Assembly: GCA_020026075.1 (NCBI GenBank)
Contig: JAHHQZ010000002.1
Coordinates: 12,567 to 76,566 of the forward strand
Source of the DNA: Actinobacillus sp.
Lineage (GTDB): Bacteria > Pseudomonadota > Gammaproteobacteria > Enterobacterales > Pasteurellaceae
DNA: 64,000 bases
Direction: 5' to 3'
Part shown: piece after piece, positions 1-64,000 of the stretch
Layout: each line of letters starts with the position of its first letter
How positions within the stretch are numbered: position 1 is the first letter of the stretch
Position numbers and translations under genes: made by a program
The notes under the pieces: generated by a model
Told to the model about the DNA's origin: nothing
Databases searched by the model: none
Seen by the model: the letters and a program-made list of their open reading frames with translations, nothing else

Positions 1-219
1 TTTAAAAACAACTGGATTGTTTTTTTCAACTAGAACCCCAATTTTTGCCTTAGGAAATATCAATTTTAGTTGTTTAATATGGGCTGTATGTACTATTGCA
101 TCACCAATAGCATATCCCATCGGACGAATTAAAATAGAGTTAATATTGGATTGGATTGGATTGGGTTGTATTGGATTATAACGTTTCTCCAACAATAAAA
201 TAAATAATTTCTTAAACAT
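1..219 (-). CDS. Glycosyltransferase family 9 (LPS heptosyltransferase-like), 5' part; continues past the window start
   Basis: Reverse translation from the ATG at 217-219 gives MFKKLFILLLEKRYNPIQPNPIQSNINSILIRPMGYAIGDAIVHTAHIKQLKLIFPKAKIGVLVEKNNPVVFK, open to position 1. The ILIRPxGxxGD...LxxxxPxAxIxxLV pattern is typical of GT9 N-termini. An AGGGA SD lies upstream. Confidence 0.5.
   Translation of the reverse strand, partial: MFKKLFILLLEKRYNPIQPNPIQSNINSILIRPMGYAIGDAIVHTAHIKQLKLIFPKAKIGVLVEKNNPVVFK
145..179. repeat. Pentanucleotide simple-sequence repeat, (CCAAT)n on the coding strand
   Basis: ATTGG x4 perfect at 145-164, then GTTGT, ATTGG, ATTAT. It lies in codons about 14-25 of the GT9 ORF and encodes NPIQPNPIQSN. 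Confidence 0.9.
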
Positions 220-235
220 TTTGATTCCCTACATG

Positions 236-263
236 TCTCTCTTCCTAATTTTAGGAAGAGAGA
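236..263 (-). other. Perfect 11-bp-stem hairpin just downstream of cmoA
   Basis: TCTCTCTTCCT (236-246), loop AATTTT, AGGAAGAGAGA (253-263). No T-run follows on the minus strand, so it is not a canonical intrinsic terminator. Confidence 0.4.
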
Positions 264-277
264 TGCTATTATACAAA

Positions 278-1012
<735 letters not shown>

Positions 1013-1051
1013 TCATCAAATAAAAACTCGCTATTGTAAAACAAGCTAGAT

Positions 1052-1403
1052 TTAACCGCCAATATCTTTAAATTTATCCACGAATTTTGACACAATTCCC
1101 AGCACGTGGCTTTTCAGCGTACGATATTTGGAGTTTAGCGGGCTTAGTTTTGGCAAACAATCGTTCAAATCCTGCCCGTTTTCAGTAGTGTAACCACGTT
1201 TCAACGATTGTGAAATGTAGCGCTCACATCCGCATTGAGATTTTCACACTGAATAACTCATTCACTGCCTGCTTTTGCTCTTGACGTGCAAATTGAATAA
1301 AACACTCCGTAATATCGTGCTTATCCTCAAATTCAGTTAAATCTTTTCCTTCAATAAACTCAGCAATTAAATCCCCATTTAGATTAAGGCTTAAAAATCT
1401 TCT
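1052..1403 (-). pseudogene. Two short start-less reading-frame fragments of unidentified genes (decayed two-gene cassette?)
   Basis: Minus-strand frames are open at 1224-1403 (..LNLNGDLIAEFIEGKDLTEFEDKHDITECFIQFARQEQKQAVNELFSVKISMRM*) and 1052-1243 (..ERYISQSLKRGYTTENGQDLNDCLPKLSPLNSKYRTLKSHVLGIVSKFVDKFKDIGG*). Neither has an ATG and the two overlap by about 20 nt. The family was not recognised. Confidence 0.3.
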
Positions 1404-1636
1404 CTAATACCACTTTTTCTAGTATTTCTATTAACATTTTCTGATTAGCTATTTTCAGTTTTTTTCAAAGATAATGATAAGATCATTGGGATCAATATCA
1501 TTATAAATCTTAATTAATTTTCTCAACTTAATTATTTTATTATTTATATCTATTCTTAGAAATAATTGCTCATCAATATTTTCTGATTTTTATATTTCCT
1601 TGAAAGGTAAAAGAAAGTATTTTTATTTTATATTTA

Positions 1637-1900
1637 CTAAACCGTTAGGGTTAAATTCGCAGCACAATTTAGCCAAGTTTTATGAATTTGATCGACATTC
1701 TCCTCGAGTTCAGCTCGCCATTCTGCACTTAAACTCTGAGGCATAATATGTTCAATAGTTAGCATATCTTTAAGCCCTGATCGTCCATCTATCATATCCC
1801 ATAGCGGCGGTGTACCACGAACATTACCATTTTATAAACGTTCTAAAACATATTTACGTTGATTCGATTCAAGTTTATAAACTTCGCATATTTTAGTATA
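1637..1900 (-). pseudogene. Remnant of a GmrSD-like / DUF1524 (HNH-type) protein C-terminus
   Basis: Minus-strand translation gives ..KLESNQRKYVLERL*NGNVRGTPPLWDMIDGRSGLKDMLTIEHIMPQSLSAEWRAELEENVDQIHKTWLNCAANLTLTV*. The IEHIMPQ...NLTL signature is that of DUF1524. There is an in-frame TAA at 1832-1834, the upstream sequence is full of stops, and the stretch is AT-rich. Confidence 0.55.
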
Positions 1901-2030
1901 GGTCTTATAAAGTTCAGAATATTTCTATAAATTCTTAATACATAATCTTTACATAAATTATATTTTCTAAGTAATGTTTAAATTCACAAAATAACTTATC
2001 TTTCTTAAACTTCTTCTCTTCTTTCAATTT

Positions 2031-2060
2031 GTCAAAATTTTATGAAATATTCCGGCCTAG
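2031..2060. repeat. Truncated palindromic intergenic element (centre plus right arm only)
   Basis: GTCAAAATTTTATGAAATATTCCGGCCTAG matches the right two-thirds of the full copies (e.g. 23832-23877). The left arm is missing, and this copy abuts the decayed region. Confidence 0.7.
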
Positions 2061-2068
2061 GTTTATGG

Positions 2069-3457
2069 TTAAAAACCCAGTCTGTCTAGGAATAGGGCGA
2101 GGGCGAGAATATCGGCACTACCACCTGGACTTAAGTTATTTTGAATACAACGTTGGTCAAAATAATGAAGTTCGGTTTTTAATTGGTTTTGGGGGAGTGA
2201 TTGGTTTAATAATTGCTGTGCCTGTTGTTGCACTAGGGTTAAGCCTGCCATTCCGCCACGATGTAATAAATTTGTGTCTGTGTTGTGTGCCATTAAATAC
2301 AGTAGCCAGTAATAGGGCTGTTGGCGTAAGGGAATGTGGGTGAACGTTGGGCGGTGTTGCCATAGTTGGCGTAGTAGCGGAAAGCCTTGTTCAGCTTCGC
2401 CTCGTGCGCCTGTTACGCCGTAGGTTTTAAATAATTTTTCCCCTGCAGTTTTGGGTTCGGTTACCTTGCTTAACTCTGCCGTTACGCCAGCACTGAGGGC
2501 TGCGACGTTTTCGCAAAGTGGTGCAAGTTGTAAGTGAAAAGGCTGGTAATCCTGTTGGGCGATGAGCCGTCCTAAACTGCATAAACACAAGGCGAAAGCA
2601 AAGATCGCCCCTTTGTGCGTATTCACGCCTTTTGTGGCACTGAACATTGCTTTTTCCGCTTGAATGCCGATGAGCCTTAATTGTGGGAAAACCGCACTAG
2701 GCACAGTTTGTGTGGTATTCATTCCCAGTTGCACACATTGGGCGAAAAAAGGCGTTAGCGATTGCGCACTTTTCACCAACAATGCAGCGTCCATATCCTT
2801 ATGTGCCCCTTGACTTTTGGCATCCACTAAACCTGGTTTGGGCGTGAGCATTGCTTCGGCACAAAGGGCTTGGCAAGCTTGATTAGCAAGGTACTCGCTG
2901 TAAATGTCTTGCTGAACCAATTTTTGCAAGGCTGCCATTAAATCAGCCATTGAATGACTACGCTGGCGTGCGCAAATTTTGGCATTTTCGGGACAAATTA
3001 AGCATTGGCGTGGGGCGACACCTAAATCCGCACGGCTAATGGGCTTGCCGTTGCGATCAATCACGTCCATATCCCAAAGACGTGCGAGCGGCGTGGTGCT
3101 TTCAAGGGCAATGCAAAGTTGCTTTAATTGCAGGGCCGGAATATTTACGGAAAAAATAGCTTCATTGCCTGTATTTGCTCGGGTGATTTTTTGCTCGGTT
3201 GGCGTGATATTTTCCGCTTTAAATCGCCTTTCAAGCGCCTTTAATGCCTGTTTAAACACGTAATCCAGCAAAGCGTTGCGTTTCACGCCGCCCATTGCGT
3301 TGATGGTCAACGACAGCACGGGCTGCTGGTATGTTTCAAGCAAACTTTTTTGGTGGATCGCTCGTTGATCACGAGCATTGAGTAAATCCAACAAAGAAAC
3401 ATCGCTCCCTTGTAGCGATGTTTCTTGTGCGAGGACGGGTTGTAAATCCTTTAACAT
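2069..3457 (-). CDS. citXG: Bifunctional CitX/CitG (holo-citrate lyase synthase plus triphosphoribosyl-dephospho-CoA synthase)
   Basis: 462 aa, last gene of the cit lyase operon. The size and position fit the fused CitXG seen in Pasteurellaceae, and the C-terminal half is CitG-like (..GARGEAEQGFP..). Confidence 0.8.
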   Translation of the reverse strand: MLKDLQPVLAQETSLQGSDVSLLDLLNARDQRAIHQKSLLETYQQPVLSLTINAMGGVKRNALLDYVFKQALKALERRFKAENITPTEQKITRANTGNEAIFSVNIPALQLKQLCIALESTTPLARLWDMDVIDRNGKPISRADLGVAPRQCLICPENAKICARQRSHSMADLMAALQKLVQQDIYSEYLANQACQALCAEAMLTPKPGLVDAKSQGAHKDMDAALLVKSAQSLTPFFAQCVQLGMNTTQTVPSAVFPQLRLIGIQAEKAMFSATKGVNTHKGAIFAFALCLCSLGRLIAQQDYQPFHLQLAPLCENVAALSAGVTAELSKVTEPKTAGEKLFKTYGVTGARGEAEQGFPLLRQLWQHRPTFTHIPLRQQPYYWLLYLMAHNTDTNLLHRGGMAGLTLVQQQAQQLLNQSLPQNQLKTELHYFDQRCIQNNLSPGGSADILALALFLDRLGF

Positions 3458-3458
3458 T

Positions 3459-4970
3459 TTATTCTTTGATTTGGTAAACCATGTCGATCACCGAACCATC
3501 ACGATAACGTACCACTGCCACTGGTTTGTCTGTAAATTCAATGGCTTGCGGTTTGCCTGTAATGCTGTAAGCGAGCTGGCAAAGTTCATCAATGCTACTT
3601 AAAGCAATGCCTGCTTGGGTGAGTTTTCCGATTAAATCTGGGCGTTTTGGGTTTACCGCAACACCGTGATCGGTAACCAGAATGTCAATGTTTTCACCTG
3701 GTGTTACGCAGGTCAACACATTTTCCACGACGGTTGGAATGCGTCCACGCACGAGCGGCGCCACAATAATCGCCACTTGCGCACTGGCGGCGGTATCACA
3801 GTGTCCGCCTGACGCACCACGAATCACGCCGTCTGATCCTGTTAATACGTTGACGTTAAATTGCGTGTCAATTTCTAACGCACTCAACACTACGACATCC
3901 AATCCGTCTACGGATGCCCCTTTGGAGCTACAGTTGGCGTATTGGTTGGCACTGATTTCAATGTGGTTTGGATTGCGAGCGAGAGATTGCGCAGCGTCTT
4001 TGTCAAAGCTTTGTACATCGAGTAATTTTTTAATTAATCCAGCCTCGTGTAATTTCACCATTGTGGCGGTGATGCCGCCTAAGGCGAAGTCGGCTTGAAT
4101 GTTGTCTTTACGCATTTTGTGTTCAAGAAAACGAGTAACCGCCAGCGCTGCACCGCCTGACCCCGTTTGCAAGGAAAAGCCGTCTTTAAAATAGCCAGTG
4201 TTGAAAATCACATCCGCTGCTTTGCGAGCGATGAGCAATTCTCGTGGATTTTTCGTAATGCGAGTAGCACCGCCGCCGATTTTTTTCGGATCACCCACTT
4301 CGTCTACTTTGACAATGCAATCCACTTGGTCTTGGCAAATGCTCGCTGGGTTGTGTGGATAAGGCTGGATTTCTTCGGTGAGTAAAACGACTTTCTTCGC
4401 CGCATCCGCATCTACTCGGGCATAGCCCAAAGAACCGCACTGACTTTTTCCTGAATAGCCGTTGGCGTTACCAAATTCATCGCAGGCTGGCACGCCTAAA
4501 AATGCCACGTCAATGTTGATTTCACCTGACTTCACTAAATGCACACGTCCGCCGTGAGAGTGAATGTTCACGGGTTCTGGCAACAAGCCACGAGAAATGG
4601 CCTCAGCGAGTTCGCCACGAATGCCTGAGGTGTAAATTTTGCTGACGACGCCATTTTTAATGTGTTCGATGAGCGGAAAATGGCTGTCGATTAACGAGCT
4701 GGACGCAAGGGTTAAATTGCGAAAGCCCATTTCAGCAATTTTTGCCATAACTTGGTTTAGCACTTTGTCGCCGCCACGAAATGCGTGGTGAAATGAAATG
4801 GTCATTCCGTCTTTTAGCCCTGAGCGTTTGATTGCCTCTTCGAGGGAGTCGCAAATTTTGCGATCCAAACGGCTTGCGTTTAAAGACGAGGCTTTAGGTA
4901 CTGGCTCGTAAGCACGTAGGTCGGAATTTTTTTCTAAAATTTGTTGAATGCGTTGTTCACGTGATTTCAT
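3459..4970 (-). CDS. citF: Citrate lyase alpha subunit (citrate CoA-transferase)
   Basis: 503 aa. Operon context citC-D-E-F plus strong CitF-like sequence along the whole length. Confidence 0.9.
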   Translation of the reverse strand: MKSREQRIQQILEKNSDLRAYEPVPKASSLNASRLDRKICDSLEEAIKRSGLKDGMTISFHHAFRGGDKVLNQVMAKIAEMGFRNLTLASSSLIDSHFPLIEHIKNGVVSKIYTSGIRGELAEAISRGLLPEPVNIHSHGGRVHLVKSGEINIDVAFLGVPACDEFGNANGYSGKSQCGSLGYARVDADAAKKVVLLTEEIQPYPHNPASICQDQVDCIVKVDEVGDPKKIGGGATRITKNPRELLIARKAADVIFNTGYFKDGFSLQTGSGGAALAVTRFLEHKMRKDNIQADFALGGITATMVKLHEAGLIKKLLDVQSFDKDAAQSLARNPNHIEISANQYANCSSKGASVDGLDVVVLSALEIDTQFNVNVLTGSDGVIRGASGGHCDTAASAQVAIIVAPLVRGRIPTVVENVLTCVTPGENIDILVTDHGVAVNPKRPDLIGKLTQAGIALSSIDELCQLAYSITGKPQAIEFTDKPVAVVRYRDGSVIDMVYQIKE

Positions 4971-4982
4971 TTTGCTTACTCC

Positions 4983-5879
4983 CTATTCATCACGAATGCC
5001 TGATTTCGCACGTTCTAACACGAGTTTGGCACGTTCGATAATCGGTGAATCAATCATTTTGCCGTTAAGCGATGCAACGCCTGATCCTGCGGCTTCCGCT
5101 TCACGAGCGGCGTTGATAATTTGCTCGGCTTTCGCCACTTCTTGGGCGGTTGGGGCGAATAAATTATGCACCAACTCAATTTGGCGAGGATTGATTAAGG
5201 ATTTGCCGTCAAAGCCAAGCTGTTTAATTAAACTCGCCTCACGCAAGAACCCTTCTTCGTTGTTCACATCGGAGTAAACCGTGTCAAAGGCTTGTAAACC
5301 AGCAGCACGTGCGGCTTGTAGAATGGCGCAACGTGCGTAAAGCAATTCAATGCCCTCTGGCGAGCGTTCGGTTTTTAAATTGCGAACGTAATCTTCTGCG
5401 CCTAAGGCAATGCCAATTAAACGTGGCGATGCGATTGCGATGGCGTTCACTTGGGTGATGCCTAATGGCGATTCAATCGCTGCGAGCAATTTTGTGCTAC
5501 CGATGGCTCGACCGCAGGCTTTTTCAATGGCGGTGATGGCCTCGTCCATTGCAATCACGTCATCGGCAGTGTCCGTTTTCGGCATACGCACTACGTCCAC
5601 GCCAGCACGCACAACGGCGTTGAGATCCAACTCGCCAAATTGAGAATCCAACGGGTTCACACGCACCACTCGTTCAATGCCATATTTTTTATACAATGGC
5701 TGCTGCAAAGCGTGTGCCACCAGCAAACGGGCGCTGTCTTTTTCTTTCAAAGCGACAGAATCTTCCAAATCAAACATAATGGCATCAGGTTTGTAAATAA
5801 AACTGTTGCTCAACATTGCGGCGTTGGAACCCGGTACAAACAACATACTGCGGCGAAGTTTCATAGTAATTTCTCCCAT
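4983..5879 (-). CDS. citE: Citrate lyase beta subunit (citryl-CoA lyase)
   Basis: Contains [34 protein letters not shown], the HpcH/CitE signature. The true start may be the internal MKLRR at 5864. Confidence 0.9.
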
Positions 5880-6148
5880 TCTGGTTGTTCATCACTGGCT
5901 CGGAGCAAGGCGGCTTGCAAACGTGCTTCCAGCACGCAATCCAATGCGCCTTTGTCTTCTACGATCACTTGGCAATCTTGCACATTTAAGCGATCCAACA
6001 CTCGAATCACGGTGTCGTAAATCGCTTGCCCAAATTGCTTGCCTACGGAACTGTTGATTTCAATATCACGTCCGCTCGCAGGGGCGACTCGGATCATCGT
6101 ATCGCTTGATTCGAGTGTTCCTGCCATTGCCACTTGGCTAATTTTCAT
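5861..6148 (-). CDS. citD: Citrate lyase acyl carrier protein (gamma subunit)
   Basis: 95 aa; [23 protein letters not shown] matches the CitD N-terminus, including the prosthetic-group Ser. Confidence 0.9.
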
Positions 6149-7205
6149 CGGTTACTCCTTGTTCAGGTTTAAAAAATGGATAAATTTTTTGCAAATATTC
6201 CAGCGTAGACAACGGCACATTTTCCGCCACGATTTGCCAATCTTTTTCCGCTAAGGCCTTGCGTACCTTAGAGGCAGAAATAGCTTGTCCATTGGACGTT
6301 TGACGTGGAATTTCCACCACACTCAGGGCGGAATGTGCATCAGCTTGCGATAAAATAGCGTGCATTTTTTTATTGTAGTCCACCGTTAAATCACAATGAG
6401 GTTCCGTTCCCACAAAACGCACGCCGATACCGAGCGCTGGGGCGATATGTTCACGGAAAATGCTTAAATCAATCTCCGCCAAACAGGCCTCTTTCACGCC
6501 CTGCTCTTTCAAAAAATAACTTGGGAATGTGGCACGAGAAATTAAATAATCACTGCCCTCGTGCAACGTAATCTGCTGACTTAAATCCGCCACGCCTGCT
6601 TGCACCATCGCCAAACGATCGTGATACGAAAATTGTGAGCAATCCTCGCCCACCACAAACAAATGCAAATGATCACAGCGTTGCAACGCTTGTTCCACCA
6701 AATAACGATGTCCCAAAGTGAACGGGTTCGCATTCATCACAATCGCCCCAATGCGTTGCATTTGCGGAAATTTTTGCTGCAACATTTCACGTTGCTGCTG
6801 CCATTTTTCACATTGTTTCGCAAGGCGGGTGCGGCTATTTTCCAGCAACACCATATATGGCAAGGCGCTGGCGATTAAATAAAAACCGCAAGATTGGAAT
6901 AATTTTTGATATTCAGGCTTGGTGTAAACGAAAAGATGGGGGCGGTTTAATTGATACGCTTGCTCAGTCAATGTGGTAATCAGCGACAGTGCAACACCGC
7001 TGCCACGCAGGCTTTCGTCAATGGCCACGCATTTAATCACATTGCCGTGCAAACCACCGCAAGCAACGAGTGTTTCATCGGCATAAACCAGTGCAATGTA
7101 CTCCAAGTGGGGATCGAGCGTGAGATCATTTTTTTGTAAAAATTCGGTAAGTTTTATGCGGGATATTAACGTTAAACTTACATATTGAACACATTCAATT
7201 AACAT
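6138..7205 (-). CDS. citC: [Citrate (pro-3S)-lyase] ligase
   Basis: 355 aa, first gene of the operon. Has a nucleotidyltransferase motif ([14 protein letters not shown]). The last ~20 codons are encoded by a half copy of the palindromic element. Confidence 0.85.
6185..6208. repeat. Half palindromic element inside the citC 3' end
   Basis: TTTTTTGCAAATATTCCAGCGTAG; translated on the minus strand as ..TLEYLQKI.. Confidence 0.6.
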
Positions 7206-7301
7206 AAATTAGTTTTTATTTTAAAAATCAGAAAGAATAATGCGTATTTTACACTTTCTGCACTTGAATAAAATAAATAATTTAAGAAAATACACCTATG
7301 T

Positions 7302-7315
7302 TTGATTATTATCAA
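7302..7315. promoter_or_regulatory. Perfect FNR-type box TTGAT-N4-ATCAA in the citC/citT divergent region
   Basis: TTGATTATTATCAA lies in the 166-bp divergent intergenic region, 57 bp upstream of the citT ATG. Citrate fermentation genes are typically induced anaerobically. Confidence 0.5.
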
Positions 7316-7371
7316 ATGAAAATTCCATTGATAAATCACAGTGATTTCATTTTTTTTATAAGGAAAATCTT

Positions 7372-8838
7372 ATGCAGTCCAAAAAACTTTTGCAGTATAT
7401 TTTCATACTTGCACTTCCTATTTTAACCTTCATTATTCCGGCCCCTGCTGGTCTTTCCGCCATTGGCTGGCATTTAATTGGCATTTATGTGGCGGCAATC
7501 ATCGCCATTATTTGTAAACCTTTACCAACCCCCGTGATTTTACTCTCGGCGGTGGTGATTTCTGCGATTGTGATCGCCAACACCCCAGCGGAAGTGGTCA
7601 ATGGCACCAAAATTGCTTTGAAACAAACCGTCGTTTTAGATGGCTATAAATCCAGCACAACGTGGCTGGTATTCGCTGCGTTTACGCTCAGTACCGCCTT
7701 TGTGATCACAGGTTTGGGCAAACGCATTGCTTATAAAATGATCGGCGCTTTCGGTAGCACTTCTTTACGTTTGGGCTATGTGGGGGCATTCTTAGATTTA
7801 CTCATTTCACCAGCAATGCCGTCTGTAACTGCACGTGGCGCTGGCATTATGCTCCCAATTATGAACTCCATCGCTGTATCGCTTGGTTCAGAGCCTGATG
7901 GCAAAAGTGCGAATAAAATCGGTAGCTACTTAATGGCAAACACCTATATGGTCGTAAAAACCACTGGCTACATCACCTTTACCGCAATGGCGACCAACGC
8001 CTTAACCTTAGGTCTAATGGAACCTATTCTGCACTTAAAATTAACTTGGATGGAATGGTTCTTAGCAATGTCCGTACCAGGTTTACTGGCGTTATTCCTC
8101 ACGCCAATTTTTGTTTACTGGTTGAACAAACCTGAACTGAAAAAAATCGACAACAAAGCCATCGCCAAACAAGGCTTAGAAGAAATGGGACCGATGAGTT
8201 ATGCAGAAAAAGGCTTGCTCGTTACATTTATTCTTGCGGTATTATGCTGGATGTTCTCTGATGTATTACACCTAAGTGCTGCCACTGTTGCTATTGCAAT
8301 TATGCCTATACTTGTCATTGCTAAAGTGATCTCTTGGGACGATATTTTGAACAAAAAAGGCGCTTGGAACATCTTCATTTGGTATGGTGGTTTACTCGGT
8401 CTCGCCTCTGCCCTAAAAGGCGCAGGATTCTTCACTTGGCTTGCCAGCGTAATGGAACAATTAGTAGGCAACAATACCGGCAACGCCACCACCATTACGA
8501 TGCTCATTCTTTTATTAAGCGTTGCGGTACGCTACTTCTTCGCCTCTGGCGGTGCTTATGTTGCATCAATGATCCCAGTGTTCGCCGCCGTCGGTATGGC
8601 AGCAGGCGCTAGCCCTGTGCTTTTAGGTCTTGGCTTGCTTGCAACCAACAGTTTCGGCGGAATGGTAACCCACTACGGCTCAGGTCCTGCGGCACCAATT
8701 TTCGGTACAGGCTACAACAGCATTAAAAGCTGGTGGCTAACTGGCGGTATTCTTGCCTTAATCTCGCTTGTGATCATCTGCACTGTTGGCTTCGGTTGGT
8801 GGCATATGCTCACAAGCTTAGGGTTCTTACGAGCTTAA
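7372..8838 (+). CDS. citT: Citrate/succinate antiporter (DASS family)
   Basis: 488 aa polytopic membrane protein, divergent from the citrate lyase operon. The size and sequence are CitT-like. Confidence 0.8.
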   Translation: MQSKKLLQYIFILALPILTFIIPAPAGLSAIGWHLIGIYVAAIIAIICKPLPTPVILLSAVVISAIVIANTPAEVVNGTKIALKQTVVLDGYKSSTTWLVFAAFTLSTAFVITGLGKRIAYKMIGAFGSTSLRLGYVGAFLDLLISPAMPSVTARGAGIMLPIMNSIAVSLGSEPDGKSANKIGSYLMANTYMVVKTTGYITFTAMATNALTLGLMEPILHLKLTWMEWFLAMSVPGLLALFLTPIFVYWLNKPELKKIDNKAIAKQGLEEMGPMSYAEKGLLVTFILAVLCWMFSDVLHLSAATVAIAIMPILVIAKVISWDDILNKKGAWNIFIWYGGLLGLASALKGAGFFTWLASVMEQLVGNNTGNATTITMLILLLSVAVRYFFASGGAYVASMIPVFAAVGMAAGASPVLLGLGLLATNSFGGMVTHYGSGPAAPIFGTGYNSIKSWWLTGGILALISLVIICTVGFGWWHMLTSLGFLRA

Positions 8839-8846
8839 TCCCCCAA

Positions 8847-8892
8847 CCTACGCTGGAATTTTTTGCAAAATTTTGACAAATATTCCAGCCTA
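8847..8892. repeat. Palindromic intergenic element, long form
   Basis: CTACGCTGGAAT-TTTTTGCAAAATTTTGACAAAT-ATTCCAGCCTAG; the arms are reverse complements of each other. Confidence 0.85.
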
Positions 8893-8908
8893 GGTTTCCA
8901 AACAAAAT

Positions 8909-8938
8909 GCCCACGTTTTTACACGTGGGCGTTTTTTA
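8909..8938. terminator. Bidirectional rho-independent terminator between convergent citT and nudB
   Basis: GCCCACGT-loop-ACGTGGGC, followed by GTTTTTTATT on the plus strand and a T-rich run on the minus strand. Confidence 0.6.
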
Positions 8939-9373
8939 TTCAGGAATAAATTCCAAAATCGCCGCCGCATTATTCCACGATTTCGTCAAAGCCGCCGCTT
9001 GTTTTGGTGGGAGCCATTGAAAGGCGGTGTGTTCGGTGAGTTTTGGGGTAATGGTACAAGGCAAGGCGAGCAAAAACCAATGCTCCGTGCCAGTTTTTAC
9101 ATTGGGGGCATAGCGATGACGAAACTGCGGAAAAATATCAAACGCCACGCACTTTTGGCAATCCACGATGGTTAAATGTTCAGCAACGATGTCTACGCCG
9201 ATTTCTTCGTGCACTTCCCTCGCCGCCGCCATTGCAGGCGTTTCCCCCTGCTCCAACGAACCAGTCACAGACTGCCAAAAGGTTGCATCATCGTTGCGTT
9301 GCAACAACAGCACGTGGTTTGTTTGTTCATCATAAATCACCACGAGAACGGTGTGTGGTTTTTTGTATCGCAT
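8936..9373 (-). CDS. nudB: Dihydroneopterin triphosphate diphosphatase (Nudix)
   Basis: MRYKKPHTVLVVIYDEQTNHVLLLQRNDDATFWQSVTGSLEQGETPAMAAAREVHEEIG aligns closely with E. coli NudB. I take the start at 9373 (AAGGAA SD), because the longer tracked ORF (to 9457) runs into the CRISPR repeats. Confidence 0.85.
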   Translation of the reverse strand: MRYKKPHTVLVVIYDEQTNHVLLLQRNDDATFWQSVTGSLEQGETPAMAAAREVHEEIGVDIVAEHLTIVDCQKCVAFDIFPQFRHRYAPNVKTGTEHWFLLALPCTITPKLTEHTAFQWLPPKQAAALTKSWNNAAAILEFIPE

Positions 9374-9405
9374 TGTTTTCCTTAAATAAAATACCAGAGC
9401 TTTTC

Positions 9406-9878
9406 GTATTAATCCCTTTGGAACAGGGCGGTTCGTTTGAACGGTACAATTCCACAAGGGGAACTATACAACGTGGGTCTCAATCCCTTTGGTACAGGGC
9501 GGTTCGTTTGAACGGGCTAAAACATTTAGATTTCACGAAAGTAACGTAAGTCTCAATCCCTTTGGAACAGGGCGGTTCGTTTGAACACTAGTGGCATCGG
9601 CTACTTGAACGATATTCGTATGTCTCAATCCCTTTGGTACAGGGCAGTTCGTTTGAACTTCCAAACTCATTCCAAGTACCTAACGCAATCATGTCTCAAT
9701 CCCTTTGGAACAGGGCGGTTCGTTTGAACACGCACTTGAAACTTCCGATAAAAACAATCCATTAACACGTCTCAATCCCTTTGGAACAGGGCGGTTCGTT
9801 TGAACTACGGACAGCGTAGGGATGTAGATATTCAATGTCTAGTCTCAATCCCTTTGGAACAGGGCGGTTCGTTTGAAC
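9406..9878 (-). CRISPR. CRISPR array, 7 repeats of 37 nt and 6 spacers of 34-39 nt
   Basis: Repeats lie at 9406, 9477, 9550, 9622, 9693, 9769 and 9842 (each 37 nt). The plus-strand consensus is GTCTCAATCCCTTTGGAACAGGGCGGTTCGTTTGAAC. On the minus strand it ends in ATTGAGAC, a typical 8-nt crRNA 5'-tag source. The repeat at 9406 is degenerate (2 mismatches), those at 9477 and 9622 carry point variants, and the cas-proximal repeats are consensus. Confidence 0.95.
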
Positions 9879-10059
9879 AGCTTGGGGCTGAAATCGCTTG
9901 ATGAGCTTAGGCTGGCGAGTGCCAATGCCAATAAATGCTTTCGCTGAAAACGGGAGCGTCTTTTTAGTTTAAAAAACATTCGTTTGTTTACTTCTGTTTA
10001 ACATTATCTTAACAATTCACGCCATTAATGCGGTTCAAAACGGTGCGCATTATAAAATA
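9879..10059 (-). promoter_or_regulatory. Putative CRISPR leader
   Basis: 181 nt non-coding stretch between the cas2 stop and the consensus-quality first repeat. The degenerate repeat is at the opposite end of the array. Confidence 0.6.
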
Positions 10060-10338
10060 CTAGGCTGGAATAATCGACCAAAAAATGCCTTCTGGGTATA
10101 GCGGTTTACCGTAGAACGATGGTGCTTCACAGTGGTGCAGTGGGTAAATGCGCAAGTCGTCTTCTTTTAGGTTGAGTAGGCGCAATATTTTCTTTAAATA
10201 TTCCGACCAAGCCTTTTCGCTGCCCTCATATAAAAACACGCTGTACTGCAAGGCGGTGGCGAATTTACTGATTTCTCGGTGCAAACGCTGTAAACGTTTG
10301 GGGTTCGGTATGTCGTAGCCGATAAGGTAGCGTGGCAT
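10060..10338 (-). CDS. cas2: CRISPR-associated endoribonuclease Cas2 (copy A, array-proximal)
   Basis: 92 aa; MPRYLIGYDIPNPKRLQRLHREISKFATALQYSVFLYE.. shows the Cas2 ferredoxin-fold pattern. It lies directly downstream of cas1. Confidence 0.85.
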   Translation of the reverse strand: MPRYLIGYDIPNPKRLQRLHREISKFATALQYSVFLYEGSEKAWSEYLKKILRLLNLKEDDLRIYPLHHCEAPSFYGKPLYPEGIFWSIIPA

Positions 10339-10339
10339 T

Positions 10340-11386
10340 TTAAGCCTCCCAGTGAATTTGCTCGTTAAGTAGCGGTAGGGTTTCTAATGCTGGCGGTTCG
10401 CTTGGCGTAGTAAGGCAAGTGCGTGCCGTTGGGTCTCGCCGTTGTGGCAAGGCAGGCAAACCTTGTACATTTAGCTGGGTCAAAAGATGTGCCGTAAGTT
10501 TTTTCAATAAACTGCGCCAGTAAGGCATTTGTTGTTCGTAGGCGGCATAAAATTTTGCTCGTCCTGCTTTGCCGAGCAAACAGCCTTTTTCATTTTGGCT
10601 AAAATGTTCAGGCTGTAATATTTTTTGACGAAATAACCCCAACACCCAGCTGTCAACCAACGGTCGCAGAGGTTCAATTAGATCACACGCTAATGAATAG
10701 CGCCCAAAATCCACGCCGTGCAAAAAGCCGATGGCGGGGTCTAGCCCTGCGATGTAGGCATTGAGCGTGCATTCGCTGTATAGCAAGGTATAAGCGAGCG
10801 AAATGAGGGCGTTAAAAGGGTCTTTGGGCGGACGTCGGCTACGTTGGGCGAAGGCTAAACGAGGGGGCAAATAGCTACCAATGGCGGAAAAATAAGCTCT
10901 CGCCGCACTGCCTTCAATCCCTCGTAATTGAGCAAGGCTTTGGCATTGGTTGACTTGCCCTTGTGCCTGTTCAAGCTGAAAAGCCGTTCGGCGAAGTAAC
11001 GTGCTGGCTTTTTGGACGGCAAGATGGGTTATCCATTGTGTTTGAAAATATAATTTTTGAGCAATTAGCCCCTGTGCAATGTGCAGGCAAATCGTTTCAT
11101 CAAGCGATTGTGCGTATTGCGTGAGCCGTTTGGCGGCATCATTGTGGGGCGCTGGGAAGAAAATGCTCGGTTTGTGTTCTCGCCCCATTAAGGCGATAAC
11201 GCCAATATTTCGGCTCCCTAATTTGGCAAGTAAACGGCTTTCCAAACTGACATCGCCTTTTACAATCAGCCGTTCTAATGGCGCTAATGGCACGGTGGCG
11301 ATACGTTCGCCGTTTTCGTAACAAATCAGCACTTCCCCATTCAGTTTAAGTTCACATTTTTTGCGATCGATAAATAATGTAGCCAT
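10340..11386 (-). CDS. cas1: CRISPR-associated integrase Cas1
   Basis: 348 aa with Cas1 motifs: ..LRGIEGSAARAYF.., ..RRPPKDPFNALISLAYTLL.., ..DPAIGFLHG..SLACDLIEPLRPLVD. Confidence 0.95.
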   Translation of the reverse strand: MATLFIDRKKCELKLNGEVLICYENGERIATVPLAPLERLIVKGDVSLESRLLAKLGSRNIGVIALMGREHKPSIFFPAPHNDAAKRLTQYAQSLDETICLHIAQGLIAQKLYFQTQWITHLAVQKASTLLRRTAFQLEQAQGQVNQCQSLAQLRGIEGSAARAYFSAIGSYLPPRLAFAQRSRRPPKDPFNALISLAYTLLYSECTLNAYIAGLDPAIGFLHGVDFGRYSLACDLIEPLRPLVDSWVLGLFRQKILQPEHFSQNEKGCLLGKAGRAKFYAAYEQQMPYWRSLLKKLTAHLLTQLNVQGLPALPQRRDPTARTCLTTPSEPPALETLPLLNEQIHWEA

Positions 11387-11394
11387 CTTCTTCC

Positions 11395-11664
11395 CTATAT
11401 GATCATAAAAGGTAATTCCGCCAGCTTAGCTCGCCCAAAGAGTTGTGGCAACGCCGTATTTTTTAACGGAAAAATGAATAATCGGTCATCATCTTCCAGT
11501 AAACGATGTACGATCGTACGAAATCGTGCCAATTCCGCCGTTGTAAGCCAGCATTCATAAAACGATTTTTGCCCACGAATAGCGAATGCAGAGACTTTTT
11601 TATGCACCTGTCTTAGGCGTTTCGGATCAGCAATATCGTAGGCGATGAGGTATTTGTTACGCAT
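11395..11664 (-). CDS. cas2: Second Cas2-like protein (copy B, upstream of cas1)
   Basis: 89 aa; MRNKYLIAYDIADPKRLRQVHKKVSAFAIRGQKSFYECWLT...RLFIFPL has the same Cas2 pattern as copy A but is clearly divergent. Confidence 0.75.
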   Translation of the reverse strand: MRNKYLIAYDIADPKRLRQVHKKVSAFAIRGQKSFYECWLTTAELARFRTIVHRLLEDDDRLFIFPLKNTALPQLFGRAKLAELPFMII

Positions 11665-11677
11665 AATCTATACGCTA

Positions 11678-11764
11678 CTAATCATCAAGCAATGAGTTAA
11701 TTGCTTTTTGGGTTACAACAGTAGTAACAGTTACAGTCGCGCTAATTAAAAATGTTTCAAACAT
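11678..11764 (-). CDS. Candidate micro-ORF A (28 aa, Thr/Val-rich, hydrophobic)
   Basis: MFETFLISATVTVTTVVTQKAINSLLDD. A weak GGAAG SD lies 5 nt upstream and the ORF ends 13 nt before the cas2-B ATG, which has no SD of its own. It is a paralogue of micro-ORF B. Confidence 0.3.
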   Translation of the reverse strand: MFETFLISATVTVTTVVTQKAINSLLDD

Positions 11765-11809
11765 AATACTTCCATCTTATTAATCATCTGATAACTTTTC
11801 AGTAATGGT

Positions 11810-11866
11810 TTATGTGAAAACCATTACAGCTGTTGTAACAGCGGTTTTAAAAATAAGTTCAAACAT
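11810..11866 (-). CDS. Candidate micro-ORF B (18 aa)
   Basis: MFELIFKTAVTTAVMVFT with an AGGAG SD at 6-nt spacing. It shares MFE.., the T/V-rich core and flanking DNA (..TTCAAACAT..) with micro-ORF A. Confidence 0.3.
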   Translation of the reverse strand: MFELIFKTAVTTAVMVFT

Positions 11867-11904
11867 AAATTTCTCCTATTGTTAACGGTTACTTATGGGT
11901 TAAC

Positions 11905-11994
11905 CTATATCAGTATAGGCGGTAAATAAATGGGATCTTTCTCCAAAAGGTGACGTTCTGAACCATTCTTAATGATTGTCATAAAATCTTCCAT
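11905..11994 (-). CDS. Candidate micro-ORF C (29 aa)
   Basis: MEDFMTIIKNGSERHLLEKDPIYLPPILI with an AGGAG SD (12001-12005) at 6-nt spacing. It lies just downstream of a good sigma70-like promoter. Confidence 0.3.
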   Translation of the reverse strand: MEDFMTIIKNGSERHLLEKDPIYLPPILI

Positions 11995-12025
11995 TTTATT
12001 CTCCTATACTAATAAGAACTTCGGC

Positions 12026-12053
12026 ATCATTCATTTATTGAATGACTTGTCAA
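12026..12053 (-). promoter_or_regulatory. Candidate sigma70 promoter for the micro-ORF / cas2-cas1-cas2 / array unit
   Basis: On the minus strand: TTGACA (12053-12048), a 16-nt spacer, then AATGAT (12031-12026). Confidence 0.4.
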
Positions 12054-12095
12054 ACAATGCGTACATATTACTCGGTCAGTAAAAAATAGGTGAAT

Positions 12096-12111
12096 ACTGT
12101 AAATTTACAGT
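12096..12111. promoter_or_regulatory. Perfect 16-bp palindrome, candidate operator
   Basis: ACTGTAAATTTACAGT lies about 45 bp upstream of the candidate -35. It is not a LexA box: the CTGT..ACAG spacing is 6 rather than 8. Confidence 0.35.
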
Positions 12112-12251
12112 TTAGAAAACCATCAAAGTACAAATAACAAACAATAAACTCACTTTAAAAGCGTTTTTTGATTATTTCTTGATGTGGATATAGGGTTGGA
12201 TAAACGCATTTGGCAGCGGTGAATACTAGCTAAATGTGTTTATTATTGGGA

Positions 12252-13460
12252 TTAAGGTAGTATTTTATCTAATACTTTTTCTACCTGATGAGTGTCAATC
12301 GTAAGATTAGGTTCAAACATAAATTTATTGTTTTCATTCTTCTTCTCATCTGTAAATGGTAAAAACTTCATCGCATTATCAGAACTGATTTGGCACTTAT
12401 CTATAAGTTTTTCTTTGATTTTGGTTCTTGCACCATTCAAATTACTCATCAAAGTTGTTATACCTGAACTGTTTCCTTTATTATAAAGTTTTATGTATTC
12501 ATTAATTGTATCAGTCTTACCACCGAAAAAATCAACTAACTTACGAAAAGTTTCTACACTCTTCTCATAATTATCTTGTAATGCAAAATCCCAATTATTT
12601 TTTCTTGCATAGGCAATACTATACAAAAATGCATATTCCCTCGCTGACAGTTTAATTTCCACTCCATTAAATAGTACTATTCGATCTTCTGGATCATTAA
12701 GAAAGCAAATTGAAAATTTATCATCAATCCAGCTTTGTGTTTTCTTAACGGCCTCACTATAAGTTAGTTTTTGACTACAAAGCTTTTTAGGCAACCCAAT
12801 CCCTAAACGCACCCAAGGAATTTCTGCTAAAACAACTTTGGCATTTTGAGCATCAATTCTTTGACCTTTATCATTATTAATAAAATAAGAATAAGGTTTT
12901 GGATAATAGAACTCTCTTACATTTTCAAAAGTTTCATCAACCAGTACGTGAGAAAGAGTATCCTGTTTTCGTCCAAATAATGATAAAGCGTAGCCAACAA
13001 AGAATCCCATTGTCTTACGACCACCAGCAATAGAAACGTGCAAGGCAGAATCTTCATCACGGCATAATTCCCCTACTCGTTGCACAATTTGATCGGATGC
13101 GAATTGGTTTTCTTCAAGGGTACGAATATCATTTAATGGATTACCGTTGCAATCTTCAATAACTGTTATGGAGTTTTCATCAAAATGAATATGCTCAATT
13201 CCATATTGCTTACCGTAATCTTGGATAAATTGCTCAATAACATTGATCTTTTTATCTTTTCGTCCATCTACAATACCAAGTAAGCTCTCAAGTAATTTAT
13301 TTTTTCCTCGCTCGGTCGTTAATACTTGAATTTCAGTAATAGGAACATTTTTTTCTACCACTAATCCATAAAGTGTTTCTGTTACTACTGCAGGGGACAT
13401 TCCTGTTACGGTGAGTAAAATGTTTTTATTGTACGTCGTTTTCATCATTCGTTGATCCAT
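12252..13460 (-). CDS. CARF-domain protein (Cas_NE0113/TIGR02584-like) with a C-terminal OmpR/PhoB-like winged-helix domain
   Basis: N-terminus NILLTVTGMSPAVVTETLYGL...HVSIAGGRKTMGFFVGYALSL (CARF GGxKxM-type motif). C-terminus ..IKLSAREYAFLYSIAYAR...GARTKIKEKL resembles Trans_reg_C (LTxxEfxlL...hIxrLRkKL). The start may be M5 at 13448, which forms an ATGA overlap with the upstream stop. The gene is AT-rich. Confidence 0.65.
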   Translation of the reverse strand: MDQRMMKTTYNKNILLTVTGMSPAVVTETLYGLVVEKNVPITEIQVLTTERGKNKLLESLLGIVDGRKDKKINVIEQFIQDYGKQYGIEHIHFDENSITVIEDCNGNPLNDIRTLEENQFASDQIVQRVGELCRDEDSALHVSIAGGRKTMGFFVGYALSLFGRKQDTLSHVLVDETFENVREFYYPKPYSYFINNDKGQRIDAQNAKVVLAEIPWVRLGIGLPKKLCSQKLTYSEAVKKTQSWIDDKFSICFLNDPEDRIVLFNGVEIKLSAREYAFLYSIAYARKNNWDFALQDNYEKSVETFRKLVDFFGGKTDTINEYIKLYNKGNSSGITTLMSNLNGARTKIKEKLIDKCQISSDNAMKFLPFTDEKKNENNKFMFEPNLTIDTHQVEKVLDKILP

Positions 13461-14620
13461 TCTTTTAGAAGTGTTTTTAGACTTGCAAGTTGAGTTGCTT
13501 GAATAATTTTAATATTGTTATCTTTTGCACGATTCAATAAAGTTATTGGTAATTTAAAATATGAAACAAAAGCTAATTTTGTTTCTCTGCCGCAATGAGC
13601 TTTAATCGTTAACAACTTATTAATATAGTCTTTTGCATCATCTTTATTTTTAATTATACAAGCCTTACATTCAATTAAATGTAGTTTATTATTGGATAGA
13701 AATGCCACATCAACTTCATCATTCTTTCCTTGATTATCAGCACTTCTACAAGACTTTTGCTCTTGGTAATCATCACGACCTAGTTCCAAGCCACTGGCTA
13801 AATCTTGGATACCACCTTGCTCTTTATGAATTTCTTGTACAATATGGTAACAGTAATCTTCAAACCATACCCCATTTAGTAATCTCAAAACATCTCTATC
13901 TTTAAATTCTACTTTACCTTCCTTAAAGTTTATTAATCCTTCTTTATCTAAGCATTCAAATAAAGAACAAATTTCTTTTTGTTTTAGGGTGTTTTTATCG
14001 ACTTCTGCTTTAAGGCTATCTTTACAGCCCGATGCCACACCATTTAACACACGAATAAACTTTTCATTTTTTGAGTAGTTTTTAATAAAATTATTATACA
14101 AGTTAAATAAACCTTTTGAGGTGTTAGGCTTATTATCATTTAATAATTTATTACCATGTGCGGTTAAATATGCATTAAGCTTTAATTTAGAGTTTAACGT
14201 TAATGATTCAATTTTTTCTTTTTGAATCCATAATAATTGAGAATCTTGATTCAGATAGTAGAAAATATCTGATAACCCAGGAAAAACAGCATACATTGCT
14301 AAGGTCATTATTTTTGTTCCACCTGTTAGATTCACTGCTATTTTTTTATCTTCGTATTTCGTGGCTATATCAAATGCTGTATCCATTATATTTGACAGAT
14401 CATAAGCATCCTTAATATCAATAATCTCAATATTTTTGCGAGCAATCCCCTTTGTCATCAATGCATTCACAAGCCAATCAGCTTTTTTCTGCATATCCTT
14501 TGAAACTAGCAAAATAATATTTTTAGGATTAAATCTATCATCACACAACGGTAATAAATTGGGGGCAGGTTCGTGAGAAACTAAGCAAAGGTAGTAATCA
14601 AATTTTGGAAAGTTTTGCAT
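13445..14620 (-). CDS. can2: CARF plus PD-(D/E)xK nuclease effector, Can2/Card1 (DUF1887) family
   Basis: N-terminal CARF: YYLCLVSHEPAPNLLP...IAVNLTGGTKIMTLAMYAV. C-terminal nuclease motif: EVDVAFLSNNKLHLIECKA (D...ExK). I take the start at MQNFPKF (14620, AGGAG SD) rather than the tracked 14701. Confidence 0.75.
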   Translation of the reverse strand: MQNFPKFDYYLCLVSHEPAPNLLPLCDDRFNPKNIILLVSKDMQKKADWLVNALMTKGIARKNIEIIDIKDAYDLSNIMDTAFDIATKYEDKKIAVNLTGGTKIMTLAMYAVFPGLSDIFYYLNQDSQLLWIQKEKIESLTLNSKLKLNAYLTAHGNKLLNDNKPNTSKGLFNLYNNFIKNYSKNEKFIRVLNGVASGCKDSLKAEVDKNTLKQKEICSLFECLDKEGLINFKEGKVEFKDRDVLRLLNGVWFEDYCYHIVQEIHKEQGGIQDLASGLELGRDDYQEQKSCRSADNQGKNDEVDVAFLSNNKLHLIECKACIIKNKDDAKDYINKLLTIKAHCGRETKLAFVSYFKLPITLLNRAKDNNIKIIQATQLASLKTLLKEWINE

Positions 14621-14630
14621 AAAAAGCTCC

Positions 14631-14921
14631 TTATAACGCTTTAACAAAAAATGGTTGGATTTTGCAGTTTTGGGCGGTGAGTTGTTGGGTGGATAGCTCA
14701 ACTCCGCGTTGCATAAAACTGATGTTGATGGTTAAAAAGAAAAAATTAGCCCCTTTGGCACACACTTCGGCTGCTAAGTGAATAGGGAGCGTACCGATAA
14801 CGATATCCCCTGCATTTACTTGGTCAATGTCTAAATGTGCGACAAAGGTGTCAATCGCTAAATTTTGCTGTAATGCCCAGTCAATCGCACCTTGGTGACG
14901 AGAAACAAAAAATGTTGTCAT
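14631..14921 (-). CDS. csx16: Small CRISPR-associated protein, Csx16 (Cas_VVA1548) family
   Basis: 96 aa; MTTFFVSRHQGAIDWALQQ...IVIGTLPIHLAAEV. The size and N-terminal FVSRHxGAxxWA pattern match my recollection of the VVA1548 family. It has an AGGAG SD and sits between cas6 and can2. Confidence 0.6.
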   Translation of the reverse strand: MTTFFVSRHQGAIDWALQQNLAIDTFVAHLDIDQVNAGDIVIGTLPIHLAAEVCAKGANFFFLTINISFMQRGVELSTQQLTAQNCKIQPFFVKAL

Positions 14922-14972
14922 AAAAATCTCCTGCTATTCAATGTGGGGCTTACTCTATCACCAAGAAAATTA

Positions 14973-15899
14973 TTAGGCTTGTTCTGTAAATTTACATTGA
15001 TATTTTCCCAGCCCAAAGGTGGCATTTTTACCGCAATGTAGCCATTGACCGAGATACAATAACCGTTGCCACGCTGGTGAAAGCCCGTCAAATTGCCATT
15101 CACCCACAACGCCTCCGAGCGCCATTCGCTGTTTTTGACGACTGGAATATCTTGTCCAATCTTGCCAACGTAGGGTTTTCTTTTCCTGAATTTGAGCAAG
15201 TTCTGCTTTTAGTTCGGCGAAATCCAAATCCAAGGGGATTGCGTGAAATTCAGCCAACAGCGACACACGCTTAGCCAACGTGAGAAAAAAACGCTCCGCC
15301 GTTAAGGTTGTCGCTCGCAATGGTTTACCATTTTGTTGAATGCGCAATGGCGTTTCAATTTCAATGCTAACCTTGGCGGAAAGATTAGGCTTCAACGCCA
15401 CATCCGCATTTTCTAGTGGTGTTTTTGTCGCCAAAATATCCTGCCAGCCGCTGCTAGTTTGTTGTTCCAGCACACAAAGCACCGCTTGCCCTTTGCTCGC
15501 CCCAATGCGGTGAGCAAAGGCACGCTCGAATGCGTAGCAAATCAGCGGAAATTCTTTGATTAACTGCCCCACTAACACTAAGTGGAAAGTCAAAATTTCC
15601 CCTGCTTGATATTCTTGCTTACCCCAGCTTGGCGGTTCAATAATGTAGCCGTTAGGAATTTGGCTAAATTTCTGTAACGCGTGATTTTCAGGGGCTGGCG
15701 TTGTGAAAATTCGTGTAAAAGGGCAACTGCGATACAACGGGCATTCGTGGCAATCCTTGCGTTTCGTCATACAAGCCGTATGGCGCAGGGCTTGCCCAAA
15801 CGCCCCACGTAAGGTTGAGCCTGCGTAATCAGGCAGGCTAATCGGTGTGGTTACTCGAAAACTAAACCGAAAACGAGCAAAAGGTAGTGTGTCGTGCAT
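14973..15899 (-). CDS. cas6: CRISPR repeat endoribonuclease Cas6
   Basis: 308 aa RAMP with a C-terminal glycine-rich loop (..HCGKNATFGLGKY..). Its TAATG overlaps the csm5 stop. Confidence 0.8.
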   Translation of the reverse strand: MHDTLPFARFRFSFRVTTPISLPDYAGSTLRGAFGQALRHTACMTKRKDCHECPLYRSCPFTRIFTTPAPENHALQKFSQIPNGYIIEPPSWGKQEYQAGEILTFHLVLVGQLIKEFPLICYAFERAFAHRIGASKGQAVLCVLEQQTSSGWQDILATKTPLENADVALKPNLSAKVSIEIETPLRIQQNGKPLRATTLTAERFFLTLAKRVSLLAEFHAIPLDLDFAELKAELAQIQEKKTLRWQDWTRYSSRQKQRMALGGVVGEWQFDGLSPAWQRLLYLGQWLHCGKNATFGLGKYQCKFTEQA

Positions 15900-17470
15900 T
15901 AAATCCCTGCTTTTTCCTTAATTTTGTTGAGCGACTGCTTAAAGTCTTTGGCTTTATTTTTGAGCTTGCCAGCGGGCTTTTCAAAATCGGTGGCATTTGT
16001 CACTTTTTCATAAAAAATTCCAGCCTTGTCTGTTACCGCTTGATACAAGAAAGCACAATCTTCCGCCGACCAATTATCTTGCAACGTTCGTTCAATGAAA
16101 CCACAAAAGCCTTTAAAGACGATTGAATCTTCCGTTGAACGTTTTTTGTCCGCCGTTGACCAAGCGTTAAATTGTTCTTCCATTTCTTGTTGCAATGGCG
16201 AGAGTTTGCTTAGCCGTTCAGCCTCTGCTTGTTTTTCTTTGGCTTGTTTCGCCGCTTTTTCAACAAGTTCAGCCTGTCGTTGTTGAATTTCTCGCTGCTT
16301 AGCCTCTTGGAGCGCTTTTAATTGAGCAAAATCAACGCCTAGCTCAGCATTCTCTTGGCACCAAGTTTTCAATGCGGTGTTTTCACCTTGTGGATCAAGT
16401 TCAATTAACGCCCAGCCCAAAGGTTGTAGCCCTTTTGTAGAATCGGCAAACCACCACGTTGTTGGGCGTTCCTGATCGCCTGCTTTTTTTATCGCTATTT
16501 TAGCAATATCTTTTCCACGATAAATTTTGTTATCCGCCCCACATTTTCCTAAACGCACTAAGTAAGCATTCGGCATTGATTGAATTAAATTCACCAAGCT
16601 TTTCGCCCAAATCTGACGAGCGAGTCCAACCGTTTGCATTTCTTGCAACTCTTCCTTTAATAACTTAATGGAATAGTCGTGTAGGATTTTTAGCTCTTTG
16701 GCTAGGCTGGAATTTTGCGAAAAATTTTGACATTTTTTATCATCATAAATGGAAAGCTCTGCACCAAATGCTCGGTATTGGGCGGGTAAAAGGCATTCAC
16801 GGCGTATCGTTCCTTTAAAACTCCCCTCACCATTTTTGCGTTTTTTATTTTGCATATAGTAAAGCTTTGTGCCTTTATACGCCCCATTCGCCATAAAATC
16901 GCCAAAGGCTAAATGGTTATAGCGACTGGTTTGGAAACTCCCCACATACTCTTCTTTGGCTTGACTATCATCTTTTGCATAAAACGGATTATTACCTTTT
17001 TGCTGATGACAATAATCCAAATATGCCGTAACCAATGCGCCTTTCACGCTACTGGCAGGAATATAGGCTTGGTTTAGGTTTTTAGCGTAAGTGTGGCGCT
17101 CAACGTAAAGTTGATTAAAAACCTTTTCGCTACCTTGATGTTGTGCAGGTTTATCAACTTTATCCGCCCATTCGCTCGCAAAGCTCGAAGGTACAGCAAC
17201 GTAATAATCTGCAATGCCCAAATAGGCGTTACAGTATTCCTTATAAACTTTTTGGATTCTTAATAAATCTTGGCTTTTTACCGCATTATTGAGTTCAACA
17301 TATTGTTTATCGCCTTTTTCAAGCGGTAATTTGCTTGGATCAAAATGGGCAAGTACGTTTAACTTTGCATCAACGACATAATTGGTTGGTTCAAATTCTT
17401 CCCCTGCCCCAATATGAATGGGCGTAAGTGGGGTTAGCATAAGCCGATGGGTTTGTAAAAATGCGTCCAT
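15899..17470 (-). CDS. csm5: Csm5 (RAMP, Cas7-like) with a ~150-aa C-terminal extension
   Basis: N-terminus LTPLTPIHIGAGEEFEPTNYVV...SSVKGALVTAYLD is Csm5-like and the gene follows csm4. Residues from about 375 onward are a Lys/Glu/Gln-rich predicted coiled coil (LQEAKQREIQQRQAELVEKAAKQAKEKQAEAERL) plus an extra helical domain. Confidence 0.75.
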   Translation of the reverse strand: MDAFLQTHRLMLTPLTPIHIGAGEEFEPTNYVVDAKLNVLAHFDPSKLPLEKGDKQYVELNNAVKSQDLLRIQKVYKEYCNAYLGIADYYVAVPSSFASEWADKVDKPAQHQGSEKVFNQLYVERHTYAKNLNQAYIPASSVKGALVTAYLDYCHQQKGNNPFYAKDDSQAKEEYVGSFQTSRYNHLAFGDFMANGAYKGTKLYYMQNKKRKNGEGSFKGTIRRECLLPAQYRAFGAELSIYDDKKCQNFSQNSSLAKELKILHDYSIKLLKEELQEMQTVGLARQIWAKSLVNLIQSMPNAYLVRLGKCGADNKIYRGKDIAKIAIKKAGDQERPTTWWFADSTKGLQPLGWALIELDPQGENTALKTWCQENAELGVDFAQLKALQEAKQREIQQRQAELVEKAAKQAKEKQAEAERLSKLSPLQQEMEEQFNAWSTADKKRSTEDSIVFKGFCGFIERTLQDNWSAEDCAFLYQAVTDKAGIFYEKVTNATDFEKPAGKLKNKAKDFKQSLNKIKEKAGI

Positions 17471-18441
17471 TATTGTTCTCCCTTGTTAGAAGATAGCGTT
17501 GTGAAATCCACCTGCACTGGAATAACTGGTGCATAGCCTTGATGAACAATTTCTTTACCGAGCGTAGAAATATTATCCAAGCCATTCCCTACAAAATCGC
17601 GTGGTGTAAAAGCTTTTGGCGTTAGCAATGCCCCTGCTTTGGCGAGAATAATGGGCTTTTTGAACGGTTGCCCTTTTAAGGCGTAAGCATCGCCGTGTCG
17701 CCCAAAGCGTGTGATGAGCTGGTAAAAACTTTTCTCCGCCACAAAGTCATTATTCATCGGACAACAATTCGCCAATGTAATAAATGCGTTTGAAAATTCC
17801 GACCTAGGCCATTCGCCTACTGTTGCCATTTCCGTTACGGAAAATTTACCTAAACCTATACTGGCATCACGCCCATAGCCAAACGTACCAATATCTTGCA
17901 AAACCTGTTTCAACTGTTCGGCACTAAATTTGCTTTCATCAAGTAAGGCATAAATATCCAGTTGAATTTGTTGAGTTTTGGCATTTCCGTACCACGTTTG
18001 CCTTGTCATATAAGGGGCAAAGCCATCACCTGATGTGGTTGCTGTGGCACGGTTAATTTGATTATGCGCTTGTAGTTCAACGCATTGCCCAAAATCAGTA
18101 AGCTCACTATCAGCTTTTGCCAATTTCTGCCAATCGGCAAATGGCTTTTCAAGATCAGAAATCGCCAGCCATTTTTTCTTTTTCAAGGCTTTACGATCAG
18201 TCTCATCCCCTTGCGCCCATAGCAAAGAAGGCACCGTTGGCAAGGGAATATAGCCCGTTGGAAACGCATCCGATAGCACGAGAAATGGGCGGTTTTCCGT
18301 ATACGTTGCCAGCAATTCCGTCAATTTGCTTTCAGCAAAGCGATGACGAATCCCCCAGCAAACCTGCCCAAACAGCGTATCCCCCACTAATGGTGTGCCG
18401 AACGCACTTTCCAGCGTTAAGGTCATACGATACAGTTTCAT
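17470..18441 (-). CDS. csm4: Csm4 (RAMP, Cas5-like)
   Basis: 323 aa; MKLYRMTLTLESAFGTPLVGDTLFGQVCWGI...FLVLSDAFPTGYIPLP is the typical Csm4 N-terminus. Confidence 0.8.
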   Translation of the reverse strand: MKLYRMTLTLESAFGTPLVGDTLFGQVCWGIRHRFAESKLTELLATYTENRPFLVLSDAFPTGYIPLPTVPSLLWAQGDETDRKALKKKKWLAISDLEKPFADWQKLAKADSELTDFGQCVELQAHNQINRATATTSGDGFAPYMTRQTWYGNAKTQQIQLDIYALLDESKFSAEQLKQVLQDIGTFGYGRDASIGLGKFSVTEMATVGEWPRSEFSNAFITLANCCPMNNDFVAEKSFYQLITRFGRHGDAYALKGQPFKKPIILAKAGALLTPKAFTPRDFVGNGLDNISTLGKEIVHQGYAPVIPVQVDFTTLSSNKGEQ

Positions 18442-18453
18442 AACGCCCCCTTA

Positions 18454-19149
18454 TTATGCGAATGGATCAATAGTATCCAGCACTACGGTTGTTTGATCCT
18501 TTTTGAGATTCTCAAATTTGATTTTGCCATAACCACGAGATCCTGAACCGCCGAGGCTATCCAATTCAAGCAAGCGTAAACCTTTTAAGAACGTATCCAC
18601 TAATGCAGGATCATCACCTTCAAACTGGCGTAAAGTAACTTTGAAATTAAATTTCACACCTGCTGGCACACGCTCAATTTGGCGAGGGTGAGCGGCTGTT
18701 GCAGTAATGCGGTTAATGGTATTTTCACTTTTCGCCTCGGATAACAACAAAATGTCTTCGTTCGCTTTGTTTTTCCATTCTTCGGTTAATTGGCAATCCC
18801 AAAATGCTAAGCGAGTCGCCCAAAAATTTTGATCGCTATCCGCTAGGCTGCTATCACCGCTTACGCCGAATAATTGCAAAATCTGTTTCACCATTAGGTT
18901 ATGCTCATTTTTTTTCCAGTCTGTTAGGCTTAACGGCTGTTCTTTAACCGCACCACTGCGCCATTCCAATAAGCTACGAATTTTGCCCTTTAAGCTAGAA
19001 CCAGGGATGTAAGGGTGATGGGTAATTGGATTTTTCACCACTTGGCTGTCAATGCCGCCAATGTGCATTTCGCTGTCGCCTGTACCAATATGTAAGCCAC
19101 TTTCTAAGGTAATAACGCCTGTGATTTCGATAATTTTATTAAGTTTCAT
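18454..19149 (-). CDS. csm3: Csm3 (Cas7 backbone subunit)
   Basis: ..ITGVITLESGLHIGTG...IPGSSLKGKIRSLLEW.. is a canonical Csm3 motif. I take the start at MKLNKII (19149, AGGAG SD), because the tracked 19182 start overlaps csm2. Confidence 0.85.
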   Translation of the reverse strand: MKLNKIIEITGVITLESGLHIGTGDSEMHIGGIDSQVVKNPITHHPYIPGSSLKGKIRSLLEWRSGAVKEQPLSLTDWKKNEHNLMVKQILQLFGVSGDSSLADSDQNFWATRLAFWDCQLTEEWKNKANEDILLLSEAKSENTINRITATAAHPRQIERVPAGVKFNFKVTLRQFEGDDPALVDTFLKGLRLLELDSLGGSGSRGYGKIKFENLKKDQTTVVLDTIDPFA

Positions 19150-19165
19150 TGTTTGCTCCTTGTGC

Positions 19166-19561
19166 TTATTTTTTAGCTTCATAGTATTTGCAGTAACCCA
19201 TCACGGCCTCCATAAAAAGTTTTGCCATTTTGAGCGTTTTTACATCCTTGATTTGATCAATCACTCCATTAAAAATCTCTGTAAATTTTTCATTTACTAA
19301 CTTGCGAGCCTCTGCATAAGCCACTTTAGCTTTTAACATTTTGATGTAGATCTCGTTATCTTTGTAACTTTTATCAGAATCCGAACTTGTCGTAATTTTG
19401 TCGTGCCACATCACCAACTCATCATAAAACTTACGTAATTGTGTTGATTTATTGACGTTTTCTCCGCCACTGCGAATGTCATATGCGGCATTGTCTGCAA
19501 TATCTGAAAATAATTCAGGCTGTGGATCGGTAAATCTAATGTCGTTTGAATTAAAGCTCAT
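19166..19561 (-). CDS. csm2: Csm2 (type III-A small subunit, Cas11)
   Basis: 131 aa, helical; ..STQLRKFYDELV...LFMEAVMGYCKYY is a Csm2-like pattern. It sits between cas10 and csm3. Confidence 0.75.
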   Translation of the reverse strand: MSFNSNDIRFTDPQPELFSDIADNAAYDIRSGGENVNKSTQLRKFYDELVMWHDKITTSSDSDKSYKDNEIYIKMLKAKVAYAEARKLVNEKFTEIFNGVIDQIKDVKTLKMAKLFMEAVMGYCKYYEAKK

Positions 19562-19570
19562 AATGACCTC

Positions 19571-21829
19571 TTAACGTTGTTGATAGAAATAGTTAAATAA
19601 TGGAATTTTAAACTGCTGGTTATACTTGCCTATGCCCTTATCGCCGAGCGATACAGCCAGCTCTTCTAAGGCTTTGGAACGTTTATCCTTCGGTAGTTTA
19701 TCCGTCACATAACATGTCGTTTTATAGTAAAACTGCGAACGCCACACCATTGGCGAATAATTTCCTTTACTGATAGTTTGCGGTTGGCTTGCCAAATAGG
19801 CTTGATCCGCTAAGTGAATTAAGGCATATAAATAAGCGGTCGACAGTGAATATTCATTATTTAAATCTTGAATTTTACGCTGCAAATCGCCTAAATTTTT
19901 CCAAATATTCCAGCCTACGGAAATGCCATAAATATTCACGGCGTTTTTGCTGATGTTTTTTCCGTCCGCTTTAAACGCTTTGGCTTTTTCCAGTGCATTT
20001 TCCGCAATTTCACCTAGCTGGGTAACGGGATAACCGACTTTTGTCATAACCATTCCAGCGGAAAAATGAATATCGCTGTTCTTTGCCACATATTCTGCAA
20101 ACTTTTTGTGCATTTCATCAGCAACTTTTTGTGTTTTAAGCCAGCTACCAATTAAGAAGAAATCATCGCCGCCAGCGAATACGGTATACACTTGCGCTTG
20201 GTTGGATAAGCAATAGCACGGCAACCATAAGCTGAAAAATTGATTCATTTTGCGAGAAAGCATTGCAATTTTGGCAAAGCTGGCTTTCTCAACGCCTTTT
20301 TCAAAGATTTTGCCTAGATTGTCGACGTCCCCTTTGAGGGTCATTAACGCCGATTGCCCTTGATAATTCTTATCTGTCGATAGGGTTCGATCTTCACACG
20401 CGAGAAAATCAAAGGTTTTAATTGCATCTTTGGCCTCTTCCTTTATATTTTCTATATCTTCTCTCTTACAATTCTCATATTTACCTAGCTCAAATTCATT
20501 CATTTCCTTCTCACAATTAGGGCTAAAACGAGCCACATAGGCGTTAATATCTCGTCTGGCGTAGCCTTGGAAAATTGGCGTGTCCATTTGTGCTGGAATG
20601 CTAATATCCCAAATGTAATCCGCTTGATTGAGCATTTTTTCTTCATTATTCTTAGAACCAAAAGCCACATAAAAACCAAAAATTGGTAAATCTAAGCAGT
20701 GAGATACGCTAGGTTTGTGGGTAAAAATCCCCAAAAAACTATCTTTTGTCAGCCATTGACCAATGTTAACTTGATCCTGCGAAAGCGTAGATAAGCCCTC
20801 TTTTTTCGCTGGGAAATGGCTATTTAACGCACAACAACCTTGCGAGAAATCCACATCCTGCACGATGTTTTGTCGCTGGGTTAAATTCAAACGTTGCAAT
20901 TTCACGCGTTCTAAATCCTTAAAGCGAGCATTTTGCAATTCCGTTAATTGTTCACCTTTTAAATCCTGTTCATCCGCAGGCACAACACCAATGCCAATTC
21001 CAGCTAGTCCGTAGGTATTTTGAACAAACCATTCATCAAAATCTTGTTTAATTTGAGCTAATTTATCCAATGTATCTTGCGTATTGGGTGCAATAATCAA
21101 AAACTTACCTGCCGCATTTTGTACTTGGCTAATGCTTGGCAAGCCTAGTTCTCGTAAAATTTTTAAGCCTGCCAATTCGGTAAACAGCGACACTTGGAAA
21201 GAACGCCCACGCAGTAATTTCGCAGCTTTTTTATTCGTTTCACTACCGCCTGAAAAGATAAAATCCTGAATGCCAAAGAAATCCCCTGAAATCAATGCAT
21301 AAGTTTTTTTGCCCTTTTTATCGCAAGCCTCGTCATATAAATGTTTTGCGATAGTAAACGCCGTTTTAGTGCGAGCCTCATCATACAAACTCACATCGCT
21401 GGCATTCGGATCCGCCACGTGGCTTAAATAGCCCTGCATTGCACTATCAAAAGCCGCCAAATAACGGTAATGATCTTTTTTAAATTCCTGTGGAATGCGG
21501 TCTAATGCCGAAATGAACGCTCGTTGTAAATCCTGCCAGCGCCCTTCAATACCTTTTTGGGGTTTAGGAAAAATACTATTCGCCGTTACGGGCTGAAAAT
21601 CATAAACATAGCTTTCCCCTTTATCAGCGTTGTTCCCAAAATGAATATGGGAAAACAAACTGTCCAGCGGTTTAGGCTCTGATACGGTTTCAACGGGCTT
21701 GGTTAATAGTGTAAAAGGGAGTTTTTCTTGCAGTGCGGTAAGATTTTCTTTGCTAAATAGCGCAGAGAAATCCTCCGTTAAGGCTTGCAATGCCTTGCTT
21801 GAAAGGGATTGAAGTGAATGTTGTTCCAT
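19571..21829 (-). CDS. cas10: Cas10/Csm1 large subunit; cyclase GGDD motif present, no recognisable N-terminal HD motif
   Basis: 752 aa. Has ..ALISGDFFGIQDFIF.. (Palm1-like) and ..VFAGGDDFFLIGSW.. (the GGDD codons are at 20162-20173). The first ~175 aa contain no H..HD signature. Confidence 0.9.
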   Translation of the reverse strand: MEQHSLQSLSSKALQALTEDFSALFSKENLTALQEKLPFTLLTKPVETVSEPKPLDSLFSHIHFGNNADKGESYVYDFQPVTANSIFPKPQKGIEGRWQDLQRAFISALDRIPQEFKKDHYRYLAAFDSAMQGYLSHVADPNASDVSLYDEARTKTAFTIAKHLYDEACDKKGKKTYALISGDFFGIQDFIFSGGSETNKKAAKLLRGRSFQVSLFTELAGLKILRELGLPSISQVQNAAGKFLIIAPNTQDTLDKLAQIKQDFDEWFVQNTYGLAGIGIGVVPADEQDLKGEQLTELQNARFKDLERVKLQRLNLTQRQNIVQDVDFSQGCCALNSHFPAKKEGLSTLSQDQVNIGQWLTKDSFLGIFTHKPSVSHCLDLPIFGFYVAFGSKNNEEKMLNQADYIWDISIPAQMDTPIFQGYARRDINAYVARFSPNCEKEMNEFELGKYENCKREDIENIKEEAKDAIKTFDFLACEDRTLSTDKNYQGQSALMTLKGDVDNLGKIFEKGVEKASFAKIAMLSRKMNQFFSLWLPCYCLSNQAQVYTVFAGGDDFFLIGSWLKTQKVADEMHKKFAEYVAKNSDIHFSAGMVMTKVGYPVTQLGEIAENALEKAKAFKADGKNISKNAVNIYGISVGWNIWKNLGDLQRKIQDLNNEYSLSTAYLYALIHLADQAYLASQPQTISKGNYSPMVWRSQFYYKTTCYVTDKLPKDKRSKALEELAVSLGDKGIGKYNQQFKIPLFNYFYQQR

Positions 21830-21861
21830 TTTTGATCCTTATTTCAATGTAATGAAAATAA

Positions 21862-21890
21862 ACAAAATTTAGTAAAAAATTCCAGCCTAG
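21862..21890. repeat. Truncated palindromic element (centre plus right arm) at the aspS-proximal edge of the CRISPR island
   Basis: ACAAAATTTAGTAAAAAATTCCAGCCTAG; there is no left arm upstream. Confidence 0.65.
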
Positions 21891-21909
21891 CGTTGCTGTG
21901 CGATAAGTA

Positions 21910-21935
21910 TAAAAAAGCCGAGCATTGCTCGGCTA
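21910..21935 (-). terminator. aspS rho-independent terminator
   Basis: On the minus strand: AGCCGAGC-AAT-GCTCGGCT followed by TTTTTTA. Confidence 0.7.
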
Positions 21936-21946
21936 GTTTTGTAAAT

Positions 21947-23713
21947 TTACAGTTTTTCCACAACCCCAATGGCTAACTCGTTAAGCGCCTGTGGGTTGGC
22001 TTTGCTTGGTGCGTCTGTCATTAAGCACGCCGCGGCGGTGGTTTTTGGAAATGCAATGACATCACGAATGTTGGTAGTGTCGGTTAAGAGCATTGTTAGG
22101 CGGTCTAAACCGAAGGCTAGCCCTGCGTGTGGCGGGGTGCCGTATTTGAGTGCGTCAAGTAAGAAACCGAATTTTTCACGCTGTTCTTGTTCGTTGATGC
22201 CAAGAATGCGGAACACGGTTTCTTGCATTTTGCCTTCGTAAATACGCACGGAGCCGCCGCCCACTTCGTAGCCGTTAATGACCATATCGTAAGCGTTTGC
22301 GACCGCTTGTAATGGCTCTTCTTCTAGCTGTGCTGGGGTGAGATCTTTCGGTGAGGTGAACGGATGGTGCATTGCACTTAAATGGCCGTCATCGTCCAAT
22401 TCAAACATTGGGAAGTCCACAACCCATAATGGTTTCCACGCTTTTAAGTTGGTTAAACCTAAGTCGGTTCCCACTTTTAAGCGTAATGCGCCCATTGCGT
22501 CTGTGGCGATTTTGGCGGTGTCTGCGCCGAAGAATACAATGTCGCCGTCTTTGGCATCAAGGCGAGCGAGCAAGCTTTCTAGCACGCTGTCGTTAAGGAA
22601 TTTAGCGATTGGACTTTGTACGCCGTCCATTCCTGCGGCACGGTTATTTACTTTCAACCACGCTAAACCTTTCGCACCGTAAATGCCCACAAATTTGCCG
22701 TATTCGTCAATATTTTTGCGAGTTAAACTTGCCCCTTGCGGAACGCATAAGGCGATAACACGACCGTTTGGATCATTGGCAGGGCCGCTGAATACTTTGA
22801 AATCTACGTCTTTGACTAAGTCTGCCACGTCCACTAATTCAAGTGGGTTACGCAAATCAGGCTTATCAGAACCGTAACGGCGCATTGCCTCAGCGAAAGT
22901 CATTTGTGGGAATTTACCAAGATCCACGCCGAGAATGGCTTTCCATAAGCCGTGAATCATTTCTTCCATAATGGCACGCACTTCTGGTGCGGTTAAGAAA
23001 CTGGTTTCCACATCGATTTGGGTAAATTCAGGCTGGCGATCTGCACGTAAATCTTCATCACGGAAACATTTTACAATTTGATAATAACGGTCAAAACCAG
23101 ACATCATTAAAAGCTGTTTGAAAAGCTGTGGGGATTGTGGCAAGGCGTAAAATTTGCCTTTATGCACACGGCTTGGCACAAGGTAATCACGCGCGCCTTC
23201 TGGGGTCGCTTTGGTGAGCATTGGCGTTTCCATATCCAAAAAGCCGTGTTCGTCCATAAAACGGCGTACAAAGCTGGTGATTTTGGCACGAGTTTTGAAA
23301 CGCTCTGCAATTTCAGGACGGCGTAAATCTAAATAACGATATTTTAAGCGCTGTTCTTCGGTGTTGTTTTGATTGAAATCCAACGGCAACACATCAGCAG
23401 CGTTATAAATGTGCAATGCTTTCGCCAACACTTCCACTTCGCCTGTTTTCATATTTTTGTTGATTTGATTCTCAGGGCGAGCGATCACTTCCCCTTGCAC
23501 TTGAATACAAAATTCATTGCGCAAGCTCGCTGCTTTATCAAGTGCCTCTTTATATTGCGGAGCGAAGGTAACCTGTACGATACCTTCACGATCACGCATA
23601 TCGATAAAAATTACCCCCCCTAAATCACGGCGGCGATGTACCCACCCGCTTAATGTTACAGTTTCCCCAATGTTTGAGCGGTTTAAATCGCCGCAATACT
23701 GTGTTCGCATCAT
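21947..23713 (-). CDS. aspS: Aspartate--tRNA ligase
   Basis: 588 aa with full-length class IIb aaRS similarity ([10 protein letters not shown]..., ..[18 protein letters not shown].., ..GGGSVRI..). Confidence 0.95.
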
Positions 23714-23772
23714 AGATATTCCTTACTTTTTGCAAAAAAAAAAAACGTTGGGATTATAGCCCAAATCCCACG

Positions 23773-23819
23773 CCCAAAAAACAAAACCGCCGAAAAAGGT
23801 CAAAATTTTTCGGCGGTTT
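23773..23819 (-). terminator. lipA terminator
   Basis: AAACCGCCGAAAAA ... TTTTTCGGCGGTTT hairpin (23784-23819), followed on the minus strand by TGTTTTTTGGG. Confidence 0.6.
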
Positions 23820-23831
23820 TTGCTAATGTTT

Positions 23832-23877
23832 CTAGGCTGGAATTTTTGTCAAAATTTTGTGAAAAATCCCGGCCTTG
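23832..23877. repeat. Palindromic intergenic element, long form
   Basis: CTAGGCTGGAAT-TTTTGTCAAAATTTTGTGAAAA-ATCCCGGCCTTG; it ends 2 nt from the lipA stop. Confidence 0.85.
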
Positions 23878-23878
23878 A

Positions 23879-24841
23879 TTATTTCACAACGCCCCCGCTG
23901 GCTTGTAAGTCGGCGTGGTAGGAGGAGCGGACAAACGGGCCGCAGGCGGCGTGTTCAAAGCCCATTTCTTCGGCTTTTTCACGGAACATATCAAATTCCG
24001 CTGGCGGAACGTAGCGTGCCACAGGCAAGTGATGACGGCTCGGCTGTAAATATTGCCCAAGTGTGAGCATCGTTACGCCGTTGGTGCGAAGATCTTGCAT
24101 TACTTGCAATATTTCTTCGTTAGTTTCGCCTAAGCCTACCATAATCCCAGATTTGGTTGGGATATGGGGGAACATTGCTTTAAATTCACGCAATAATTTG
24201 AGCGACCATTCGTAGTTCGCCCCTGGGCGAATGTCTTTGTACAAACGTGGCACGTTCTCTAAGTTATGGTTGAAAATATCTGGCGGATTGTCTTTTAATT
24301 TTTCCAGCGCTTGCTCAATGCGACCACGAAAATCAGGCACGAGAATTTCCACTTTAATGTTTGGATTTAGCTCACGAATGGCTTTCACGCAAGCGGCAAA
24401 ATGCCCAGCACCACGATCAGGCAAATCATCACGATCCACAGAAGTAATCACTACATATTTTAATTTCATATCAGCGATGGTTTCTGCTAAACGGCGTGGT
24501 TCTTCTGGGTCTGGCGGTAATGGCTTACCGTGTGCCACATCACAGAATGGGCAGCGACGTGTGCAAATCGCTCCTAAAATCATAAACGTAGCGGTGCCGT
24601 GATTGAAACATTCGTTCAAGTTAGGGCAAGAGGCCTCTTCACACACGGAATGCAAATTATGGCGGCGCATTCCGTTTTTAATGGCACGTACTTTGTCAGA
24701 ATGGGCGGAAATTTTGATTTTCATCCATTCAGGTTTTTTGAGAAGTTCTTGGTTTGGGTCAATATTTTTGACTTTGATAATGGACGTTTTGGCGGCATCA
24801 CGGTATTTCACGCCTCGTTCCATTTTAAAAGGTGATGTCAT
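23879..24841 (-). CDS. lipA: Lipoyl synthase
   Basis: 320 aa radical SAM enzyme with [12 protein letters not shown] and CTRRCPFC clusters. Confidence 0.95.
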
Positions 24842-24865
24842 AGGGAATCCTGTAAAAAAGATTTG

Positions 24866-25522
24866 TTACACAAAAGTTATATTATTGTAACCTAAATCCT
24901 GTAAAAAGTGATGAACCAATTTCGGTGAAACATTCGCCAATGTGGCTTGTGCTTGCGGTACAAAATCCGCCAGCTGGCACATCATTAACCCCGCATAACC
25001 GCAAGGGTTGATATTTTGGAAAGGGCTTAAATCCATTTGAATATTCAAAGCTAAGCCGTGAAAAGAGCAACCTTTGCGAATACGCAAGCCAAGTGAGCAG
25101 ATTTTCTTGCCGTCCACATAAACACCAGGTGCATCAGGCTTGGCGTAAGATTCAATGCCGTATTCTGCGAGCGTTTTGATAACGCAATTTTCCAACGCCG
25201 TAACCAAATGACGAACATTTATTTCTGCATTGACGTGCTTTAAACGTTTAATATCCAGCAAAACGTACATAATTTGCTGTCCTTCGCTGTGATAAGTAAT
25301 TTGCCCACCACGATCCGACTGCACCACTGGAATCTCCGTTTGACGCAGTAAATGTTCCGCTTTACCAGCGCTCCCTTGCGTATAAACGCTTGGGTGTTCC
25401 ACCAGCCAAATTTCATCGGCGTTGGCTTCGTTACGGTTGTCTGTAAATTGTTGCATCGCTTGCCACACTTGCTCGTAAGGTTGAAGACCGAGCTGGCGAA
25501 CGGTTACAGGAATTGTGTGCAT
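24866..25522 (-). CDS. lipB: Octanoyltransferase
   Basis: 218 aa; ..[16 protein letters not shown].. and ..KICSLGLRI.. motifs; adjacent to lipA. Confidence 0.9.
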
Positions 25523-25545
25523 AAATTTTTTGCCATTTTAGAAAA

Positions 25546-25575
25546 TAAAAAAAATAAACCCGATCGCTCGGGTTT
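25546..25575 (-). terminator. ybeD terminator
   Basis: AAACCCGA-TCGC-TCGGGTTT, followed on the minus strand by a T8 run. Confidence 0.6.
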
Positions 25576-25592
25576 ATTCCTGTTTGAATGGA

Positions 25593-25898
25593 TTAAAGTA
25601 CCATTTTTACGCCGTCAATTTCAGCAAGTTTTTTGTAAAGGGTTTCTACTTGCTCGATATTTTCAGCACGCATTGTTAAAGAAACAGACTCATAAGTGCC
25701 TTTTGCGCTTGGTTGCACTTTTGGCTCATCGATCACTTTTGCGTATTCGCTCATCATTTTCACCACGTCTTGGGCGAGATCATCACGTTTCATTCCCACT
25801 ACTTTAAACGTGAAATTGCACGGAAATTCAAGTAAATCTTTGAGTTTTTTGTCGGAGTTGAGAGCCATCATATTCGGCATTACTTTTTGTTCTGTCAT
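25593..25898 (-). CDS. ybeD: DUF493 protein YbeD
   Basis: 101 aa; ..LLEFPCNFTFKVVG..; conserved position between dacA and lipB. Confidence 0.8.
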   Translation of the reverse strand: MTEQKVMPNMMALNSDKKLKDLLEFPCNFTFKVVGMKRDDLAQDVVKMMSEYAKVIDEPKVQPSAKGTYESVSLTMRAENIEQVETLYKKLAEIDGVKMVL

Positions 25899-25910
25899 AG
25901 TAAATCCTTA

Positions 25911-25938
25911 TAAAATTTTTAAAAATATTCCAGCCTTG
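25911..25938. repeat. Truncated palindromic element (centre plus right arm)
   Basis: TAAAATTTTTAAAAATATTCCAGCCTTG. Confidence 0.6.
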
Positions 25939-25990
25939 CTGTAAACAAGCAACAAATAAGGCCATGCATTAGCTTTTCAAGCAAAGGCGG

Positions 25991-27253
25991 TTAAAATAAA
26001 CTTTTAACTTTTAACACTAGCCAATCCCACGCACGAGAAAGCATTCCACCCTCAGGCATATTTTGTAACACTTGCAAATTCACACTCGCAAAGGCTTTGC
26101 CGTTTAATTCATAAACCACTTTCCCAACGACTTGCCCTTTCGCTAATGGTGCTTGCAGTGGATTTTGGTTTAATTCATAGCGAATTTTTACATTTTGGCG
26201 CTGACCTTTCGGCAAAGTTAAGTAAGCACTTTCCAGCACACCCAAAGGCACGGTGTCCTGCATTCCGTAATAAAGTTTAGGTTGCAATAGCGGTTTACCT
26301 GGTGCCATAGCCCGCAAGGTTTCAAAGTTTGCAAAGCCCCAGCGAAGCAGTTTTTTGCTATCAAGCTCACGAGAATGCTTGCTTGGCGTTCCCATTACCA
26401 CAGAAATTAAGCGCATATTGTTATCGCCCACTGCCGATGCCACGAGATTATAGCCCGCTGAATTGGTATGCCCTGTTTTCAAGCCATCGACTTTTAATGT
26501 GGTATCCCATAGTAAACCGTTGCGGTTGCGCTGTTTGATGCCGTTAAAGGTAAATTCTTTTTGCGCATAAATTTTATACTCTTGTGGTAAATCACTGATT
26601 AAATGCTTAGCGATAATTGCCATATCCTGCGCGGTAGAATACTGCCCTTCGTGATCCAAACCGTGAACTGTCATAAAGTGCGTATTGCGTAAGTTCATTT
26701 GTTTGGCGTAACGGTTCATACTTTGCACAAAGGTATTTTGTGAACCAGACACATACTGCGCCATCGCCACACAAGCATCATTGCCTGAGTCTACAATAAT
26801 GCCTTTGTTTAACTCGGATACTGGTACTTTCTGCCCAGCACGTAAAAACATTAAAGATGAGCCTTTGAGTTTCGGATTTTGCGCCCACGCATCGGTGCTG
26901 ATAGGAACGAGATCCGTATTGCGAATTTTGCCTTGTTTTAACGCTTGACCAATCACATAGCTGGTCATCATTTTGGTTAGTGAGGCTGGCGCTTGGCGAT
27001 GTGTCGCATTGTAGGCGGCTAGCACTTGGCCTGAATGATAATCCACAAGATAATAATTGCGAGCGTCAAGGTTTGGCGTGGCGATACCAAATAATTGTGC
27101 CGCCGTTACCACATCATTACTGGTATTGGCTGTGGCGGTATCGTTTGCAGTTGGTAGACTGGCATTCGGTAATGGGGTTACATCCGCCCACGCAGGCACC
27201 ATACAAAGTCCACACAGCACGGCTGCCGCTGAGCGTTTTGTCCAATTTTTCAT
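25991..27253 (-). CDS. dacA: D-alanyl-D-alanine carboxypeptidase (PBP5/6 class)
   Basis: 420 aa with a signal peptide and SLTK (SxxK), SGN and KTG motifs. Confidence 0.9.
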   Translation of the reverse strand: MKNWTKRSAAAVLCGLCMVPAWADVTPLPNASLPTANDTATANTSNDVVTAAQLFGIATPNLDARNYYLVDYHSGQVLAAYNATHRQAPASLTKMMTSYVIGQALKQGKIRNTDLVPISTDAWAQNPKLKGSSLMFLRAGQKVPVSELNKGIIVDSGNDACVAMAQYVSGSQNTFVQSMNRYAKQMNLRNTHFMTVHGLDHEGQYSTAQDMAIIAKHLISDLPQEYKIYAQKEFTFNGIKQRNRNGLLWDTTLKVDGLKTGHTNSAGYNLVASAVGDNNMRLISVVMGTPSKHSRELDSKKLLRWGFANFETLRAMAPGKPLLQPKLYYGMQDTVPLGVLESAYLTLPKGQRQNVKIRYELNQNPLQAPLAKGQVVGKVVYELNGKAFASVNLQVLQNMPEGGMLSRAWDWLVLKVKSLF

Positions 27254-27282
27254 ACTACTTCCTTCTTTTTAAATGTTTTGGG

Positions 27283-28401
27283 CTAATATTTGCCCTTAAA
27301 AAAATGATTTTTGTGAGTTTGCACCGACATCACAAGGCCAAAGCCTGCCATTATAGTAACAAACGACGTTCCACCATAGCTCACCAATGGTAAAGGCACG
27401 CCCACCACAGGCAAAATGCCACTGACCATTCCAATATTAACAAACACATACACGAAGAAAATCAACGCTAATGCGCCTGTTAAAATGCGACCAAAGGATT
27501 TCTCAGCATAAACGCCAATCGCTAAACAGCGAGTAACGATAAATAAATAAATGAGCATTAAAATGCAAAAGCCGATTAGCCCCCATTCCTCACCAAGTAC
27601 GGCGAAAATGAAATCCGTGTGCGGTTCAGGCAAAAATTCCAACTGTGACTGCGTGCCGTGCATCCAGCCCTTACCCCACCAGCCGCCAGAACCGATGGCG
27701 ATTTTTGATTGTAAAATGTGGTAGCCCGCCCCGAGCGGATCTTTTTCAGGATCAAGCAAGGTTAAAACCCTCGTGCGCTGGTAGTCGTGCATTAGGTAGA
27801 ACCACATTATGGGAATAAAGCCCGCTAAGCCGATGAGCGCAGTTAAAATAAGCCACCAGCTCATTCCAGCTAAGAAAATCACGAAAATGCCAGAGGCTGC
27901 CACCAAAATTGATGTGCCTAAATCAGGCTGAATCGCCACGAGTAAGGTTGGCACAAGCACCATTGCCAGTGCAATGAACGTTACTTTAAGCGTTGGCGGT
28001 GATGGGCGGTTGCCGAGATAAGTCGCCACCATTAACGGCACACCGAGTTTGACGATTTCTGAAGGCTGAAAGCGGAACAGTCCTAAATCCAACCAGCGTT
28101 GCGCCCCTTTACTGGTCGTGCCGACTAAATCCACTAACACCAACAGCACCAAGCCAATCACATACAAATAAGGGGCAATGTATTGGTAAAAACGAGGGCG
28201 AAACTGTGCCATCACAAGCATAACCACAAAGCCCAATCCCACTTGCATTAAGCGGCGCTGGAACATCACCCCGTTCGCCCCCGCTGCACTGTACAGTACC
28301 ACTAGCCCAAAGGCAGTGATTACTACAAGACCAAGTAACAACCAAGCGTCTAAATGCAGGCGTTGCCAAAAACGCAACCATAACCCTTTTTCTTCATTCA
28401 T
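27283..28401 (-). CDS. mrdB: Peptidoglycan glycosyltransferase RodA (SEDS)
   Basis: 372 aa polytopic SEDS protein; its start overlaps the mrdA stop as ATGA. Confidence 0.9.
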
Positions 28402-30407
28402 TCGATGTAATTCTCTTTGTTCGTGCTTTCACTTAGGCTGGAATTTTTATCAAAATTTTGTGAAAAATTCCGACCTACGCTTTTTGTAGCACTTTGTTGC
28501 AGCGTCGCTTTTTGCATTGCGGCAATTTGCGGTAAGCGAACCCCTAAATAATAATCCATAATCTTACGCACAATCGGTGCGGCTTGGCTACTACCACCGC
28601 CAGCGTTTTCTAAAATCACCGCCACCACAATCTTTGGTTTTTTATAAGGGGCGTAGGCGATGAACCACGCATGATCGTGCAAATGGTTTTTCAATTCTGA
28701 GGCTTTGTATACTTGATTTTCTTTCAAACTAAACACTTGCGCCGTGCCTGATTTCCCTGCCGCTACATAATCCGTACCTAAAAACGCTTTACGTGCAGTC
28801 CCATGTAAACTATTGATAACATTGAACATTCCCTGTTTTGCTGCCTGCCACACACTGGCATCAGGTTCGGTGATGTCTGGGTAAAGGTGCGGATCTTGAT
28901 AATATTGCACCTGCTTGCCTTCAATTTTTTCCATTAAGTGTGGCGTGTGAATTTTGCCGTTATTCACCAAAATGGTTAAGGCTTTTGCCACTTGTAGCGG
29001 AGTCGCCGTCCAGTAGCCCTGCCCAATGCCCACAGGAATAGTATCCCCTTGCAGCCAACTGCGTTTGTAACGTGCTTTTTTCCATTCACGGCTTGGCATC
29101 ACGCCGTCGGTTTCTTCTTTAAGATCAATGCCTGTGGGTTCGCCAAAGCCAAAACGTTTCATCCACGGCGACAAGCGGTCGATGCCCAAATGGTACGCCA
29201 CTTGGTAAAAATAGGTGTCGGAAGATTCGGTAATGGCTTTATTTAAGTTGGTTTTGCCGTGTCCGCCCCATTTCCAGTCACGGTAGCGTTTCTGTGAATT
29301 TGGTAAATACCAGTAGCCGGGATCGTAAATTTCTTTGTTGGGGTCGATGACATTTTCCGTTAGCCCCGCTACGGCAATAAATGGTTTCACCGTAGAGGCT
29401 GGCGGGTATGCTCCTTGCGTTGCTCGGCTATAAAGCGGACGATTCAGATCGTGCAATAATTCCGCATAATTTTTGCTGGAAATTCCACCAACAAATAGAT
29501 TGTTATCATAACTTGGTGTGGAAACCATCGCTAAAATACCGCCATCTTTTGGATCAAGTACCACGACAGCGGCACGCTGATCACCCAGCAAATTGGTAAT
29601 GTAACGCTGTAAATCTAAATCAATGGTTAAATGCACGCTTTCGCCCGCCACCGCAGGCTGTTCTTGTAACTTGCGTACCACTTTACCACGAGAGTTGACT
29701 TCCACTTCTTCAAAGCCCACTTTGCCATGTAGCTGTTCTTCGTAATAACGCTCAATACCACTTTTCCCAATATCGTGCGTGCCAGCATAATTACTTAATT
29801 CCCCCGCTTTTTTCAGCGTTTCAATATCACGATCGTTAATTTTGCCCACGTAGCCCAAAATGTGTGTCAAAGGCTCGCCATACAAATAATGCCGTTTGAA
29901 ATAAGGCTGAACTTCTATGCTGGAAAATTTGTACTGATTGACGGCAAAGCGTGCGATTTCTTCTTCGGTCAAGGCTGGTTTGAGCAAAATCGGCGTGTAG
30001 CGCAGGGAACGGCGGCGAGCTTTTTCAAAGTTTGCAATGTCTTCGTCCGTTAAATTCACCAACGGTTTAAGTTCAGCAAACGTTTCTTTGAGATTTTTGA
30101 CTTTTTCAGGCACTACATAAAGCCCAAAAAAAGTAATATTTTCCGCCAGTTTTCGCCCATAGCGATCGTAAATAAGCCCTCGAGCTGGCGGAATCGGAAG
30201 TAATTTAATGCGGTTATCGTTTGATCTGGTGCGATAAATCGTTACATCTTGCACCTGTAAATGGTACAAATTGGCAAATAATGCCCCCACGAGAACCATC
30301 ACACCCAAAAACGCTACAAGCGTGCGGCGCATAAATAAATTACGCTCGCTTTTGGTGTCTCGAATGGGGTCAGGTTGGCGGTTATTCAGCCAGTTGTTCA
30401 TATTCAT
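28398..30407 (-). CDS. mrdA: Penicillin-binding protein 2 (elongasome transpeptidase)
   Basis: 669 aa with STVKP (SxxK) and KSGTAQ motifs. The C-terminal tail ..[17 protein letters not shown].. is encoded by a full palindromic element. Confidence 0.9.
28432..28479. repeat. Palindromic element, long form, inside the mrdA coding tail
   Basis: CTTAGGCTGGAAT-TTTTATCAAAATTTTGTGAAAA-ATTCCGACCTACG. Confidence 0.85.
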
Positions 30408-30424
30408 CGCTTGGCGTTAGGGTT

Positions 30425-30452
30425 CAAAAATAATAAAAATATTCCGACCTAG
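30425..30452. repeat. Truncated palindromic element (centre plus right arm)
   Basis: CAAAAATAATAAAAATATTCCGACCTAG; it abuts the rlmH stop codon. Confidence 0.6.
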
Positions 30453-30920
30453 TTATTCTCGGTGATAGGGGTGATTGGTTGTGAGCGACCACGCACGGTA
30501 TAGCGCCTCCGCCACCACCACTCGCACCAGCGGATGGGGCATTGTCAACGGCGAAAGCGACCAGCTTTGCTCCGCTGCCGCTTTGCACTCAGGGGATAAA
30601 CCTTCTGGACCGCCGATGAGCAAACACACATCACGACCATCGTTTTTCCAATGTTCCAGTTGTTTCGCAAGCGTTGGTGTATCCCACGGCTTACCCGGAA
30701 TATCCAAAGTAACCACTCTCGCCCGCTCAGCAACGGCAAGCATTGCTTTGCCTTCCTGCTCCAAAATGCGTTTAATGTCTGCATTTTTGCCACGTTTACC
30801 TGCGGGGATTTCCACAAGTTCCAAAGGAAGATCTTTGGGGAAACGGCGTTGGTATTCTTTAAAGCCTTTTGTTACCCAATCCGGCATTTTACAGCCTACG
30901 GCAACCAGTTGAATTTTCAC
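30453..30920 (-). CDS. rlmH: 23S rRNA (pseudouridine1915-N3)-methyltransferase
   Basis: 155 aa SPOUT protein ending ..[10 protein letters not shown], characteristic of RlmH. Confidence 0.9.
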
Positions 30921-30934
30921 GTTTTTTCCTTAAA

Positions 30935-31270
30935 TTATGCGTTGCTGCTATGGTTTTGCATTCCTTGCCATAGGTGTTCTAACTGATAAATCTCACGGCT
31001 TTCACGCTGTAAAATGTGTACGATAGCCTGTCCAAAATCTACTGCAACCCAGTCGGCTGTCGCTTGACCTTCATCACCGAATGACTCAACACCTGCTTGT
31101 TTTGCTTCTTCGATCAATTTTTGTGCTAATGCGGCAACGTGGCGTGCGGAAGTCCCTGTGCAAACAATCATATGATCGGTAATTGAGCTATTACCACGCA
31201 CATCAATCACTTCAATTTGCTCAGCTTTTAGGTCATCTAGCTTTGAAGTTAAAAAATCAACTAGGTTCAT
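30935..31270 (-). CDS. rsfS: Ribosomal silencing factor
   Basis: 111 aa; ..DHMIVCTGTSARHVAALA...WVAVDFGQAIVHI.. is the RsfS/YbeB pattern. Confidence 0.9.
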   Translation of the reverse strand: MNLVDFLTSKLDDLKAEQIEVIDVRGNSSITDHMIVCTGTSARHVAALAQKLIEEAKQAGVESFGDEGQATADWVAVDFGQAIVHILQRESREIYQLEHLWQGMQNHSSNA

Positions 31271-31351
31271 GTATTTTCCTTGTTAATAAAACAATAAGCT
31301 CGCCGAAAATGGCGAGTAAAGAGGCAATTCTACCACAACTTCAAATCACAT

Positions 31352-32239
31352 TCATTCACATTTCATCTGCTGGCGGTGCTTTATATTTACCCACACTCCA
31401 TCCACTAGCACGAACACAATGGATAAAAACAAGCCTGCAAAAAGCGGATAGCTACTTGGGTCAATCCTTGAACCAAGTACAAAGGCGGTGATAAGAAAAA
31501 GTATTGGTTCTACATAACCTAAAAGACCGAGTAAGTTAATCGGCAAAATATCACTGGCATTGATATAAAACACGAATGCTGCACCATTTAGCACACCTAA
31601 AATCACTAAACGCCAATAAATAGCTGGATTTTCCTGTGCAACAGCGGATAAATCCGTTTGTAAAGCAATGTAAAAACAAATCGGTAGCAGTAAGGTGTTT
31701 TCAATGACAAAACTGGCAAAATCTGCAATGCCAAAATATTTACGCAGTGCAAAATAAACCGCATAACCACACACTGCAATGCTCGACCACGCAATTCCCC
31801 CCTTAGAGAAAATTTCTGCCCCCACACCTAAGGCAGCTGTTAAAACAGCAATATTTTTAAGCATTGTTAAGCTTTCACCTAAGAACACTCGTCCTACAAT
31901 CACCAAAACCAACGGCAAAATAAGGTAGCCCACAGAAACGCTTAATGCTTGATTATGATTCGGTGCCCACAAAAATAACCACATTTCAAAGCCTGTAATG
32001 CTAGCAGTTAACGCATACACTAACCATAATTTAGGATTTGCACGTAAGCGGCGTAAGTGTTGGCTTAAAAAATAACGCTGTTTGAAAACAAACACGGCAA
32101 CAAGTAAAAATGGATAGGTGAAAAGTACACGGTAAGCAAAGATCCCTTCGCCGCTTAAAGGAATCAGTAGGCTAGAAAAATAATAGATGTAACCGAAGGT
32201 TAAAGAGGCCGCTAAAGAAAGCGCAATACCCAGTAACAT
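31352..32239 (-). CDS. rarD: EamA/RarD-family (DMT) transporter
   Basis: 10-TM DMT protein. I take the start at MLLGIALS (32239, GGAGG SD), because the tracked N-terminal extension crosses a repeat element and a terminator. Confidence 0.6.
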   Translation of the reverse strand: MLLGIALSLAASLTFGYIYYFSSLLIPLSGEGIFAYRVLFTYPFLLVAVFVFKQRYFLSQHLRRLRANPKLWLVYALTASITGFEMWLFLWAPNHNQALSVSVGYLILPLVLVIVGRVFLGESLTMLKNIAVLTAALGVGAEIFSKGGIAWSSIAVCGYAVYFALRKYFGIADFASFVIENTLLLPICFYIALQTDLSAVAQENPAIYWRLVILGVLNGAAFVFYINASDILPINLLGLLGYVEPILFLITAFVLGSRIDPSSYPLFAGLFLSIVFVLVDGVWVNIKHRQQMKCE

Positions 32240-32267
32240 ATTTCCTCCATTGCAAAGACAAGAAATG

Positions 32268-32290
32268 CTAGGCTGGAATTTTTCACAAAA
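32268..32290. repeat. Half palindromic element (left arm plus centre)
   Basis: CTAGGCTGGAATTTTTCACAAAA. Confidence 0.6.
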
Positions 32291-32319
32291 AAACGGCATA
32301 AATTTAGAAAATTTATGCC
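32285..32319 (-). terminator. torCAD operon terminator
   Basis: On the minus strand: GGCATAAATT-TTC-TAAATTTATGCC followed by GTTTTTTT. Confidence 0.65.
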
Positions 32320-32341
32320 ATTTTTTCAATAGATAACGCAA

Positions 32342-32938
32342 TTAAACGTTATATTCCACCAAAGTGGTAATAACAGCAACCAACAAAGCCAACACGCCTT
32401 GATAAAAATGTGTCTTAGTTGGAATAAGCTTAGCTTTCACCTCAATAGGCACTAACCAAGACAGTAAATCATCTTTTAAAAAAAGACGTTGTGCGCTTAA
32501 ATCATCTGCTTTCGCAAAGGCTTGCGCCAACTCCAAATAAACACCTAAGTGATCACTTGGCTCTTTACTTTCTTTGTTCACTTGCAAATTAAAACGTGCA
32601 AGAAATGCATCCATTTTTTGCAAATGAGCGTCTTGCTCTGGCCCTTCCATATAGGCACTCGCATACGGTAAGGCGCTGCTTTTACCATCAAGTAAAAATA
32701 GCTCAGTAAAATCCGCTGCTAATTCTAAATGAGCATAAGGTAGCTGTTTTAACTGCACTAATGCTTGGCGAATCTCTTCAATTTGTGCTGAAAAACCTTG
32801 TTCACTTAACAGTTCAAATAGCGGGTCAAATAGACCCACTTGATATTGTTCAAGTTGCGTTTCGCTTAATTCTTTGCCCAATACATTACTGAACCATTGG
32901 AACAAGAAAGCGTTTTCCGCTTGTGTTAATTGCAACAT
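32342..32938 (-). CDS. torD: TorD-family molybdoenzyme chaperone
   Basis: 198 aa TorD/DmsD-like helical protein immediately downstream of the reductase (stop/start overlap). Confidence 0.75.
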   Translation of the reverse strand: MLQLTQAENAFLFQWFSNVLGKELSETQLEQYQVGLFDPLFELLSEQGFSAQIEEIRQALVQLKQLPYAHLELAADFTELFLLDGKSSALPYASAYMEGPEQDAHLQKMDAFLARFNLQVNKESKEPSDHLGVYLELAQAFAKADDLSAQRLFLKDDLLSWLVPIEVKAKLIPTKTHFYQGVLALLVAVITTLVEYNV

Positions 32939-35424
32939 TAGAGTTCAACCACAATAGGACCAGTAAAGCCATTTGGTGCTGGCGGATTTGGATCTGTGTA
33001 TTTTTCAACGTTCGCCAAACAGGTGTTAGAAGAAACGGCTTGCGCTAATTCTGAGGTTGCGATGTCGATAGTCATTGTGTTTGGATCGCCATAAGTATCG
33101 ATAGCACCAACTTTCGCACCTAATGGAGAGTACCATGCGCCTTCTTGCAAACGTAACACGCCACGTGGGAAGTCGTTTGATAAATGCGCTCCAACGATCG
33201 CTTGACCACGGTCATTGTAAACTCGTACTAAATCACCGTGTTTAATGCCAAGCTCTGCCGCATCTTGAGGGTTCATATACAGTGGCTCACGTCCTTTGAT
33301 AGCGTAAGTTTCACGCAATGGTTCGGATTCACATAATTGTGAGTGTAAACGTTTATCTGGGTGACAAGAGTTGAGCCAGAATTTGTACTCATTAGATTTT
33401 GGACCACCGTGTGAACGTTCTTCTTTTTCAAACCACATTGGATGCCCTTTACAGTGTGAGTAACCGTAACTTGCAATTTTGCGGCTGTAAATTTCGATAA
33501 AGCCTGATGGTGTACCAAGTGCATTAAGTTCAGGGTCTTCACGGAAGTCTGCCATAAAGGTAAATGGTTTACCTTCTGGGAATAATACGTAACCTTTTTT
33601 CCAGAATTCAGCAAATGGAGGCATTGCAAAGGCTTCACCTTTGGTGCTGTTTTCTTTACGGCAAGCTTCGTATAAGGATTCAACCCATTGCATTTCGCTC
33701 ATACCACGAGAGTATTCTTTTTCACGACCAAAACGTGCACAAAGATCTTTAAAGATATGGAAATCTGAACGTGCATCGTACATTGGGTCGATCAACTGCT
33801 GCATTGCGATCACGCCACGGTTACTGTACGAACCGTACGCATCGATGTCGTTGCGTTCAAATGGTGTGGTTGCTGGTAAAACAATGTCTGAGAAACGACA
33901 AGTTGCTGTCCAGCTATAGTTTACAGATACCACAGTTTCTAAGCGTTGGAACGCTTCTTTCATACGGTTGCGTTCTGGGTGACGATGCCATTGGTTACAA
34001 CCAGAGAAAATAGCCATTTTGTATGGAGAGAAAGTAACTTTTCCGCCATTGTAGTTAATGGTTGATCCTGGTTTTAACAAACAGTCAGTTGCACGAGCGA
34101 TTGGAATTACAGAACTATAACCTTTGTAGTCTGTATTGGTATATTTTGGTTTTTGACCTTCATCTAGGTTTAATGGGAATGCACCTGGCATTGCCGCACC
34201 TGATGATGGAATACCGATTGCACTGTAGTGGTGAGAATAACTAATACCGCCACCTGGTAAACCGATTTGACCAAGCATTGATGCCAGTACCGCTGCCATC
34301 CAATAAGGTTGTTCACCGTGTTGTTGACGTTGGATTGCCCAACCCAAAATAAGCTGAGTGCGTTTTCCTGCCAACATACGTGCAAACTTACGAATATCGT
34401 CCGCTGGAACGCCACAAATTTTTTCAGCCCATTCCGGCGTTTTCGCTACTTTGTCTTCGGTTTTACCAAGTAAGTAAGGAAGGAATTCTTCAAAACCAAC
34501 GGTATACATATCCAAGAATTTTTGATCGTGCAATTTCTCGGTGTATAACACGTAAGCAATCGCAAGCATAAACGGAACGTCTGCTTGTGGATTGATGTAC
34601 TGATGTTTACAGTTTAAGAATTTCTGTGTTTTGCTAACGATTGGGTCAACACTGATCACATTCACTTTACCCGCAGCAATTTTTTCTTTTAATTGCTGTA
34701 ATGAGGCATAAGATTCGTGAGTTTCACAGTTCCAGCCCACTTGAAGGTTTTTAATTGGATCGGAAGACCAGAAAATAATATTTTCACTTTCTTTAAGAAT
34801 GATATCCCAAGAGGTATTGTTTGCATAAACTACTGTTGAGCCAAGCACATAAGGAAGAATAACTTGACCAGCCCCTGTCGAATAGTCACCCGTTGCACTA
34901 ACAAAGTGTCCGTGCATATTAATCGCACGTAACATATTGTTTACACAGCTATTTACTTGACCAGTTGAACGCCAGCCGCCACCAGCAACGTGTAATGCCC
35001 AAGGACCGTATTGTGTTTGTACACGTTCTAATTCTTCATAGAATAGATCTAGGGCTTGATCCCAAGTTACACGTACAAAGCGGTTATCGCCACGTTGTGC
35101 TGTATCGCTTTTTTCACGGTTTTTAAGCCAATCTAAACGAACCATTGGGTAACGAACACGAGCGCTACTATAAATCAAGCCTTTGATTCCCTGAATCATT
35201 TCGGTTGGGTGTTTATCGTAATCAAATGCTTTAATTTCTTGAACACGACCGTTTAAAATTTTTGCTTTAAAAGCCCCCCAGTGAGAACCACTGATGCGCC
35301 ATTCGGCAAGCTCTTCTGCACTACCAGCCGCTTGTGCTTTTTTAGAAACCAAAAACGTTGGCATTGCGAACGCGGCCGCCATAGCGGACGCGTTAGTTAA
35401 AAATTGTCGACGAGATTGTTGCAT
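32938..35424 (-). CDS. torA: Trimethylamine-N-oxide reductase (Mo-bisMGD, periplasmic)
   Basis: 828 aa with a twin-arginine signal ([22 protein letters not shown]), DMSO-reductase-family sequence, and flanking torC and torD. Confidence 0.8.
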
Positions 35425-35435
35425 AATAAAGTTCC

Positions 35436-36611
35436 TTATTTGCTTTCGGTTGGTTGTGCATCGGATGCGTGAGTTTGTAAGTAACGTAGTACTACTTTCG
35501 CTTGTGCAGGCGTTAAGCTTGTAAAGCCTTTCATACCGTTAAATACACCAACCCAAGTGTTAGAGTCGAAGTGTTTAACATCTGGTTGTTTATGACAAAC
35601 AGAGCATTGAGTGTTGAACATTTCTTTCGCATTTGCCCAAATTGGTGCAACATCTGATGCGAGTTGACCTTTTTTCACCCAAACTTGCATTTTAACTTTT
35701 TGCCAAGTGATACTAGTTAATTGATCTTGTTTAGTTTCTAACACATCAAATTTAGGATTACTTTCCATAAATTTCTTCGTTAATACGGCATCAACAATAC
35801 TTTTCGCAAAGTCGTTATACCAAATACGTCCGAAACCTTTATGTTTACGCCACATATTAAGTTCAACTAAGTCGGCATTTTGACCAGCTTTAACAAATGT
35901 TACTGGTACAACACTTTCAAGATAACCAATTTCTTGTTTCATTGCATCGTCTGCAAAAATTGGGGTTTGAATTTGCGTATAGTAAACTTTACCAGCAGTT
36001 AAATCAGAGGCAACAAGGCTTGCATCTATACCTGAGTTTTCTTCACCTTCTGGTGCTTTTGGAATATGGTGTGCAATACCTTTATGACAGTCAATACAAC
36101 TTTGATCTTTCGCAGCAGCCGCACGCATCGCTTTTTGAGCTTTTGGTGACATTTTGTCAAAGTCCATACGTTCATAACGGTGACACGCCTTACATTCAGC
36201 AGAACCATTTGCTTGCATACGGGCCCATTCTTTTTTCGCCATTTCGTAGCGAGCAGCAGTAAATGAACCTGGTTCGCTAAAGCGTCCAGTCACTTCATCA
36301 TAAACTTCTTTAAGTGCTTGTACTTTACGTACATATTTTGGAATCGTGTCGTGTGGTAAGTGACAGTCTGCACAGCCTGCGGTCACACCAAATTGGTTTT
36401 TCCAGTGTGGTGTTTGTTTTAATTCGGTTTGCATTTCAACCATTGTGTGGCAGCTTACGCAAAATTCTTCGGTGCTAGAATGTTCAAGAGCAGCATTAAA
36501 TGAAACTTTTGCAATAATACCGATAATAATACCAAGCAGAAGCAAAACACCTAGCCCAAGTTTTTTAGATGGCTTGAAGAAAAAATTCTTCAGAGAGTGA
36601 AAGATTTTCAT
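35436..36611 (-). CDS. torC: Pentahaem c-type cytochrome TorC (NapC/NirT family plus a C-terminal monohaem domain)
   Basis: Five CxxCH motifs (CVSCH, CADCH, CKACH, CIDCH, CSVCH) and an N-terminal TM anchor. The start is taken at MKIFHSLK (36611). Confidence 0.8.
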
Positions 36612-36771
36612 AGTTCCCCCAGATAAAAATAAAAACACCATCCTTTGTACAAACAACACATAAATAAGATGGCAATCCGACTATTGCGATAAATAGTTAA
36701 CTCGGCATTATACGGAAATATGAAAAAAATAATATTGTTCTAAATCAATAAAACGGTTACTCTGGTTATTA

Positions 36772-36817
36772 TTACGCCGTAATTTTTGCAAAAATTTTGT
36801 GAAAAATTCCGGCGTAG
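36772..36817. repeat. Palindromic intergenic element, long form
   Basis: TTACGCCGTAAT-TTTTGCAAAAATTTTGTGAAAA-ATTCCGGCGTAG. Confidence 0.8.
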
Positions 36818-36831
36818 CTATTTGGTAGGGT

Positions 36832-38127
36832 TTAACGGAATTTATCAAGGAAACGATAATAGCGGGTGCCAATGGCTGTAGCGGCTTTTTTCACAAGTTT
36901 TCCGCCATGAATAGCAGGAACGTGCAGACGTTCAAACACTTGTAAACGACTATCGTCACCACAAATGGCCTCTGCGACAATGCGTCCAGCAAGCCCTGTG
37001 AGTGCAACACCGTGTCCCGAGTAGCCTTGTGCGAAATAAATATTTGATGCAATTCGTCCAAAGTGTGGTGTGGAATTTAAGGTCATATCAATCGGCCCTT
37101 TCCACGCATAATCAATTTTGATATTTTCCAACTGTGGAAAAACGTACAACATTTCTTTATGCATTGCTTTTTCATAGCCGTGATTAGTTTTCACATCACT
37201 CCCAAACAGCAAGCGGTTGTCAGCGCTTAGGCGGTAATAATCGAGCAAATAATTGTTATCACACACGCTCATTCCGTTGTTAATAAGGCTATCGGCCATT
37301 TTCTGACTTAGTGGTTCGGTGGCGATAATACAGCTTTCCACAGGGAGAATTTTTTTCGCAATGCCGTGATGAACGGATTTCGGCAGCTCGGTTACATAAG
37401 CGTTCGTGGCTAACACAACATCCTTGCAACGCACTTCTGCTTGATCCGTTTTCACAACAGTCAACTTGCTTTGTGCTTGAATATCCAACACTGGGGATTG
37501 TTCGTGAATTTTTACGCCCAAATCCACGCAAGCTCTCGCCAGCCCTAAGCAATAATTTAGCGGATGCAAATGCCCTGAATTGCTGTCAAACAAACCGCCG
37601 ACGTAAATATCGCTGCCTAAATATTGCTGCAATTGAGATTTATCCCACAATTTCAAATGGGGATACCCAAAACGCTCACGGCTGTCCTTTTCTATGGCGA
37701 TCAAATCGTCCATTCGGCGGTTATTCAGTGCTAAAGTGGCGTAACCTTTTTTCCAATCGCAATCAATATGAAACTTTTGTACACGCTCATCAATAATATC
37801 AATGGCTTCCAGCGACATATTCCATAGCTTATGTGCTTCATTTTCGCCGAGAATTTTAATGTATTCGTCAATCCCCTCTTCAAAACCATTGATAGCCTGC
37901 CCGCCACTGCGACCAGATGCCCCAAACCCCACACGTGCGCCTTCCAATACGATCACGGATTTCCCACGCTGAGCCAGCTCAATCGCCGCAGAAAGCCCAA
38001 AAAATCCAGCGCCCACAACGCACACATCAGCAGTGGTATTTTGAGTCAATGGTGGGAAGGTAAAAGACTGATTGGCAGTGGCCAAATAATAAGAAGAAAC
38101 GTGTTCCTGATGAGCAAAGTTAAGCAT
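36832..38127 (-). CDS. FAD-dependent oxidoreductase, PuuB/OrdL (gamma-glutamylputrescine oxidoreductase-like) family
   Basis: 431 aa; ..DVCVVGAGFFGLSAAIELA.. (a GxGxxG dinucleotide fold) and ..NYLLDYYRLSADNRLLFG.. closely parallel E. coli PuuB. Confidence 0.75.
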   Translation of the reverse strand: MLNFAHQEHVSSYYLATANQSFTFPPLTQNTTADVCVVGAGFFGLSAAIELAQRGKSVIVLEGARVGFGASGRSGGQAINGFEEGIDEYIKILGENEAHKLWNMSLEAIDIIDERVQKFHIDCDWKKGYATLALNNRRMDDLIAIEKDSRERFGYPHLKLWDKSQLQQYLGSDIYVGGLFDSNSGHLHPLNYCLGLARACVDLGVKIHEQSPVLDIQAQSKLTVVKTDQAEVRCKDVVLATNAYVTELPKSVHHGIAKKILPVESCIIATEPLSQKMADSLINNGMSVCDNNYLLDYYRLSADNRLLFGSDVKTNHGYEKAMHKEMLYVFPQLENIKIDYAWKGPIDMTLNSTPHFGRIASNIYFAQGYSGHGVALTGLAGRIVAEAICGDDSRLQVFERLHVPAIHGGKLVKKAATAIGTRYYRFLDKFR

Positions 38128-38363
38128 AAAATTTGGATTCTCTGAAAAATTTGGTAAATTTTATCCCCTTTGTTTGCCTTGTCAACTGTAATTATTTTCC
38201 CAAATGTTACAGTCTTCCCACATACAAATACCTCATAAGGGGCAAAGAAGAGTAGACAATGAAAAAATTTTTGCTATATTGCCTGCCGTTTTTTAACGCA
38301 GTTTTGCTTAGGTTAACTAATGCAAAATTTTTCCACCACTGATTTTTTTGAAGGAGAAAAATC

Positions 38364-39428
38364 TTGAAAAAATCGCTTACTTCTCGCTTAAAAGCACTTT
38401 TTGTTTTAACCCTAACCTTTTTTTCCGTAAGCAGCTTTGCCGCTGAACAAAAACTTTATGTTTACAACTGGACAGACTACGTTCCTTCTGATCTCGTCGC
38501 CAAGTTCACCAAAGAAACGGGCATTCAAGTTATTTATTCCACCTTTGAAAGTAACGAAGAAATGTTCGCCAAAATGAAACTTCTTGCCAAAGAGGGCGAG
38601 GGTTACGACTTGGTTTTCCCATCAAGCTACTACGTGGATAAAATGGCCAAAGAGGGCTTGCTTAAAAAGCTTGATCACAGCAAGTTAAAAAATTTCCATC
38701 AAATTCCTGAAGAATTTTTAAACCGTAGTTTTGACCCGAACAACCAATATTCTCTGCCTTATGTGTACGGTTTAACTGGTATTGGCGTGAATAGTGATAT
38801 GATCGATCCAGCCAAAATTACGAGCTGGGCAGACTTATGGAACCCTGAATACAAAGGGCAAATCCTCTTAACCAACGATGCCCGTGAAGTGTTCCACATT
38901 GCCTTATTGCTCAATGGCGATTCCCCAAATACTCGCCAAGAAAGCCAAATTAAAGCGGCTTACGATCGTCTATTAAAACTTATACCGAATGTGTTGGTAT
39001 TTAACTCCGACAGCCCAGAAGTGCCGTTCGTGCAAGGTGAAGTGAGCTTAGGAATGCTTTGGAATGGTTCAGCCTACTTAGCACATAAAGAAGATCCTGC
39101 AATTAAATTTATTTATCCAAAAGAAGGGGCTATTTTCTGGATGGACAACTATGCTATTCCACGCACCGCTAAAAATGTGGATAACGCTTACAAATTTATC
39201 GACTTCTTGCTACGCCCTGAAAACGCCGCTTACGTTGTGCAAAAAATGGGCTTTTCAATGCCAAACAAAGGCGTGAAGGCCTTGTTTCCAACAGATGTTG
39301 CCAATAACACTACCCTATTCCCACCAAAAGAAGAAGTGGAAAAAGGCATAATCCAAGCGGATGTCGGCAATGCCGTAGGCATTTATGAAAAATACTGGAA
39401 TTTACTAAAAGCACAATTTAGTAACTAA
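38364..39428 (+). CDS. potD: Spermidine/putrescine ABC transporter periplasmic binding protein
   Basis: 354 aa with a signal peptide and PotD/PotF-like sequence ([14 protein letters not shown]..). It uses a TTG start with an AAGGAG SD 7 nt upstream. Confidence 0.8.
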
Positions 39429-39440
39429 TTCCCATAAAAA

Positions 39441-39470
39441 TCGCCACATTAACGTGGCGATTTTCTTTTC
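39441..39470 (+). terminator. potD terminator
   Basis: TCGCCAC-ATTAAC-GTGGCGA followed by TTTTCTTTTC. Confidence 0.65.
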
Positions 39471-39488
39471 TTAATTGTCTCAAATACT

Positions 39489-39532
39489 CTAGGTCGGAAT
39501 ATCACAAAAAATTTTGAATTATTCCGACCTCG
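39489..39532. repeat. Palindromic intergenic element, long form
   Basis: CTAGGTCGGAAT-ATCACAAAAAATTTTGAATT-ATTCCGACCTCG. Confidence 0.85.
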
Positions 39533-39537
39533 ATTTT

Positions 39538-40437
39538 TTATGCCCAAATAATGCTGAAACTAAATAATGCGTTGGTCAAAAGGGCTAACATCGCCATTTG
39601 CCCTAGCATAGGGCGCAATCCTTCCCCTTGTCGCACCGAGTGAACTGAATGTAAGTGTTTGATTAAAAAAGGATAAACTACAATAAAACTGAAATTATAC
39701 CAGTGGTTGCAGGCTAGTAGGGCAAATGCGATAAAACTCAACATCGCTCCAATTAACAAGGCATCGTGGTAGCGGTTCGCCCAGCTGACCCCTAAACGTA
39801 CCACCAGCGTGGTTTTGCCTGCTTTTTCATCTTGCACAACATCACGCAAATTATTGATATTCAAAACCGCCGCCGCTAAAAGCCCAGCGCCGAGTGCAGG
39901 CAATAAAGTCGCCCAAGAAAAATAATGGCTTTGCAAATAAAACGTACCGCATACGCCCACAAAACCAAAAAAGATCACCACTGACACATCGCCTAAACCT
40001 AAGTAACCGTAAGGTTTTCGCCCAACGGTATAAGTGATGGCAGCTATGATCGACAAAATGCCTAAGGTGAAAAAGACCGCAATATCCCAAGGAGTTTGAT
40101 AGGCTAACCATAACAGCACCGCACCACTTACAAAACTAAGCCCAATCATTACCCAAATGCCTTTTTTGAGTTGAGTTGCACTCATTTGTCCTTTTTGAAT
40201 GCCACGCAAAGGCCCTACACGTTCTGCAGTATCCGATCCTTTTTGAAAATCGCCATAGTCATTGGCGAAATTGGATAAAATTTGCAAAAAGAATGTCGTT
40301 AAAAAACAAAAGAATGCCACAGACCAGCGAAACTGCCCTGCCCAAGCAGCCAAAGCACAGCCTGTAATAATGGATGCGGCCGCTAAGGGCAAGGTTTTAG
40401 GGCGGCTGGTTTCCAGCCAAGTTTTGAAAGTTGTCAT
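39538..40437 (-). CDS. menA: 1,4-dihydroxy-2-naphthoate octaprenyltransferase
   Basis: 299 aa UbiA-family membrane prenyltransferase (..NFANDYGDFQKGSD.., ..NNLRDVVQDEKAGKTTLVV..). Confidence 0.9.
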   Translation of the reverse strand: MTTFKTWLETSRPKTLPLAAASIITGCALAAWAGQFRWSVAFFCFLTTFFLQILSNFANDYGDFQKGSDTAERVGPLRGIQKGQMSATQLKKGIWVMIGLSFVSGAVLLWLAYQTPWDIAVFFTLGILSIIAAITYTVGRKPYGYLGLGDVSVVIFFGFVGVCGTFYLQSHYFSWATLLPALGAGLLAAAVLNINNLRDVVQDEKAGKTTLVVRLGVSWANRYHDALLIGAMLSFIAFALLACNHWYNFSFIVVYPFLIKHLHSVHSVRQGEGLRPMLGQMAMLALLTNALFSFSIIWA

Positions 40438-40565
40438 AGAAATTACATAAAATAAAAAAATAAACGCACATTTTACTCTTTTGACCGCTAAAATTTAATG
40501 GCTTTCTGCCCATTCTGCGGGATTTTTTGTATACTGCAGGCATTTTTATTACTTATGTTTCGCTT

Positions 40566-41294
40566 ATGTCGCCATTTCAACACCCTACCCCTTTAACCTT
40601 AAACCCCATCGGCATTATTCATAGCCCTTATCAAGAAAAATTTGCCGTTCCACGCCAAGCTAACCTCGTCAATGTGCCCGCCATTTTGGAACTACTCGCC
40701 CCTTACAACGTGCCAGAGGCGGTGCGTGGTTTGGAAGATTTCTCCCATTTGTGGCTCATTTTTCAGTTTCATCACATCCCACAAGGCAAATGGCAACCGA
40801 CCGTTCGCCCGCCACGTTTAGGGGGAAATCAGCGAGTGGGCGTTTTTGCTTCTCGAGCCACGCATCGCCCCAATCCGCTTGGCTTATCCAAAGTTGCCTT
40901 AGAACGAATTGATTGCTCGCAAGGTACGGTGAAACTTCATCTGCAAGGGGGAGATTTAGTGGACGGCACGCCGATTTTTGACATCAAACCTTATCTGGCC
41001 TTTGCCGACAGCGAGCCAAACGCACGTTGTGGTTTCGCCCAAGAAAAACCGCCAGCGAGTCTTGCGGTTGAGTTTTCGCCACAGGCTTTGCAGTTTTTGC
41101 AAGGCTGTAACGTACCACAGTTTGCGGAGTTTATTCGCCAAGTGCTAAGCCAAGATCCACGTCCAGCGTACCAAAAACGTCAAGGGCGTGAACGAATTTA
41201 TGGCGTGCAACTTTATCAGCACAATGTGCGATTTTGCGTGCAGGAATATCACGATGTGGAACAAATTTTGGTGATCGACATCACCGCCTGCTGA
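40566..41294 (+). CDS. trmO: tRNA (m6t6A37) methyltransferase TrmO (YaeB/TsaA)
   Basis: ..[20 protein letters not shown]...[11 protein letters not shown]...RPNPLGLS.. is the TsaA-like signature. The start is taken at MSPFQ (40566). Confidence 0.8.
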
Positions 41295-41323
41295 TTTCCC
41301 CTTTGTTTTTTCCCCATAAAAAA

Positions 41324-41359
41324 ACCGCTTTGCTCAACGTCAAAGCGGTTTTCGTTTTT
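41324..41359. terminator. Bidirectional terminator between convergent trmO and rne
   Basis: ACCGCTTTG-CTCAACGT-CAAAGCGGT followed by TTTCGTTTTT, with an A-run upstream. Confidence 0.6.
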
Positions 41360-41362
41360 AAG

Positions 41363-41407
41363 GTAGGCCGGAATTTTTACAAAAATTTTCGCAATATTCC
41401 AGCCTAG
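41363..41407. repeat. Palindromic intergenic element, long form
   Basis: GTAGGCCGGAAT-TTTTACAAAAATTTTCGCAAT-ATTCCAGCCTAG; it ends 3 nt from the rne stop. Confidence 0.85.
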
Positions 41408-41410
41408 CTT

Positions 41411-44400
41411 TTAAGCCTTCGCAGGGGCAGCGGTTGGTTCAGCGTAAACGTGGCTGATGGCTCGCTCGTGTCCTGCGTCTCCTTTACCATAGAAATGATA
41501 GCGGGAGTTTTGCCATTCACGCACTGGGTATGGCGCGTTGAGCGTGTCGCTGGCTGGGGCTTGCGTTGGCGCCGCTGCCGTGTGAGAAGTAGCGCTTGAT
41601 AACGCTCCAACACGTCCGTTAAAGCAGTATGTGGATTGATAAGTTGAAACTGTAACAGCTTCAATCAGCTGGCTTTCAGGCGTTTGTTTGGCACAGCATT
41701 GCGTTGGCTGAGCAGAGAGCAATTTCAAGGATTGTTGCACTTTTTTCTCAACGGCTGCGTTTGCAGGCTGGCTGATAACCGCCATTACTGGCACGGTCAT
41801 TTCACTATTTTCAGCAGTGCTCAATACACTACTTGCTGGCGAATGACGATCCACTTCATCAGGCATTTTCACCGTTTCAACCACAGCCACTGCAGGTAGC
41901 GTAATTTCACGTTGCGGTTTTTCTGCACGCATTTCTGACTGGTTTGCTTGTTCTTTGGCAAGCAGTTCATCTACGGATAAAAACGGAACGCTTTCCGCTT
42001 TCGGTGTCTGAACTGGCGTTTGCACCCACACTTTGCCCATTGCCAATTCTGGCGACATTACGCCGCCTGTTAATGGCATTGGTGCAGTTGGTGTATTGTT
42101 TTGCTGACGGCGACGGCGATTGCCTACCACTCGTAAATGGCGAGAACCACGACGACCACGTGACTGACGGCGCTCACGCTGTTCCGTTTCCTGCACAGGG
42201 GCTGTCGCTACGCTTTCTGCCACGACGGCTTTTGGAGTTACGGTTTCCTTTGTCGCAGTTTGCGTTTCAAGTGGCATTGGCGCTGGGCTTTGAATTTCCA
42301 CAACGTTCATCGCACTAAGCATTTCCACTGGTTCCACTACATTCACCGTTTCCACTGGTGTGTCAATGTCAGCCGTTGGTGTTTGCACTTGGCTTGCCAC
42401 TCGCACTTTTTTAGCAAGCTCACGACGTGGGCGACGTTCAGTTTTAATTTCTTTAACAGTTTGCACGTCTTCTCGTTGGTTCAAGCGTTCTTGACGAACT
42501 TCCTTGCGAACACGAGGCTTTCGTGTTTGTGCAGGCTTAGTAGCCTCTTGGCGGTCGTTGCGGTTGTCCTGCGTAGCATTCGCATTTTGTCCCGCTTGAC
42601 GGCGGCGTGCTGGCTGGCGGCGTTCACCATTTGCATTTTGACGATTATTCGCTCGATTATTCCGGCGTGGCTTATTTGGCTGTTTCGGCGTTTCTTCTTT
42701 GCTGCCAAGCGACTGGAAGAACGCTTTAATTTTCATTATAAGCTTGTCTAACCACGATTCAGCTTTCGGTGGCGTTGGCGCTGGGGTGTCGATAGCTAAC
42801 GCAACTGCAGCATTTTCCGCCATACTTTCACTATTCAGCAATGGCGTTTCCACTTCACGGCACACCAACGTTTCATTTGAATTTAGCGTTTCGTCTTGGG
42901 TTTCGTGTAATTTCGGCAAATGGTAGCTCAATACATTTGTATCTTCGCCATCACGCACTCGGAACACGTGGAAATGTGGCGTTTCCATCGCTTCATTTGG
43001 TGCAACCACAACGGTCACATTATGGCGACGTTCGATATTAGCAATGGCTTTACGTTTCTCATTGAGCAAGTAAGAAGCAATTTCCACAGGGGTAATGCAA
43101 CGCACTTCTTTTGTGTTTTCTTTCAGCGCTTCTTCTTCAAGTAAACGTAAAATGGAGAGTGAAAGGGACTCGTTATCACGGATTTTGCCTGTGCCTTGAC
43201 AGCGTGGGCAAATGTGGCAAGCGGATTCACCAAGAGATGGACTTAAACGCTGGCGTGACATTTCGAGTAAGCCAAAACGAGAAATACGGCTAATTTGAAT
43301 GCGTGCACGATCTTGACGTACCGCTTCACGAATGCGGTTTTCCACTTCACGTTGGTGGCGCACAGGCCCCATATCGATGAAGTCGATCACCACTAAACCG
43401 CCTAAATCACGTAAACGTAGCTGGCGTGCGATTTCATCAGCAGCCTCTAAGTTAGTGGTTAATGCGGTTTCTTCAATGTCGCTACCACGAGTGGCTTTGG
43501 CGGAGTTGATGTCGATGGCGATGAGTGCCTCTGTGGCATCAATCACAATAGAACCGCCTGATGGCAAGCGCACTTCACGCTGGAACGCTGATTCAATTTG
43601 CGATTCAATTTGGAAATGACTAAATAATGGCACTTCGCCTTGATAAAGTTTCACACGGTTTACAAAGTCAGGACGCACTAAGCGAATGTGTGCTTTAGCT
43701 TTTTCGTAAACTTTTGGATTATCAATTAAAATTTCGCCAATATCTCGGCGTAGGTAATCACGAATGGCACGGACGATAACGTCACTTTCTTGATGAATAA
43801 GGAATGGTGCGGGGCGTGTTTGAGCCGCTTGTTTAATGGCTTCCCAATGATGCAGTAAAACTTTTAAATCCCATTGTAATTCTTCAGGGGATTTACCCAC
43901 ACCAGCGGTACGAACAATTAAACCAACGCCATCAGGCACATCAAGGGAACTTAACGCTTCCCGTAACTCTTGGCGCTCTTCCCCTTCGATACGGCGAGAA
44001 ATACCGCCTGCTCGTGGGTTATTTGGCATAATCACCAAATAGCTGCCTGCCAAAGAAACAAAAGTGGTTAATGCCGCCCCTTTGTTACCACGTTCTTCTT
44101 TATTCACTTGGACGATAACTTCCTGTCCTTCGGTGAGAATATCACGGATATTCGGACGGCCTTGATACACATAATCCGCAGGAAAATATTCACGTGCGAT
44201 TTCTTTTAATGGTAAAAAACCGTGGCGCTCCGCACCGTAATCAACAAAAGCCGCCTCTAAACTTGGTTCAATACGAGTGATTTTCCCCTTGTAAATGTTA
44301 GCTTTTTTTTGTTCGTGACCTGGACTTTCAATATCCAAATCAAATAGACGTTGCCCGTCAACTAAGGCAACACGCAACTCTTCTTTTTGAGTTGCATTGA

Positions 44401-44416
44401 TGAGCATTCTTTTCAT
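41411..44416 (-). CDS. rne: Ribonuclease E
   Basis: 1001 aa. [30 protein letters not shown]... is the canonical RNase E catalytic N-terminal half, followed by an Arg/Pro-rich low-complexity scaffold C-terminal half. Confidence 0.95.
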
Positions 44417-44846
44417 TGTGAGATCTCTTAGAAAATAAAATATACCGCCCTCAATTTACCAAACTTAACCACCGACCTCGTGTCTGTCGCCTTTGCCTGT
44501 CTCTCGACAGTCAAGTGCTGGGTGCTTTGGTAGCCTGCCTAATACAGCATTTCTGCACAAACAAAATCCGTTTTCCCATTTGTTTTCCAAATCATAAAAA
44601 CAGCAAGTCGATAAATTTAGGGGTGAAACGTTTTAGGCCGAAATGTCTTATGTATGCACTGCATTTTGAACCTAAAAAACGAAGAAATTGTGTGCCATAA
44701 GCACACAAAAAAATCGTGTTATTATCACCATTCCAGCCCATTTTAGCAAGGCAAATATAGCGGCTTTTTCTAGGGCAAAAAGGCGATTTTCTCCGTCATT
44801 TTGTGCTATGATTGTCGCCGTTTTTGCCCAAAGAAAAGGAATAAAA
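44417..44846. promoter_or_regulatory. Divergent rne / rluC control region, including the long rne 5' leader
   Basis: 430 bp non-coding region with the same rne-rluC divergent arrangement as in E. coli, where the rne leader is autoregulatory. Stem-loops are visible (e.g. CTGTCG..CGACAG around 44485-44512). Confidence 0.4.
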
Positions 44847-45848
44847 ATGCCAAAGACTCACAATGACGAACCCCAAGCGGAAACCATCGTCAACCCAAAA
44901 GTAAAATTCACCACAATTAGCGATGACGAAGCTGGCCAACGAATTGATAACTACCTTCTCGCCCAGCTCAAAGGTGTACCGAAAAGTTTAATTTATCGCA
45001 TTATTCGCAAAGGCGAAGTGCGTGTAAATAAAGGCCGCATCAAGCCTGAATACAAACTCAAAGCCGATGATGAAATTCGTATTCCCCCTATACGAGTGGC
45101 CGAAAAAGCCACGCCGGAATTTTCGGCAAAATTAAATCAAGTCGCCGCACTCGAAAACCAAATTCTTTACGAAGACGATGTCCTTCTCGTGCTAAACAAA
45201 CCATCAGGAATGGCGGTTCACGGCGGTAGCGGGTTAAGTTTTGGTGTCATCGAAGCCTTGCGAGCCTTACGCCCTCAAGCCAAATTTTTAGAACTGGTTC
45301 ACCGCCTAGACCGTGATACATCAGGCATTTTGCTGGTCGCCAAAAAACGCAGCGCCTTGCGCCATTTACACGCCCAATTACGTGACAAACGAGTACAAAA
45401 AGACTACCTCGCCCTTGTGCGTGGCGAATGGCAATCCCACGTGAAAAAAATCAACGCCCCCCTACTCAAAAACGAACTCGCCAGCGGCGAACGAATGGTC
45501 AAAGTGAGCGAACAAGGCAAGCCTTCCGAAACCCGTTTTAAAGTTGAGGCACGCTACAAAACCTCAAACTGCACGGCAACCTTAGTCAAAGCTAGCCCAA
45601 TCACAGGCCGCACCCACCAAATCCGCGTCCACTGCCTACACGCAGGACACCCCATCGCCTGCGACCCAAAATACGGCGACAAAGTATTTGACGAAAAAAT
45701 GCAAACCATCGGCTTAAACCGCCTATTCCTACACGCCGCCAACATCGCCTTCTACCACCCAAAAACCGAAGAACTAATGCGAGTGCAAGCGCCGTTGGAT
45801 AAAAAATTAAAACTTATTTTACAAAAACTTGTTAATCAAACCATTTAA
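44847..45848 (+). CDS. rluC: 23S rRNA pseudouridine synthase C
   Basis: S4 domain (RIDNYLLAQLKGVPKSLIYRIIRKGEVRVN) plus the RluA-family catalytic motif HRLDRDTSGILLVAK. The start is taken at MPKTHN (44847). Confidence 0.85.
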   Translation: MPKTHNDEPQAETIVNPKVKFTTISDDEAGQRIDNYLLAQLKGVPKSLIYRIIRKGEVRVNKGRIKPEYKLKADDEIRIPPIRVAEKATPEFSAKLNQVAALENQILYEDDVLLVLNKPSGMAVHGGSGLSFGVIEALRALRPQAKFLELVHRLDRDTSGILLVAKKRSALRHLHAQLRDKRVQKDYLALVRGEWQSHVKKINAPLLKNELASGERMVKVSEQGKPSETRFKVEARYKTSNCTATLVKASPITGRTHQIRVHCLHAGHPIACDPKYGDKVFDEKMQTIGLNRLFLHAANIAFYHPKTEELMRVQAPLDKKLKLILQKLVNQTI

Positions 45849-45854
45849 TTATCT

Positions 45855-47792
45855 ATGGAAAATAAAAAAACATTGAAGGAATTATCTATTCACAATAGAA
45901 GGTATCTTGGAAATAAGTATTCCTTAACCAATTTTATAAAAGAAACTGTTAATAACCACTGCAACAATATTCACTCTGTAATGGATATTTTTAGCGGTAC
46001 TGGATCGGTATCAAATATCTTCAAAGATAAGAAACTAATTACTAATGATCTACTATATAGTAATTATATTTCAAATTGTGCTTGGTTCTACCCAGAGGAT
46101 TACCGAAAAGATATTATTATTAAAATAGTTGAAGAATATAATGATATAGAAACTACTGAAAATAATTATATGCGTCAAAACTTTGCTAATACATTTTTCA
46201 GTGCAGATGATTGTAGTAAAATTGGTTATATTCGAGAAGATATTGAAAGAAAATATACACATAAATTAATAAACTTTAAAGAGTATAGTATTTTAATTAC
46301 AATTCTCTTGTATGCTATGGATAGAATTGCAAATACTGTTGGTCATTATGATGCTTATAGAAAAACAAATCATTTTGAAAAAAAACTAGTACTATCATTA
46401 ATATTACCTACTAAAAACTTACAAGATAATCAATGCTATAATAAAGATGCTAATCAACTTATTAAAGAAATTAGCTGTGATCTTCTTTACTTGGATCCCC
46501 CTTATAATTCAAGACAATATTCAGACACTTATCATTTACTTGAAAATGTTGCTCAATGGCAAAAGCCTGAAGTTTTTGGAATTGCAAGAAAGATGAATCG
46601 ATCTCATTTAAAAAGTGAGTATTGCCGCACAAATGCGGCAAAAGCATTTGAAGATCTTATTCATAATGCAAAAGCTAAATATATATTACTCTCTTATAAT
46701 AATATGTCTGAAAAAGGTAATGCTCGATCAAATGCTAAAATAGCAGACAGTGATATTATACGAGTATTAAGTAAAAAAGGAAAAGTAAGTATTTTTGAAA
46801 AGGAGTATAAAAGCTTTTCTACTGGAAAAACAAATGTTAATGATAATAAAGAAAGACTATTTCTGTGCAAATGTTTCCAAGATAAATATATTCCATCTCC
46901 TTTTAATTATATGGGAAGTAAATTTAAACTATTAGATCAAATAATTCCCTTATTCCCTAATAGTAAAAAATTTCTAGATCTATTTGCTGGTAGTGGTACT
47001 GTTGGTATAAATAGTAAATCATCAAAAATTATTCTAAATGATAAGAATACACAATTAATAGAACTTATTTCCTATATAAGAGAAACTGATCTATCTACTA
47101 TTATAAATAAGTTAAATAAAATTATTGATACATTTAATTTATCTAATACTTCTACTAATGGCTATTCTTTTTACCATTGTAATAGTAGCATTGGGTTAGC
47201 AGAATACAATAAATCTCATTTTTTAGAGCTTCGAGAAACCTATAATAAGCTATGCCACAGTAATGTAGAGAATAAATACATTCTACTTTATGCACTTATT
47301 ATATTTTCATTTAATAATCAAATCCGATTTAATCGCAAAGGTGAGTTTAATCTACCTGTTGGGAAAAGAGATTTCAATGATAATATGTTGAAAAAACTTA
47401 TACTATTCTCCAATAGAATAAAAGAAAAAAATATTATATTTAAATCCTTAGATTTTAGAAATATTAATTTAGATGAAGTAGACCAAGATACATTTATATA
47501 TTGCGATCCGCCTTATTTAATTACTAATGCCACCTATAATGAAAATAATGCTTGGACACAAAATGATGAAATTGATTTATTAGAATTTTTAAATATTGCA
47601 AATAAAAAAGGTTTCAAGTTTGCATTATCAAATGTACTAATCAGCAAAAATAAAGAAAATAGTTTACTTATTCAATGGATTAAGCAAAATAACTATACGT
47701 GTCATTACTTAAATAAAAATTATGCTAATAGTAATTACCAAAGAAAAAATAAAGATACTATAACACAAGAAGTTTTAATTACTAACTACTAA
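45855..47792 (+). CDS. Fused tandem D12-class N6-adenine DNA methyltransferase (type IIS-style, one domain per strand)
   Basis: 645 aa with two complete domains: RYLGNKY...DIFSGTGSV...YLDPPY and NYMGSKF...DLFAGSGTVG...YCDPPY. It is strongly AT-rich and starts 6 nt after the rluC stop. Confidence 0.85.
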   Translation: MENKKTLKELSIHNRRYLGNKYSLTNFIKETVNNHCNNIHSVMDIFSGTGSVSNIFKDKKLITNDLLYSNYISNCAWFYPEDYRKDIIIKIVEEYNDIETTENNYMRQNFANTFFSADDCSKIGYIREDIERKYTHKLINFKEYSILITILLYAMDRIANTVGHYDAYRKTNHFEKKLVLSLILPTKNLQDNQCYNKDANQLIKEISCDLLYLDPPYNSRQYSDTYHLLENVAQWQKPEVFGIARKMNRSHLKSEYCRTNAAKAFEDLIHNAKAKYILLSYNNMSEKGNARSNAKIADSDIIRVLSKKGKVSIFEKEYKSFSTGKTNVNDNKERLFLCKCFQDKYIPSPFNYMGSKFKLLDQIIPLFPNSKKFLDLFAGSGTVGINSKSSKIILNDKNTQLIELISYIRETDLSTIINKLNKIIDTFNLSNTSTNGYSFYHCNSSIGLAEYNKSHFLELRETYNKLCHSNVENKYILLYALIIFSFNNQIRFNRKGEFNLPVGKRDFNDNMLKKLILFSNRIKEKNIIFKSLDFRNINLDEVDQDTFIYCDPPYLITNATYNENNAWTQNDEIDLLEFLNIANKKGFKFALSNVLISKNKENSLLIQWIKQNNYTCHYLNKNYANSNYQRKNKDTITQEVLITNY

Positions 47793-47802
47793 GGACTTAA
47801 CT

Positions 47803-49755
47803 ATGTATAAAAATATCCCATATAAAAGTTTTTGTTGGGTTATAGGAACAACCAGTTTTAGAACAGCTCAACTTAATTTTAAAATTGAACAGCAACTATC
47901 TCTACTTAACAAGTTTTATAACTTGCAATCAGATTGGCATTGGGATAATGCACTACAAGAACAGTTCTATAATTTTATGCAAGATAATAATTTTTTATCA
48001 GGTGATGCAACAAGAAAGGATAAAGATGCAAGAGAGAAAACTTCTGGATTAGTAAATATTGGGCTTATCAATAGTGATCGTACTTTAACCAATGTTGGCA
48101 AAAAGTTGCTTTCTATCTCTGAAAAAAGTAACTTTAATGATGACAATATATTTAATATTAGTCGTGATAGTTTTATTTATTTCAAGCAACTATTAAAAAT
48201 GAGTATATGTATTAATGATAACTATGTACGACCATATATTATATTAGTGCGTTTACTCATTGAATTAGGCTATCTTAATAATGATGAATTAACATTCTTG
48301 GTACCATTAATTGTAGATGAAGAAAGTTTTGAGCGTATTTGCAAAAATATTAAATCATATCGTCTAAATAAAGCTAATATTGATGATATTATTTTTGATA
48401 ATTTATTAAATAAAAATAACTACAAAGAAGCTTTACAATTATTTTTACAAAACCCAGTAGATAAAGATCTTATCTGTACTATTGGAATGAATAGGAAAAG
48501 CCGTCAATACGATAAAAATTACTATGATCTATACCTAAGTTTATATAATGTATTTTTAAATCATAATAAAGATTATGAAAGCCTACTCGAAGCTACTAAT
48601 TCAGTAAAACAAAAAACTTACTGGAAAAATTTTCTTTTTAAAAATTCTACTATAAGATACATTAGAAAATATAAAGAAAACTCCATAAATATCGATAATC
48701 CTTTTACCCAATGTAAGACTGAGGAACAGTTTAAATCAACTTTCTTTAAGTATTTACACGTGTTCAAAGCAAAAGCAACATTACTTGATTACTTTGATCT
48801 AAATAGACGATATTTTAACCTTACAGAAACACTTATTTTTAAAGATAGTACTATTTTATTAGATACTGTTCCTAAATTTTACTTTATGGAAATAAAAGAA
48901 AAACTATCAAAAATATGTTTTTCTTCTGATGATAACTTATACGAAGATGTACCATTAGATAGCATATCAAATATATTTAATGTTGATATAAACAATGTCT
49001 ACAAAGAAATATCTAAACAATTAGGTATCACACTTGAAAACTCCCAGCAAGTTAAAAAATATATCGAAAATGAACGATTGCATCGTTTTTCTGACCTAAT
49101 AAATAATAAATTTCCTGATCGTATACTTATAGAATTGCTCAGCTGTTTTGAAGAAAGAAACGATAAACGTATCGAATATCTTGTTACAGATGATGCAACA
49201 ATTCCAACGATCTTTGAATATATTCTCGCTATTATTTGGTATAAGGTAAGTGAGAAAAAAGGTAATATTTTAGATTTTATGAAATTATCGCTTGATGCTA
49301 ACTTATTACCAAAAAGTCACGCTGCTGGCGGTAGTGCAGATATTGTTTATCATTACAGTAAATCAACAAATTATCCTGAACATAGTTTACTTATTGAGGC
49401 TACGTTATCTGATAAAACAAATCAACGTAGAATGGAAATGGAGCCTGTATCTCGCCATTTAGGTGATCATAGAATAAATTCTGATAATCCTTTTGATTAT
49501 AGTTTGTTTATAAGTACTTATTTAGATGCTAATGTTATTAATGATTTTAGATATAGAAAAATTATTCCATATATAAAAGGTAATAATACTATTGATGGTA
49601 TGAAAATAATTCCATTGGATACCCACACAATAAAAAATATTATCCGATCAAAACTGACATATTCTGAACTCTATACTATTTTTGATGATAATTATAATAA
49701 AGATATTAGCACTCAAAAATGGCATTTAAACTTGGTGCAAGACATCATAAAATAA
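47803..49755 (+). CDS. Type IIS restriction endonuclease (or nicking enzyme), AlwI / MlyI / PleI / N.BstNBI family
   Basis: 650 aa. ..TIFEYILAIIWYK...SHAAGGSADIVYHY...LLIEATLSDKTNQRRMEMEPVSRHL.. parallels the N.BstNBI catalytic block as I remember it (THAAGNQPDMEIIYEDF..LGEVTTSKGATQFKMESEPVTRH). It is AT-rich and lies 10 nt downstream of the methylase. Confidence 0.75.
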   Translation: MYKNIPYKSFCWVIGTTSFRTAQLNFKIEQQLSLLNKFYNLQSDWHWDNALQEQFYNFMQDNNFLSGDATRKDKDAREKTSGLVNIGLINSDRTLTNVGKKLLSISEKSNFNDDNIFNISRDSFIYFKQLLKMSICINDNYVRPYIILVRLLIELGYLNNDELTFLVPLIVDEESFERICKNIKSYRLNKANIDDIIFDNLLNKNNYKEALQLFLQNPVDKDLICTIGMNRKSRQYDKNYYDLYLSLYNVFLNHNKDYESLLEATNSVKQKTYWKNFLFKNSTIRYIRKYKENSINIDNPFTQCKTEEQFKSTFFKYLHVFKAKATLLDYFDLNRRYFNLTETLIFKDSTILLDTVPKFYFMEIKEKLSKICFSSDDNLYEDVPLDSISNIFNVDINNVYKEISKQLGITLENSQQVKKYIENERLHRFSDLINNKFPDRILIELLSCFEERNDKRIEYLVTDDATIPTIFEYILAIIWYKVSEKKGNILDFMKLSLDANLLPKSHAAGGSADIVYHYSKSTNYPEHSLLIEATLSDKTNQRRMEMEPVSRHLGDHRINSDNPFDYSLFISTYLDANVINDFRYRKIIPYIKGNNTIDGMKIIPLDTHTIKNIIRSKLTYSELYTIFDDNYNKDISTQKWHLNLVQDIIK

Positions 49756-49768
49756 CTAACTAAATAAC

Positions 49769-49802
49769 CCACACCGAAATTTCCACAAAAATTCCGGCGT
49801 GG
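49769..49802. repeat. Palindromic intergenic element, short and degenerate form
   Basis: CCACACCGAAAT-TTCCACAAAA-ATTCCGGCGTGG, located between the R gene stop and the ygfZ stop. Confidence 0.65.
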
Positions 49803-49811
49803 CTTTTGGGG

Positions 49812-50648
49812 CTATGCGTATGGAAGCGGGTGAAGTTTGAGCGGTAATTTTGTGCCGTTTAGGTTGGCAAAAATGGTGCTTTCTGTTGGAGATTCTTCGT
49901 TGAGAACCGCTTGAATCCAAAGTTTGCGGTCGTGGATGATCGCCATTAGCACAGTGCCTGTTGGGCGTTCGCCGCTGTCTAGTTGTTGCAGTAGTTGAAG
50001 ACCACTAATTTCTGTGCATTCAGTTTCTGCACAAAAAACAAACATCGCTCGTTTGTTTGCGCCACGATATTTCGCTCGTGCCACCCCTTCTTGTCCGATG
50101 TAGCAACCTTTGGTGAAGGATACGCAGTCGCCGATTTCCTGTAAATTCAAGGCTTGCGGTAAAAATTGATCCTGCGTTGCCTCCGTAAGTTGTGGAATAC
50201 CATTTTTTAGCAAGGCAATTTGCCATTCTGTGGCGTTCTCTGTGGCGTCAACGGTTGGGGCATTTTCTTGATTGAAGAAAAATACACGAATACCGTTTAA
50301 GAAATCGAAGGTTGCTGTTGATTGTGCCATTGGCTCGCCATTTAGCGTGCCGAGTAAAACGCCCGTCGCTGGCGTAAAGGCTACGCTGGAAAAAATGGCA
50401 TATTTTTGTAAGTGCGCCAGTGTGCTGGCAAGGCTTTCCTGTGGCATTAGGGTAAACAGACTTTCATCGCTCGCTTTGTATAGCTGAAAAATGGAATGCA
50501 CTTTGCCTTTGGCATCACAGTTGGCTGCCAATGTGCTAGCGTTAATGGCGAGTTTTTGTACATCACAAGTTAATTGCCCTTGCAAAAATTTCACCGCATC
50601 ACTGCCGTGAATATGCAAGGCTTGATAATTGCTTAGTAAATAATGCAT
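49812..50648 (-). CDS. ygfZ: Folate-binding tRNA-modification protein YgfZ
   Basis: 278 aa with the KGCYIGQE signature motif. Confidence 0.85.
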   Translation of the reverse strand: MHYLLSNYQALHIHGSDAVKFLQGQLTCDVQKLAINASTLAANCDAKGKVHSIFQLYKASDESLFTLMPQESLASTLAHLQKYAIFSSVAFTPATGVLLGTLNGEPMAQSTATFDFLNGIRVFFFNQENAPTVDATENATEWQIALLKNGIPQLTEATQDQFLPQALNLQEIGDCVSFTKGCYIGQEGVARAKYRGANKRAMFVFCAETECTEISGLQLLQQLDSGERPTGTVLMAIIHDRKLWIQAVLNEESPTESTIFANLNGTKLPLKLHPLPYA

Positions 50649-50651
50649 TTT

Positions 50652-51515
50652 TTACTCCAAATTTTGAATTTGTTCACGCATTTGCTCGATCAGCACTTTT
50701 AACTCCACTGCACTGGCCGTTACGCTGGCGTTAATGGATTTCGATGCCAGTGTGTTTGCCTCACGGTTTAATTCTTGCATCATAAAATCCAATTTACGCC
50801 CCACTGCGCCGCCTTTTTGTAAAATATGGCGGATTTCTTTCACGTGTAACTGTAAACGATCCAGCTCTTCTGCCACGTCTAAACGCTGGGCAAGCATTAC
50901 CATTTCTTGCTCAAATCGCTGTGGGTCCGCTTCCAGTTGCGCTTCTTCAAAACGTTGTTGTAAGCGTTGACGCTGCCAATTTAGCACGTCAGGCATTGCT
51001 TTTTGTACGTGCGCAATTTCCATTTCAATGCCTTGCAAACGCTGTTCGATCACGTCGCTTAATTTTTCCCCTTCACGCGCTCGAGATTGAATAAACGCCG
51101 CCAATGTTTCATCAAAGCCCACAAGCAACGCTTGAGCGATAGCGTCTAAATCTTGCTCCGCTGGCGTAACCACGCCTGGATAACGCAATACGTCCATTAG
51201 CTGAATTTCTCCCCCTGCGACTTTTTGCAGTTCGGTCATTGCATTTAAAATTTGCGTGGCGAGCGGATAATTTATATTCAACGCTGCATCGGCTACTGGG
51301 GCTAATTCCACACGTAAAAAGCACTCTACTTTACCACGACTTAGGCTATTGCGCAGTTTTTCACGCAAAACGTTTTCCAACTGGCGAAAGCTTTCAGGCA
51401 AACGGAAACTGGTTTCTAAGTAACGCTGATTAACGGAGCGCATTTCCCAAATGGCGGTCCCCCAAACAGCTTTCATTTCTTCACGAGCAAAGCCCGTCAT
51501 ACTGTATAACATCAT
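50652..51515 (-). CDS. yicC: YicC-family stress-induced protein
   Basis: 287 aa; MTGFAREE...RSVNQRYLE... and the C-terminus ..ELKVLIEQMREQIQNLE are typical of YicC; divergent from rph as in E. coli. Confidence 0.85.
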   Translation of the reverse strand: MMLYSMTGFAREEMKAVWGTAIWEMRSVNQRYLETSFRLPESFRQLENVLREKLRNSLSRGKVECFLRVELAPVADAALNINYPLATQILNAMTELQKVAGGEIQLMDVLRYPGVVTPAEQDLDAIAQALLVGFDETLAAFIQSRAREGEKLSDVIEQRLQGIEMEIAHVQKAMPDVLNWQRQRLQQRFEEAQLEADPQRFEQEMVMLAQRLDVAEELDRLQLHVKEIRHILQKGGAVGRKLDFMMQELNREANTLASKSINASVTASAVELKVLIEQMREQIQNLE

Positions 51516-51667
51516 AAAATCCTTGATTAAAAAGCCCTACTACAGGCGGAAATTGAACGGCGCTATTGTACTGTTAAATTTCTTTTCTGTCAGTTTGCGT
51601 GTTAAAATGTCGCACTTTTTTGCCCCCAAAGGTTTTCTTTAAGGGGCGTTCAAATAAGGAATAATTT

Positions 51668-52408
51668 ATGCAAACAATGCAAACCTCACGCCCTGAAAAT
51701 CGCCCTTTTGACGCAATGCGTCCTTTGCAAATCACTCGCCACTACACCAAGCATGCCGAAGGTTCAGTGCTGGTTGAATTTGGGGCAACCAAAGTGCTTT
51801 GTACGGCAACCATTGAAGACAATGTGCCACGCTTTTTAAAAGGGCAAGGCAAAGGCTGGATCACCGCCGAATATGGAATGTTGCCACGTTCAACCCATAG
51901 CCGTATGCAACGTGAGGCGGCCAAAGGCAAACAAAGCGGTCGCACGATGGAAATTCAACGTTTGATCGCCCGTGCATTGCGTGCGATGGTGGATTTAACT
52001 CAGCTTGGCGAACGCACCATCACCCTCGACTGCGATGTCATTCAAGCAGACGGCGGCACACGCACGGCAGCCATTTCAGGCGCAGCGGTCGCATTAAGTG
52101 ATGCCATTAACGGTTTAGTCGCCAGTGGTGCTTTGGCACAAAGCCCTATTAAAGGCTTGGTTAGCGCCGTTTCTGTGGGAATTGTGAACGGTCAAGCGGT
52201 GTGTGATTTAGAATACATTGAAGACAGTCAAGCAGACACCGATATGAACGTGGTGATGTTTGAAGACGGCAGAATGATCGAAGTGCAAGGCACCGCAGAG
52301 GCGGAACCCTTTAGCTACGATGAGTTGCTCAACTTGCTTGCACTCGCTCGTGGCGGCTGCACACAAATTTTTCAAGCTCAACGCAATGCCTTAGCAGATA
52401 ACGCTTAA
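51668..52408 (+). CDS. rph: Ribonuclease PH
   Basis: ..[25 protein letters not shown]...[15 protein letters not shown]...[14 protein letters not shown].. is nearly colinear with E. coli Rph. Confidence 0.95.
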
Positions 52409-52419
52409 CACCCCATAAC

Positions 52420-52462
52420 GCAGGCCGGAATTTTCAAAAAAATTTTATTTATTCCAGCCTGC
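52420..52462. repeat. Palindromic intergenic element followed by a T-run (acts as the rph terminator)
   Basis: GCAGGCCGGAAT-TTTCAAAAAAATTTTATTT-ATTCCAGCCTGC followed by CTTTTTTTTT. Confidence 0.85.
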
Positions 52463-52497
52463 CTTTTTTTTATTTTCTACGCAAAAAAGGATATGAA

Positions 52498-53364
52498 ATG
52501 AATTATTTCGGTCGCATTATCGGCGCCATTCTTGGCTATAAATTTGGTGGATTTTTTGGACTGCTCGCAGGTTTCTTTTTAGGTTATTTGGCGGATAAAA
52601 AAATCTATGAACTCGGTCACGTGCGTTCTAGCATTTTTGGTGGTCGCTTAACACGCCAATCCCTTTTTATGCAAACGACTTTTGCAGTGCTAGGGCATCT
52701 GAGCAAAGCCAAAGGCCGTGTAACACGTGAGGACATCGCTCTTGCCAACAATTTGATGAACCAAATGCAGTTGGATGTGAACGGTCGCAAAGTGGCTCAA
52801 CAGGCGTTTAATTTTGGTAAAGATAACGAATTTCCGCTACGCACAGCCATTCGTGAATTTGCCAATGCTTGCCGAGATCGCAGAGATCTGTTGCGAATGT
52901 TTTTATCCGTGCAGGTGAAAGCCGCCTTTATTGATGACGTGCTAGACCCACGAGAATTGGAAGTGCTGTACGTTATCGCCGAAGAATTGGGTGTAAGTCG
53001 TGGGCAATTTGATCAAATGATTGCAATGGAAATCGCCGCTCGCCACTTCTCTCGTGGCTTTCAAGGTGGTTTTGGCGGCTATCACCAACAAGACACGGAA
53101 GGCTTTCACGATTATCACCAGCAACGAGCCTACACACAATCAGGCCCAACCCTTGATGATGCTTACAAAGTGCTTGGCGTGAGCGAAAACGATGACCGCC
53201 AAACCGTTAAAAAAGCCTACCGCCGTTTGATTTTGGAAAATCACCCAGACAAACTGGTTTCTAAGGGCTTACCAAAAGAAATGCTGGAACTGGCCAAAGA
53301 AAAAACCCAGCAAATTCAAGCAGCGTACGAGCTTATTTGTAAAGCCAAAGGCTGGCGCCGTTAA
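52498..53364 (+). CDS. djlA: Co-chaperone DjlA
   Basis: 288 aa with an N-terminal TM segment, a TerB-like middle region and a C-terminal J domain (..YKVLGVSENDD..KKAYRRLILENHPDK..). Confidence 0.9.
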   Translation: MNYFGRIIGAILGYKFGGFFGLLAGFFLGYLADKKIYELGHVRSSIFGGRLTRQSLFMQTTFAVLGHLSKAKGRVTREDIALANNLMNQMQLDVNGRKVAQQAFNFGKDNEFPLRTAIREFANACRDRRDLLRMFLSVQVKAAFIDDVLDPRELEVLYVIAEELGVSRGQFDQMIAMEIAARHFSRGFQGGFGGYHQQDTEGFHDYHQQRAYTQSGPTLDDAYKVLGVSENDDRQTVKKAYRRLILENHPDKLVSKGLPKEMLELAKEKTQQIQAAYELICKAKGWRR

Positions 53365-54296
53365 TGCGTGTTATTCTCGCCCCAATGCAAGGGGTTTTAG
53401 ATGCCTTTATGCGAGAAATTTTAACGCAATCAAAGGCTTATGATTTGTGCGTTACCGAATTTGTGCGCGTGGTAGAAAGCCTCTTGCCCGACAAAACCTA
53501 CTACCGCCTTTGCCCTGAATTACACCATCAAGGCTACACCAAAAGCGGTACGCCAGTGCGCGTGCAATTACTCGGTCAGCACCCTGATTGGCTTGCTGAA
53601 AATGCCGTGCGAGCCATCAATTTAGGCTCACACGGTATTGATCTCAACTGCGGCTGCCCCTCAAAAACCGTCAATGGCAGTCAAGGTGGCGCCTCGTTAC
53701 TTAAAGATCCTAATCTCATTTACCGTGCCACGCTCGCCCTAAGAAAGGCACTCGGCAAAGAAAACCAGTTAAGCGTGAAAGTGCGTCTTGGCTGGGATTC
53801 CCCTGAGCATGCCTTTGAAATTACTGACGCAGTGGAACAAGGCGGTGCCGATGAAATCGCCATTCATGGTCGCACCAAAGCGGACGGCTACAAAGCGGAG
53901 GCCATCAACTGGCAAAAAATTGGTGAATGCCGTCAACGGCTCAATATTCCTGTGATTGCCAACGGCGAAATTTTCACCTTTGCAGACGGCGTGCGTTGCC
54001 GTGAAATCACAGGCTGTACGGATTTAATGGTAGCTCGTGGCGCATTGAACGTGCCAAATCTCGCCCAAGTACTTAAAGAAAATGCCCCCATTTTAGAATG
54101 GGAAAAAGTACAGCAGTTACTCATTCAGTACGCACAAGTGGAGAACCGTTACGACACAGGCTTTTACCACGTGGCTCGTATCAAACAATGGTTACAATAT
54201 TTGAAAAAAGCCTATCCGCAAGCAGAGGCGTTATTTGACAAAGTCAAACGCTTAAAATCGGCAGATGAATTACGCCAAGCCTTAGCGAACTTCTAA
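53364..54296 (+). CDS. dusC: tRNA-dihydrouridine(16) synthase
   Basis: 310 aa; MRVILAPMQGVLD...DLNCGCPSK...IHGRTK.. are Dus-family motifs, and the length and sequence are DusC-like. Confidence 0.85.
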   Translation: MRVILAPMQGVLDAFMREILTQSKAYDLCVTEFVRVVESLLPDKTYYRLCPELHHQGYTKSGTPVRVQLLGQHPDWLAENAVRAINLGSHGIDLNCGCPSKTVNGSQGGASLLKDPNLIYRATLALRKALGKENQLSVKVRLGWDSPEHAFEITDAVEQGGADEIAIHGRTKADGYKAEAINWQKIGECRQRLNIPVIANGEIFTFADGVRCREITGCTDLMVARGALNVPNLAQVLKENAPILEWEKVQQLLIQYAQVENRYDTGFYHVARIKQWLQYLKKAYPQAEALFDKVKRLKSADELRQALANF

Positions 54297-54300
54297 AAAA

Positions 54301-54328
54301 AGACGTTGATAATCAACGTCTTTTTTAG
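54301..54328. terminator. Bidirectional terminator between convergent dusC and manA
   Basis: AAGACGTTGA-TAA-TCAACGTCTT flanked by an A-run and a T-run. Confidence 0.65.
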
Positions 54329-54341
54329 TTTCTGTCAAACG

Positions 54342-55544
54342 TTATGGTACGGTCGCCACTACGCCAAAACCTGTTTTCACACCTTGCACTTGATACGATG
54401 TATCCGCACTGATCAACGCCGTTTGCCCTGCTTTTAGGGTTAAACATTCATCGCCACAGGTGAGCTGTAATTCACCTTGCATTACAAGCAAAATCTCAAT
54501 TTGTTCAGCGTAATGTTCAAATTTTTCTAAATTATTCCAGCGTAGCTCAATTAACGCAAAATCAGGCACATCAACCGTCAACGGCAAAAAGCCTGTTTGA
54601 TTTTCCATTGCCTGCCCCACTTTGGGCGTGATCGCTTGGCAGTCGACTATCGCCACAAGCGCAGGAATATTGACAAATTTTGGGGTTAAACCGCCACGAA
54701 TAACGTTGTCCGAGTTCGCCATTAGTTCAATATTTTGCCCACGCAAATAAGCATGCGGAATGCCTGCCCCTTGAAAAATGCTTTCGCCCTTGTGCAAATG
54801 CACCAAATTAAACAGGTAAAAACTCAGCAAGCCAGCGTCTAGCTTATCTTCCGTGATCCCCAAACGTTGCATACTAAATAGCACCCAATACGTTGGCTCG
54901 TTTTCTTTCAGCAAACCTTGATCAAAATCCGCTTGGGCAGCCTTCACAATCGGCATCAACCAATGGTGCAGTTGCATTTGATCCGCCTGCATTACGAAAG
55001 CATAGAAATCCGCTACGCTGGAATTTTCTAATTTTTTTTGCAAACTTGCCAAAGACGGATATTGTGCCAATATCGCCAAAATATCCGATTTTGCTTTAAA
55101 ACCGTGCAGCAGCCAAAATTCTGACAAGGCGAGCATCATTTCAGGCTTATGGTTGTCGTCTTTGTACGTACGCATTGGATCGTTTAACGCAATCCCCTGC
55201 TGGTTTTCTCTCGCAAAGCCTTGTTCAGCTTGGATTTTAGTCGGATGTAATTGAATGGAGAGTGGATCTGCCACATCCAAAATTTTCAATAAAAACGGCA
55301 AGTTATCACCGAACGTGGCACGGCTTTTTTGCCCTAAAATATCAGGATTTTGCTGTAAAAAGCTATCGAGCGGCTGCCATTGCTCATCAACGAAAACTCG
55401 TGATGGCAAGCTGGAATGCGCCCCAAGCCAGTATTCCGCATTCGGTTGCTCTTTCGAGCAATTCAGCAGATCCCCTAAATAATCACGTCCGCCCCAAACG
55501 TAGTGTTGCACATCCCCTTGTAATGGGTAAATTTTTTGTTTCAT
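54342..55544 (-). CDS. manA: Mannose-6-phosphate isomerase, class I
   Basis: 400 aa; ..VQHYVWGG...AEYWLGAH...LPFLLKILDVADPLSIQLHP.. is the PMI type I signature. Confidence 0.9.
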   Translation of the reverse strand: MKQKIYPLQGDVQHYVWGGRDYLGDLLNCSKEQPNAEYWLGAHSSLPSRVFVDEQWQPLDSFLQQNPDILGQKSRATFGDNLPFLLKILDVADPLSIQLHPTKIQAEQGFARENQQGIALNDPMRTYKDDNHKPEMMLALSEFWLLHGFKAKSDILAILAQYPSLASLQKKLENSSVADFYAFVMQADQMQLHHWLMPIVKAAQADFDQGLLKENEPTYWVLFSMQRLGITEDKLDAGLLSFYLFNLVHLHKGESIFQGAGIPHAYLRGQNIELMANSDNVIRGGLTPKFVNIPALVAIVDCQAITPKVGQAMENQTGFLPLTVDVPDFALIELRWNNLEKFEHYAEQIEILLVMQGELQLTCGDECLTLKAGQTALISADTSYQVQGVKTGFGVVATVP

Positions 55545-55572
55545 TTTTCTCTCTTGTATTTTGTCTGGTTTG

Positions 55573-56040
55573 CTATTGTTGGTTTGGCATTGTTTTGCCG
55601 TTGATAAATTGAAAAATTCGCTCTTTGTCCGCAGGGTTAGCCAATACGGCAGTCATTCGTTTACCGTTAGTCAGATCGATCACAAAAATATTATTTTCCG
55701 TTAAATTCAATGCCTTAACTTTTTTATAGTCCACGAAAATATTATCTACAAGCATTCCCGTTTGTTTAAATAGCAAGCGTGGTGAGCGAAAAAACGCAAA
55801 GTACAGGCTTTGCAACACCACAATAGCCAGCATGAATATCGTCATTGGTGCGATTTGTCCTTTGCTTTGGAAAATAATCACCATAATTAATGCAATAAAA
55901 ATGAAGACATCGAGTTTTGCTCGTTTTTTAAGCGGAATTGCTAGTAGTGTATCCCCTTTACTGCGTGGAACGATATATTGATCCCACAACATATAGATGA
56001 AAAATCCAAGAATACAAAGGATTAAAACAATATTGACCAT
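55573..56040 (-). CDS. yobD: UPF0266/DUF986 membrane protein YobD
   Basis: 155 aa with 3 TM segments, immediately downstream of manZ as in E. coli. Confidence 0.7.
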   Translation of the reverse strand: MVNIVLILCILGFFIYMLWDQYIVPRSKGDTLLAIPLKKRAKLDVFIFIALIMVIIFQSKGQIAPMTIFMLAIVVLQSLYFAFFRSPRLLFKQTGMLVDNIFVDYKKVKALNLTENNIFVIDLTNGKRMTAVLANPADKERIFQFINGKTMPNQQ

Positions 56041-56100
56041 ACCGATACCATAAAATAAAACAGAAAAAGCGACGCCAGAATAAACAGAATTGTTTCGTTT

Positions 56101-56112
56101 ATTCCGACCTCG
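56101..56112. repeat. Isolated right arm of the palindromic element
   Basis: ATTCCGACCTCG, identical to the right arm at 39521-39532. Confidence 0.4.
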
Positions 56113-56137
56113 CTTATAAGCGTTTACTAACGATTGA

Positions 56138-56980
56138 CTACGCTAATACGCCTGTTGCTGCACCTAAAATACCGATAGCAAAAATACCAATGATAATCCA
56201 AAGTGCGTTCACACGATTACGTAACAACCACATACAAGCAAAAGTACACAGTAGTGGCAATAAACCTGGCATTAGGCTGTCTAGGATATTTTGAACGGTA
56301 GTCACTTGCGTTGTACCGTCTTGTTTTTCAATCACAGATACCACGAGTGGCACGTTGATAGATGTCCATTTTTGTACCAATGCCCCCATAATGAACAAGC
56401 CGAGAATGGATGCACCTTCGGTTAGTTTTTGTAATAAACCGCCAGACATATCTTGTACTACGTCCAAGCCTTTTTTATAGCCGTAAACAACACCGTAGTA
56501 GCGAGTGGCTAAACGTAACGCATTGAATAATACGAAGAATAACAATGGTCCAAGAATGCTACCCGTGATTGCTAAGCCCGCACCAAGTGCAGCGAATACT
56601 GGACGTGCAGTCCCCCAGAAAATTGGGTCCCCCACGCCAGCTAATGGCCCCATTAAGCCCACTTTAATACCATTGATTGCACCATCATCAATTTCTTTAC
56701 CGTTGGCACGTTCTTCTTCCATCGCAATGGTTACACCAAGAACTGGTGCTGCCATAAATGGCTGAGTATTGAAAAATTCTAAGTGACGTTTGATGGCATC
56801 TTTGCGTTCTTGTGAGTTTGGATCTGGGTACAAGCGTTTAATGACAGGTACCATTGAGAATGCCCAACCCAATGCTTGCATACGTTCAAAGTTCCAAGAA
56901 CCTTGGAAAAGGTTAGAGCGAATTACGACTTTGTTTAAATCGCTTTGAGTTACTTTTTTCATTTCAGTTGTCATTGTCAA
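56138..56980 (-). CDS. manZ: PTS mannose transporter subunit IID
   Basis: 280 aa with full-length IID similarity (..RSNLFQGSWNFERMQALG..). Confidence 0.9.
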   Translation of the reverse strand: MTMTTEMKKVTQSDLNKVVIRSNLFQGSWNFERMQALGWAFSMVPVIKRLYPDPNSQERKDAIKRHLEFFNTQPFMAAPVLGVTIAMEEERANGKEIDDGAINGIKVGLMGPLAGVGDPIFWGTARPVFAALGAGLAITGSILGPLLFFVLFNALRLATRYYGVVYGYKKGLDVVQDMSGGLLQKLTEGASILGLFIMGALVQKWTSINVPLVVSVIEKQDGTTQVTTVQNILDSLMPGLLPLLCTFACMWLLRNRVNALWIIIGIFAIGILGAATGVLA

Positions 56981-56985
56981 AATCC

Positions 56986-57786
56986 TTAGTCTAAACGGTT
57001 GTCAAGGTTATTGCCGTTTGAAACGACTTGTACTACTTGTTGGCTTTTGTTGTATTTAGGGTGAAGTTGGATGTAAAGCACAGCCATTACGCCACCAAGA
57101 ACACCTAACGCAACTAAGTTGAAGTTTGTGAAGGCTGCGATAACAAAACCAGTATAGAAGAATGGCATTAAGTGGCCTGCACGCATCATATTGATAACCA
57201 TTGCATAACCGACCACGGCGATGATACCACCACCAATTTTAAGACCATTTGTCACTACAGGTGGGATAGCGTGAAGTAATTCTTGAACGCCTGATGTACC
57301 CGCAGTCATTGCTACGATTAACGCAGGAATAGCAATACGCATTGCTTGCAGTAAAAGTGCGGTACAGTGAACCCAGCTCAACCAAGTTAAGTTACCATCA
57401 CGGATTGAGCGATCAGCAGCGTGTTGGAAACCAACAGTGATCGCACGCACAACATAAGTTAATACTTGACCAGCGGCTGCGAGTGGAATCGCAAGAGCGA
57501 TACCAGTTGAAATGTCTTGTTTACCAACAATAACAAGAATAGTTGAAACCACAGAGGCTAACGCCGCATCTGGTGCCAGTGCCGCACCGATGTTCATCCA
57601 GCCAAGTGCAAGAAGTTCTAATGAGCCACCAACGATGATACCTGTTTTAAGATCCCCTAATACTAAACCGATTAAGGTACAAGCGATCAATGGGCGATGG
57701 AACTGCCATTCATCAAGGATAGATCCCATACCTGCAATACAGGATACGAGGAATACAAGTACAATTTGTAAAGTTGAAATTTCCAT
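56986..57786 (-). CDS. manY: PTS mannose transporter subunit IIC
   Basis: 266 aa polytopic IIC (MEISTLQIVLVFLVSCIAGMGSILDEWQFHRPLIACT..). Confidence 0.9.
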   Translation of the reverse strand: MEISTLQIVLVFLVSCIAGMGSILDEWQFHRPLIACTLIGLVLGDLKTGIIVGGSLELLALGWMNIGAALAPDAALASVVSTILVIVGKQDISTGIALAIPLAAAGQVLTYVVRAITVGFQHAADRSIRDGNLTWLSWVHCTALLLQAMRIAIPALIVAMTAGTSGVQELLHAIPPVVTNGLKIGGGIIAVVGYAMVINMMRAGHLMPFFYTGFVIAAFTNFNLVALGVLGGVMAVLYIQLHPKYNKSQQVVQVVSNGNNLDNRLD

Positions 57787-57800
57787 AAACGGTTTCCTTA

Positions 57801-58775
57801 TTAAGCGATTAAATTATTTTTCTTTAATAAATCCATCATATATTGACGGGTATCATTAGAAACTTTACGAACGTCTAGCTCAACGCCCATTTTGTCGATA
57901 GCTTCAAAGGCCGCAATATCTTTATCGTCCACAGCCACCGCACTGGTAATCATTTTCTTACCTTCTTTGTACGCCATACCACCGATATTGATTGATGGCA
58001 TTTTTACGCCAGCTTCAAGTAAGGTTAGAACATCTGTTGGGTTCGTGAACAACAACATCATACGTTCATCGGCGTACTCTGGGTTATTCCAAACACGGAT
58101 CATTTTCTCAACATCAACCACGTGTGCAGTAACACCTGGAGGTGCTACACTTTTTAGCATTGTGGTACGTACGGTATCTTTCGCTACGTCATCACTAACC
58201 ACAACAATGCGTTTAACTTTACTTTCTTTTGTCCAACGTGTTGCCACTTGTCCGTGAATTAAACGGTCATCGATACGAGCAAGCCCAACCACAAGGTTAC
58301 CTTCTTTGTCTGATGCAACCGCTTCTACAGCCACTGGCTGTACTGCTTGTGGTGCTACTGTTTCTTCTTCTGATTCTTGGAATTTCAAGGCTCGCACACC
58401 AAAGCGACCAGACTCTAAGGCAATTTCTACTAGTTCGGATAGGCTCGGCTCGTCATCACGTCCCATAAAGGTTTCTACCAGCATAGGGACGTTAACACCA
58501 GTAACCACATCCATACTGTCTTTGCCGTCTGCTACACGGTTAGCTGCGTTAAATGGACTGCCACCCCAAGTATCCACGAGAAAAAGCACTTCATCACAAT
58601 GTGATAATGAAGTGCTTAATTGCTCTTCATATTTTTTAATGATGCTTTCCGCATTTTCACCTGGAACAAAGTCAATGGTAGCAACGTTTTCTTGCTCACC
58701 GATCAACATCTCCGTGGTTTTCAGCAACTGATTCGCTGCTTTACCGTGCGTAGCAATTATTATCCCTATCGTCAT
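57801..58775 (-). CDS. manX: PTS mannose transporter subunit IIAB
   Basis: MTIGIIIATHGKAA.. (IIA with the phospho-His), an Ala/Pro/Gln linker, then ..LARIDDRLIHGQV.. (IIB). The start is at 58775 with a GAGGAG SD. Confidence 0.9.
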   Translation of the reverse strand: MTIGIIIATHGKAANQLLKTTEMLIGEQENVATIDFVPGENAESIIKKYEEQLSTSLSHCDEVLFLVDTWGGSPFNAANRVADGKDSMDVVTGVNVPMLVETFMGRDDEPSLSELVEIALESGRFGVRALKFQESEEETVAPQAVQPVAVEAVASDKEGNLVVGLARIDDRLIHGQVATRWTKESKVKRIVVVSDDVAKDTVRTTMLKSVAPPGVTAHVVDVEKMIRVWNNPEYADERMMLLFTNPTDVLTLLEAGVKMPSINIGGMAYKEGKKMITSAVAVDDKDIAAFEAIDKMGVELDVRKVSNDTRQYMMDLLKKNNLIA

Positions 58776-58913
58776 AACGACTCCTCTAAAATTAGCTGTA
58801 GGTAAAAATAATAAGTCGCCCCTAGCAGCGACTAAGATCATTTTTCGTTCTGCCGAGCATTCTGCAAAACGGCACTATTTTACGGAAAATAGTCAAAAAT
58901 AGTAGTTTTGTTG

Positions 58914-58929
58914 TGTGATCTAGATCACA
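58914..58929. promoter_or_regulatory. Perfect CRP site TGTGA-N6-TCACA upstream of manXYZ
   Basis: TGTGATCTAGATCACA, fully palindromic, about 140 bp upstream of the manX ATG. Confidence 0.6.
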
Positions 58930-59006
58930 CTTTGAGAAAAAAGTTGAACTTTGCCTAGAAAAAATTTTCTAGCCTATTAAAAAATGTACAAAAAGTTTAT
59001 AAAAAA

Positions 59007-59042
59007 CGTAGGTCGGAATATTTGCAAAAATTCCGACCTACG
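59007..59042. repeat. Palindromic intergenic element, short form, perfect 13-bp arms, flanked by A6 and T7 runs (bidirectional terminator-like)
   Basis: CGTAGGTCGGAAT-ATTTGCAAAA-ATTCCGACCTACG. Confidence 0.9.
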
Positions 59043-59074
59043 TTTTTTTAGAAATTTAGAAAAGTGGCGTCAAC

Positions 59075-59677
59075 CTACAACAAATCTCGCCGCCCCATAA
59101 ATGAGTGGCTCAACGTGGTTCCATCTACGGTTTCCAGCTCGCCTCCCACAGGAATGCCGTGAGCAATGCGTGTAACTTTAATCTGGTACTGATGACAAAG
59201 CTCCGCTATATAATTTGCCGTAGCATCGCCCTCCACTGTTGGGTTGGTCGCTAAAATGACTTCTTTAAAATGCTCCGTTTGCAACCGCTGGTGCAGTTTG
59301 TCCAAGCCAATTTCTCGTGGACCAATGCCATCAAGCGGCGACAAATGCCCCATTAGCACAAAATAACGGCCTGAAAACTGTCCCGTTTGCTCAATAGCCT
59401 GAATATCCACAGGCTGCTCCACTACGCACAACAAACCGCTTTGCTGGCGGCGTGGGTTACAACAAATAACGCAAACCTCTTCTTCGGTAAAGGTTTGGCA
59501 CTGCTCACAATGCCCAATTTCCGCCATCGCTGTTTGTAAACTTTTCGCCAATGCCACAGCCGCCGGACGGTTGCGTTGCAGTAAATGGTATGCCATTCGT
59601 TGGGCGGATTTAGGCCCAACACCTGGCAAGCAGCGTAAGTGGTCGATTAAGGTTTCAAGCAATGGACTGGTTTGCAT
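59075..59677 (-). CDS. recR: Recombination protein RecR
   Basis: 200 aa with HhH ([13 protein letters not shown]), a C4 zinc finger (CEQCQ...CVIC) and a Toprim domain. Confidence 0.95.
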
Positions 59678-59738
59678 AATTTCTCCAATAAAAACGCACC
59701 ACAGAACGTGGTGCGTGTAAGTTTTGTTGATCGTTCAA

Positions 59739-60068
59739 TTAAAATGGCATTTTAAAGCCAGGTGGTAAGCCCATTCCAGCGGTAACGCCTTTCATTTTTT
59801 CTTTTTGCAATTCTTCTGCACGGCGAACGGCATCGTTAAAAGCTGCGGCGATCAAATCTTCCAACATTTCACGGTCATCTTCCATCAGTGATGGGTCGAT
59901 TTCCACACGGCGGCAGTTGTGCGCACCGTTAATGGTAATTTTGACTAAGCCTGCACCAGATTCGCCTGTCACTTCTAATTGCGCCACTTCTTCTTGCATT
60001 TTTTGCATACGCTCTTGCATTTGTTGCGCTTGTTTCATTAAGTTGCCTAAGCCACCTTTTCCAAACAT
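59739..60068 (-). CDS. ybaB: Nucleoid-associated protein YbaB/EbfC
   Basis: [27 protein letters not shown].. is the canonical YbaB N-terminus, upstream of recR. The start is taken at 60068. Confidence 0.9.
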
Positions 60069-60174
60069 TTCATTTTCCTTGTTTATCATTAAAAAACGCA
60101 CGCCATTCTAGCGAAAAAAATTCCTGCGTGCTAGTCATTCAAAACAAGAGTAACATTTGCACTTGTGGATTTTG

Positions 60175-60209
60175 CTAGGTCGGAATTTTTTGAAAAATTC
60201 CGGCCTACG
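60175..60209. repeat. Palindromic intergenic element, short form
   Basis: CTAGGTCGGAAT-TTTTTGAAAA-ATTCCGGCCTACG. Confidence 0.85.
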
Positions 60210-60279
60210 CTTTTTGTGCTACACTATGCCCTTTTTATTACGCCCCTTTTTATTTGCTTTTGCCCTGCACGGAGCCGTT

Positions 60280-62217
60280 ATGCGTTTATTTGTTGCCGAA
60301 AAACCCAGCCTTGCCAAAGCCATTGCGAACGCCCTACCCAAACCGCAAAAGCGTGGGGACGGCTACATTGAATGTGGCGACAATAATGTGGTCACTTGGT
60401 GTGTGGGGCATTTGTTAAGCCAAGCCGAACCAGACGCTTACGACCCACGCTACCAACGCTGGAATTTGCACGATTTACCCATTATCCCCAACCAATGGCA
60501 ATTCATTCCACGCAAAGGCGTTGAAAAACAACTAAAAACAGTGGTGAAACTTATTCACCAAGCCCAAATTATCGTTCACGCAGGCGACCCTGACCGCGAA
60601 GGGCAACTACTGGTGGACGAAGTTTTTCACTACGCCGGAATTTCCAAAGAAAAAATGCAACAAATTGAACGTTGTTTAATCAACGATCTAACCCCAGCCG
60701 CCGTTAGCAAAGCCCTAAACCAACTGCGCCCCAACCGTGATTTCCAAGCCCTTTCTATCTCCGCCCTTGCTCGTGCCAGAGCGGATTGGCTTTACGGCAT
60801 AAATTTAACTCGTGCCTATACGCTGTTTGGGCGCAGTGCGGGCTATCAAGGCGTATTATCCGTTGGACGAGTACAAACGCCCGTGCTGGGTTTAGTGGTG
60901 CGCCGAGATGAAGAAATTGAGCATTTCGTGCCGAAAGATTATTTTGAAGTGCAAGCTTTTATTAAAACCACCGACCCTAGCTCACCTTTTTTTAACGCAC
61001 CGCCTTTCACCGCCCTTTGGCAGCCCAGCAAGCATTGCGAAAATTATCAAGACGAAGAAGGGCGAGTGCTTTCACGCTCGCTGGCGGAGCTTGTGGTTAA
61101 ACGTATCACCGAACAACCCGCCACCGTTACCCAATACGAAGACAAAAAAGAAACGGAAACGGCACCGCTCCCTTATTCGTTGTCCAGCTTACAAATTGAC
61201 GCAGCTCGCCAATTACAGCTTTCCGCCCAAGCAGTGCTGGATTGCTGTCAAAATTTATATGAAAAACATCAACTTATCACATACCCTCGTTCTGATTGCC
61301 GTTATTTACCAGAAGAACAATTTCAAGATCGCCATAAAATTTTACAGGCTATTCAAACTCATTTACCCCAATATCAGCCCTTGCCTGAAATCATTGATGA
61401 AAGCCGTAAAAACCGTGCGTGGAACAGTAAAAAAGTCGAGGCACACCACGCCATCATTCCTACCGCTAAAACGGCGAACTGCAACCTAAACCACAACGAA
61501 CAGCAAGTGTACCAACTCATCGCTCGCCAGTATTTAATGCAATTCTGCCCTGATGCAGACTATCGCAAACGCAAAATCACCTTAAACATCGCAGGCGGCA
61601 CGTTCATCGCCCAAAATCGCCAATTACAAGACGCGGGCTGGAAAAGCCTACTCGGCAAAGAAGCGCAACTCGACCAAGAAACCAACGCCCCAAAAATCTA
61701 CGCCGTAAAAAAAGGCGATATTTTGTTTTGCGAGAAAGGTGAACTTTTATGCAAAAAAACACAGCCTCCACGCCCATTTAGTGATGCTACACTACTCTCC
61801 GCAATGACGGGCATTGCACGTTTCGTTCAAGACAGCAACTTAAAAAAAATCCTCCGCGCAACCGATGGCTTAGGCACAGAGGCCACACGTGCAGGTATTA
61901 TAGAATTACTGTTTAAACGTAATTTTCTCACCAAAAAAGGGCGGCATATCCAAAGTACTCCCGCAGGTCGTGCCTTAATTCACGCCTTACCAGCCCTCTC
62001 TACTCAGCCTGATCTCACTGCCGAATGGGAACAAACGTTGGATAAAATGAGCAAAAAAGAAGCCAATTATCAATCCTTTATGCAACAACTGATTCAGCTT
62101 TTGCCTTCACTGTTGCAACATCCACAGCCCCAAGCATTGCAACATTTCGCCCAAGTGGCACGACAAATGCCACAAACTGCCAAAACTTATAACAAGGGGA
62201 AAAAACGCAAACCTTAA
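60280..62217 (+). CDS. topB: DNA topoisomerase III
   Basis: [16 protein letters not shown].. (Toprim), ..DPDREGQ.., ..[12 protein letters not shown].. (active-site Tyr). The start is at 60280 with a GGAG SD; the tracked 5' extension crosses a repeat element. Confidence 0.9.
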
Positions 62218-62263
62218 AATTCGCTTAAAAAAACTTCAAACGAAAAAATATGATAAAAAACGC

Positions 62264-62292
62264 TTGCACGCATTTTTAAAAATCAGTAATAT
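62264..62292 (+). promoter_or_regulatory. Candidate sigma70 promoter of secG-tRNA-Leu
   Basis: TTGCAC (62264-62269), a 17-nt spacer, then TAATAT (62287-62292). Confidence 0.5.
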
Positions 62293-62357
62293 CCGCACCG
62301 TTCTTTTCGCTAGCCGAAAAGATTATTTTTTGTAAGTTTAAAATTTAGAGAAATAAA

Positions 62358-62690
62358 ATGTACGAATTCCTACTTATTGCCTACTTAGTTGTTTCTGTTG
62401 CCTTAATTGGCTTCGTTCTTGTTCAACAAGGAAAAGGTGCAAGTATGGGAGCGTCATTTGGTAGCGGTGCGTCAGGCACATTATTTGGCTCACGTGGTGC
62501 TGGTAACTTCTTATCACACACTACTGCTGTTTTAGCGACCGTGTTTTTCTTAATTAGTATTGTTCTAGGCAACTTAAATTCTCACCACGGTGAAAAACAA
62601 GAAAGTTCGTTTGAAAACTTGTCAAAAGTTGCGACACAAGTAGAACAATCACTTCCTGCTAAAAAAGCAAATACAGATATTCCGCAATAA
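62358..62690 (+). CDS. secG: Preprotein translocase subunit SecG
   Basis: 110 aa; ..VLVQQGKGASMGASFGSGASGTLFGSRGAGNFL.. is the SecG signature. Confidence 0.95.
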   Translation: MYEFLLIAYLVVSVALIGFVLVQQGKGASMGASFGSGASGTLFGSRGAGNFLSHTTAVLATVFFLISIVLGNLNSHHGEKQESSFENLSKVATQVEQSLPAKKANTDIPQ

Positions 62691-62709
62691 CGGAATATCT
62701 CATCAGTAC

Positions 62710-62795
62710 GCTCTGGTGGTGGAATTGGTAGACACGCTATCTTGAGGGGGTAGTGTCCAAAGGACGTGCGAGTTCAAGTCTCGCCCAGAGCACCA
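62710..62795 (+). tRNA. leuU: tRNA-Leu (anticodon GAG)
   Basis: 86 nt. Acceptor stem GCTCTGG/CCAGAGC with a discriminator A and encoded CCA; D-arm GGTGGAATTGGTAGACAC; anticodon loop TTGAGGG; a long variable arm; T-arm GAGTTCAAGTCTC. The position after secG matches E. coli leuU. Confidence 0.9.
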
Positions 62796-62854
62796 AACAA
62801 ATTACCTAGAAAATATCATTATAAAAACTAAAAATTTGTTTATAGAATAATAAA

Positions 62855-62890
62855 AGCAAAATGGATTTTAAATACCATTTTGCTTTTTTG
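62855..62890 (+). terminator. secG-leuU terminator
   Basis: AGCAAAATGG-loop-CCATTTTGCT followed by TTTTTTG. Confidence 0.7.
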
Positions 62891-62912
62891 TTCATGGATA
62901 ATTTTTAAGAAT

Positions 62913-62940
62913 ATTCCAGCCTAACTATTTAGGCTGGAAT
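62913..62940. repeat. Arm-to-arm junction of the palindromic element (right arm then left arm) forming a tight hairpin plus a T7 run
   Basis: ATTCCAGCCTAA-CTAT-TTAGGCTGGAAT followed by TTTTTTT. Confidence 0.75.
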
Positions 62941-63045
62941 TTTTTTGAAAATTTTACTTGATTTTTAGAAAACTAGGCTTATTTAGGTAGTCTCCATTGT
63001 TTTTTATCCAAAAAAACACGAGTTTATAACCTAAAAGGGGTAATT

Positions 63046-64000
63046 ATGAATATTGAAAAATTTACCAGTAAATTCCAACAAGCCCTTAATGAAGCGCAAT
63101 CCCTTGCACTCAGGCAAGACAATCAATTTATTGAACCTGTGCATTTAATGATGGCATTATTGCAACAACAAGATGGCTCCATCGCACCGATTCTCACCGC
63201 CAGTGGCGTGAACCTTGCCACATTCCGCAGCCAATTAACGGCGGCAATGAACAAATTACCAAAAGTTTCAGGCACAGGCGGCGATGTACAAGTTTCTCGT
63301 AACTTACTGAATTTATTAAACCTTTGCGACAAAATCGCACAAAAAAATAACGACAAATATATTTCATCAGAAATTTTCTTGCTCGCCGTAATGGAAAGCA
63401 AAGATGATTTAAGCAAAATTTTAATTGAAAGTGGCGCGACCAAAGAACAATTAAACCGTGCCATTCAAAGCATTCGCGGAGGCGACAGCGTGAACGATCA
63501 AAATGCGGAAGACAACCGCCAAGCATTGAAAAAATATACCATCGACTTAACCGAACGTGCAGCAAACGGCAAACTTGATCCGGTTATCGGTCGTGATGAA
63601 GAAATTCGTCGCACTATTCAAGTTTTACAACGCCGTACCAAAAATAACCCTGTATTAATCGGCGAACCAGGTGTGGGTAAAACCGCCATCGTAGAAGGTC
63701 TTGCCTTGCGTATCATCAACGGTGAAGTGCCAGAAGGGTTAAAAGACAAGCGTGTACTTTCCCTTGATATGGGCGCGTTAATCGCTGGGGCAAAATTCCG
63801 TGGCGAATTTGAAGAACGTTTAAAAGCCGTTTTAAAAGAAATTGGTCAAGAAAACGGCCGCATTATTTTGTTCATTGATGAAATTCACACAATGGTGGGT
63901 GCGGGTAAATCAGACGGTGCAATGGATGCTGGCAACTTGTTAAAACCGTCCCTTGCACGTGGTGAATTACACTGCGTGGGTGCAACCACTCTTGATGAAT
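63046..64000 (+). CDS. clpB: Chaperone/disaggregase ClpB, N-terminal part; continues past the window end
   Basis: Translation from the ATG at 63046 gives [22 protein letters not shown]...[44 protein letters not shown].. (Walker A of NBD1), open to the window end. This ORF is absent from the supplied track because it has no stop codon in the window. Confidence 0.9.

Follow-up and report, generated by a model that had tools for sequence, protein, structure and literature searches.

Candidate micro-protein genes in the gap upstream of cas2-cas1-cas2 in a type III CRISPR locus

RESULTS

A gap holding a proposed control region and three candidate micro-protein genes

The 586-bp gap in front of cas2-cas1-cas2 is best read, in our opinion, as a control region with a short polycistron of genuine micro-protein genes behind it; this polycistron would open the adaptation (cas2-cas1-cas2) transcription unit, and its translated hydrophobic peptides would be co-regulated with the type III system. 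Our confidence in this reading is slightly above even, and it builds on observed features, namely the ORFs and their SD sequences, the conserved synteny, a peptide-level selection signature in relatives and the statistics of the operator. The window, that is, the whole stretch of DNA analysed, is 64 kb long, and the locus around the gap is a type III CRISPR locus. The flanks proved to be those of the original prediction, effector/accessory genes on one side and cas2-cas1-cas2 on the other, with an NE0113-family CARF gene directly upstream:

12252-13460, minus strand: NE0113-family CARF protein (TIGR02584, E = 1e-65)
11665-12251: the gap between the NE0113-family CARF gene and cas2, 586 nt
11395-11664, minus strand: cas2, the first gene of cas2-cas1-cas2, with its ATG at 11664 and without an SD
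10340-11386, cas strand: cas1, the middle gene of cas2-cas1-cas2
10060-10338, cas strand: second cas2, the last gene of cas2-cas1-cas2

The description of the gap as AT-rich holds against the window (31% versus 42% G+C), but the adjacent accessory genes are equally low (32%), and the composition really breaks at cas2-cas1-cas2, which has a G+C content of 47%. An Rfam search of the gap at a permissive threshold gave no match, sub-threshold CRISPR-DR matches being confined to the array. The best local alignment of the 37-nt CRISPR repeat with the gap scored 9, which is shuffle level (mean 8.4), and none of the six CRISPR spacers matched the gap. The whole locus had no match among plasmids by megablast, and canonical Pasteurellaceae uptake signal sequences were not enriched in the 64 kb. 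In some other loci the slot holds a gene of 118-126 aa; that the gap might be a decayed copy of it was rejected, as tblastn and tblastx revealed no trace.

On the cas strand, the gap contains the three micro-ORFs at the positions first proposed, including the perfect AGGAG located 6 nt before both ORF C and ORF B:

11905-11994, minus strand: ORF C, 29 aa, MEDFMTIIKNGSERHLLEKDPIYLPPILI, first in the cluster
11995-12005, minus strand: SD for ORF C, AGGAG (12001-12005) plus 6-nt spacer
11810-11866, minus strand: ORF B, 18 aa, MFELIFKTAVTTAVMVFT
11867-11877, minus strand: SD for ORF B, AGGAG (11873-11877) plus 6-nt spacer
11678-11764, minus strand: ORF A, 28 aa, MFETFLISATVTVTTVVTQKAINSLLDD, with a weaker SD, GGAAG (11769-11773), 4 nt before its ATG

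Between the TAG of ORF A and the ATG of the SD-less cas2 lie 13 nt (TAGCGTATAGATT), again in agreement with the original prediction. All three ORFs are thus preceded by an SD at 4-8 nt. When the 586-nt gap was shuffled 5000 times with dinucleotide composition preserved, the mean count of ORFs that reach 18 aa and have an AGGAG 4-9 nt ahead of the start was 0.006, and two or more were seen in none of the 5000 shuffles. The real gap has two ORFs with the perfect AGGAG-6 nt-ATG arrangement, both of them on the cas strand; the opposite strand has none. On an identical contig, ORF C is annotated as a gene.

ORFs A and B had been taken for a duplicated pair. Their similarity exceeds that of composition-preserving shuffles (p = 0.03), but with a BLOSUM62 local score of 29 it is modest on its own. 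Their MFE start (ATGTTTGAAC) was also compared with the reverse complement of the 5' end of the CRISPR repeat (GTTCAAAC), and a relation was rejected, the 8-mer match being at chance level. The hydrophobic stretches of both peptides are just 11-15 residues long, and their helical hydrophobic moments are low (0.07 for ORF A and 0.27 for ORF B). A helix of the phenol-soluble modulin (PSM) type was rejected on these values, which compare with 0.44-0.60 for PSM-alpha3 and delta-toxin. None of the micro-peptides has a sensor domain, Pfam and PADLOC scans of ten peptides returned no family, and we agree with the earlier view that they are not known Cas components. ORFs A and B were not found in a collection of 15 billion proteins. 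In tblastn against 50,697 phage records, ORF A and a 37-aa Haemophilus peptide gave no match, a result that the low-complexity filter may limit.

Micro-ORF clusters in the same slot of related type III-A loci

The locus has no close relatives; only identical contigs carry the window DNA, and the Cas proteins of the related type III-A loci are ~50-55% identical to those of the window. A single-protein genome scan gave no match and was repeated in an alignment-based form. With the three ORFs as tblastn queries (E <= 1e-3), the only matches among 83 related loci were the identical contigs. Since peptides this short had no tblastn match, the loci were inspected by synteny. The gene order Card1 - NE0113 - [gap] - cas2-cas1-cas2 was kept in every Pasteurellaceae-type locus fetched. 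SD-preceded micro-ORFs were present in this slot, that is, on the cas strand downstream of the NE0113 CARF gene and ahead of the first cas2, in Phocoenobacter uteri, Haemophilus haemolyticus/influenzae-like populations, Conservatibacter, Caviibacterium, and Gallibacterium (loci L084, L087-L089, L098-L121, and L130-L134). Their arrangements were as follows:

L089, P. uteri: 5.7 tandem copies of a 244-bp unit, 98% identical to each other, encoding MFEQILVIVATEVVKKVLEELDEE (P1), MFELVSKAIEVVIIFKKDKD (P2), and MLDEILKVIIEEVLEKVKEKRD
L108-110 and L130-134: up to 9 ORFs in one conserved order
L098-107 and L114-121: a 37-aa single-TM gene in 1-4 copies
L084, L087, and L088: gaps with SD-preceded micro-ORFs

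The 17 ORFs of P. uteri follow one another stop-on-SD, every stop codon overlapping the next TAAGGAG, and this cluster contained neither a CRISPR-repeat-like sequence nor a spacer match. The tandem copy number of the clusters varies between loci. H. haemolyticus also has a second 37-aa gene (SQH97106.1). Across ~1 Mb of loci, SD-preceded ORFs starting with MF[ED] were confined to this slot. In L108 and L134, intrinsic terminators bound the cluster, so that in these loci it forms a transcription unit of its own instead of simply leading cas2. Micro-ORFs are missing from about half of the related lineages, where the slot is empty or taken by the 118-126-aa gene; the peptides are therefore dispensable for type III function. 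In other lineages, proteins of 118-126 aa and of 274 aa stand in place of the micro-ORFs.

Selection was measured in the Haemophilus-type loci, the ORFs of the window being available as identical copies only. There, the pooled pN/pS of orthologues was 0.30, and differences at the three codon positions were distributed 53:27:86. For the beta2 family, second-position changes numbered 0 versus 34 at the third position. These patterns show purifying selection on the micro-ORF orthologues of these loci.

ORFs A and B can be linked to two of the peptide families: beta, with 24-28 aa, a hydrophobic core and a K-A-[VI]-[DN]-x-L-x-[DE]-[DE] tail, and gamma, beginning with MFEL. All pairwise p-values below refer to composition-preserving shuffles. 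The C-terminus of ORF A (KAINSLLDD) resembles KAVDSLMED of a 24-aa ORF (beta1) in L108 (p < 0.001), and the two stretches differ in codon use (Ser TCA versus AGC, Leu TTG versus CTA). ORF A is also similar to P. uteri P1 (p = 0.001), and ORF B to P. uteri P2 (p = 0.008) and to beta2 peptides (p = 0.007). An HMM built without window sequences ranked ORF A second and ORF B third of 3371 six-frame segments, with E-values of 0.23 and 2.9 that are not significant alone. The closest non-identical counterparts of the window's ORFs do not exceed ~45% identity. By peptide similarity, ORFs A and B fall within the beta or gamma families, an assignment based on alignments of 18-28 residues in which shared hydrophobic composition could explain part of the likeness. 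For ORF C the assignment is tentative: compared with first-position ORFs elsewhere, its best match had p = 0.007 (MCAKDFDKAYIFLPPMRCF) and the others were not significant, so that membership in the 'LPP' first-ORF family is possible from the alignment.

Besides membrane-active peptides and regulatory leaders, the original prediction had left room for coincidental frames, and coincidence is now unlikely because related loci hold conserved, selected SD micro-ORFs in the same slot. Looking for the frames in related type III loci thus yielded same-slot ORFs with peptide conservation and purifying selection, and A and B resemble two of their families. The other option of a Thr/Val-rich leader peptide lost ground: the homologues of A and B are Ala/Val/Ile-rich, the Thr/Val run being particular to the window, ORF A and cas2 are just 13 nt apart, and a scan found no terminator-like site on the cas strand between the promoter and cas2. 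An amino-acid-sensing attenuator of the thrL/ilvL type is not supported, on the same grounds. Compared with shuffles, the leader RNA is predicted to be more strongly structured (z = -3.2). In the predicted fold, the cas2 AUG sits in a small hairpin, and the SD of ORF C pairs with the 3' end of its own ORF (inverted repeat I5). An inverted repeat of 21 nt pairs ORF A with ORF B; it goes together with their Thr/Val richness because ACN and GTN codons are reverse complements; as the homologues are not Thr/Val-rich, this RNA pairing is not a conserved feature.

A palindrome shared by the gap and other operon boundaries

The upstream half of the gap carries a palindrome and a promoter-like sequence, which had no place in the original prediction:

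12098-12109: perfect palindrome, copy 1, TGTAAATTTACA (extended CTGTAAATTTACAG), in the gap
14985-14996: palindrome copy 2, at the cas6 3' end, 60 nt upstream of csx16
21940-21951: palindrome copy 3, overlapping the aspS stop codon, ~115 nt upstream of the cas10 ATG
12026-12053, minus strand: sigma-70-like promoter TTGACA-16 nt-AATGAT, ~30 nt upstream of ORF C (10/12 in a consensus scan, a pattern match only)

TGTAAATTTACA occurs in three exact copies in the 64 kb versus 0.01 expected. As each copy sits at an operon boundary of the CRISPR locus, the palindrome is probably the operator of a locus-specific regulator, as judged from its sequence and placement. In other genera, a co-varying motif, TTACAAATTTGTAA, is found at the cas6 3' end, and in most loci a further site precedes the first gap gene by 71-88 nt.

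The NE0113 CARF protein is a candidate for the regulator that might bind these palindromes, a suggestion resting on structural modelling. By Foldseek, its AF2 model has the CARF fold and matches the CARF domain of Cad1, Crn1 ring nucleases, and Cam1. The C-terminal domain of ~160 aa (model pLDDT 82.6) had no Pfam match and no PDB sequence match. Its top Foldseek matches were almost all OmpR/PhoB/CadC DNA-binding domains, and they were weak (E = 0.3-4, TM 0.24-0.48).

DISCUSSION

According to our proposal, the cas strand would be laid out as palindromic operator, sigma-70-like promoter, ORFs C, B, and A, and cas2, and the operator in the gap would be common to the cas10 and csx16 promoter regions. 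Each ORF would use a ribosome-binding site of its own, and the SD-less cas2, 13 nt past the ORF A stop, is probably translated by termination-reinitiation coupling; such coupling between ORF A and cas2 is plausible in the window. ORFs A, B, and possibly C may represent unannotated families of hydrophobic or amphipathic peptides of 15-42 aa that occupy the same slot in Pasteurellaceae type III-A loci, with purifying selection presumably maintaining the families while tandem duplication expands and contracts them. The peptides would be made within the type III regulon, for which control by the upstream-encoded CARF protein is suggested, and would end up in the inner membrane or in association with it. 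At the membrane, they may form an accessory arm of the type III system, either a membrane-perturbing, dormancy-type output or a modulator. That the ORFs are translated in this organism and co-transcribed with cas2, that the peptides act at the membrane, and which protein is the regulator are points that we infer. It seems quite probable to us that ORFs A and B are true coding genes that have been conserved; a role for them in type III immunity as membrane-associated peptides is a tentative idea, held at somewhat less than even confidence. A more specific version is rather doubtful: the NE0113 CARF protein would sense cyclic oligoadenylate, act on the palindromic operator through its C-terminal winged-helix-like domain, and switch on membrane-active micro-peptides together with the adaptation genes, as a transcriptional output arm in Haemophilus and relatives.

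The strongest competing account, which we still consider unlikely, treats the micro-ORFs as cis-acting uORFs in which the act of translation matters and not the product. Ribosomes leaving ORF A would reinitiate at cas2 and open its hairpin, and translation of the leader would protect the mRNA and set the level of adaptation proteins. The SD-less cas2 of the window, with its AUG in a predicted stem, the stop of ORF A 13 nt upstream, and no terminator between promoter and cas2, fits this well, and a small ORF ends 8-20 nt before cas2 in L088, L084, and L092 too. However, cas2 has a strong SD of its own (AAGGAG or AGGAG) in most related loci, and terminators split the cluster from cas2 in L108 and L134. 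One ORF would be enough for coupling, yet three to seventeen are present, and both the peptide-level conservation of several families in a fixed order and the third-position excess would go unexplained. Coupling of ORF A is compatible with our proposal, and both can hold. A reading as non-coding promoter or leader DNA with chance ORFs, whose apparent relatives would be AT-rich sequence rich in hydrophobic codons, is very improbable. It can draw on the HMM E-values above 0.1 for A and B, the restriction of tblastn matches at E <= 1e-3 to identical contigs, and the non-canonical SD of ORF A; the SD-ORF shuffle test, the HMM ranks obtained exactly in the syntenic slot, the pairwise p-values of 0.001-0.008 and the clear coding signature in relatives speak against it.

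If the products do matter, they could also belong to type I toxin-antitoxin-like or selfish addiction genes, membrane toxins silenced by antisense RNA or mRNA folding that are lodged at a module junction and stabilise the locus. The peptides resemble type I toxins in size (below 60 aa) and hydrophobicity, the tandem multi-copy layout and its copy-number polymorphism are in line with this, the predicted fold pairs the SD of ORF C with the ORF C 3' end, the gap sits where G+C content changes between modules, and C. difficile offers a precedent of type I toxins beside CRISPR arrays (PMC5961336). Nevertheless, antisense promoter-like and terminator-like sites in four loci were no commoner than in shuffles, and the scan found no antisense promoter-like site in the window gap. 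The clusters are compact sense-strand polycistrons with optimal and mostly exposed SDs, the 17 stop-on-SD ORFs of P. uteri are hard to square with tight silencing, several families are acidic amphipathic peptides and not transmembrane toxins, and the micro-ORFs share an operator with cas promoters. We regard such genes as distinctly improbable. Secreted or modified peptides (leaderless bacteriocins, PSM-like peptides or RiPP precursors) that reached a CRISPR locus by accident are the least probable of these accounts. Tandem SD-preceded genes of 18-25 aa with a common N-terminal MFE/MLD motif do recall PSM and multi-peptide leaderless bacteriocin operons, and the alpha-type peptides of other loci have high helical moments (0.36-0.55). 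But exporter, immunity, and modification genes are absent nearby, all neighbours being cas genes; the peptides are neutral to strongly anionic, in contrast to cationic bacteriocins and PSMs, and their position within type III loci is fixed across genera.

Our preferred reading, a control region with co-regulated micro-protein genes, would concern bacteria that live in humans and animals as commensals or pathogens (Haemophilus, Phocoenobacter, Gallibacterium, and others), in which an ordered micro-gene set at a fixed type III-A position combines purifying selection, rapid copy-number change and an operator common with cas promoters. Gene callers drop ORFs of fewer than 30 codons, and the micro-peptides were missed because most are below this cut-off. 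If the peptides act in immunity or in the control of spacer acquisition, they would be a new kind of type III component, and intergenic gaps of cas loci would merit systematic six-frame analysis. If the more specific output-arm version is true, they would form a new class of CRISPR ancillary effector of less than 45 aa without a sensor domain of its own. The carrier strains are cultivable and available from culture collections, so the question is directly testable; examples are H. haemolyticus (LS483458.1, locus at ~997-1005 kb) and P. uteri (UGTA01000001.1, ~390-399 kb). Surveys of CRISPR accessory genes used size cut-offs, such as the 100 aa of Shmakov et al. 2018 as cited in 10.1101/494179.

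Among known systems, the regulatory part alone recalls Csa3. Regulators of the Csa3 type bind cA4. Csa3a is a CARF-HTH regulator of cas and adaptation genes (PMC7515695), and the likeness lies in a locus-encoded CARF protein combined with palindromes before the adaptation genes and other cas operons. The protein here differs in being an NE0113-family CARF protein annotated as a ring nuclease, in which C-terminal DNA binding is hinted at by weak OmpR-type structural matches of the model. The layout recalls the phenol-soluble modulin alpha operon of Staphylococcus aureus, in which tandem genes for 20-25-aa peptides, each with an SD, are missed by gene callers. PSMs, which Pmt exports, are cationic or neutral. 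The tandem own-SD arrangement is alike and the alpha-type peptides are similarly amphipathic, whereas the phylum is different, PSMs have no link to CRISPR, and ORFs A and B of the window encode beta-branched hydrophobic peptides with a low helical moment.

Small hydrophobic peptides in multiple CRISPR-linked copies are common to the micro-ORFs and the type I toxin-antitoxin systems of C. difficile (PMC5961336). The latter lie beside arrays, often in prophages, encode peptides of ~50 aa, and have demonstrated antisense RNAs, whereas the micro-ORFs lie within the row of cas genes, read in the same direction and form polycistrons, with an antisense signal not above background. CreTA (PMC8501985, PMC9458426, PMC10097628) is likewise a small element with a strong-SD mini-ORF in an intergenic gap of a cas operon that annotation overlooked. 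However, it requires a creA in which one or two degenerate CRISPR repeats flank a pseudo-spacer beside the toxin, its toxin acts as RNA, a mini-ORF trapping tRNAs or other RNAs, and it is known for DNA-binding type I (and V) effectors, while the relatives of the micro-ORFs are selected at the peptide level, amino acids being conserved with synonymous divergence. A CreTA-like element was rejected for the window gap and for P. uteri, where repeat-like element and spacer match are absent. Closest in kind are the CRISPR-linked small protein families predicted in human microbiomes by Sberro et al. (10.1101/494179), for example #395508, a 28-aa transmembrane family near CRISPR genes in Veillonella. 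The present peptide sequences were not found in the portion of the supplements of that study considered here. Both cases concern unannotated hydrophobic or transmembrane peptides of <50 aa that adjoin cas genes and were recognised by comparative genomics. Family #395508, as described there, is a single Firmicutes family defined by lying within 10 genes of CRISPR genes, whereas the loci described here hold up to seven distinct families in an ordered polycistron at one fixed type III-A slot, with tandem amplification and a common operator.

Layout and composition of the type III locus

The cas genes lie on the minus strand between aspS (21947-23713) and nudB (8936-9457), and a 586-bp gap separates the NE0113 gene from the first cas2.

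Features of the locus (window positions)
19571-21829, minus, cas10, first in the cas gene order
after cas10, minus, csm2, csm3, csm4 and a long csm5-like gene
14973-15899, minus, cas6
14631-14921, minus, csx16
13445-14701, minus, Card1-type CARF nuclease
12252-13460, minus, NE0113-family CARF protein
11665-12251, gap
11905-11994, minus, ORF C
11810-11866, minus, ORF B
11678-11764, minus, ORF A
11395-11664, minus, first cas2
10340-11386, minus, cas1
10060-10338, minus, second cas2
about 9425-9879, CRISPR array of seven repeats, transcribed in the same direction as the cas genes

The G+C content across 10060-21829 is a mosaic: 42% for cas10-cas6, 31-32% for csx16-card1-NE0113 with the gap, and 47% for cas2-cas1-cas2. 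The gap itself (31%) is at the level of the accessory genes (32%), in contrast to the adaptation genes (47%). Two of the three copies of a palindrome described below flank the low-G+C accessory cassette, one on each side, which together with the mosaic suggests modular exchange of the cassette.

The Csm5-like protein (15899-17470) is unusually long (523 aa), and Csm5 models match only about its first 180 residues. The two Cas2 paralogues of cas2-cas1-cas2 (10060-11664) share only about 33% identity. Conservation of this gene arrangement reaches far outside Pasteurellaceae, to Accumulibacter, Sutterella and Sulfurisoma MAGs, and it is also found in L005, L006, L010, L018, L039, L076, L079, L081 and other related loci. 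The 13-mer GGCTGGAATTTTT, with one mismatch allowed, has 13 sites in the window against 0.4 expected (e.g., 16013, 21875, 23835, 28436, 32271, and 62932), and could represent a REP-like or uptake-signal-like element; neither the Hin nor the Apl canonical uptake signal sequence showed enrichment in the window.

Micro-ORFs in the gap

The three ORFs are exactly where and as the original prediction described them. Both ORF C and ORF B have AGGAG 6 nt ahead of the ATG, and ORF A has only GGAAG, 4 nt ahead; its stop lies 13 nt before the ATG of cas2, which has no Shine-Dalgarno sequence (SD). When the gap was shuffled 5000 times with dinucleotide frequencies preserved, ORFs of 18 aa or more preceded by AGGAG occurred at a mean of 0.006 per shuffle and never two together (0/5000), and the opposite strand of the gap contains no AGGAG. 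The proposed paralogy of A and B received modest support from their direct comparison (p = 0.03).

The final 22 codons of the NE0113 gene (12252-12320) also open with MFE, and the DNA there, ATGTTTGAACCTAATCTTA, matches the start of ORF B at 84% identity over 19 nt. Chance may explain this likeness, or a micro-ORF may have been absorbed there and left a trace.

Gap contents in related loci

The window DNA is carried by only three short metagenomic contigs, all identical to it, and AspS and TorA of the organism had no relative of at least 90% identity among 15 billion proteins. For the NE0113 protein and Cas1, the nearest homologues are from Pasteurellaceae and 50-60% identical, a distance at which intergenic DNA gave no alignment. 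Since no close relative was found, distant comparison was needed, and about 200 loci were fetched. The original prediction had proposed tblastn or synteny comparison as a check: tblastn with the three peptides gave no match in related loci, and synteny revealed micro-ORF clusters in the same slot. ORFs A and B and the other shorter peptides are absent from the protein collection, and members of 37-42 aa have database entries, all labelled 'uncharacterised' or 'hypothetical'.

Pasteurellaceae-type loci keep a fixed order, Card1, NE0113, gap, cas2-cas1-cas2, but differ in what the gap contains. The gap of Phocoenobacter uteri (L089) holds a 38-aa transmembrane ORF and then 5.7 copies of a 244-bp unit (98% identity) coding for MFEQILVIVATEVVKKVLEELDEE, MFELVSKAIEVVIIFKKDKD and MLDEILKVIIEEVLEKVKEKRD, with every stop codon overlapped by the next TAAGGAG. 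Two CRISPR arrays (982-1798 and 5525-6338) accompany this locus, of which one separates the NE0113 gene from the micro-ORF array and the other follows the adaptation genes; no match to the micro-ORF region was found among their 22 spacers. Haemophilus-type metagenomic populations (L108-110, L130-134) have up to nine SD-preceded ORFs in a conserved order.

Order of peptides in Haemophilus-type gaps
1, 'LPP' peptide, MTTSEYINHFALLPPMRF
2, amphipathic alpha peptide, MLDVIIRIAEAVLEELKKK
3, 15-mer rich in Thr/Ile
4, beta1, MWGLIAEAVVVAAVTKAVDSLMED
5, beta2, MFERLLVVAIATAIARAVENASKD
6, 37-aa single-pass protein, one to three copies, MEILKDLTKEHAVIAGIALVAVMAFNAMLQYEKMKQE
7, delta peptide of 16-18 aa, MEYINIFLDAWYKTHN, followed by cas2

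Micro-ORF copy number varies among contigs with identical NE0113 proteins. H. haemolyticus LS483458.1 carries the 37-aa gene twice in nearly identical form (SQH97106.1 and SQH97116.1), with protein ids ten apart; one copy is in the gap and the other, judged by gene count, should be just upstream of cas10. One to three micro-ORFs were found in Conservatibacter, Caviibacterium and Gallibacterium gaps, and single SD-preceded ORFs rich in Ala/Ile/Val in L157, L183 and L192, among loci with Cas1 46-47% identical.

Aggregatibacter segnis-like, Rodentibacter, Testudinibacter and L086 loci have no micro-ORFs and instead carry a gene of 118-126 aa, with or without one of 274 aa. The 118-126-aa protein, which occupies the slot at L004 10443-11688, L006 7342-7722, L085 2186-3448 and L086 3267-3647, in some cases together with the 274-aa protein, is 53-70% identical between genera and matched no Pfam or PADLOC family. 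In Bisgaardia and the L092 population the gap is nearly empty. Some loci without hydrophobic peptides have an acidic, aromatic-rich ORF of 27-45 aa (MVLEEVMQYLENQQWYWDEESYQYFPY; MGDILEEIQQIIF...; L092-L097 4796-4879, L005 7501-7638), whose stop lies 13 nt ahead of cas2 or which overlaps the cas2 start.

Coding evidence and family membership

For orthologous ORFs of three Haemophilus-type lineages, differences at codon positions 1:2:3 were 53:27:86 and the pooled pN/pS was 0.30; beta2 had 0 second-position against 34 third-position changes. Judged by these codon patterns, the micro-ORFs of the relatives are under selection as peptides. Across the fetched loci, about 1 Mb in total, ORFs that start with MF[ED] behind an SD are confined to the NE0113-cas2 slot. 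The L108 and L134 clusters are bounded by intrinsic terminators, one past the NE0113 gene and one ahead of the delta ORF and cas2, and thus form a unit of their own, more than a cas2 leader.

ORF A resembles L108 beta1 (LISATVTVTTVVTQKAINSLLDD / LIAEAVVVAAVT--KAVDSLMED; p < 0.001, composition-preserving shuffles) and the P. uteri peptide P1 (p = 0.001). The tail common to ORF A and beta1 is coded differently (Ser TCA vs AGC, Leu TTG vs CTA). ORF B resembles P. uteri MFELVSKAIEVVIIF (p = 0.008) and beta2 (p = 0.007). A beta-family HMM made without window sequences placed ORFs A and B at ranks 2 and 3 among the 3371 segments that six-frame translation of the 64-kb window yields; by themselves the E-values (0.23 and 2.9) are too weak, but both hits are inside the expected 586 bp on the expected strand. 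ORFs A and B are likely to be real conserved genes. ORF C opens its cluster and terminates in YLPPILI, which recalls the 'LPP' ORFs found in first position elsewhere; its assignment to that family is tentative because a single comparison was nominally significant (p = 0.007).

Palindrome, putative promoter and candidate regulator

A perfect palindrome, TGTAAATTTACA, lies about 115 nt ahead of ORF C. The 64-kb window has exactly three copies against 0.01 expected, and no shuffle of 100 had more than one.

Copies of TGTAAATTTACA and the putative gap promoter
12098-12109, gap
14985-14996, cas6 3' end, 60 nt before csx16
21940-21951, across the aspS stop codon, about 115 nt before cas10
12053-12026, sigma-70-like promoter TTGACA-16-AATGAT, between palindrome and ORF C

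The type III locus has three operon boundaries, and each coincides with one of the copies. A different palindrome, TTACAAATTTGTAA, is present in other genera at the cas6 3' end and in the NE0113-cas2 gap. In most loci its gap copy is 71-88 nt ahead of the first gap gene, whether micro-ORF or 126-aa gene; the 118-126-aa gene of L086 likewise sits behind a motif of this type, and larger clusters contain additional copies. Because the motif changes between lineages while its positions are kept, the palindrome is probably a locus-specific operator, a predicted role that would tie the gap cargo to regulation of the type III genes.

No terminator-like site was found between the promoter and cas2. 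Compared with shuffled sequences, the predicted 381-nt leader has more structure (z = -3.2); in the predicted fold the ORF C SD pairs with the ORF C 3' end, and the cas2 AUG is within a small hairpin.

The NE0113 protein is annotated as a ring nuclease. Its N-terminal part has a CARF fold with Foldseek matches to the Cad1 CARF domain, Crn1 ring nucleases and Cam1, and an extra C-terminal domain of ~160 aa (12252-12728) had no Pfam or PDB sequence match. Modelled alone (pLDDT 82.6), this domain gave best structural matches that were almost all OmpR/PhoB/CadC-type DNA-binding domains, although weak (E = 0.3-4). The protein may be a CARF-linked transcription factor, a lead rather than a result.

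Possible function of the peptides

The ORFs, their SDs, the conserved synteny, the peptide-level selection in relatives, the copy-number polymorphism and the shared palindromes are established directly, and on them we build a model. The gap promoter would transcribe the cluster under control of the palindrome, and in the window ribosomes ending at the ORF A stop would reinitiate at cas2. Because the peptides are hydrophobic or amphipathic, the membrane could be their site of action, where they would serve the type III system as an accessory component, a role that we put forward tentatively, as possible.

We consider it unlikely that the micro-ORFs are purely cis-acting upstream ORFs: cas2 has its own SD in most relatives, and coupling leaves several conserved families unexplained. 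Type I-toxin-like addiction genes are more doubtful still, as the antisense signal was no higher than background. That the micro-ORFs arose by chance is very improbable, and that they encode secreted peptides is the least probable of these readings.

Comparison with known systems

The Thr/Val leader-peptide (attenuator) idea of the original prediction was dropped, both defining features of attenuators being absent. Like CreTA, the cluster is a hidden element in a cas-operon gap, but the defining repeat-like creA was not found here. ORFs A and B do not reach the amphipathicity of PSM. The nearest precedents, namely the CRISPR-linked small transmembrane families of Sberro et al. and the type I toxins that adjoin CRISPR arrays in C. 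difficile (PMC5961336), are purely genomic. The gap cluster belongs to the loosely defined kind of small hydrophobic proteins linked to CRISPR-cas, and is distinguished by multiple families in an ordered polycistron, by its fixed slot in type III-A loci, and by its tandem amplification and shared putative operator.

Follow-up and report, generated by a model that had tools for sequence, protein, structure and literature searches.

The window, the whole 64-kb stretch of DNA that was analyzed, carries a type III-A CRISPR locus on its minus strand. According to the ORF list and translations, three tightly packed genes on the same strand, csx16, can2, and ne0113, lie 3′ of cas6. The features of the locus are as follows.

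14973..21829, minus strand: cas10-csm2-csm3-csm4-csm5-cas6, type III-A effector operon, predicted signal maker
14631..14921, minus strand: csx16, encoding a 96-aa stand-alone Csx16 (VVA1548 family), predicted cA4 ring nuclease/off-switch
13445..14620, minus strand: can2, encoding a 391-aa Can2/Card1-type CARF + PD-(D/E)xK nuclease, predicted cA4-activated effector
12252-13460 (402 aa) or 12252-13448 (398 aa), minus strand: ne0113 gene
11665..12251, minus strand: AT-rich variable gap from ne0113 to cas2, GC 0.31, with palindrome site 3 (see below), a promoter-like match, and three short ORFs
10060-11664, minus strand: cas2-cas1-cas2 adaptation genes (PF09827, PF01867, PF09827)
about 9405-9879, minus strand: CRISPR array, a tandem repeat of period 73 whose 37-nt repeat ends in ATTGAGAC

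A sequence-only reading of this DNA had described three packed genes right after cas6, and every ORF that it named is present, all on the minus strand. The end of cas6 is at 14973, which leaves a gap of 51 bp to csx16; csx16 and can2 are 10 bp apart, and the ATGA overlap claimed for the can2 stop and the next start is seen in the can2 TGA (13447-13445) and the ATG (13448-13446). The peptide motifs singled out in that reading (NLTGGTKIM, DVAF...LIECK, SPAVVTETLY, AGGRKTMGF, LSAREYAFL, and ARTKIKEKL) were all found. Upstream, Cas10/Csm1 matches TIGR02578 at 5.3e-146, with an alignment that starts only at model position 91; Pfam detects palm2 and Csm1_B and returns no match for an HD domain, and AGGDD is present in the sequence. 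Relatives have been typed III-A (PMC11229360, supplement). The trio had also been presented as a module in place of Csm6, which is true by position only; no HEPN domain is present.

The csx16-can2-ne0113 order is kept across Pasteurellaceae genera and some beta-proteobacteria, and the gap between ne0113 and cas2 ranges in relatives from 0.45 to 4.5 kb with variable content. Each Pasteurellaceae relative has the locus in a different chromosomal neighborhood; the unit moving between genomes is the whole locus, not the three-gene block. In the window, GC is 0.298 for can2, 0.326 for ne0113, 0.416 for csx16, 0.419 for cas10 through cas6, and 0.470 for cas2-cas1-cas2. The two CARF genes are thus AT-richer than the csm genes, as had been noted, but the separate acquisition suggested on this basis is not supported: gene order is conserved and can2 is low in GC in every relative, and AT-richness is no sign of it. 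Low GC in the relatives does not extend to csx16, and for ne0113 it is seen in the window only.

Csx16 and Can2

The 96-aa Csx16 spans the PF09652 and TIGR02620 models end to end and scores far above their curated cut-offs (1.7e-29, 102.3 bits vs a cut-off of 25, and 3.7e-33, 113.6 bits vs a cut-off of 46.35, respectively), which confirms the Csx16-like assignment; the PADLOC Csx16 model matches at 6e-39. An AGGAG site lies 5′ of the csx16 ATG, and within the type III locus the gene stands between cas6 (upstream) and can2, a predicted cA4-dependent effector (downstream). The proposal that Csx16 is a ring-nuclease family has since been demonstrated biochemically: the family is specific for cA4, which a representative cleaves to linear products (PMC12409355). 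Judged by its profile matches, the window Csx16 is an ordinary member of this characterized cA4 ring nuclease family.

For can2, an ATG after an AAGGAG site gives the 391-aa protein, and the mechanical ORF, which starts at a TTG further upstream, gives 418 aa. Both domains of the claimed CARF + PD-(D/E)xK architecture match, PF23400 (CARF_Card1) over residues 11-151 (4.6e-19, 69 bits vs a cut-off of 24.6) and PF09002 (Card1_endonuc) over residues 242-389 (1e-16, 61 bits vs a cut-off of 26.4). The best PDB matches are VC1899 (5.9e-21), Can2 7bdv (8.7e-21), and Card1 (1.6e-13), with full-length alignments to 7bdv and 1xmx; the PADLOC model CARF4--CARF_PDDEXK matches at 2.5e-94. The catalytic residues and GGTK align to those of solved Can2/VC1899: for the catalytic D...E.K, the window EVDVAF...LHLIECK is aligned with ELDVVF...LHVIECK of solved Can2, and for the CARF motif-II GGTK, NLTGGTKIM is aligned with NVTGGTKIM. 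A motif-I G-x-S is absent from the first strand of the window protein, and therefore ring-nuclease activity is not expected of it (criterion of PMC10018336). From these alignments, the window Can2 is an ordinary member of the characterized cA4-activated nuclease family. Of Can1-2 loci, 66% have a ring nuclease (PMC12409355); Csx16-Can2 fusions are known, and Pasteurellaceae Can2 orthologues are already catalogued as III-A effectors (PMC11229360, supplement).

The NE0113 protein

The third gene of the trio divides into two domains.

12729..13448, minus strand: N-terminal CARF, about the first 240 of 398 residues, motifs G-M-S (16-18) and G-R-K (143-145)
12252..12728, minus strand: C-terminal domain, from about residue 241 to residue 398 and including the stop codon, predicted to be a divergent OmpR/PhoB-like winged helix that has one additional helix

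The profile, AlphaFold, and Foldseek searches suggested earlier as a check were run, and a CARF fold was found in this protein. The NE0113-type CARF at the N-terminus is backed by TIGR02584, an equivalog model (1e-65, 221.7 bits vs a cut-off of 80.65), and PF09623 (1.7e-41, 142.8 bits vs a cut-off of 23); in PADLOC, CARF5--CARF_TM (3.9e-106) and CARF5--CARF (3e-102) score best, and CARF_m13 covers residues 11-49 only (2.9e-7). The NCBIfam name for the TIGR02584 family is 'CRISPR-associated ring nuclease Csm6'. The AlphaFold pLDDT is >90 over most of the domain, and Foldseek finds Crn1 Sis0455 (1.8e-4), the Cad1 CARF (2.8e-4), Cam1 (7.6e-4), and Sso2081 (1.3e-3), so that the structures nearest to the modeled domain are cA4-binding CARFs. 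Across 46 NE0113 homologues, G16-M17-S18 and G143-R144-K145 are invariant, and the CARF is far better conserved than the C-terminus. The two motifs match the definition of motif-I and motif-II in Sso2081, where they read GTS and GRK (PMC10018336). In the comparison loci, NE0113 is always accompanied by a true effector, Can2 or Csx1, which argues for a companion role as of a regulator. The CARF-OmpR fusion had been called uncharacterised, and so it is; the transcription-factor idea itself was already predicted in print in 2014 (PMC4012209).

The OmpR/PhoB winged helix that had been proposed for the C-terminus is backed by the family profile, hhalign, and the Foldseek list, with moderate statistics throughout. 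A profile of 75 family C-termini run against PDB DNA-binding domains gives RstA at 1.2e-5, KdpE at 2e-3, ArlR at 4e-3, and PhoB at 1.7e-2, and hhalign to the PhoB DNA-binding domain reaches 76% probability over the first 36 columns only (β-platform and α1). The stand-alone AlphaFold model of the domain (pLDDT 86.4, pTM 0.84) retrieves almost exclusively OmpR-family domains in Foldseek, at target TM-scores of 0.5-0.56 and E-values of 0.26 or worse; its secondary-structure order fits a β-platform, α1, an HTH, and a C-terminal hairpin wing plus one extra helix. Taken with the models, these comparisons support assignment of the domain as a divergent OmpR/PhoB-like winged helix. Its length, approximately 150 aa, is constant across at least 570 species, and NE0113 is the only locus protein with a DNA-binding-type domain (Pfam). 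The 75 C-termini gave no Pfam match, Trans_reg_C (PF00486) and the RelE/ParE families included, the latter not even at E ≤ 1; no HEPN was found in the protein by Pfam, NCBIfam, or PADLOC, and the 46 homologues share no conserved Arg or His in the C-terminal half. Neither a catalytic nor a toxic domain could be detected in NE0113 (Pfam and PADLOC for the protein, Pfam for the 75 C-termini).

Palindromes at gene boundaries

An exact 12-bp palindrome, TGTAAATTTACA, is present in three copies in the 64 kb vs 0.01 expected, all at gene boundaries of the CRISPR locus.

21940..21951, no strand: site 1, 111 bp upstream of the cas10 ATG, overlapping the aspS stop codon
14985..14996, no strand: site 2, in the last cas6 codons, 64 bp upstream of the csx16 ATG
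12098..12109, no strand: site 3, here extended to a 16-bp palindrome ACTGTAAATTTACAGT, 143 bp after the ne0113 stop and 434 bp upstream of cas2

The three sites have the palindrome alone in common, and their flanks differ; the remaining 54 kb of the window holds no further match to TGTAAATTTACA with up to one mismatch. Site 1 comes just before a terminator-like hairpin of aspS (21916-21934), and site 2 is a candidate operator of the csx16-can2-ne0113 operon. Site 3 lies upstream of, and 45 bp from, a promoter-like TTGACA-16-AATGAT (12053-12026, minus strand), the best promoter-like match on the minus strand of the locus (10/12). We consider TGTAAATTTACA to be probably the binding site of the NE0113 CARF-winged-helix protein.

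Some features of the sites count against an operator reading. At 12 bp, the palindrome is short for a pair of winged helices; site 1 precedes the aspS terminator and adjoins no obvious cas10 promoter; and site 3 tracks the ne0113 3′ end more than the cas2 start.

In the comparative survey of NE0113-carrying type III loci that had been proposed, palindromes recur at gene boundaries. Nine Pasteurellaceae loci carry TACAAATTTGTA at places equivalent to the window sites. In eight of the nine, the counterpart of site 2 overlaps the cas6 stop, at a distance of 70-92 bp upstream of csx16. Upstream of cas10, equivalents of site 1 are found at 74-75 bp (L001, L083, and L085), at 135 bp (L086), and, in L002, at 27 bp from the called start; those of site 3 follow the ne0113 stop by 27-180 bp (L001, L002, L081, L083, L085, and L086) and, in A. 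vinosum, by 29 bp. The sequence of 84 diverse proteobacterial loci, about 1.2 Mb, contains 84 copies of GCAAGCTTGC vs about 1 expected, and 32 copies of ACAAATTTGT. In 38 of 85 loci, the 200 bp or so before the ne0113 start contain such a palindrome, vs 1.9% of control windows; every comparison locus was picked for encoding NE0113, and many are interrelated. The loci form 18 clusters at 60% identity, six of which have a site upstream of ne0113. The positions upstream of ne0113 peak at about 75-80 bp, with GCAAGCTTGC typically at about 75 bp in the distant proteobacterial loci, and further palindrome copies precede cas10, cas6, csx16, cas2, and RAMP genes.

The window NE0113 shares 63% CARF identity and 21% C-terminal identity with its Pasteurellaceae homologues, whose candidate operator is different; homologues that share one candidate operator have 41% C-terminal identity at similar CARF divergence. 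No clean pattern of covariation between recognition-helix residues and operator type was extracted.

A predicted cA4 output and control operon

We think it rather probable that the trio forms an operon for cA4 output and control in a type III-A (Csm) system lacking HD, with NE0113 regulating the locus via the palindrome. Cas10, a GGDD cyclase without HD, would make cA4 when target RNA is recognized; cA4 is the product expected from the protein families present. Nucleic acid would be cut by the PD-(D/E)xK nuclease Can2, a dimer activated by cA4, and Csx16 would break down cA4 and so reset the system. NE0113 would be a dimeric CARF sensor with a divergent OmpR/PhoB-like winged helix, most likely binding the 12-16-bp TGTAAATTTACA, and its occupancy by cA4 would alter transcription of the locus, by activation or de-repression, via the sites at cas10, csx16, and the ne0113 3′ end. 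From its Crn1-type G-x-S and G-R-K, the NE0113 CARF probably also cleaves cA4 slowly and would thereby switch itself off. The complete signal circuit put forward in the sequence-only reading is strengthened by the locus-specific palindromes, but its division into Csx16 as off-switch and NE0113 as sensor is probably too neat, since the NE0113 CARF carries ring-nuclease motifs. That Csx16 already supplies the locus with a ring nuclease counts against the proposal.

More broadly, we see an even chance that the NE0113 family is the bacterial counterpart of Csa3, that is, cA4-gated, self-resetting transcription factors binding a CRISPR-associated palindrome YAA-NN-TTR (GCAAGCTTGC, ACAAATTTGT, or, in the window, GTAAATTTAC). 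If true, hundreds of type III loci in proteobacteria would have the palindrome before the cas10 operon, the regulator's own operon, and the adaptation genes or a variable cargo slot, providing a transcriptional feedback arm for type III immunity, and the window, where operator and winged helix have changed together, would represent a natural specificity switch. The locus-specific palindromes at gene boundaries are new; the Csx16 and Can2 families and their pairing are known.

Other explanations can be set against this one. NE0113 could be a second ring nuclease whose winged helix is auto-inhibitory or structural, as in the long Crn1 forms Sso1393/Sis0811, with the palindromes serving another factor or role. 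The invariant G-x-S and G-R-K motifs, the Crn1 ring nucleases as top Foldseek matches of the CARF, the ring-nuclease name in NCBIfam, and the much better conservation of the CARF than of the C-terminus all fit this explanation, and the function reported for the Sis0811 wHTH is auto-inhibition, with no demonstrated role on DNA (PMC10018336). We nevertheless regard it as unlikely, as Csx16 is already present and two ring nucleases occur in only about 4% of ring-nuclease loci (PMC12409355), the OmpR-like domain of approximately 150 aa keeps its length in at least 570 species, no other locus protein has a DNA-binding-type domain, and locus-specific palindromes precede the ne0113 gene or operon in many lineages.

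It is quite improbable that the palindromes are cassette junction marks (recombination, module shuffling) or RNA-level elements, independent of the NE0113 protein. Their positions about 75 bp upstream of cas10 and ne0113 despite quite different gene orders, the lack of a recombinase conserved in the loci, the conservation of a short palindrome alone with no longer repeat, and the mobility of the whole locus and not the block argue against junction marks, and the 12-mer could form only a 4-bp, A/U-rich RNA stem. This is so even though the AT-rich three-gene block lies exactly between sites 2 and 3, the gap next to site 3 is highly variable, with cargo differing per species (L086 has a 318-bp tandem array of six copies), and the accessory genes vary by locus, some having Can2 and others Csx1. 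CARF proteins are mostly effectors, and a wHTH in them need not imply transcription control (Makarova et al. 2014), so NE0113 might be a cA4-activated effector on DNA generally (a roadblock or nucleoid binder) and not a locus-specific regulator; with no detectable catalytic or toxic domain, a classical effector always co-occurring, and palindromes that are confined to the locus (none at up to one mismatch in the window's remaining 54 kb), we hold this to be highly improbable.

As for known systems, the first two genes of the trio are straightforward members of the Can2/Card1 and Csx16 pair, a common pairing from which they show no notable difference. NE0113 resembles Cami1/Csm6 in its N-terminal CARF, its length of about 380-400 aa, its terminal position in a type III operon, and its database name 'Csm6'; unlike Csm6/Csx1 (CARF-HEPN), it lacks the HEPN R-x4-6-H motif. 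A canonical Csm6/Csx1 is ruled out by the absence of a HEPN match and of a conserved C-terminal Arg/His, and Cami1 (CARF-wHTH-RelE) by the absence of RelE/ParE from the 75 C-termini and of a RelE β-sheet from the AlphaFold model, which is helical with short hairpins only. No Cami1 chain is among the best 50 Foldseek matches of NE0113, and the TtCsm6 match is weak and runs through the CARF domain. With Crn1, NE0113 shares the best structural matches of its CARF (7z55 and 7ygh), both the motif-I G-x-S and the motif-II G-R-K, and, with the long forms Sso1393/Sis0811, a C-terminal wHTH, which in NE0113 is predicted. It differs in being roughly twice as long as solved Crn1 chains (184-188 residues), in having a C-terminal domain of different type, and in its PADLOC placement in CARF5 with the Cad1 CARF, not in CARF7 or CARF_m13; no sequence-level match to any Crn1 chain in the PDB was found, and Crn1 is typically crenarchaeal (PMC12409355).

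The likeness to Csa3a/Csa3b consists of a CARF with a C-terminal winged helix (predicted in NE0113), no enzymatic effector domain, and locus-specific palindromes. Csa3 binds cA4 and regulates adaptation and interference genes, and its proposed operators are palindromes confined to CRISPR-cas promoters and leaders (the CRISPR-associated promoter palindrome, CAPPa; PMC8699464). In one study, Csa3a bound the palindrome non-specifically in vitro, and therefore the Csa3 analogy is no proof. The TIGR01884 (cas_HTH/Csa3) model does not match NE0113 and matches only Can2, weakly. Csa3 is archaeal and type I-A, whereas NE0113 is bacterial and type III-A, with a predicted winged helix of OmpR/PhoB type (N-terminal β-platform and an extra helix) and a candidate operator of 10-16 bp, YAA-NN-TTR, in place of TCCC-N8-GGGA; Csa3a is without the catalytic lysine and has no ring-nuclease activity, whereas NE0113 has G-x-S and G-R-K. 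By analogy, NE0113 would resemble Csa3 in its mode of working, not in family membership.

Locus layout and the csx16-can2 pair

On its minus strand the window holds a type III-A locus that is complete, with the parts listed here.

Parts of the type III-A locus, in window coordinates
19571-21829, minus strand, cas10
19166-19561, minus strand, csm2
18454-19182, minus strand, csm3
17470-18441, minus strand, csm4
15899-17470, minus strand, csm5
14973-15899, minus strand, cas6
12252-14921, minus strand, block of csx16, can2 and ne0113
14631-14921, minus strand, csx16, 96 aa
13445-14620, minus strand, can2, 391 aa
12252-13448, minus strand, third gene, ne0113, 398 aa (402 aa if the upstream ATG at 13460 is used)
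11665-12251, AT-rich gap of 587 bp
10060-11664, minus strand, cas2-cas1-cas2
about 9405-9879, CRISPR array of seven repeats

Cas10 contains the GGDD cyclase motif, the Csm1 model aligns to it only from position 91, and domain and profile searches gave no match to an HD domain; with GGDD present and HD missing from these searches, defence by this locus probably depends on signalling. The messenger would be cA4, given what is known of the specificities of Can2 and Csx16. No Rfam family was found in the window. Csm5 is long (523 aa; 510-516 aa in relatives), the Csm5 model covers residues 11-177 only, and its C-terminal part contains a Lys/Glu/Gln-rich, coiled-coil-like stretch. Two distinct cas2 genes lie either side of cas1, and their proteins are 33% identical; the same cas2-cas1-cas2 arrangement occurs in six fully annotated Pasteurellaceae comparison loci (L081-L086), in several beta-proteobacterial loci and, judged by homology matches, in three further Pasteurellaceae-type loci (L001-L003).

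The gene spacing, the ATGA overlap and every quoted peptide motif are as the sequence-only reading described them, and so is the AT-richness of the two CARF genes (GC 0.298 for can2 and 0.326 for the third gene versus 0.419 for the csm genes). The separately acquired module that had been read from this composition is unsupported. The csx16-can2-ne0113 order is kept across Pasteurellaceae genera and recurs in beta-proteobacteria, the GC content of can2 is low in every relative (0.27-0.35), and that of csx16 never is. Because the order is conserved, can2 is GC-poor everywhere and ne0113 is so in the window alone, mainly in its diverged C-terminal half (GC 0.287), the composition does not demonstrate a recent separate acquisition.

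The first protein matches the Csx16 models of Pfam, NCBIfam and PADLOC far over their cut-offs. The ring-nuclease role that the sequence-only reading gave to this family has since been confirmed by biochemistry, which showed Csx16 to be specific for cA4 (PMC12409355). The second protein has both Card1/Can2 domains and aligns over its full length to Can2 (7bdv, 9e-21), VC1899 (6e-21) and Card1. Its catalytic D...E-x-K residues and its GGTK motif line up with those of the solved structures, and PADLOC places it in CARF4--CARF_PDDEXK (2.5e-94). Its proposed Can2/Card1 identity holds. Can1-2 effectors are not themselves ring nucleases, and 66% of their loci also encode a ring nuclease (PMC12409355); for this Can2, orthologues from Pasteurellaceae are already listed in the effector tables of a published survey (PMC11229360). 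Neither gene is unusual: both belong to characterised families, their pairing is known, and they are routine by themselves. Csx16 also occurs fused to effectors, as in one Can2 entry with Cas_VVA1548 and DUF1887 domains (supplement of PMC11229360) and in the PADLOC models CARF_HEPN_CSX16 and CARF_CSX16_TM (PDLC01842, PDLC01940), which is consistent with a role of Csx16 as a built-in off-switch.

Domains of the NE0113 protein

The third protein clearly belongs to the NE0113 family (TIGR02584, 221.7 bits; PF09623), which is found in at least 570 species genomes and carries the NCBI name 'CRISPR-associated ring nuclease Csm6'. A PDB sequence search with the whole protein and with a Pasteurellaceae profile returned nothing meaningful. 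An AlphaFold model built from 46 homologues is confident (pLDDT 84.9), and Foldseek matches its N-terminal 240 residues to Crn1 Sis0455 (1.8e-4), the Cad1 CARF (2.8e-4), Cam1 (7.6e-4), Sso2081 (1.3e-3) and T. thermophilus Csm6, all of them cA4-binding CARF domains. Profiles and structure comparison thus agree on the NE0113-type CARF fold that had been read from the sequence. In PADLOC, whose models are named after the numbered CARF clades and supplied the clade assignment, the protein falls in CARF5, labelled just 'CARF', with no recognised effector domain.

The CARF domain contains the motifs G-M-S and G-R-K, both invariant among the 46 homologues, which in Sso2081 correspond to motif-I (G9-T10-S11) and motif-II (G104-R105-K106). 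The study that solved Sso2081 proposed these motifs as a signature that separates cOA-degrading from non-degrading CARF domains (PMC10018336). The Can2 of this locus does not have motif-I, and the presence of both motifs in NE0113 therefore makes a slow intrinsic ring-nuclease activity of its CARF domain likely. No phage-encoded homologues were found.

The last ~160 residues have no Pfam match in any of 75 family members. Among the PDB sequence searches, only a profile of 75 diverse C-termini reached OmpR domains: it matches the DNA-binding domains of RstA (1.2e-5), KdpE, ArlR and PhoB. With hhalign, the stretch from the beta-platform through the first helix aligns to the PhoB domain at a probability of 76%. 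The stand-alone C-terminal model (pLDDT 86.4, pTM 0.84) shows the OmpR order of elements with one extra helix, and its Foldseek list consists nearly entirely of OmpR-family domains with target TM-scores of 0.5-0.56 and weak E-values. All three comparisons point the way the sequence-only reading had pointed, and an OmpR/PhoB-type winged helix is moderately well supported by statistics that are themselves moderate. When relatives of this domain were sought by a word-indexed search, one protein was found with the family profile and none with the window domain; exhaustive phmmer searches gave just multi-stretch, compositional-looking matches in long proteins.

Two known architectures were considered and rejected. 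Canonical Csm6 (CARF-HEPN) is excluded, as neither a HEPN domain nor a HEPN motif is present. Cami1 (CARF-wHTH-RelE) was considered since related 'Csm6' CARFs carry RelE fusions; the 75 C-termini give no RelE/ParE signal, the model has no RelE sheet, and the domain is absent in the A. vinosum homologue. The third protein is therefore neither canonical Csm6 nor Cami1, and it is the sole protein with a DNA-binding-type domain in the window's locus.

Locus-confined palindromes

The ne0113-cas2 gap contains the sequence CTGTAAATTTACAG. Its 12-mer TGTAAATTTACA has three exact copies in the 64 kb of the window versus 0.01 expected from shuffles, and all copies lie inside the CRISPR locus; allowing one mismatch adds no further copy in the window.

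Copies of the 12-bp palindrome, in window coordinates
21940-21951, site 1, 111 bp upstream of the cas10 ATG
14985-14996, site 2, within the last cas6 codons, 64 bp upstream of csx16
12098-12109, site 3, 143 bp past the third-gene stop, 45 bp upstream of a sigma-70-like match that is the best on that strand

The flanks of the three sites are unlike, so the palindrome alone is conserved. A global regulator as the explanation of the palindrome was rejected, as one mismatch adds no site in the 64 kb and two-mismatch matches stand at the chance level (9 versus 8 expected). Site 1 is placed before the aspS terminator, overlapping the aspS stop codon (CTG TAA) with the terminator hairpin directly next to it (21916-21951); the left edge of the CRISPR locus therefore adjoins the 3' end of a housekeeping gene or has remodelled it. 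A separate word, the 14-mer AGGCTGGAATTTTT, occurs 13 times in the window with at most one mismatch (0.09 expected), on both strands and both inside and between genes (e.g., 16013-16026, 21875-21888, 23834-23847, 28435-28448 and 62931-62944). In character it resembles a genome-wide word of the uptake-signal or REP kind. Known uptake sequences of Pasteurellaceae show no enrichment in the window, so a typical Pasteurellaceae species is probably not the host.

We compared nine Pasteurellaceae-type loci, from A. segnis, an Actinobacillus MAG, Testudinibacter, M. succiniciproducens, P. multocida, an H. haemolyticus-like contig, A. equuli, M. haemolytica and C. haemoglobinophilus. Each lies in a different chromosomal neighbourhood, and the six whose genes are fully resolved (L081-L086) have a common gene order. 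The nine loci carry TACAAATTTGTA, which differs from the window palindrome, at equivalent places. Several have it some 75 bp ahead of cas10, and eight of the nine have it 70-92 bp ahead of csx16, where it overlaps the cas6 stop; in most it also lies 27-180 bp past the NE0113 stop and, in some, additionally upstream of cas2. Analogous palindromes (GCAAGCTTGC, ACAAATTTGT, GCAAATTTGC and GCAACGTTGC) were found in 75 more distant proteobacterial loci, GCAAGCTTGC with 84 copies in about 1.2 Mb versus about 1 expected. In 38 of 85 loci the roughly 200 bp ahead of the NE0113 start contain such a palindrome, versus 1.9% of same-locus control windows; the comparison loci were all picked as NE0113-encoding, and many are related. 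NE0113 is the one gene that all of them share, which follows from this construction of the set. The upstream positions peak about 75-80 bp before the NE0113 ATG; other copies precede cas10, cas6, csx16, cas2 and RAMP genes, and 10 of 20 unlabelled ORFs directly downstream of a site are RAMP-family. The A. vinosum plasmid locus has three copies of ACAAGCTTGT, one of them 29 bp past the NE0113 gene.

The gap that follows ne0113 contains three short ORFs in the window, each with a good ribosome-binding site and each downstream of site 3 and the promoter-like match.

Short ORFs of the ne0113-cas2 gap, in window coordinates
11905-11994, 29 aa (..IIKNGSERHLL..)
11810-11866, 18 aa, MFELIFKTAVTTAVMVFT
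11678-11764, 28 aa, MFETFLISATVTVTTVVTQKAINSLLDD

The 18-aa and 28-aa products are hydrophobic and alike, and no counterparts of the three were found in the related loci. The ne0113-cas2 gap is a variable slot among relatives. That of C. haemoglobinophilus (L086 11293-12885) holds six copies of a tandem repeat of ~318 bp, each with TACAAATTTGCA, and those of A. segnis, P. multocida and A. equuli (L001, L082, L084) hold repeated units resembling a second CRISPR array. Past the site 3 position, several relatives encode an ORF of 119-150 aa (L001 14398-14757; L003, from Testudinibacter, 11312-11692; L085 11284-11643; L082 11255-11707, 150 aa). The products in L001, L003 and L085 share '..RA(Y/F)NGR(Y/C)FIK(N/D)GKKWIHN..', and Pfam gave no match for those of L003, L085 and L082. 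The 29-aa ORF of the window might be a remnant of this ORF.

A putative cA4-responsive regulator

A short palindrome that is confined to one locus, precedes the regulator's own gene or operon and the other cas operons, and varies between lineages is the usual signature of a locus-encoded, autoregulated dimeric DNA-binding protein. The palindromes described here, which lie ahead of the NE0113 gene or operon and of the cas operons, show this signature. The window protein, with its different site, has also diverged most in its C-terminal part.

Identity of NE0113 proteins and sharing of the candidate operator
Window protein vs nine Pasteurellaceae homologues: CARF 63%, C-terminal 21%, operator different
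Nine Pasteurellaceae homologues among themselves: CARF 73%, C-terminal 41%, operator shared
Testudinibacter (most divergent) vs other eight: CARF 64-68%, C-terminal 29-42%, operator shared

The joint divergence of C-terminal domain and operator fits a co-evolution of protein and site, as a single event that carries no statistic. Covariation of recognition-helix residues with operator type was only a suggestive trend confounded by phylogeny and was set aside.

The palindromes might instead mark cassette junctions, an idea suggested by the near-constant distance of site 3 past the NE0113 gene at the border of a very variable gap. Alternatively, the third protein may be just a second ring nuclease resembling the long forms of Crn1, in which the wHTH is auto-inhibitory (PMC10018336). 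A genuine effector always stands beside NE0113; in Pasteurellaceae and some beta-proteobacteria it is Can2, elsewhere a Csx1-type CARF-HEPN protein. This constant company suits a regulator or an off-switch better than an effector. We rate the locus as encoding a putative CARF-winged-helix regulator comparable to Csa3, and the sequence-only reading as essentially right in its outline: the finding is real.

As a regulator, NE0113 would act within the following circuit. Target RNA would switch on the Cas10 cyclase, and the cA4 produced would turn on Can2 until Csx16 clears the signal. An NE0113 dimer would take cA4 into its CARF pocket and alter the engagement of its winged helices with the palindromes, so that transcription would change for the cas10 operon, for the csx16-can2-ne0113 operon to which its own gene belongs, and for anything downstream of site 3, which in the window is the three short ORFs, cas2-cas1-cas2 and the array. 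The G-x-S/G-R-K site of NE0113 itself would then cleave cA4 and end the response. Sites 75-120 bp upstream of start codons are compatible both with activation and with relief of repression by cA4.

NE0113 is a large family, catalogued for years, whose regulator role was predicted yet never demonstrated. According to a 2014 prediction by Makarova and colleagues, NE0113 proteins resemble Csa3 in lacking an effector domain and in regulating transcription (PMC4012209); we found no experimental work on the family in the literature searched, and putative regulators are left aside in recent surveys that cover the effectors and ring nucleases of type III systems (PMC11229360). The present analysis adds an examination of the ring-nuclease motifs and, most importantly, the conserved palindromes specific to the locus; with these, what had been a vague prediction becomes testable, with a candidate binding site at exact coordinates, three conserved promoter-proximal positions and two catalytic motifs. 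If the hypothesis is true, the strength and duration of the signal would be tied to the expression of cas, effector and adaptation genes with a built-in timer, and small orthogonal cA4-responsive regulator/operator pairs would become available.

To our knowledge, archaeal Csa3 is the only characterised cOA-responsive transcription factor. Archaeal Csa3a, together with its CRISPR-associated promoter palindrome, offers the nearest working parallel to NE0113 (PMC8699464). NE0113 is not a member of the Csa3 family, its winged helix is of a different type and, unlike Csa3a, it retains the catalytic lysine.
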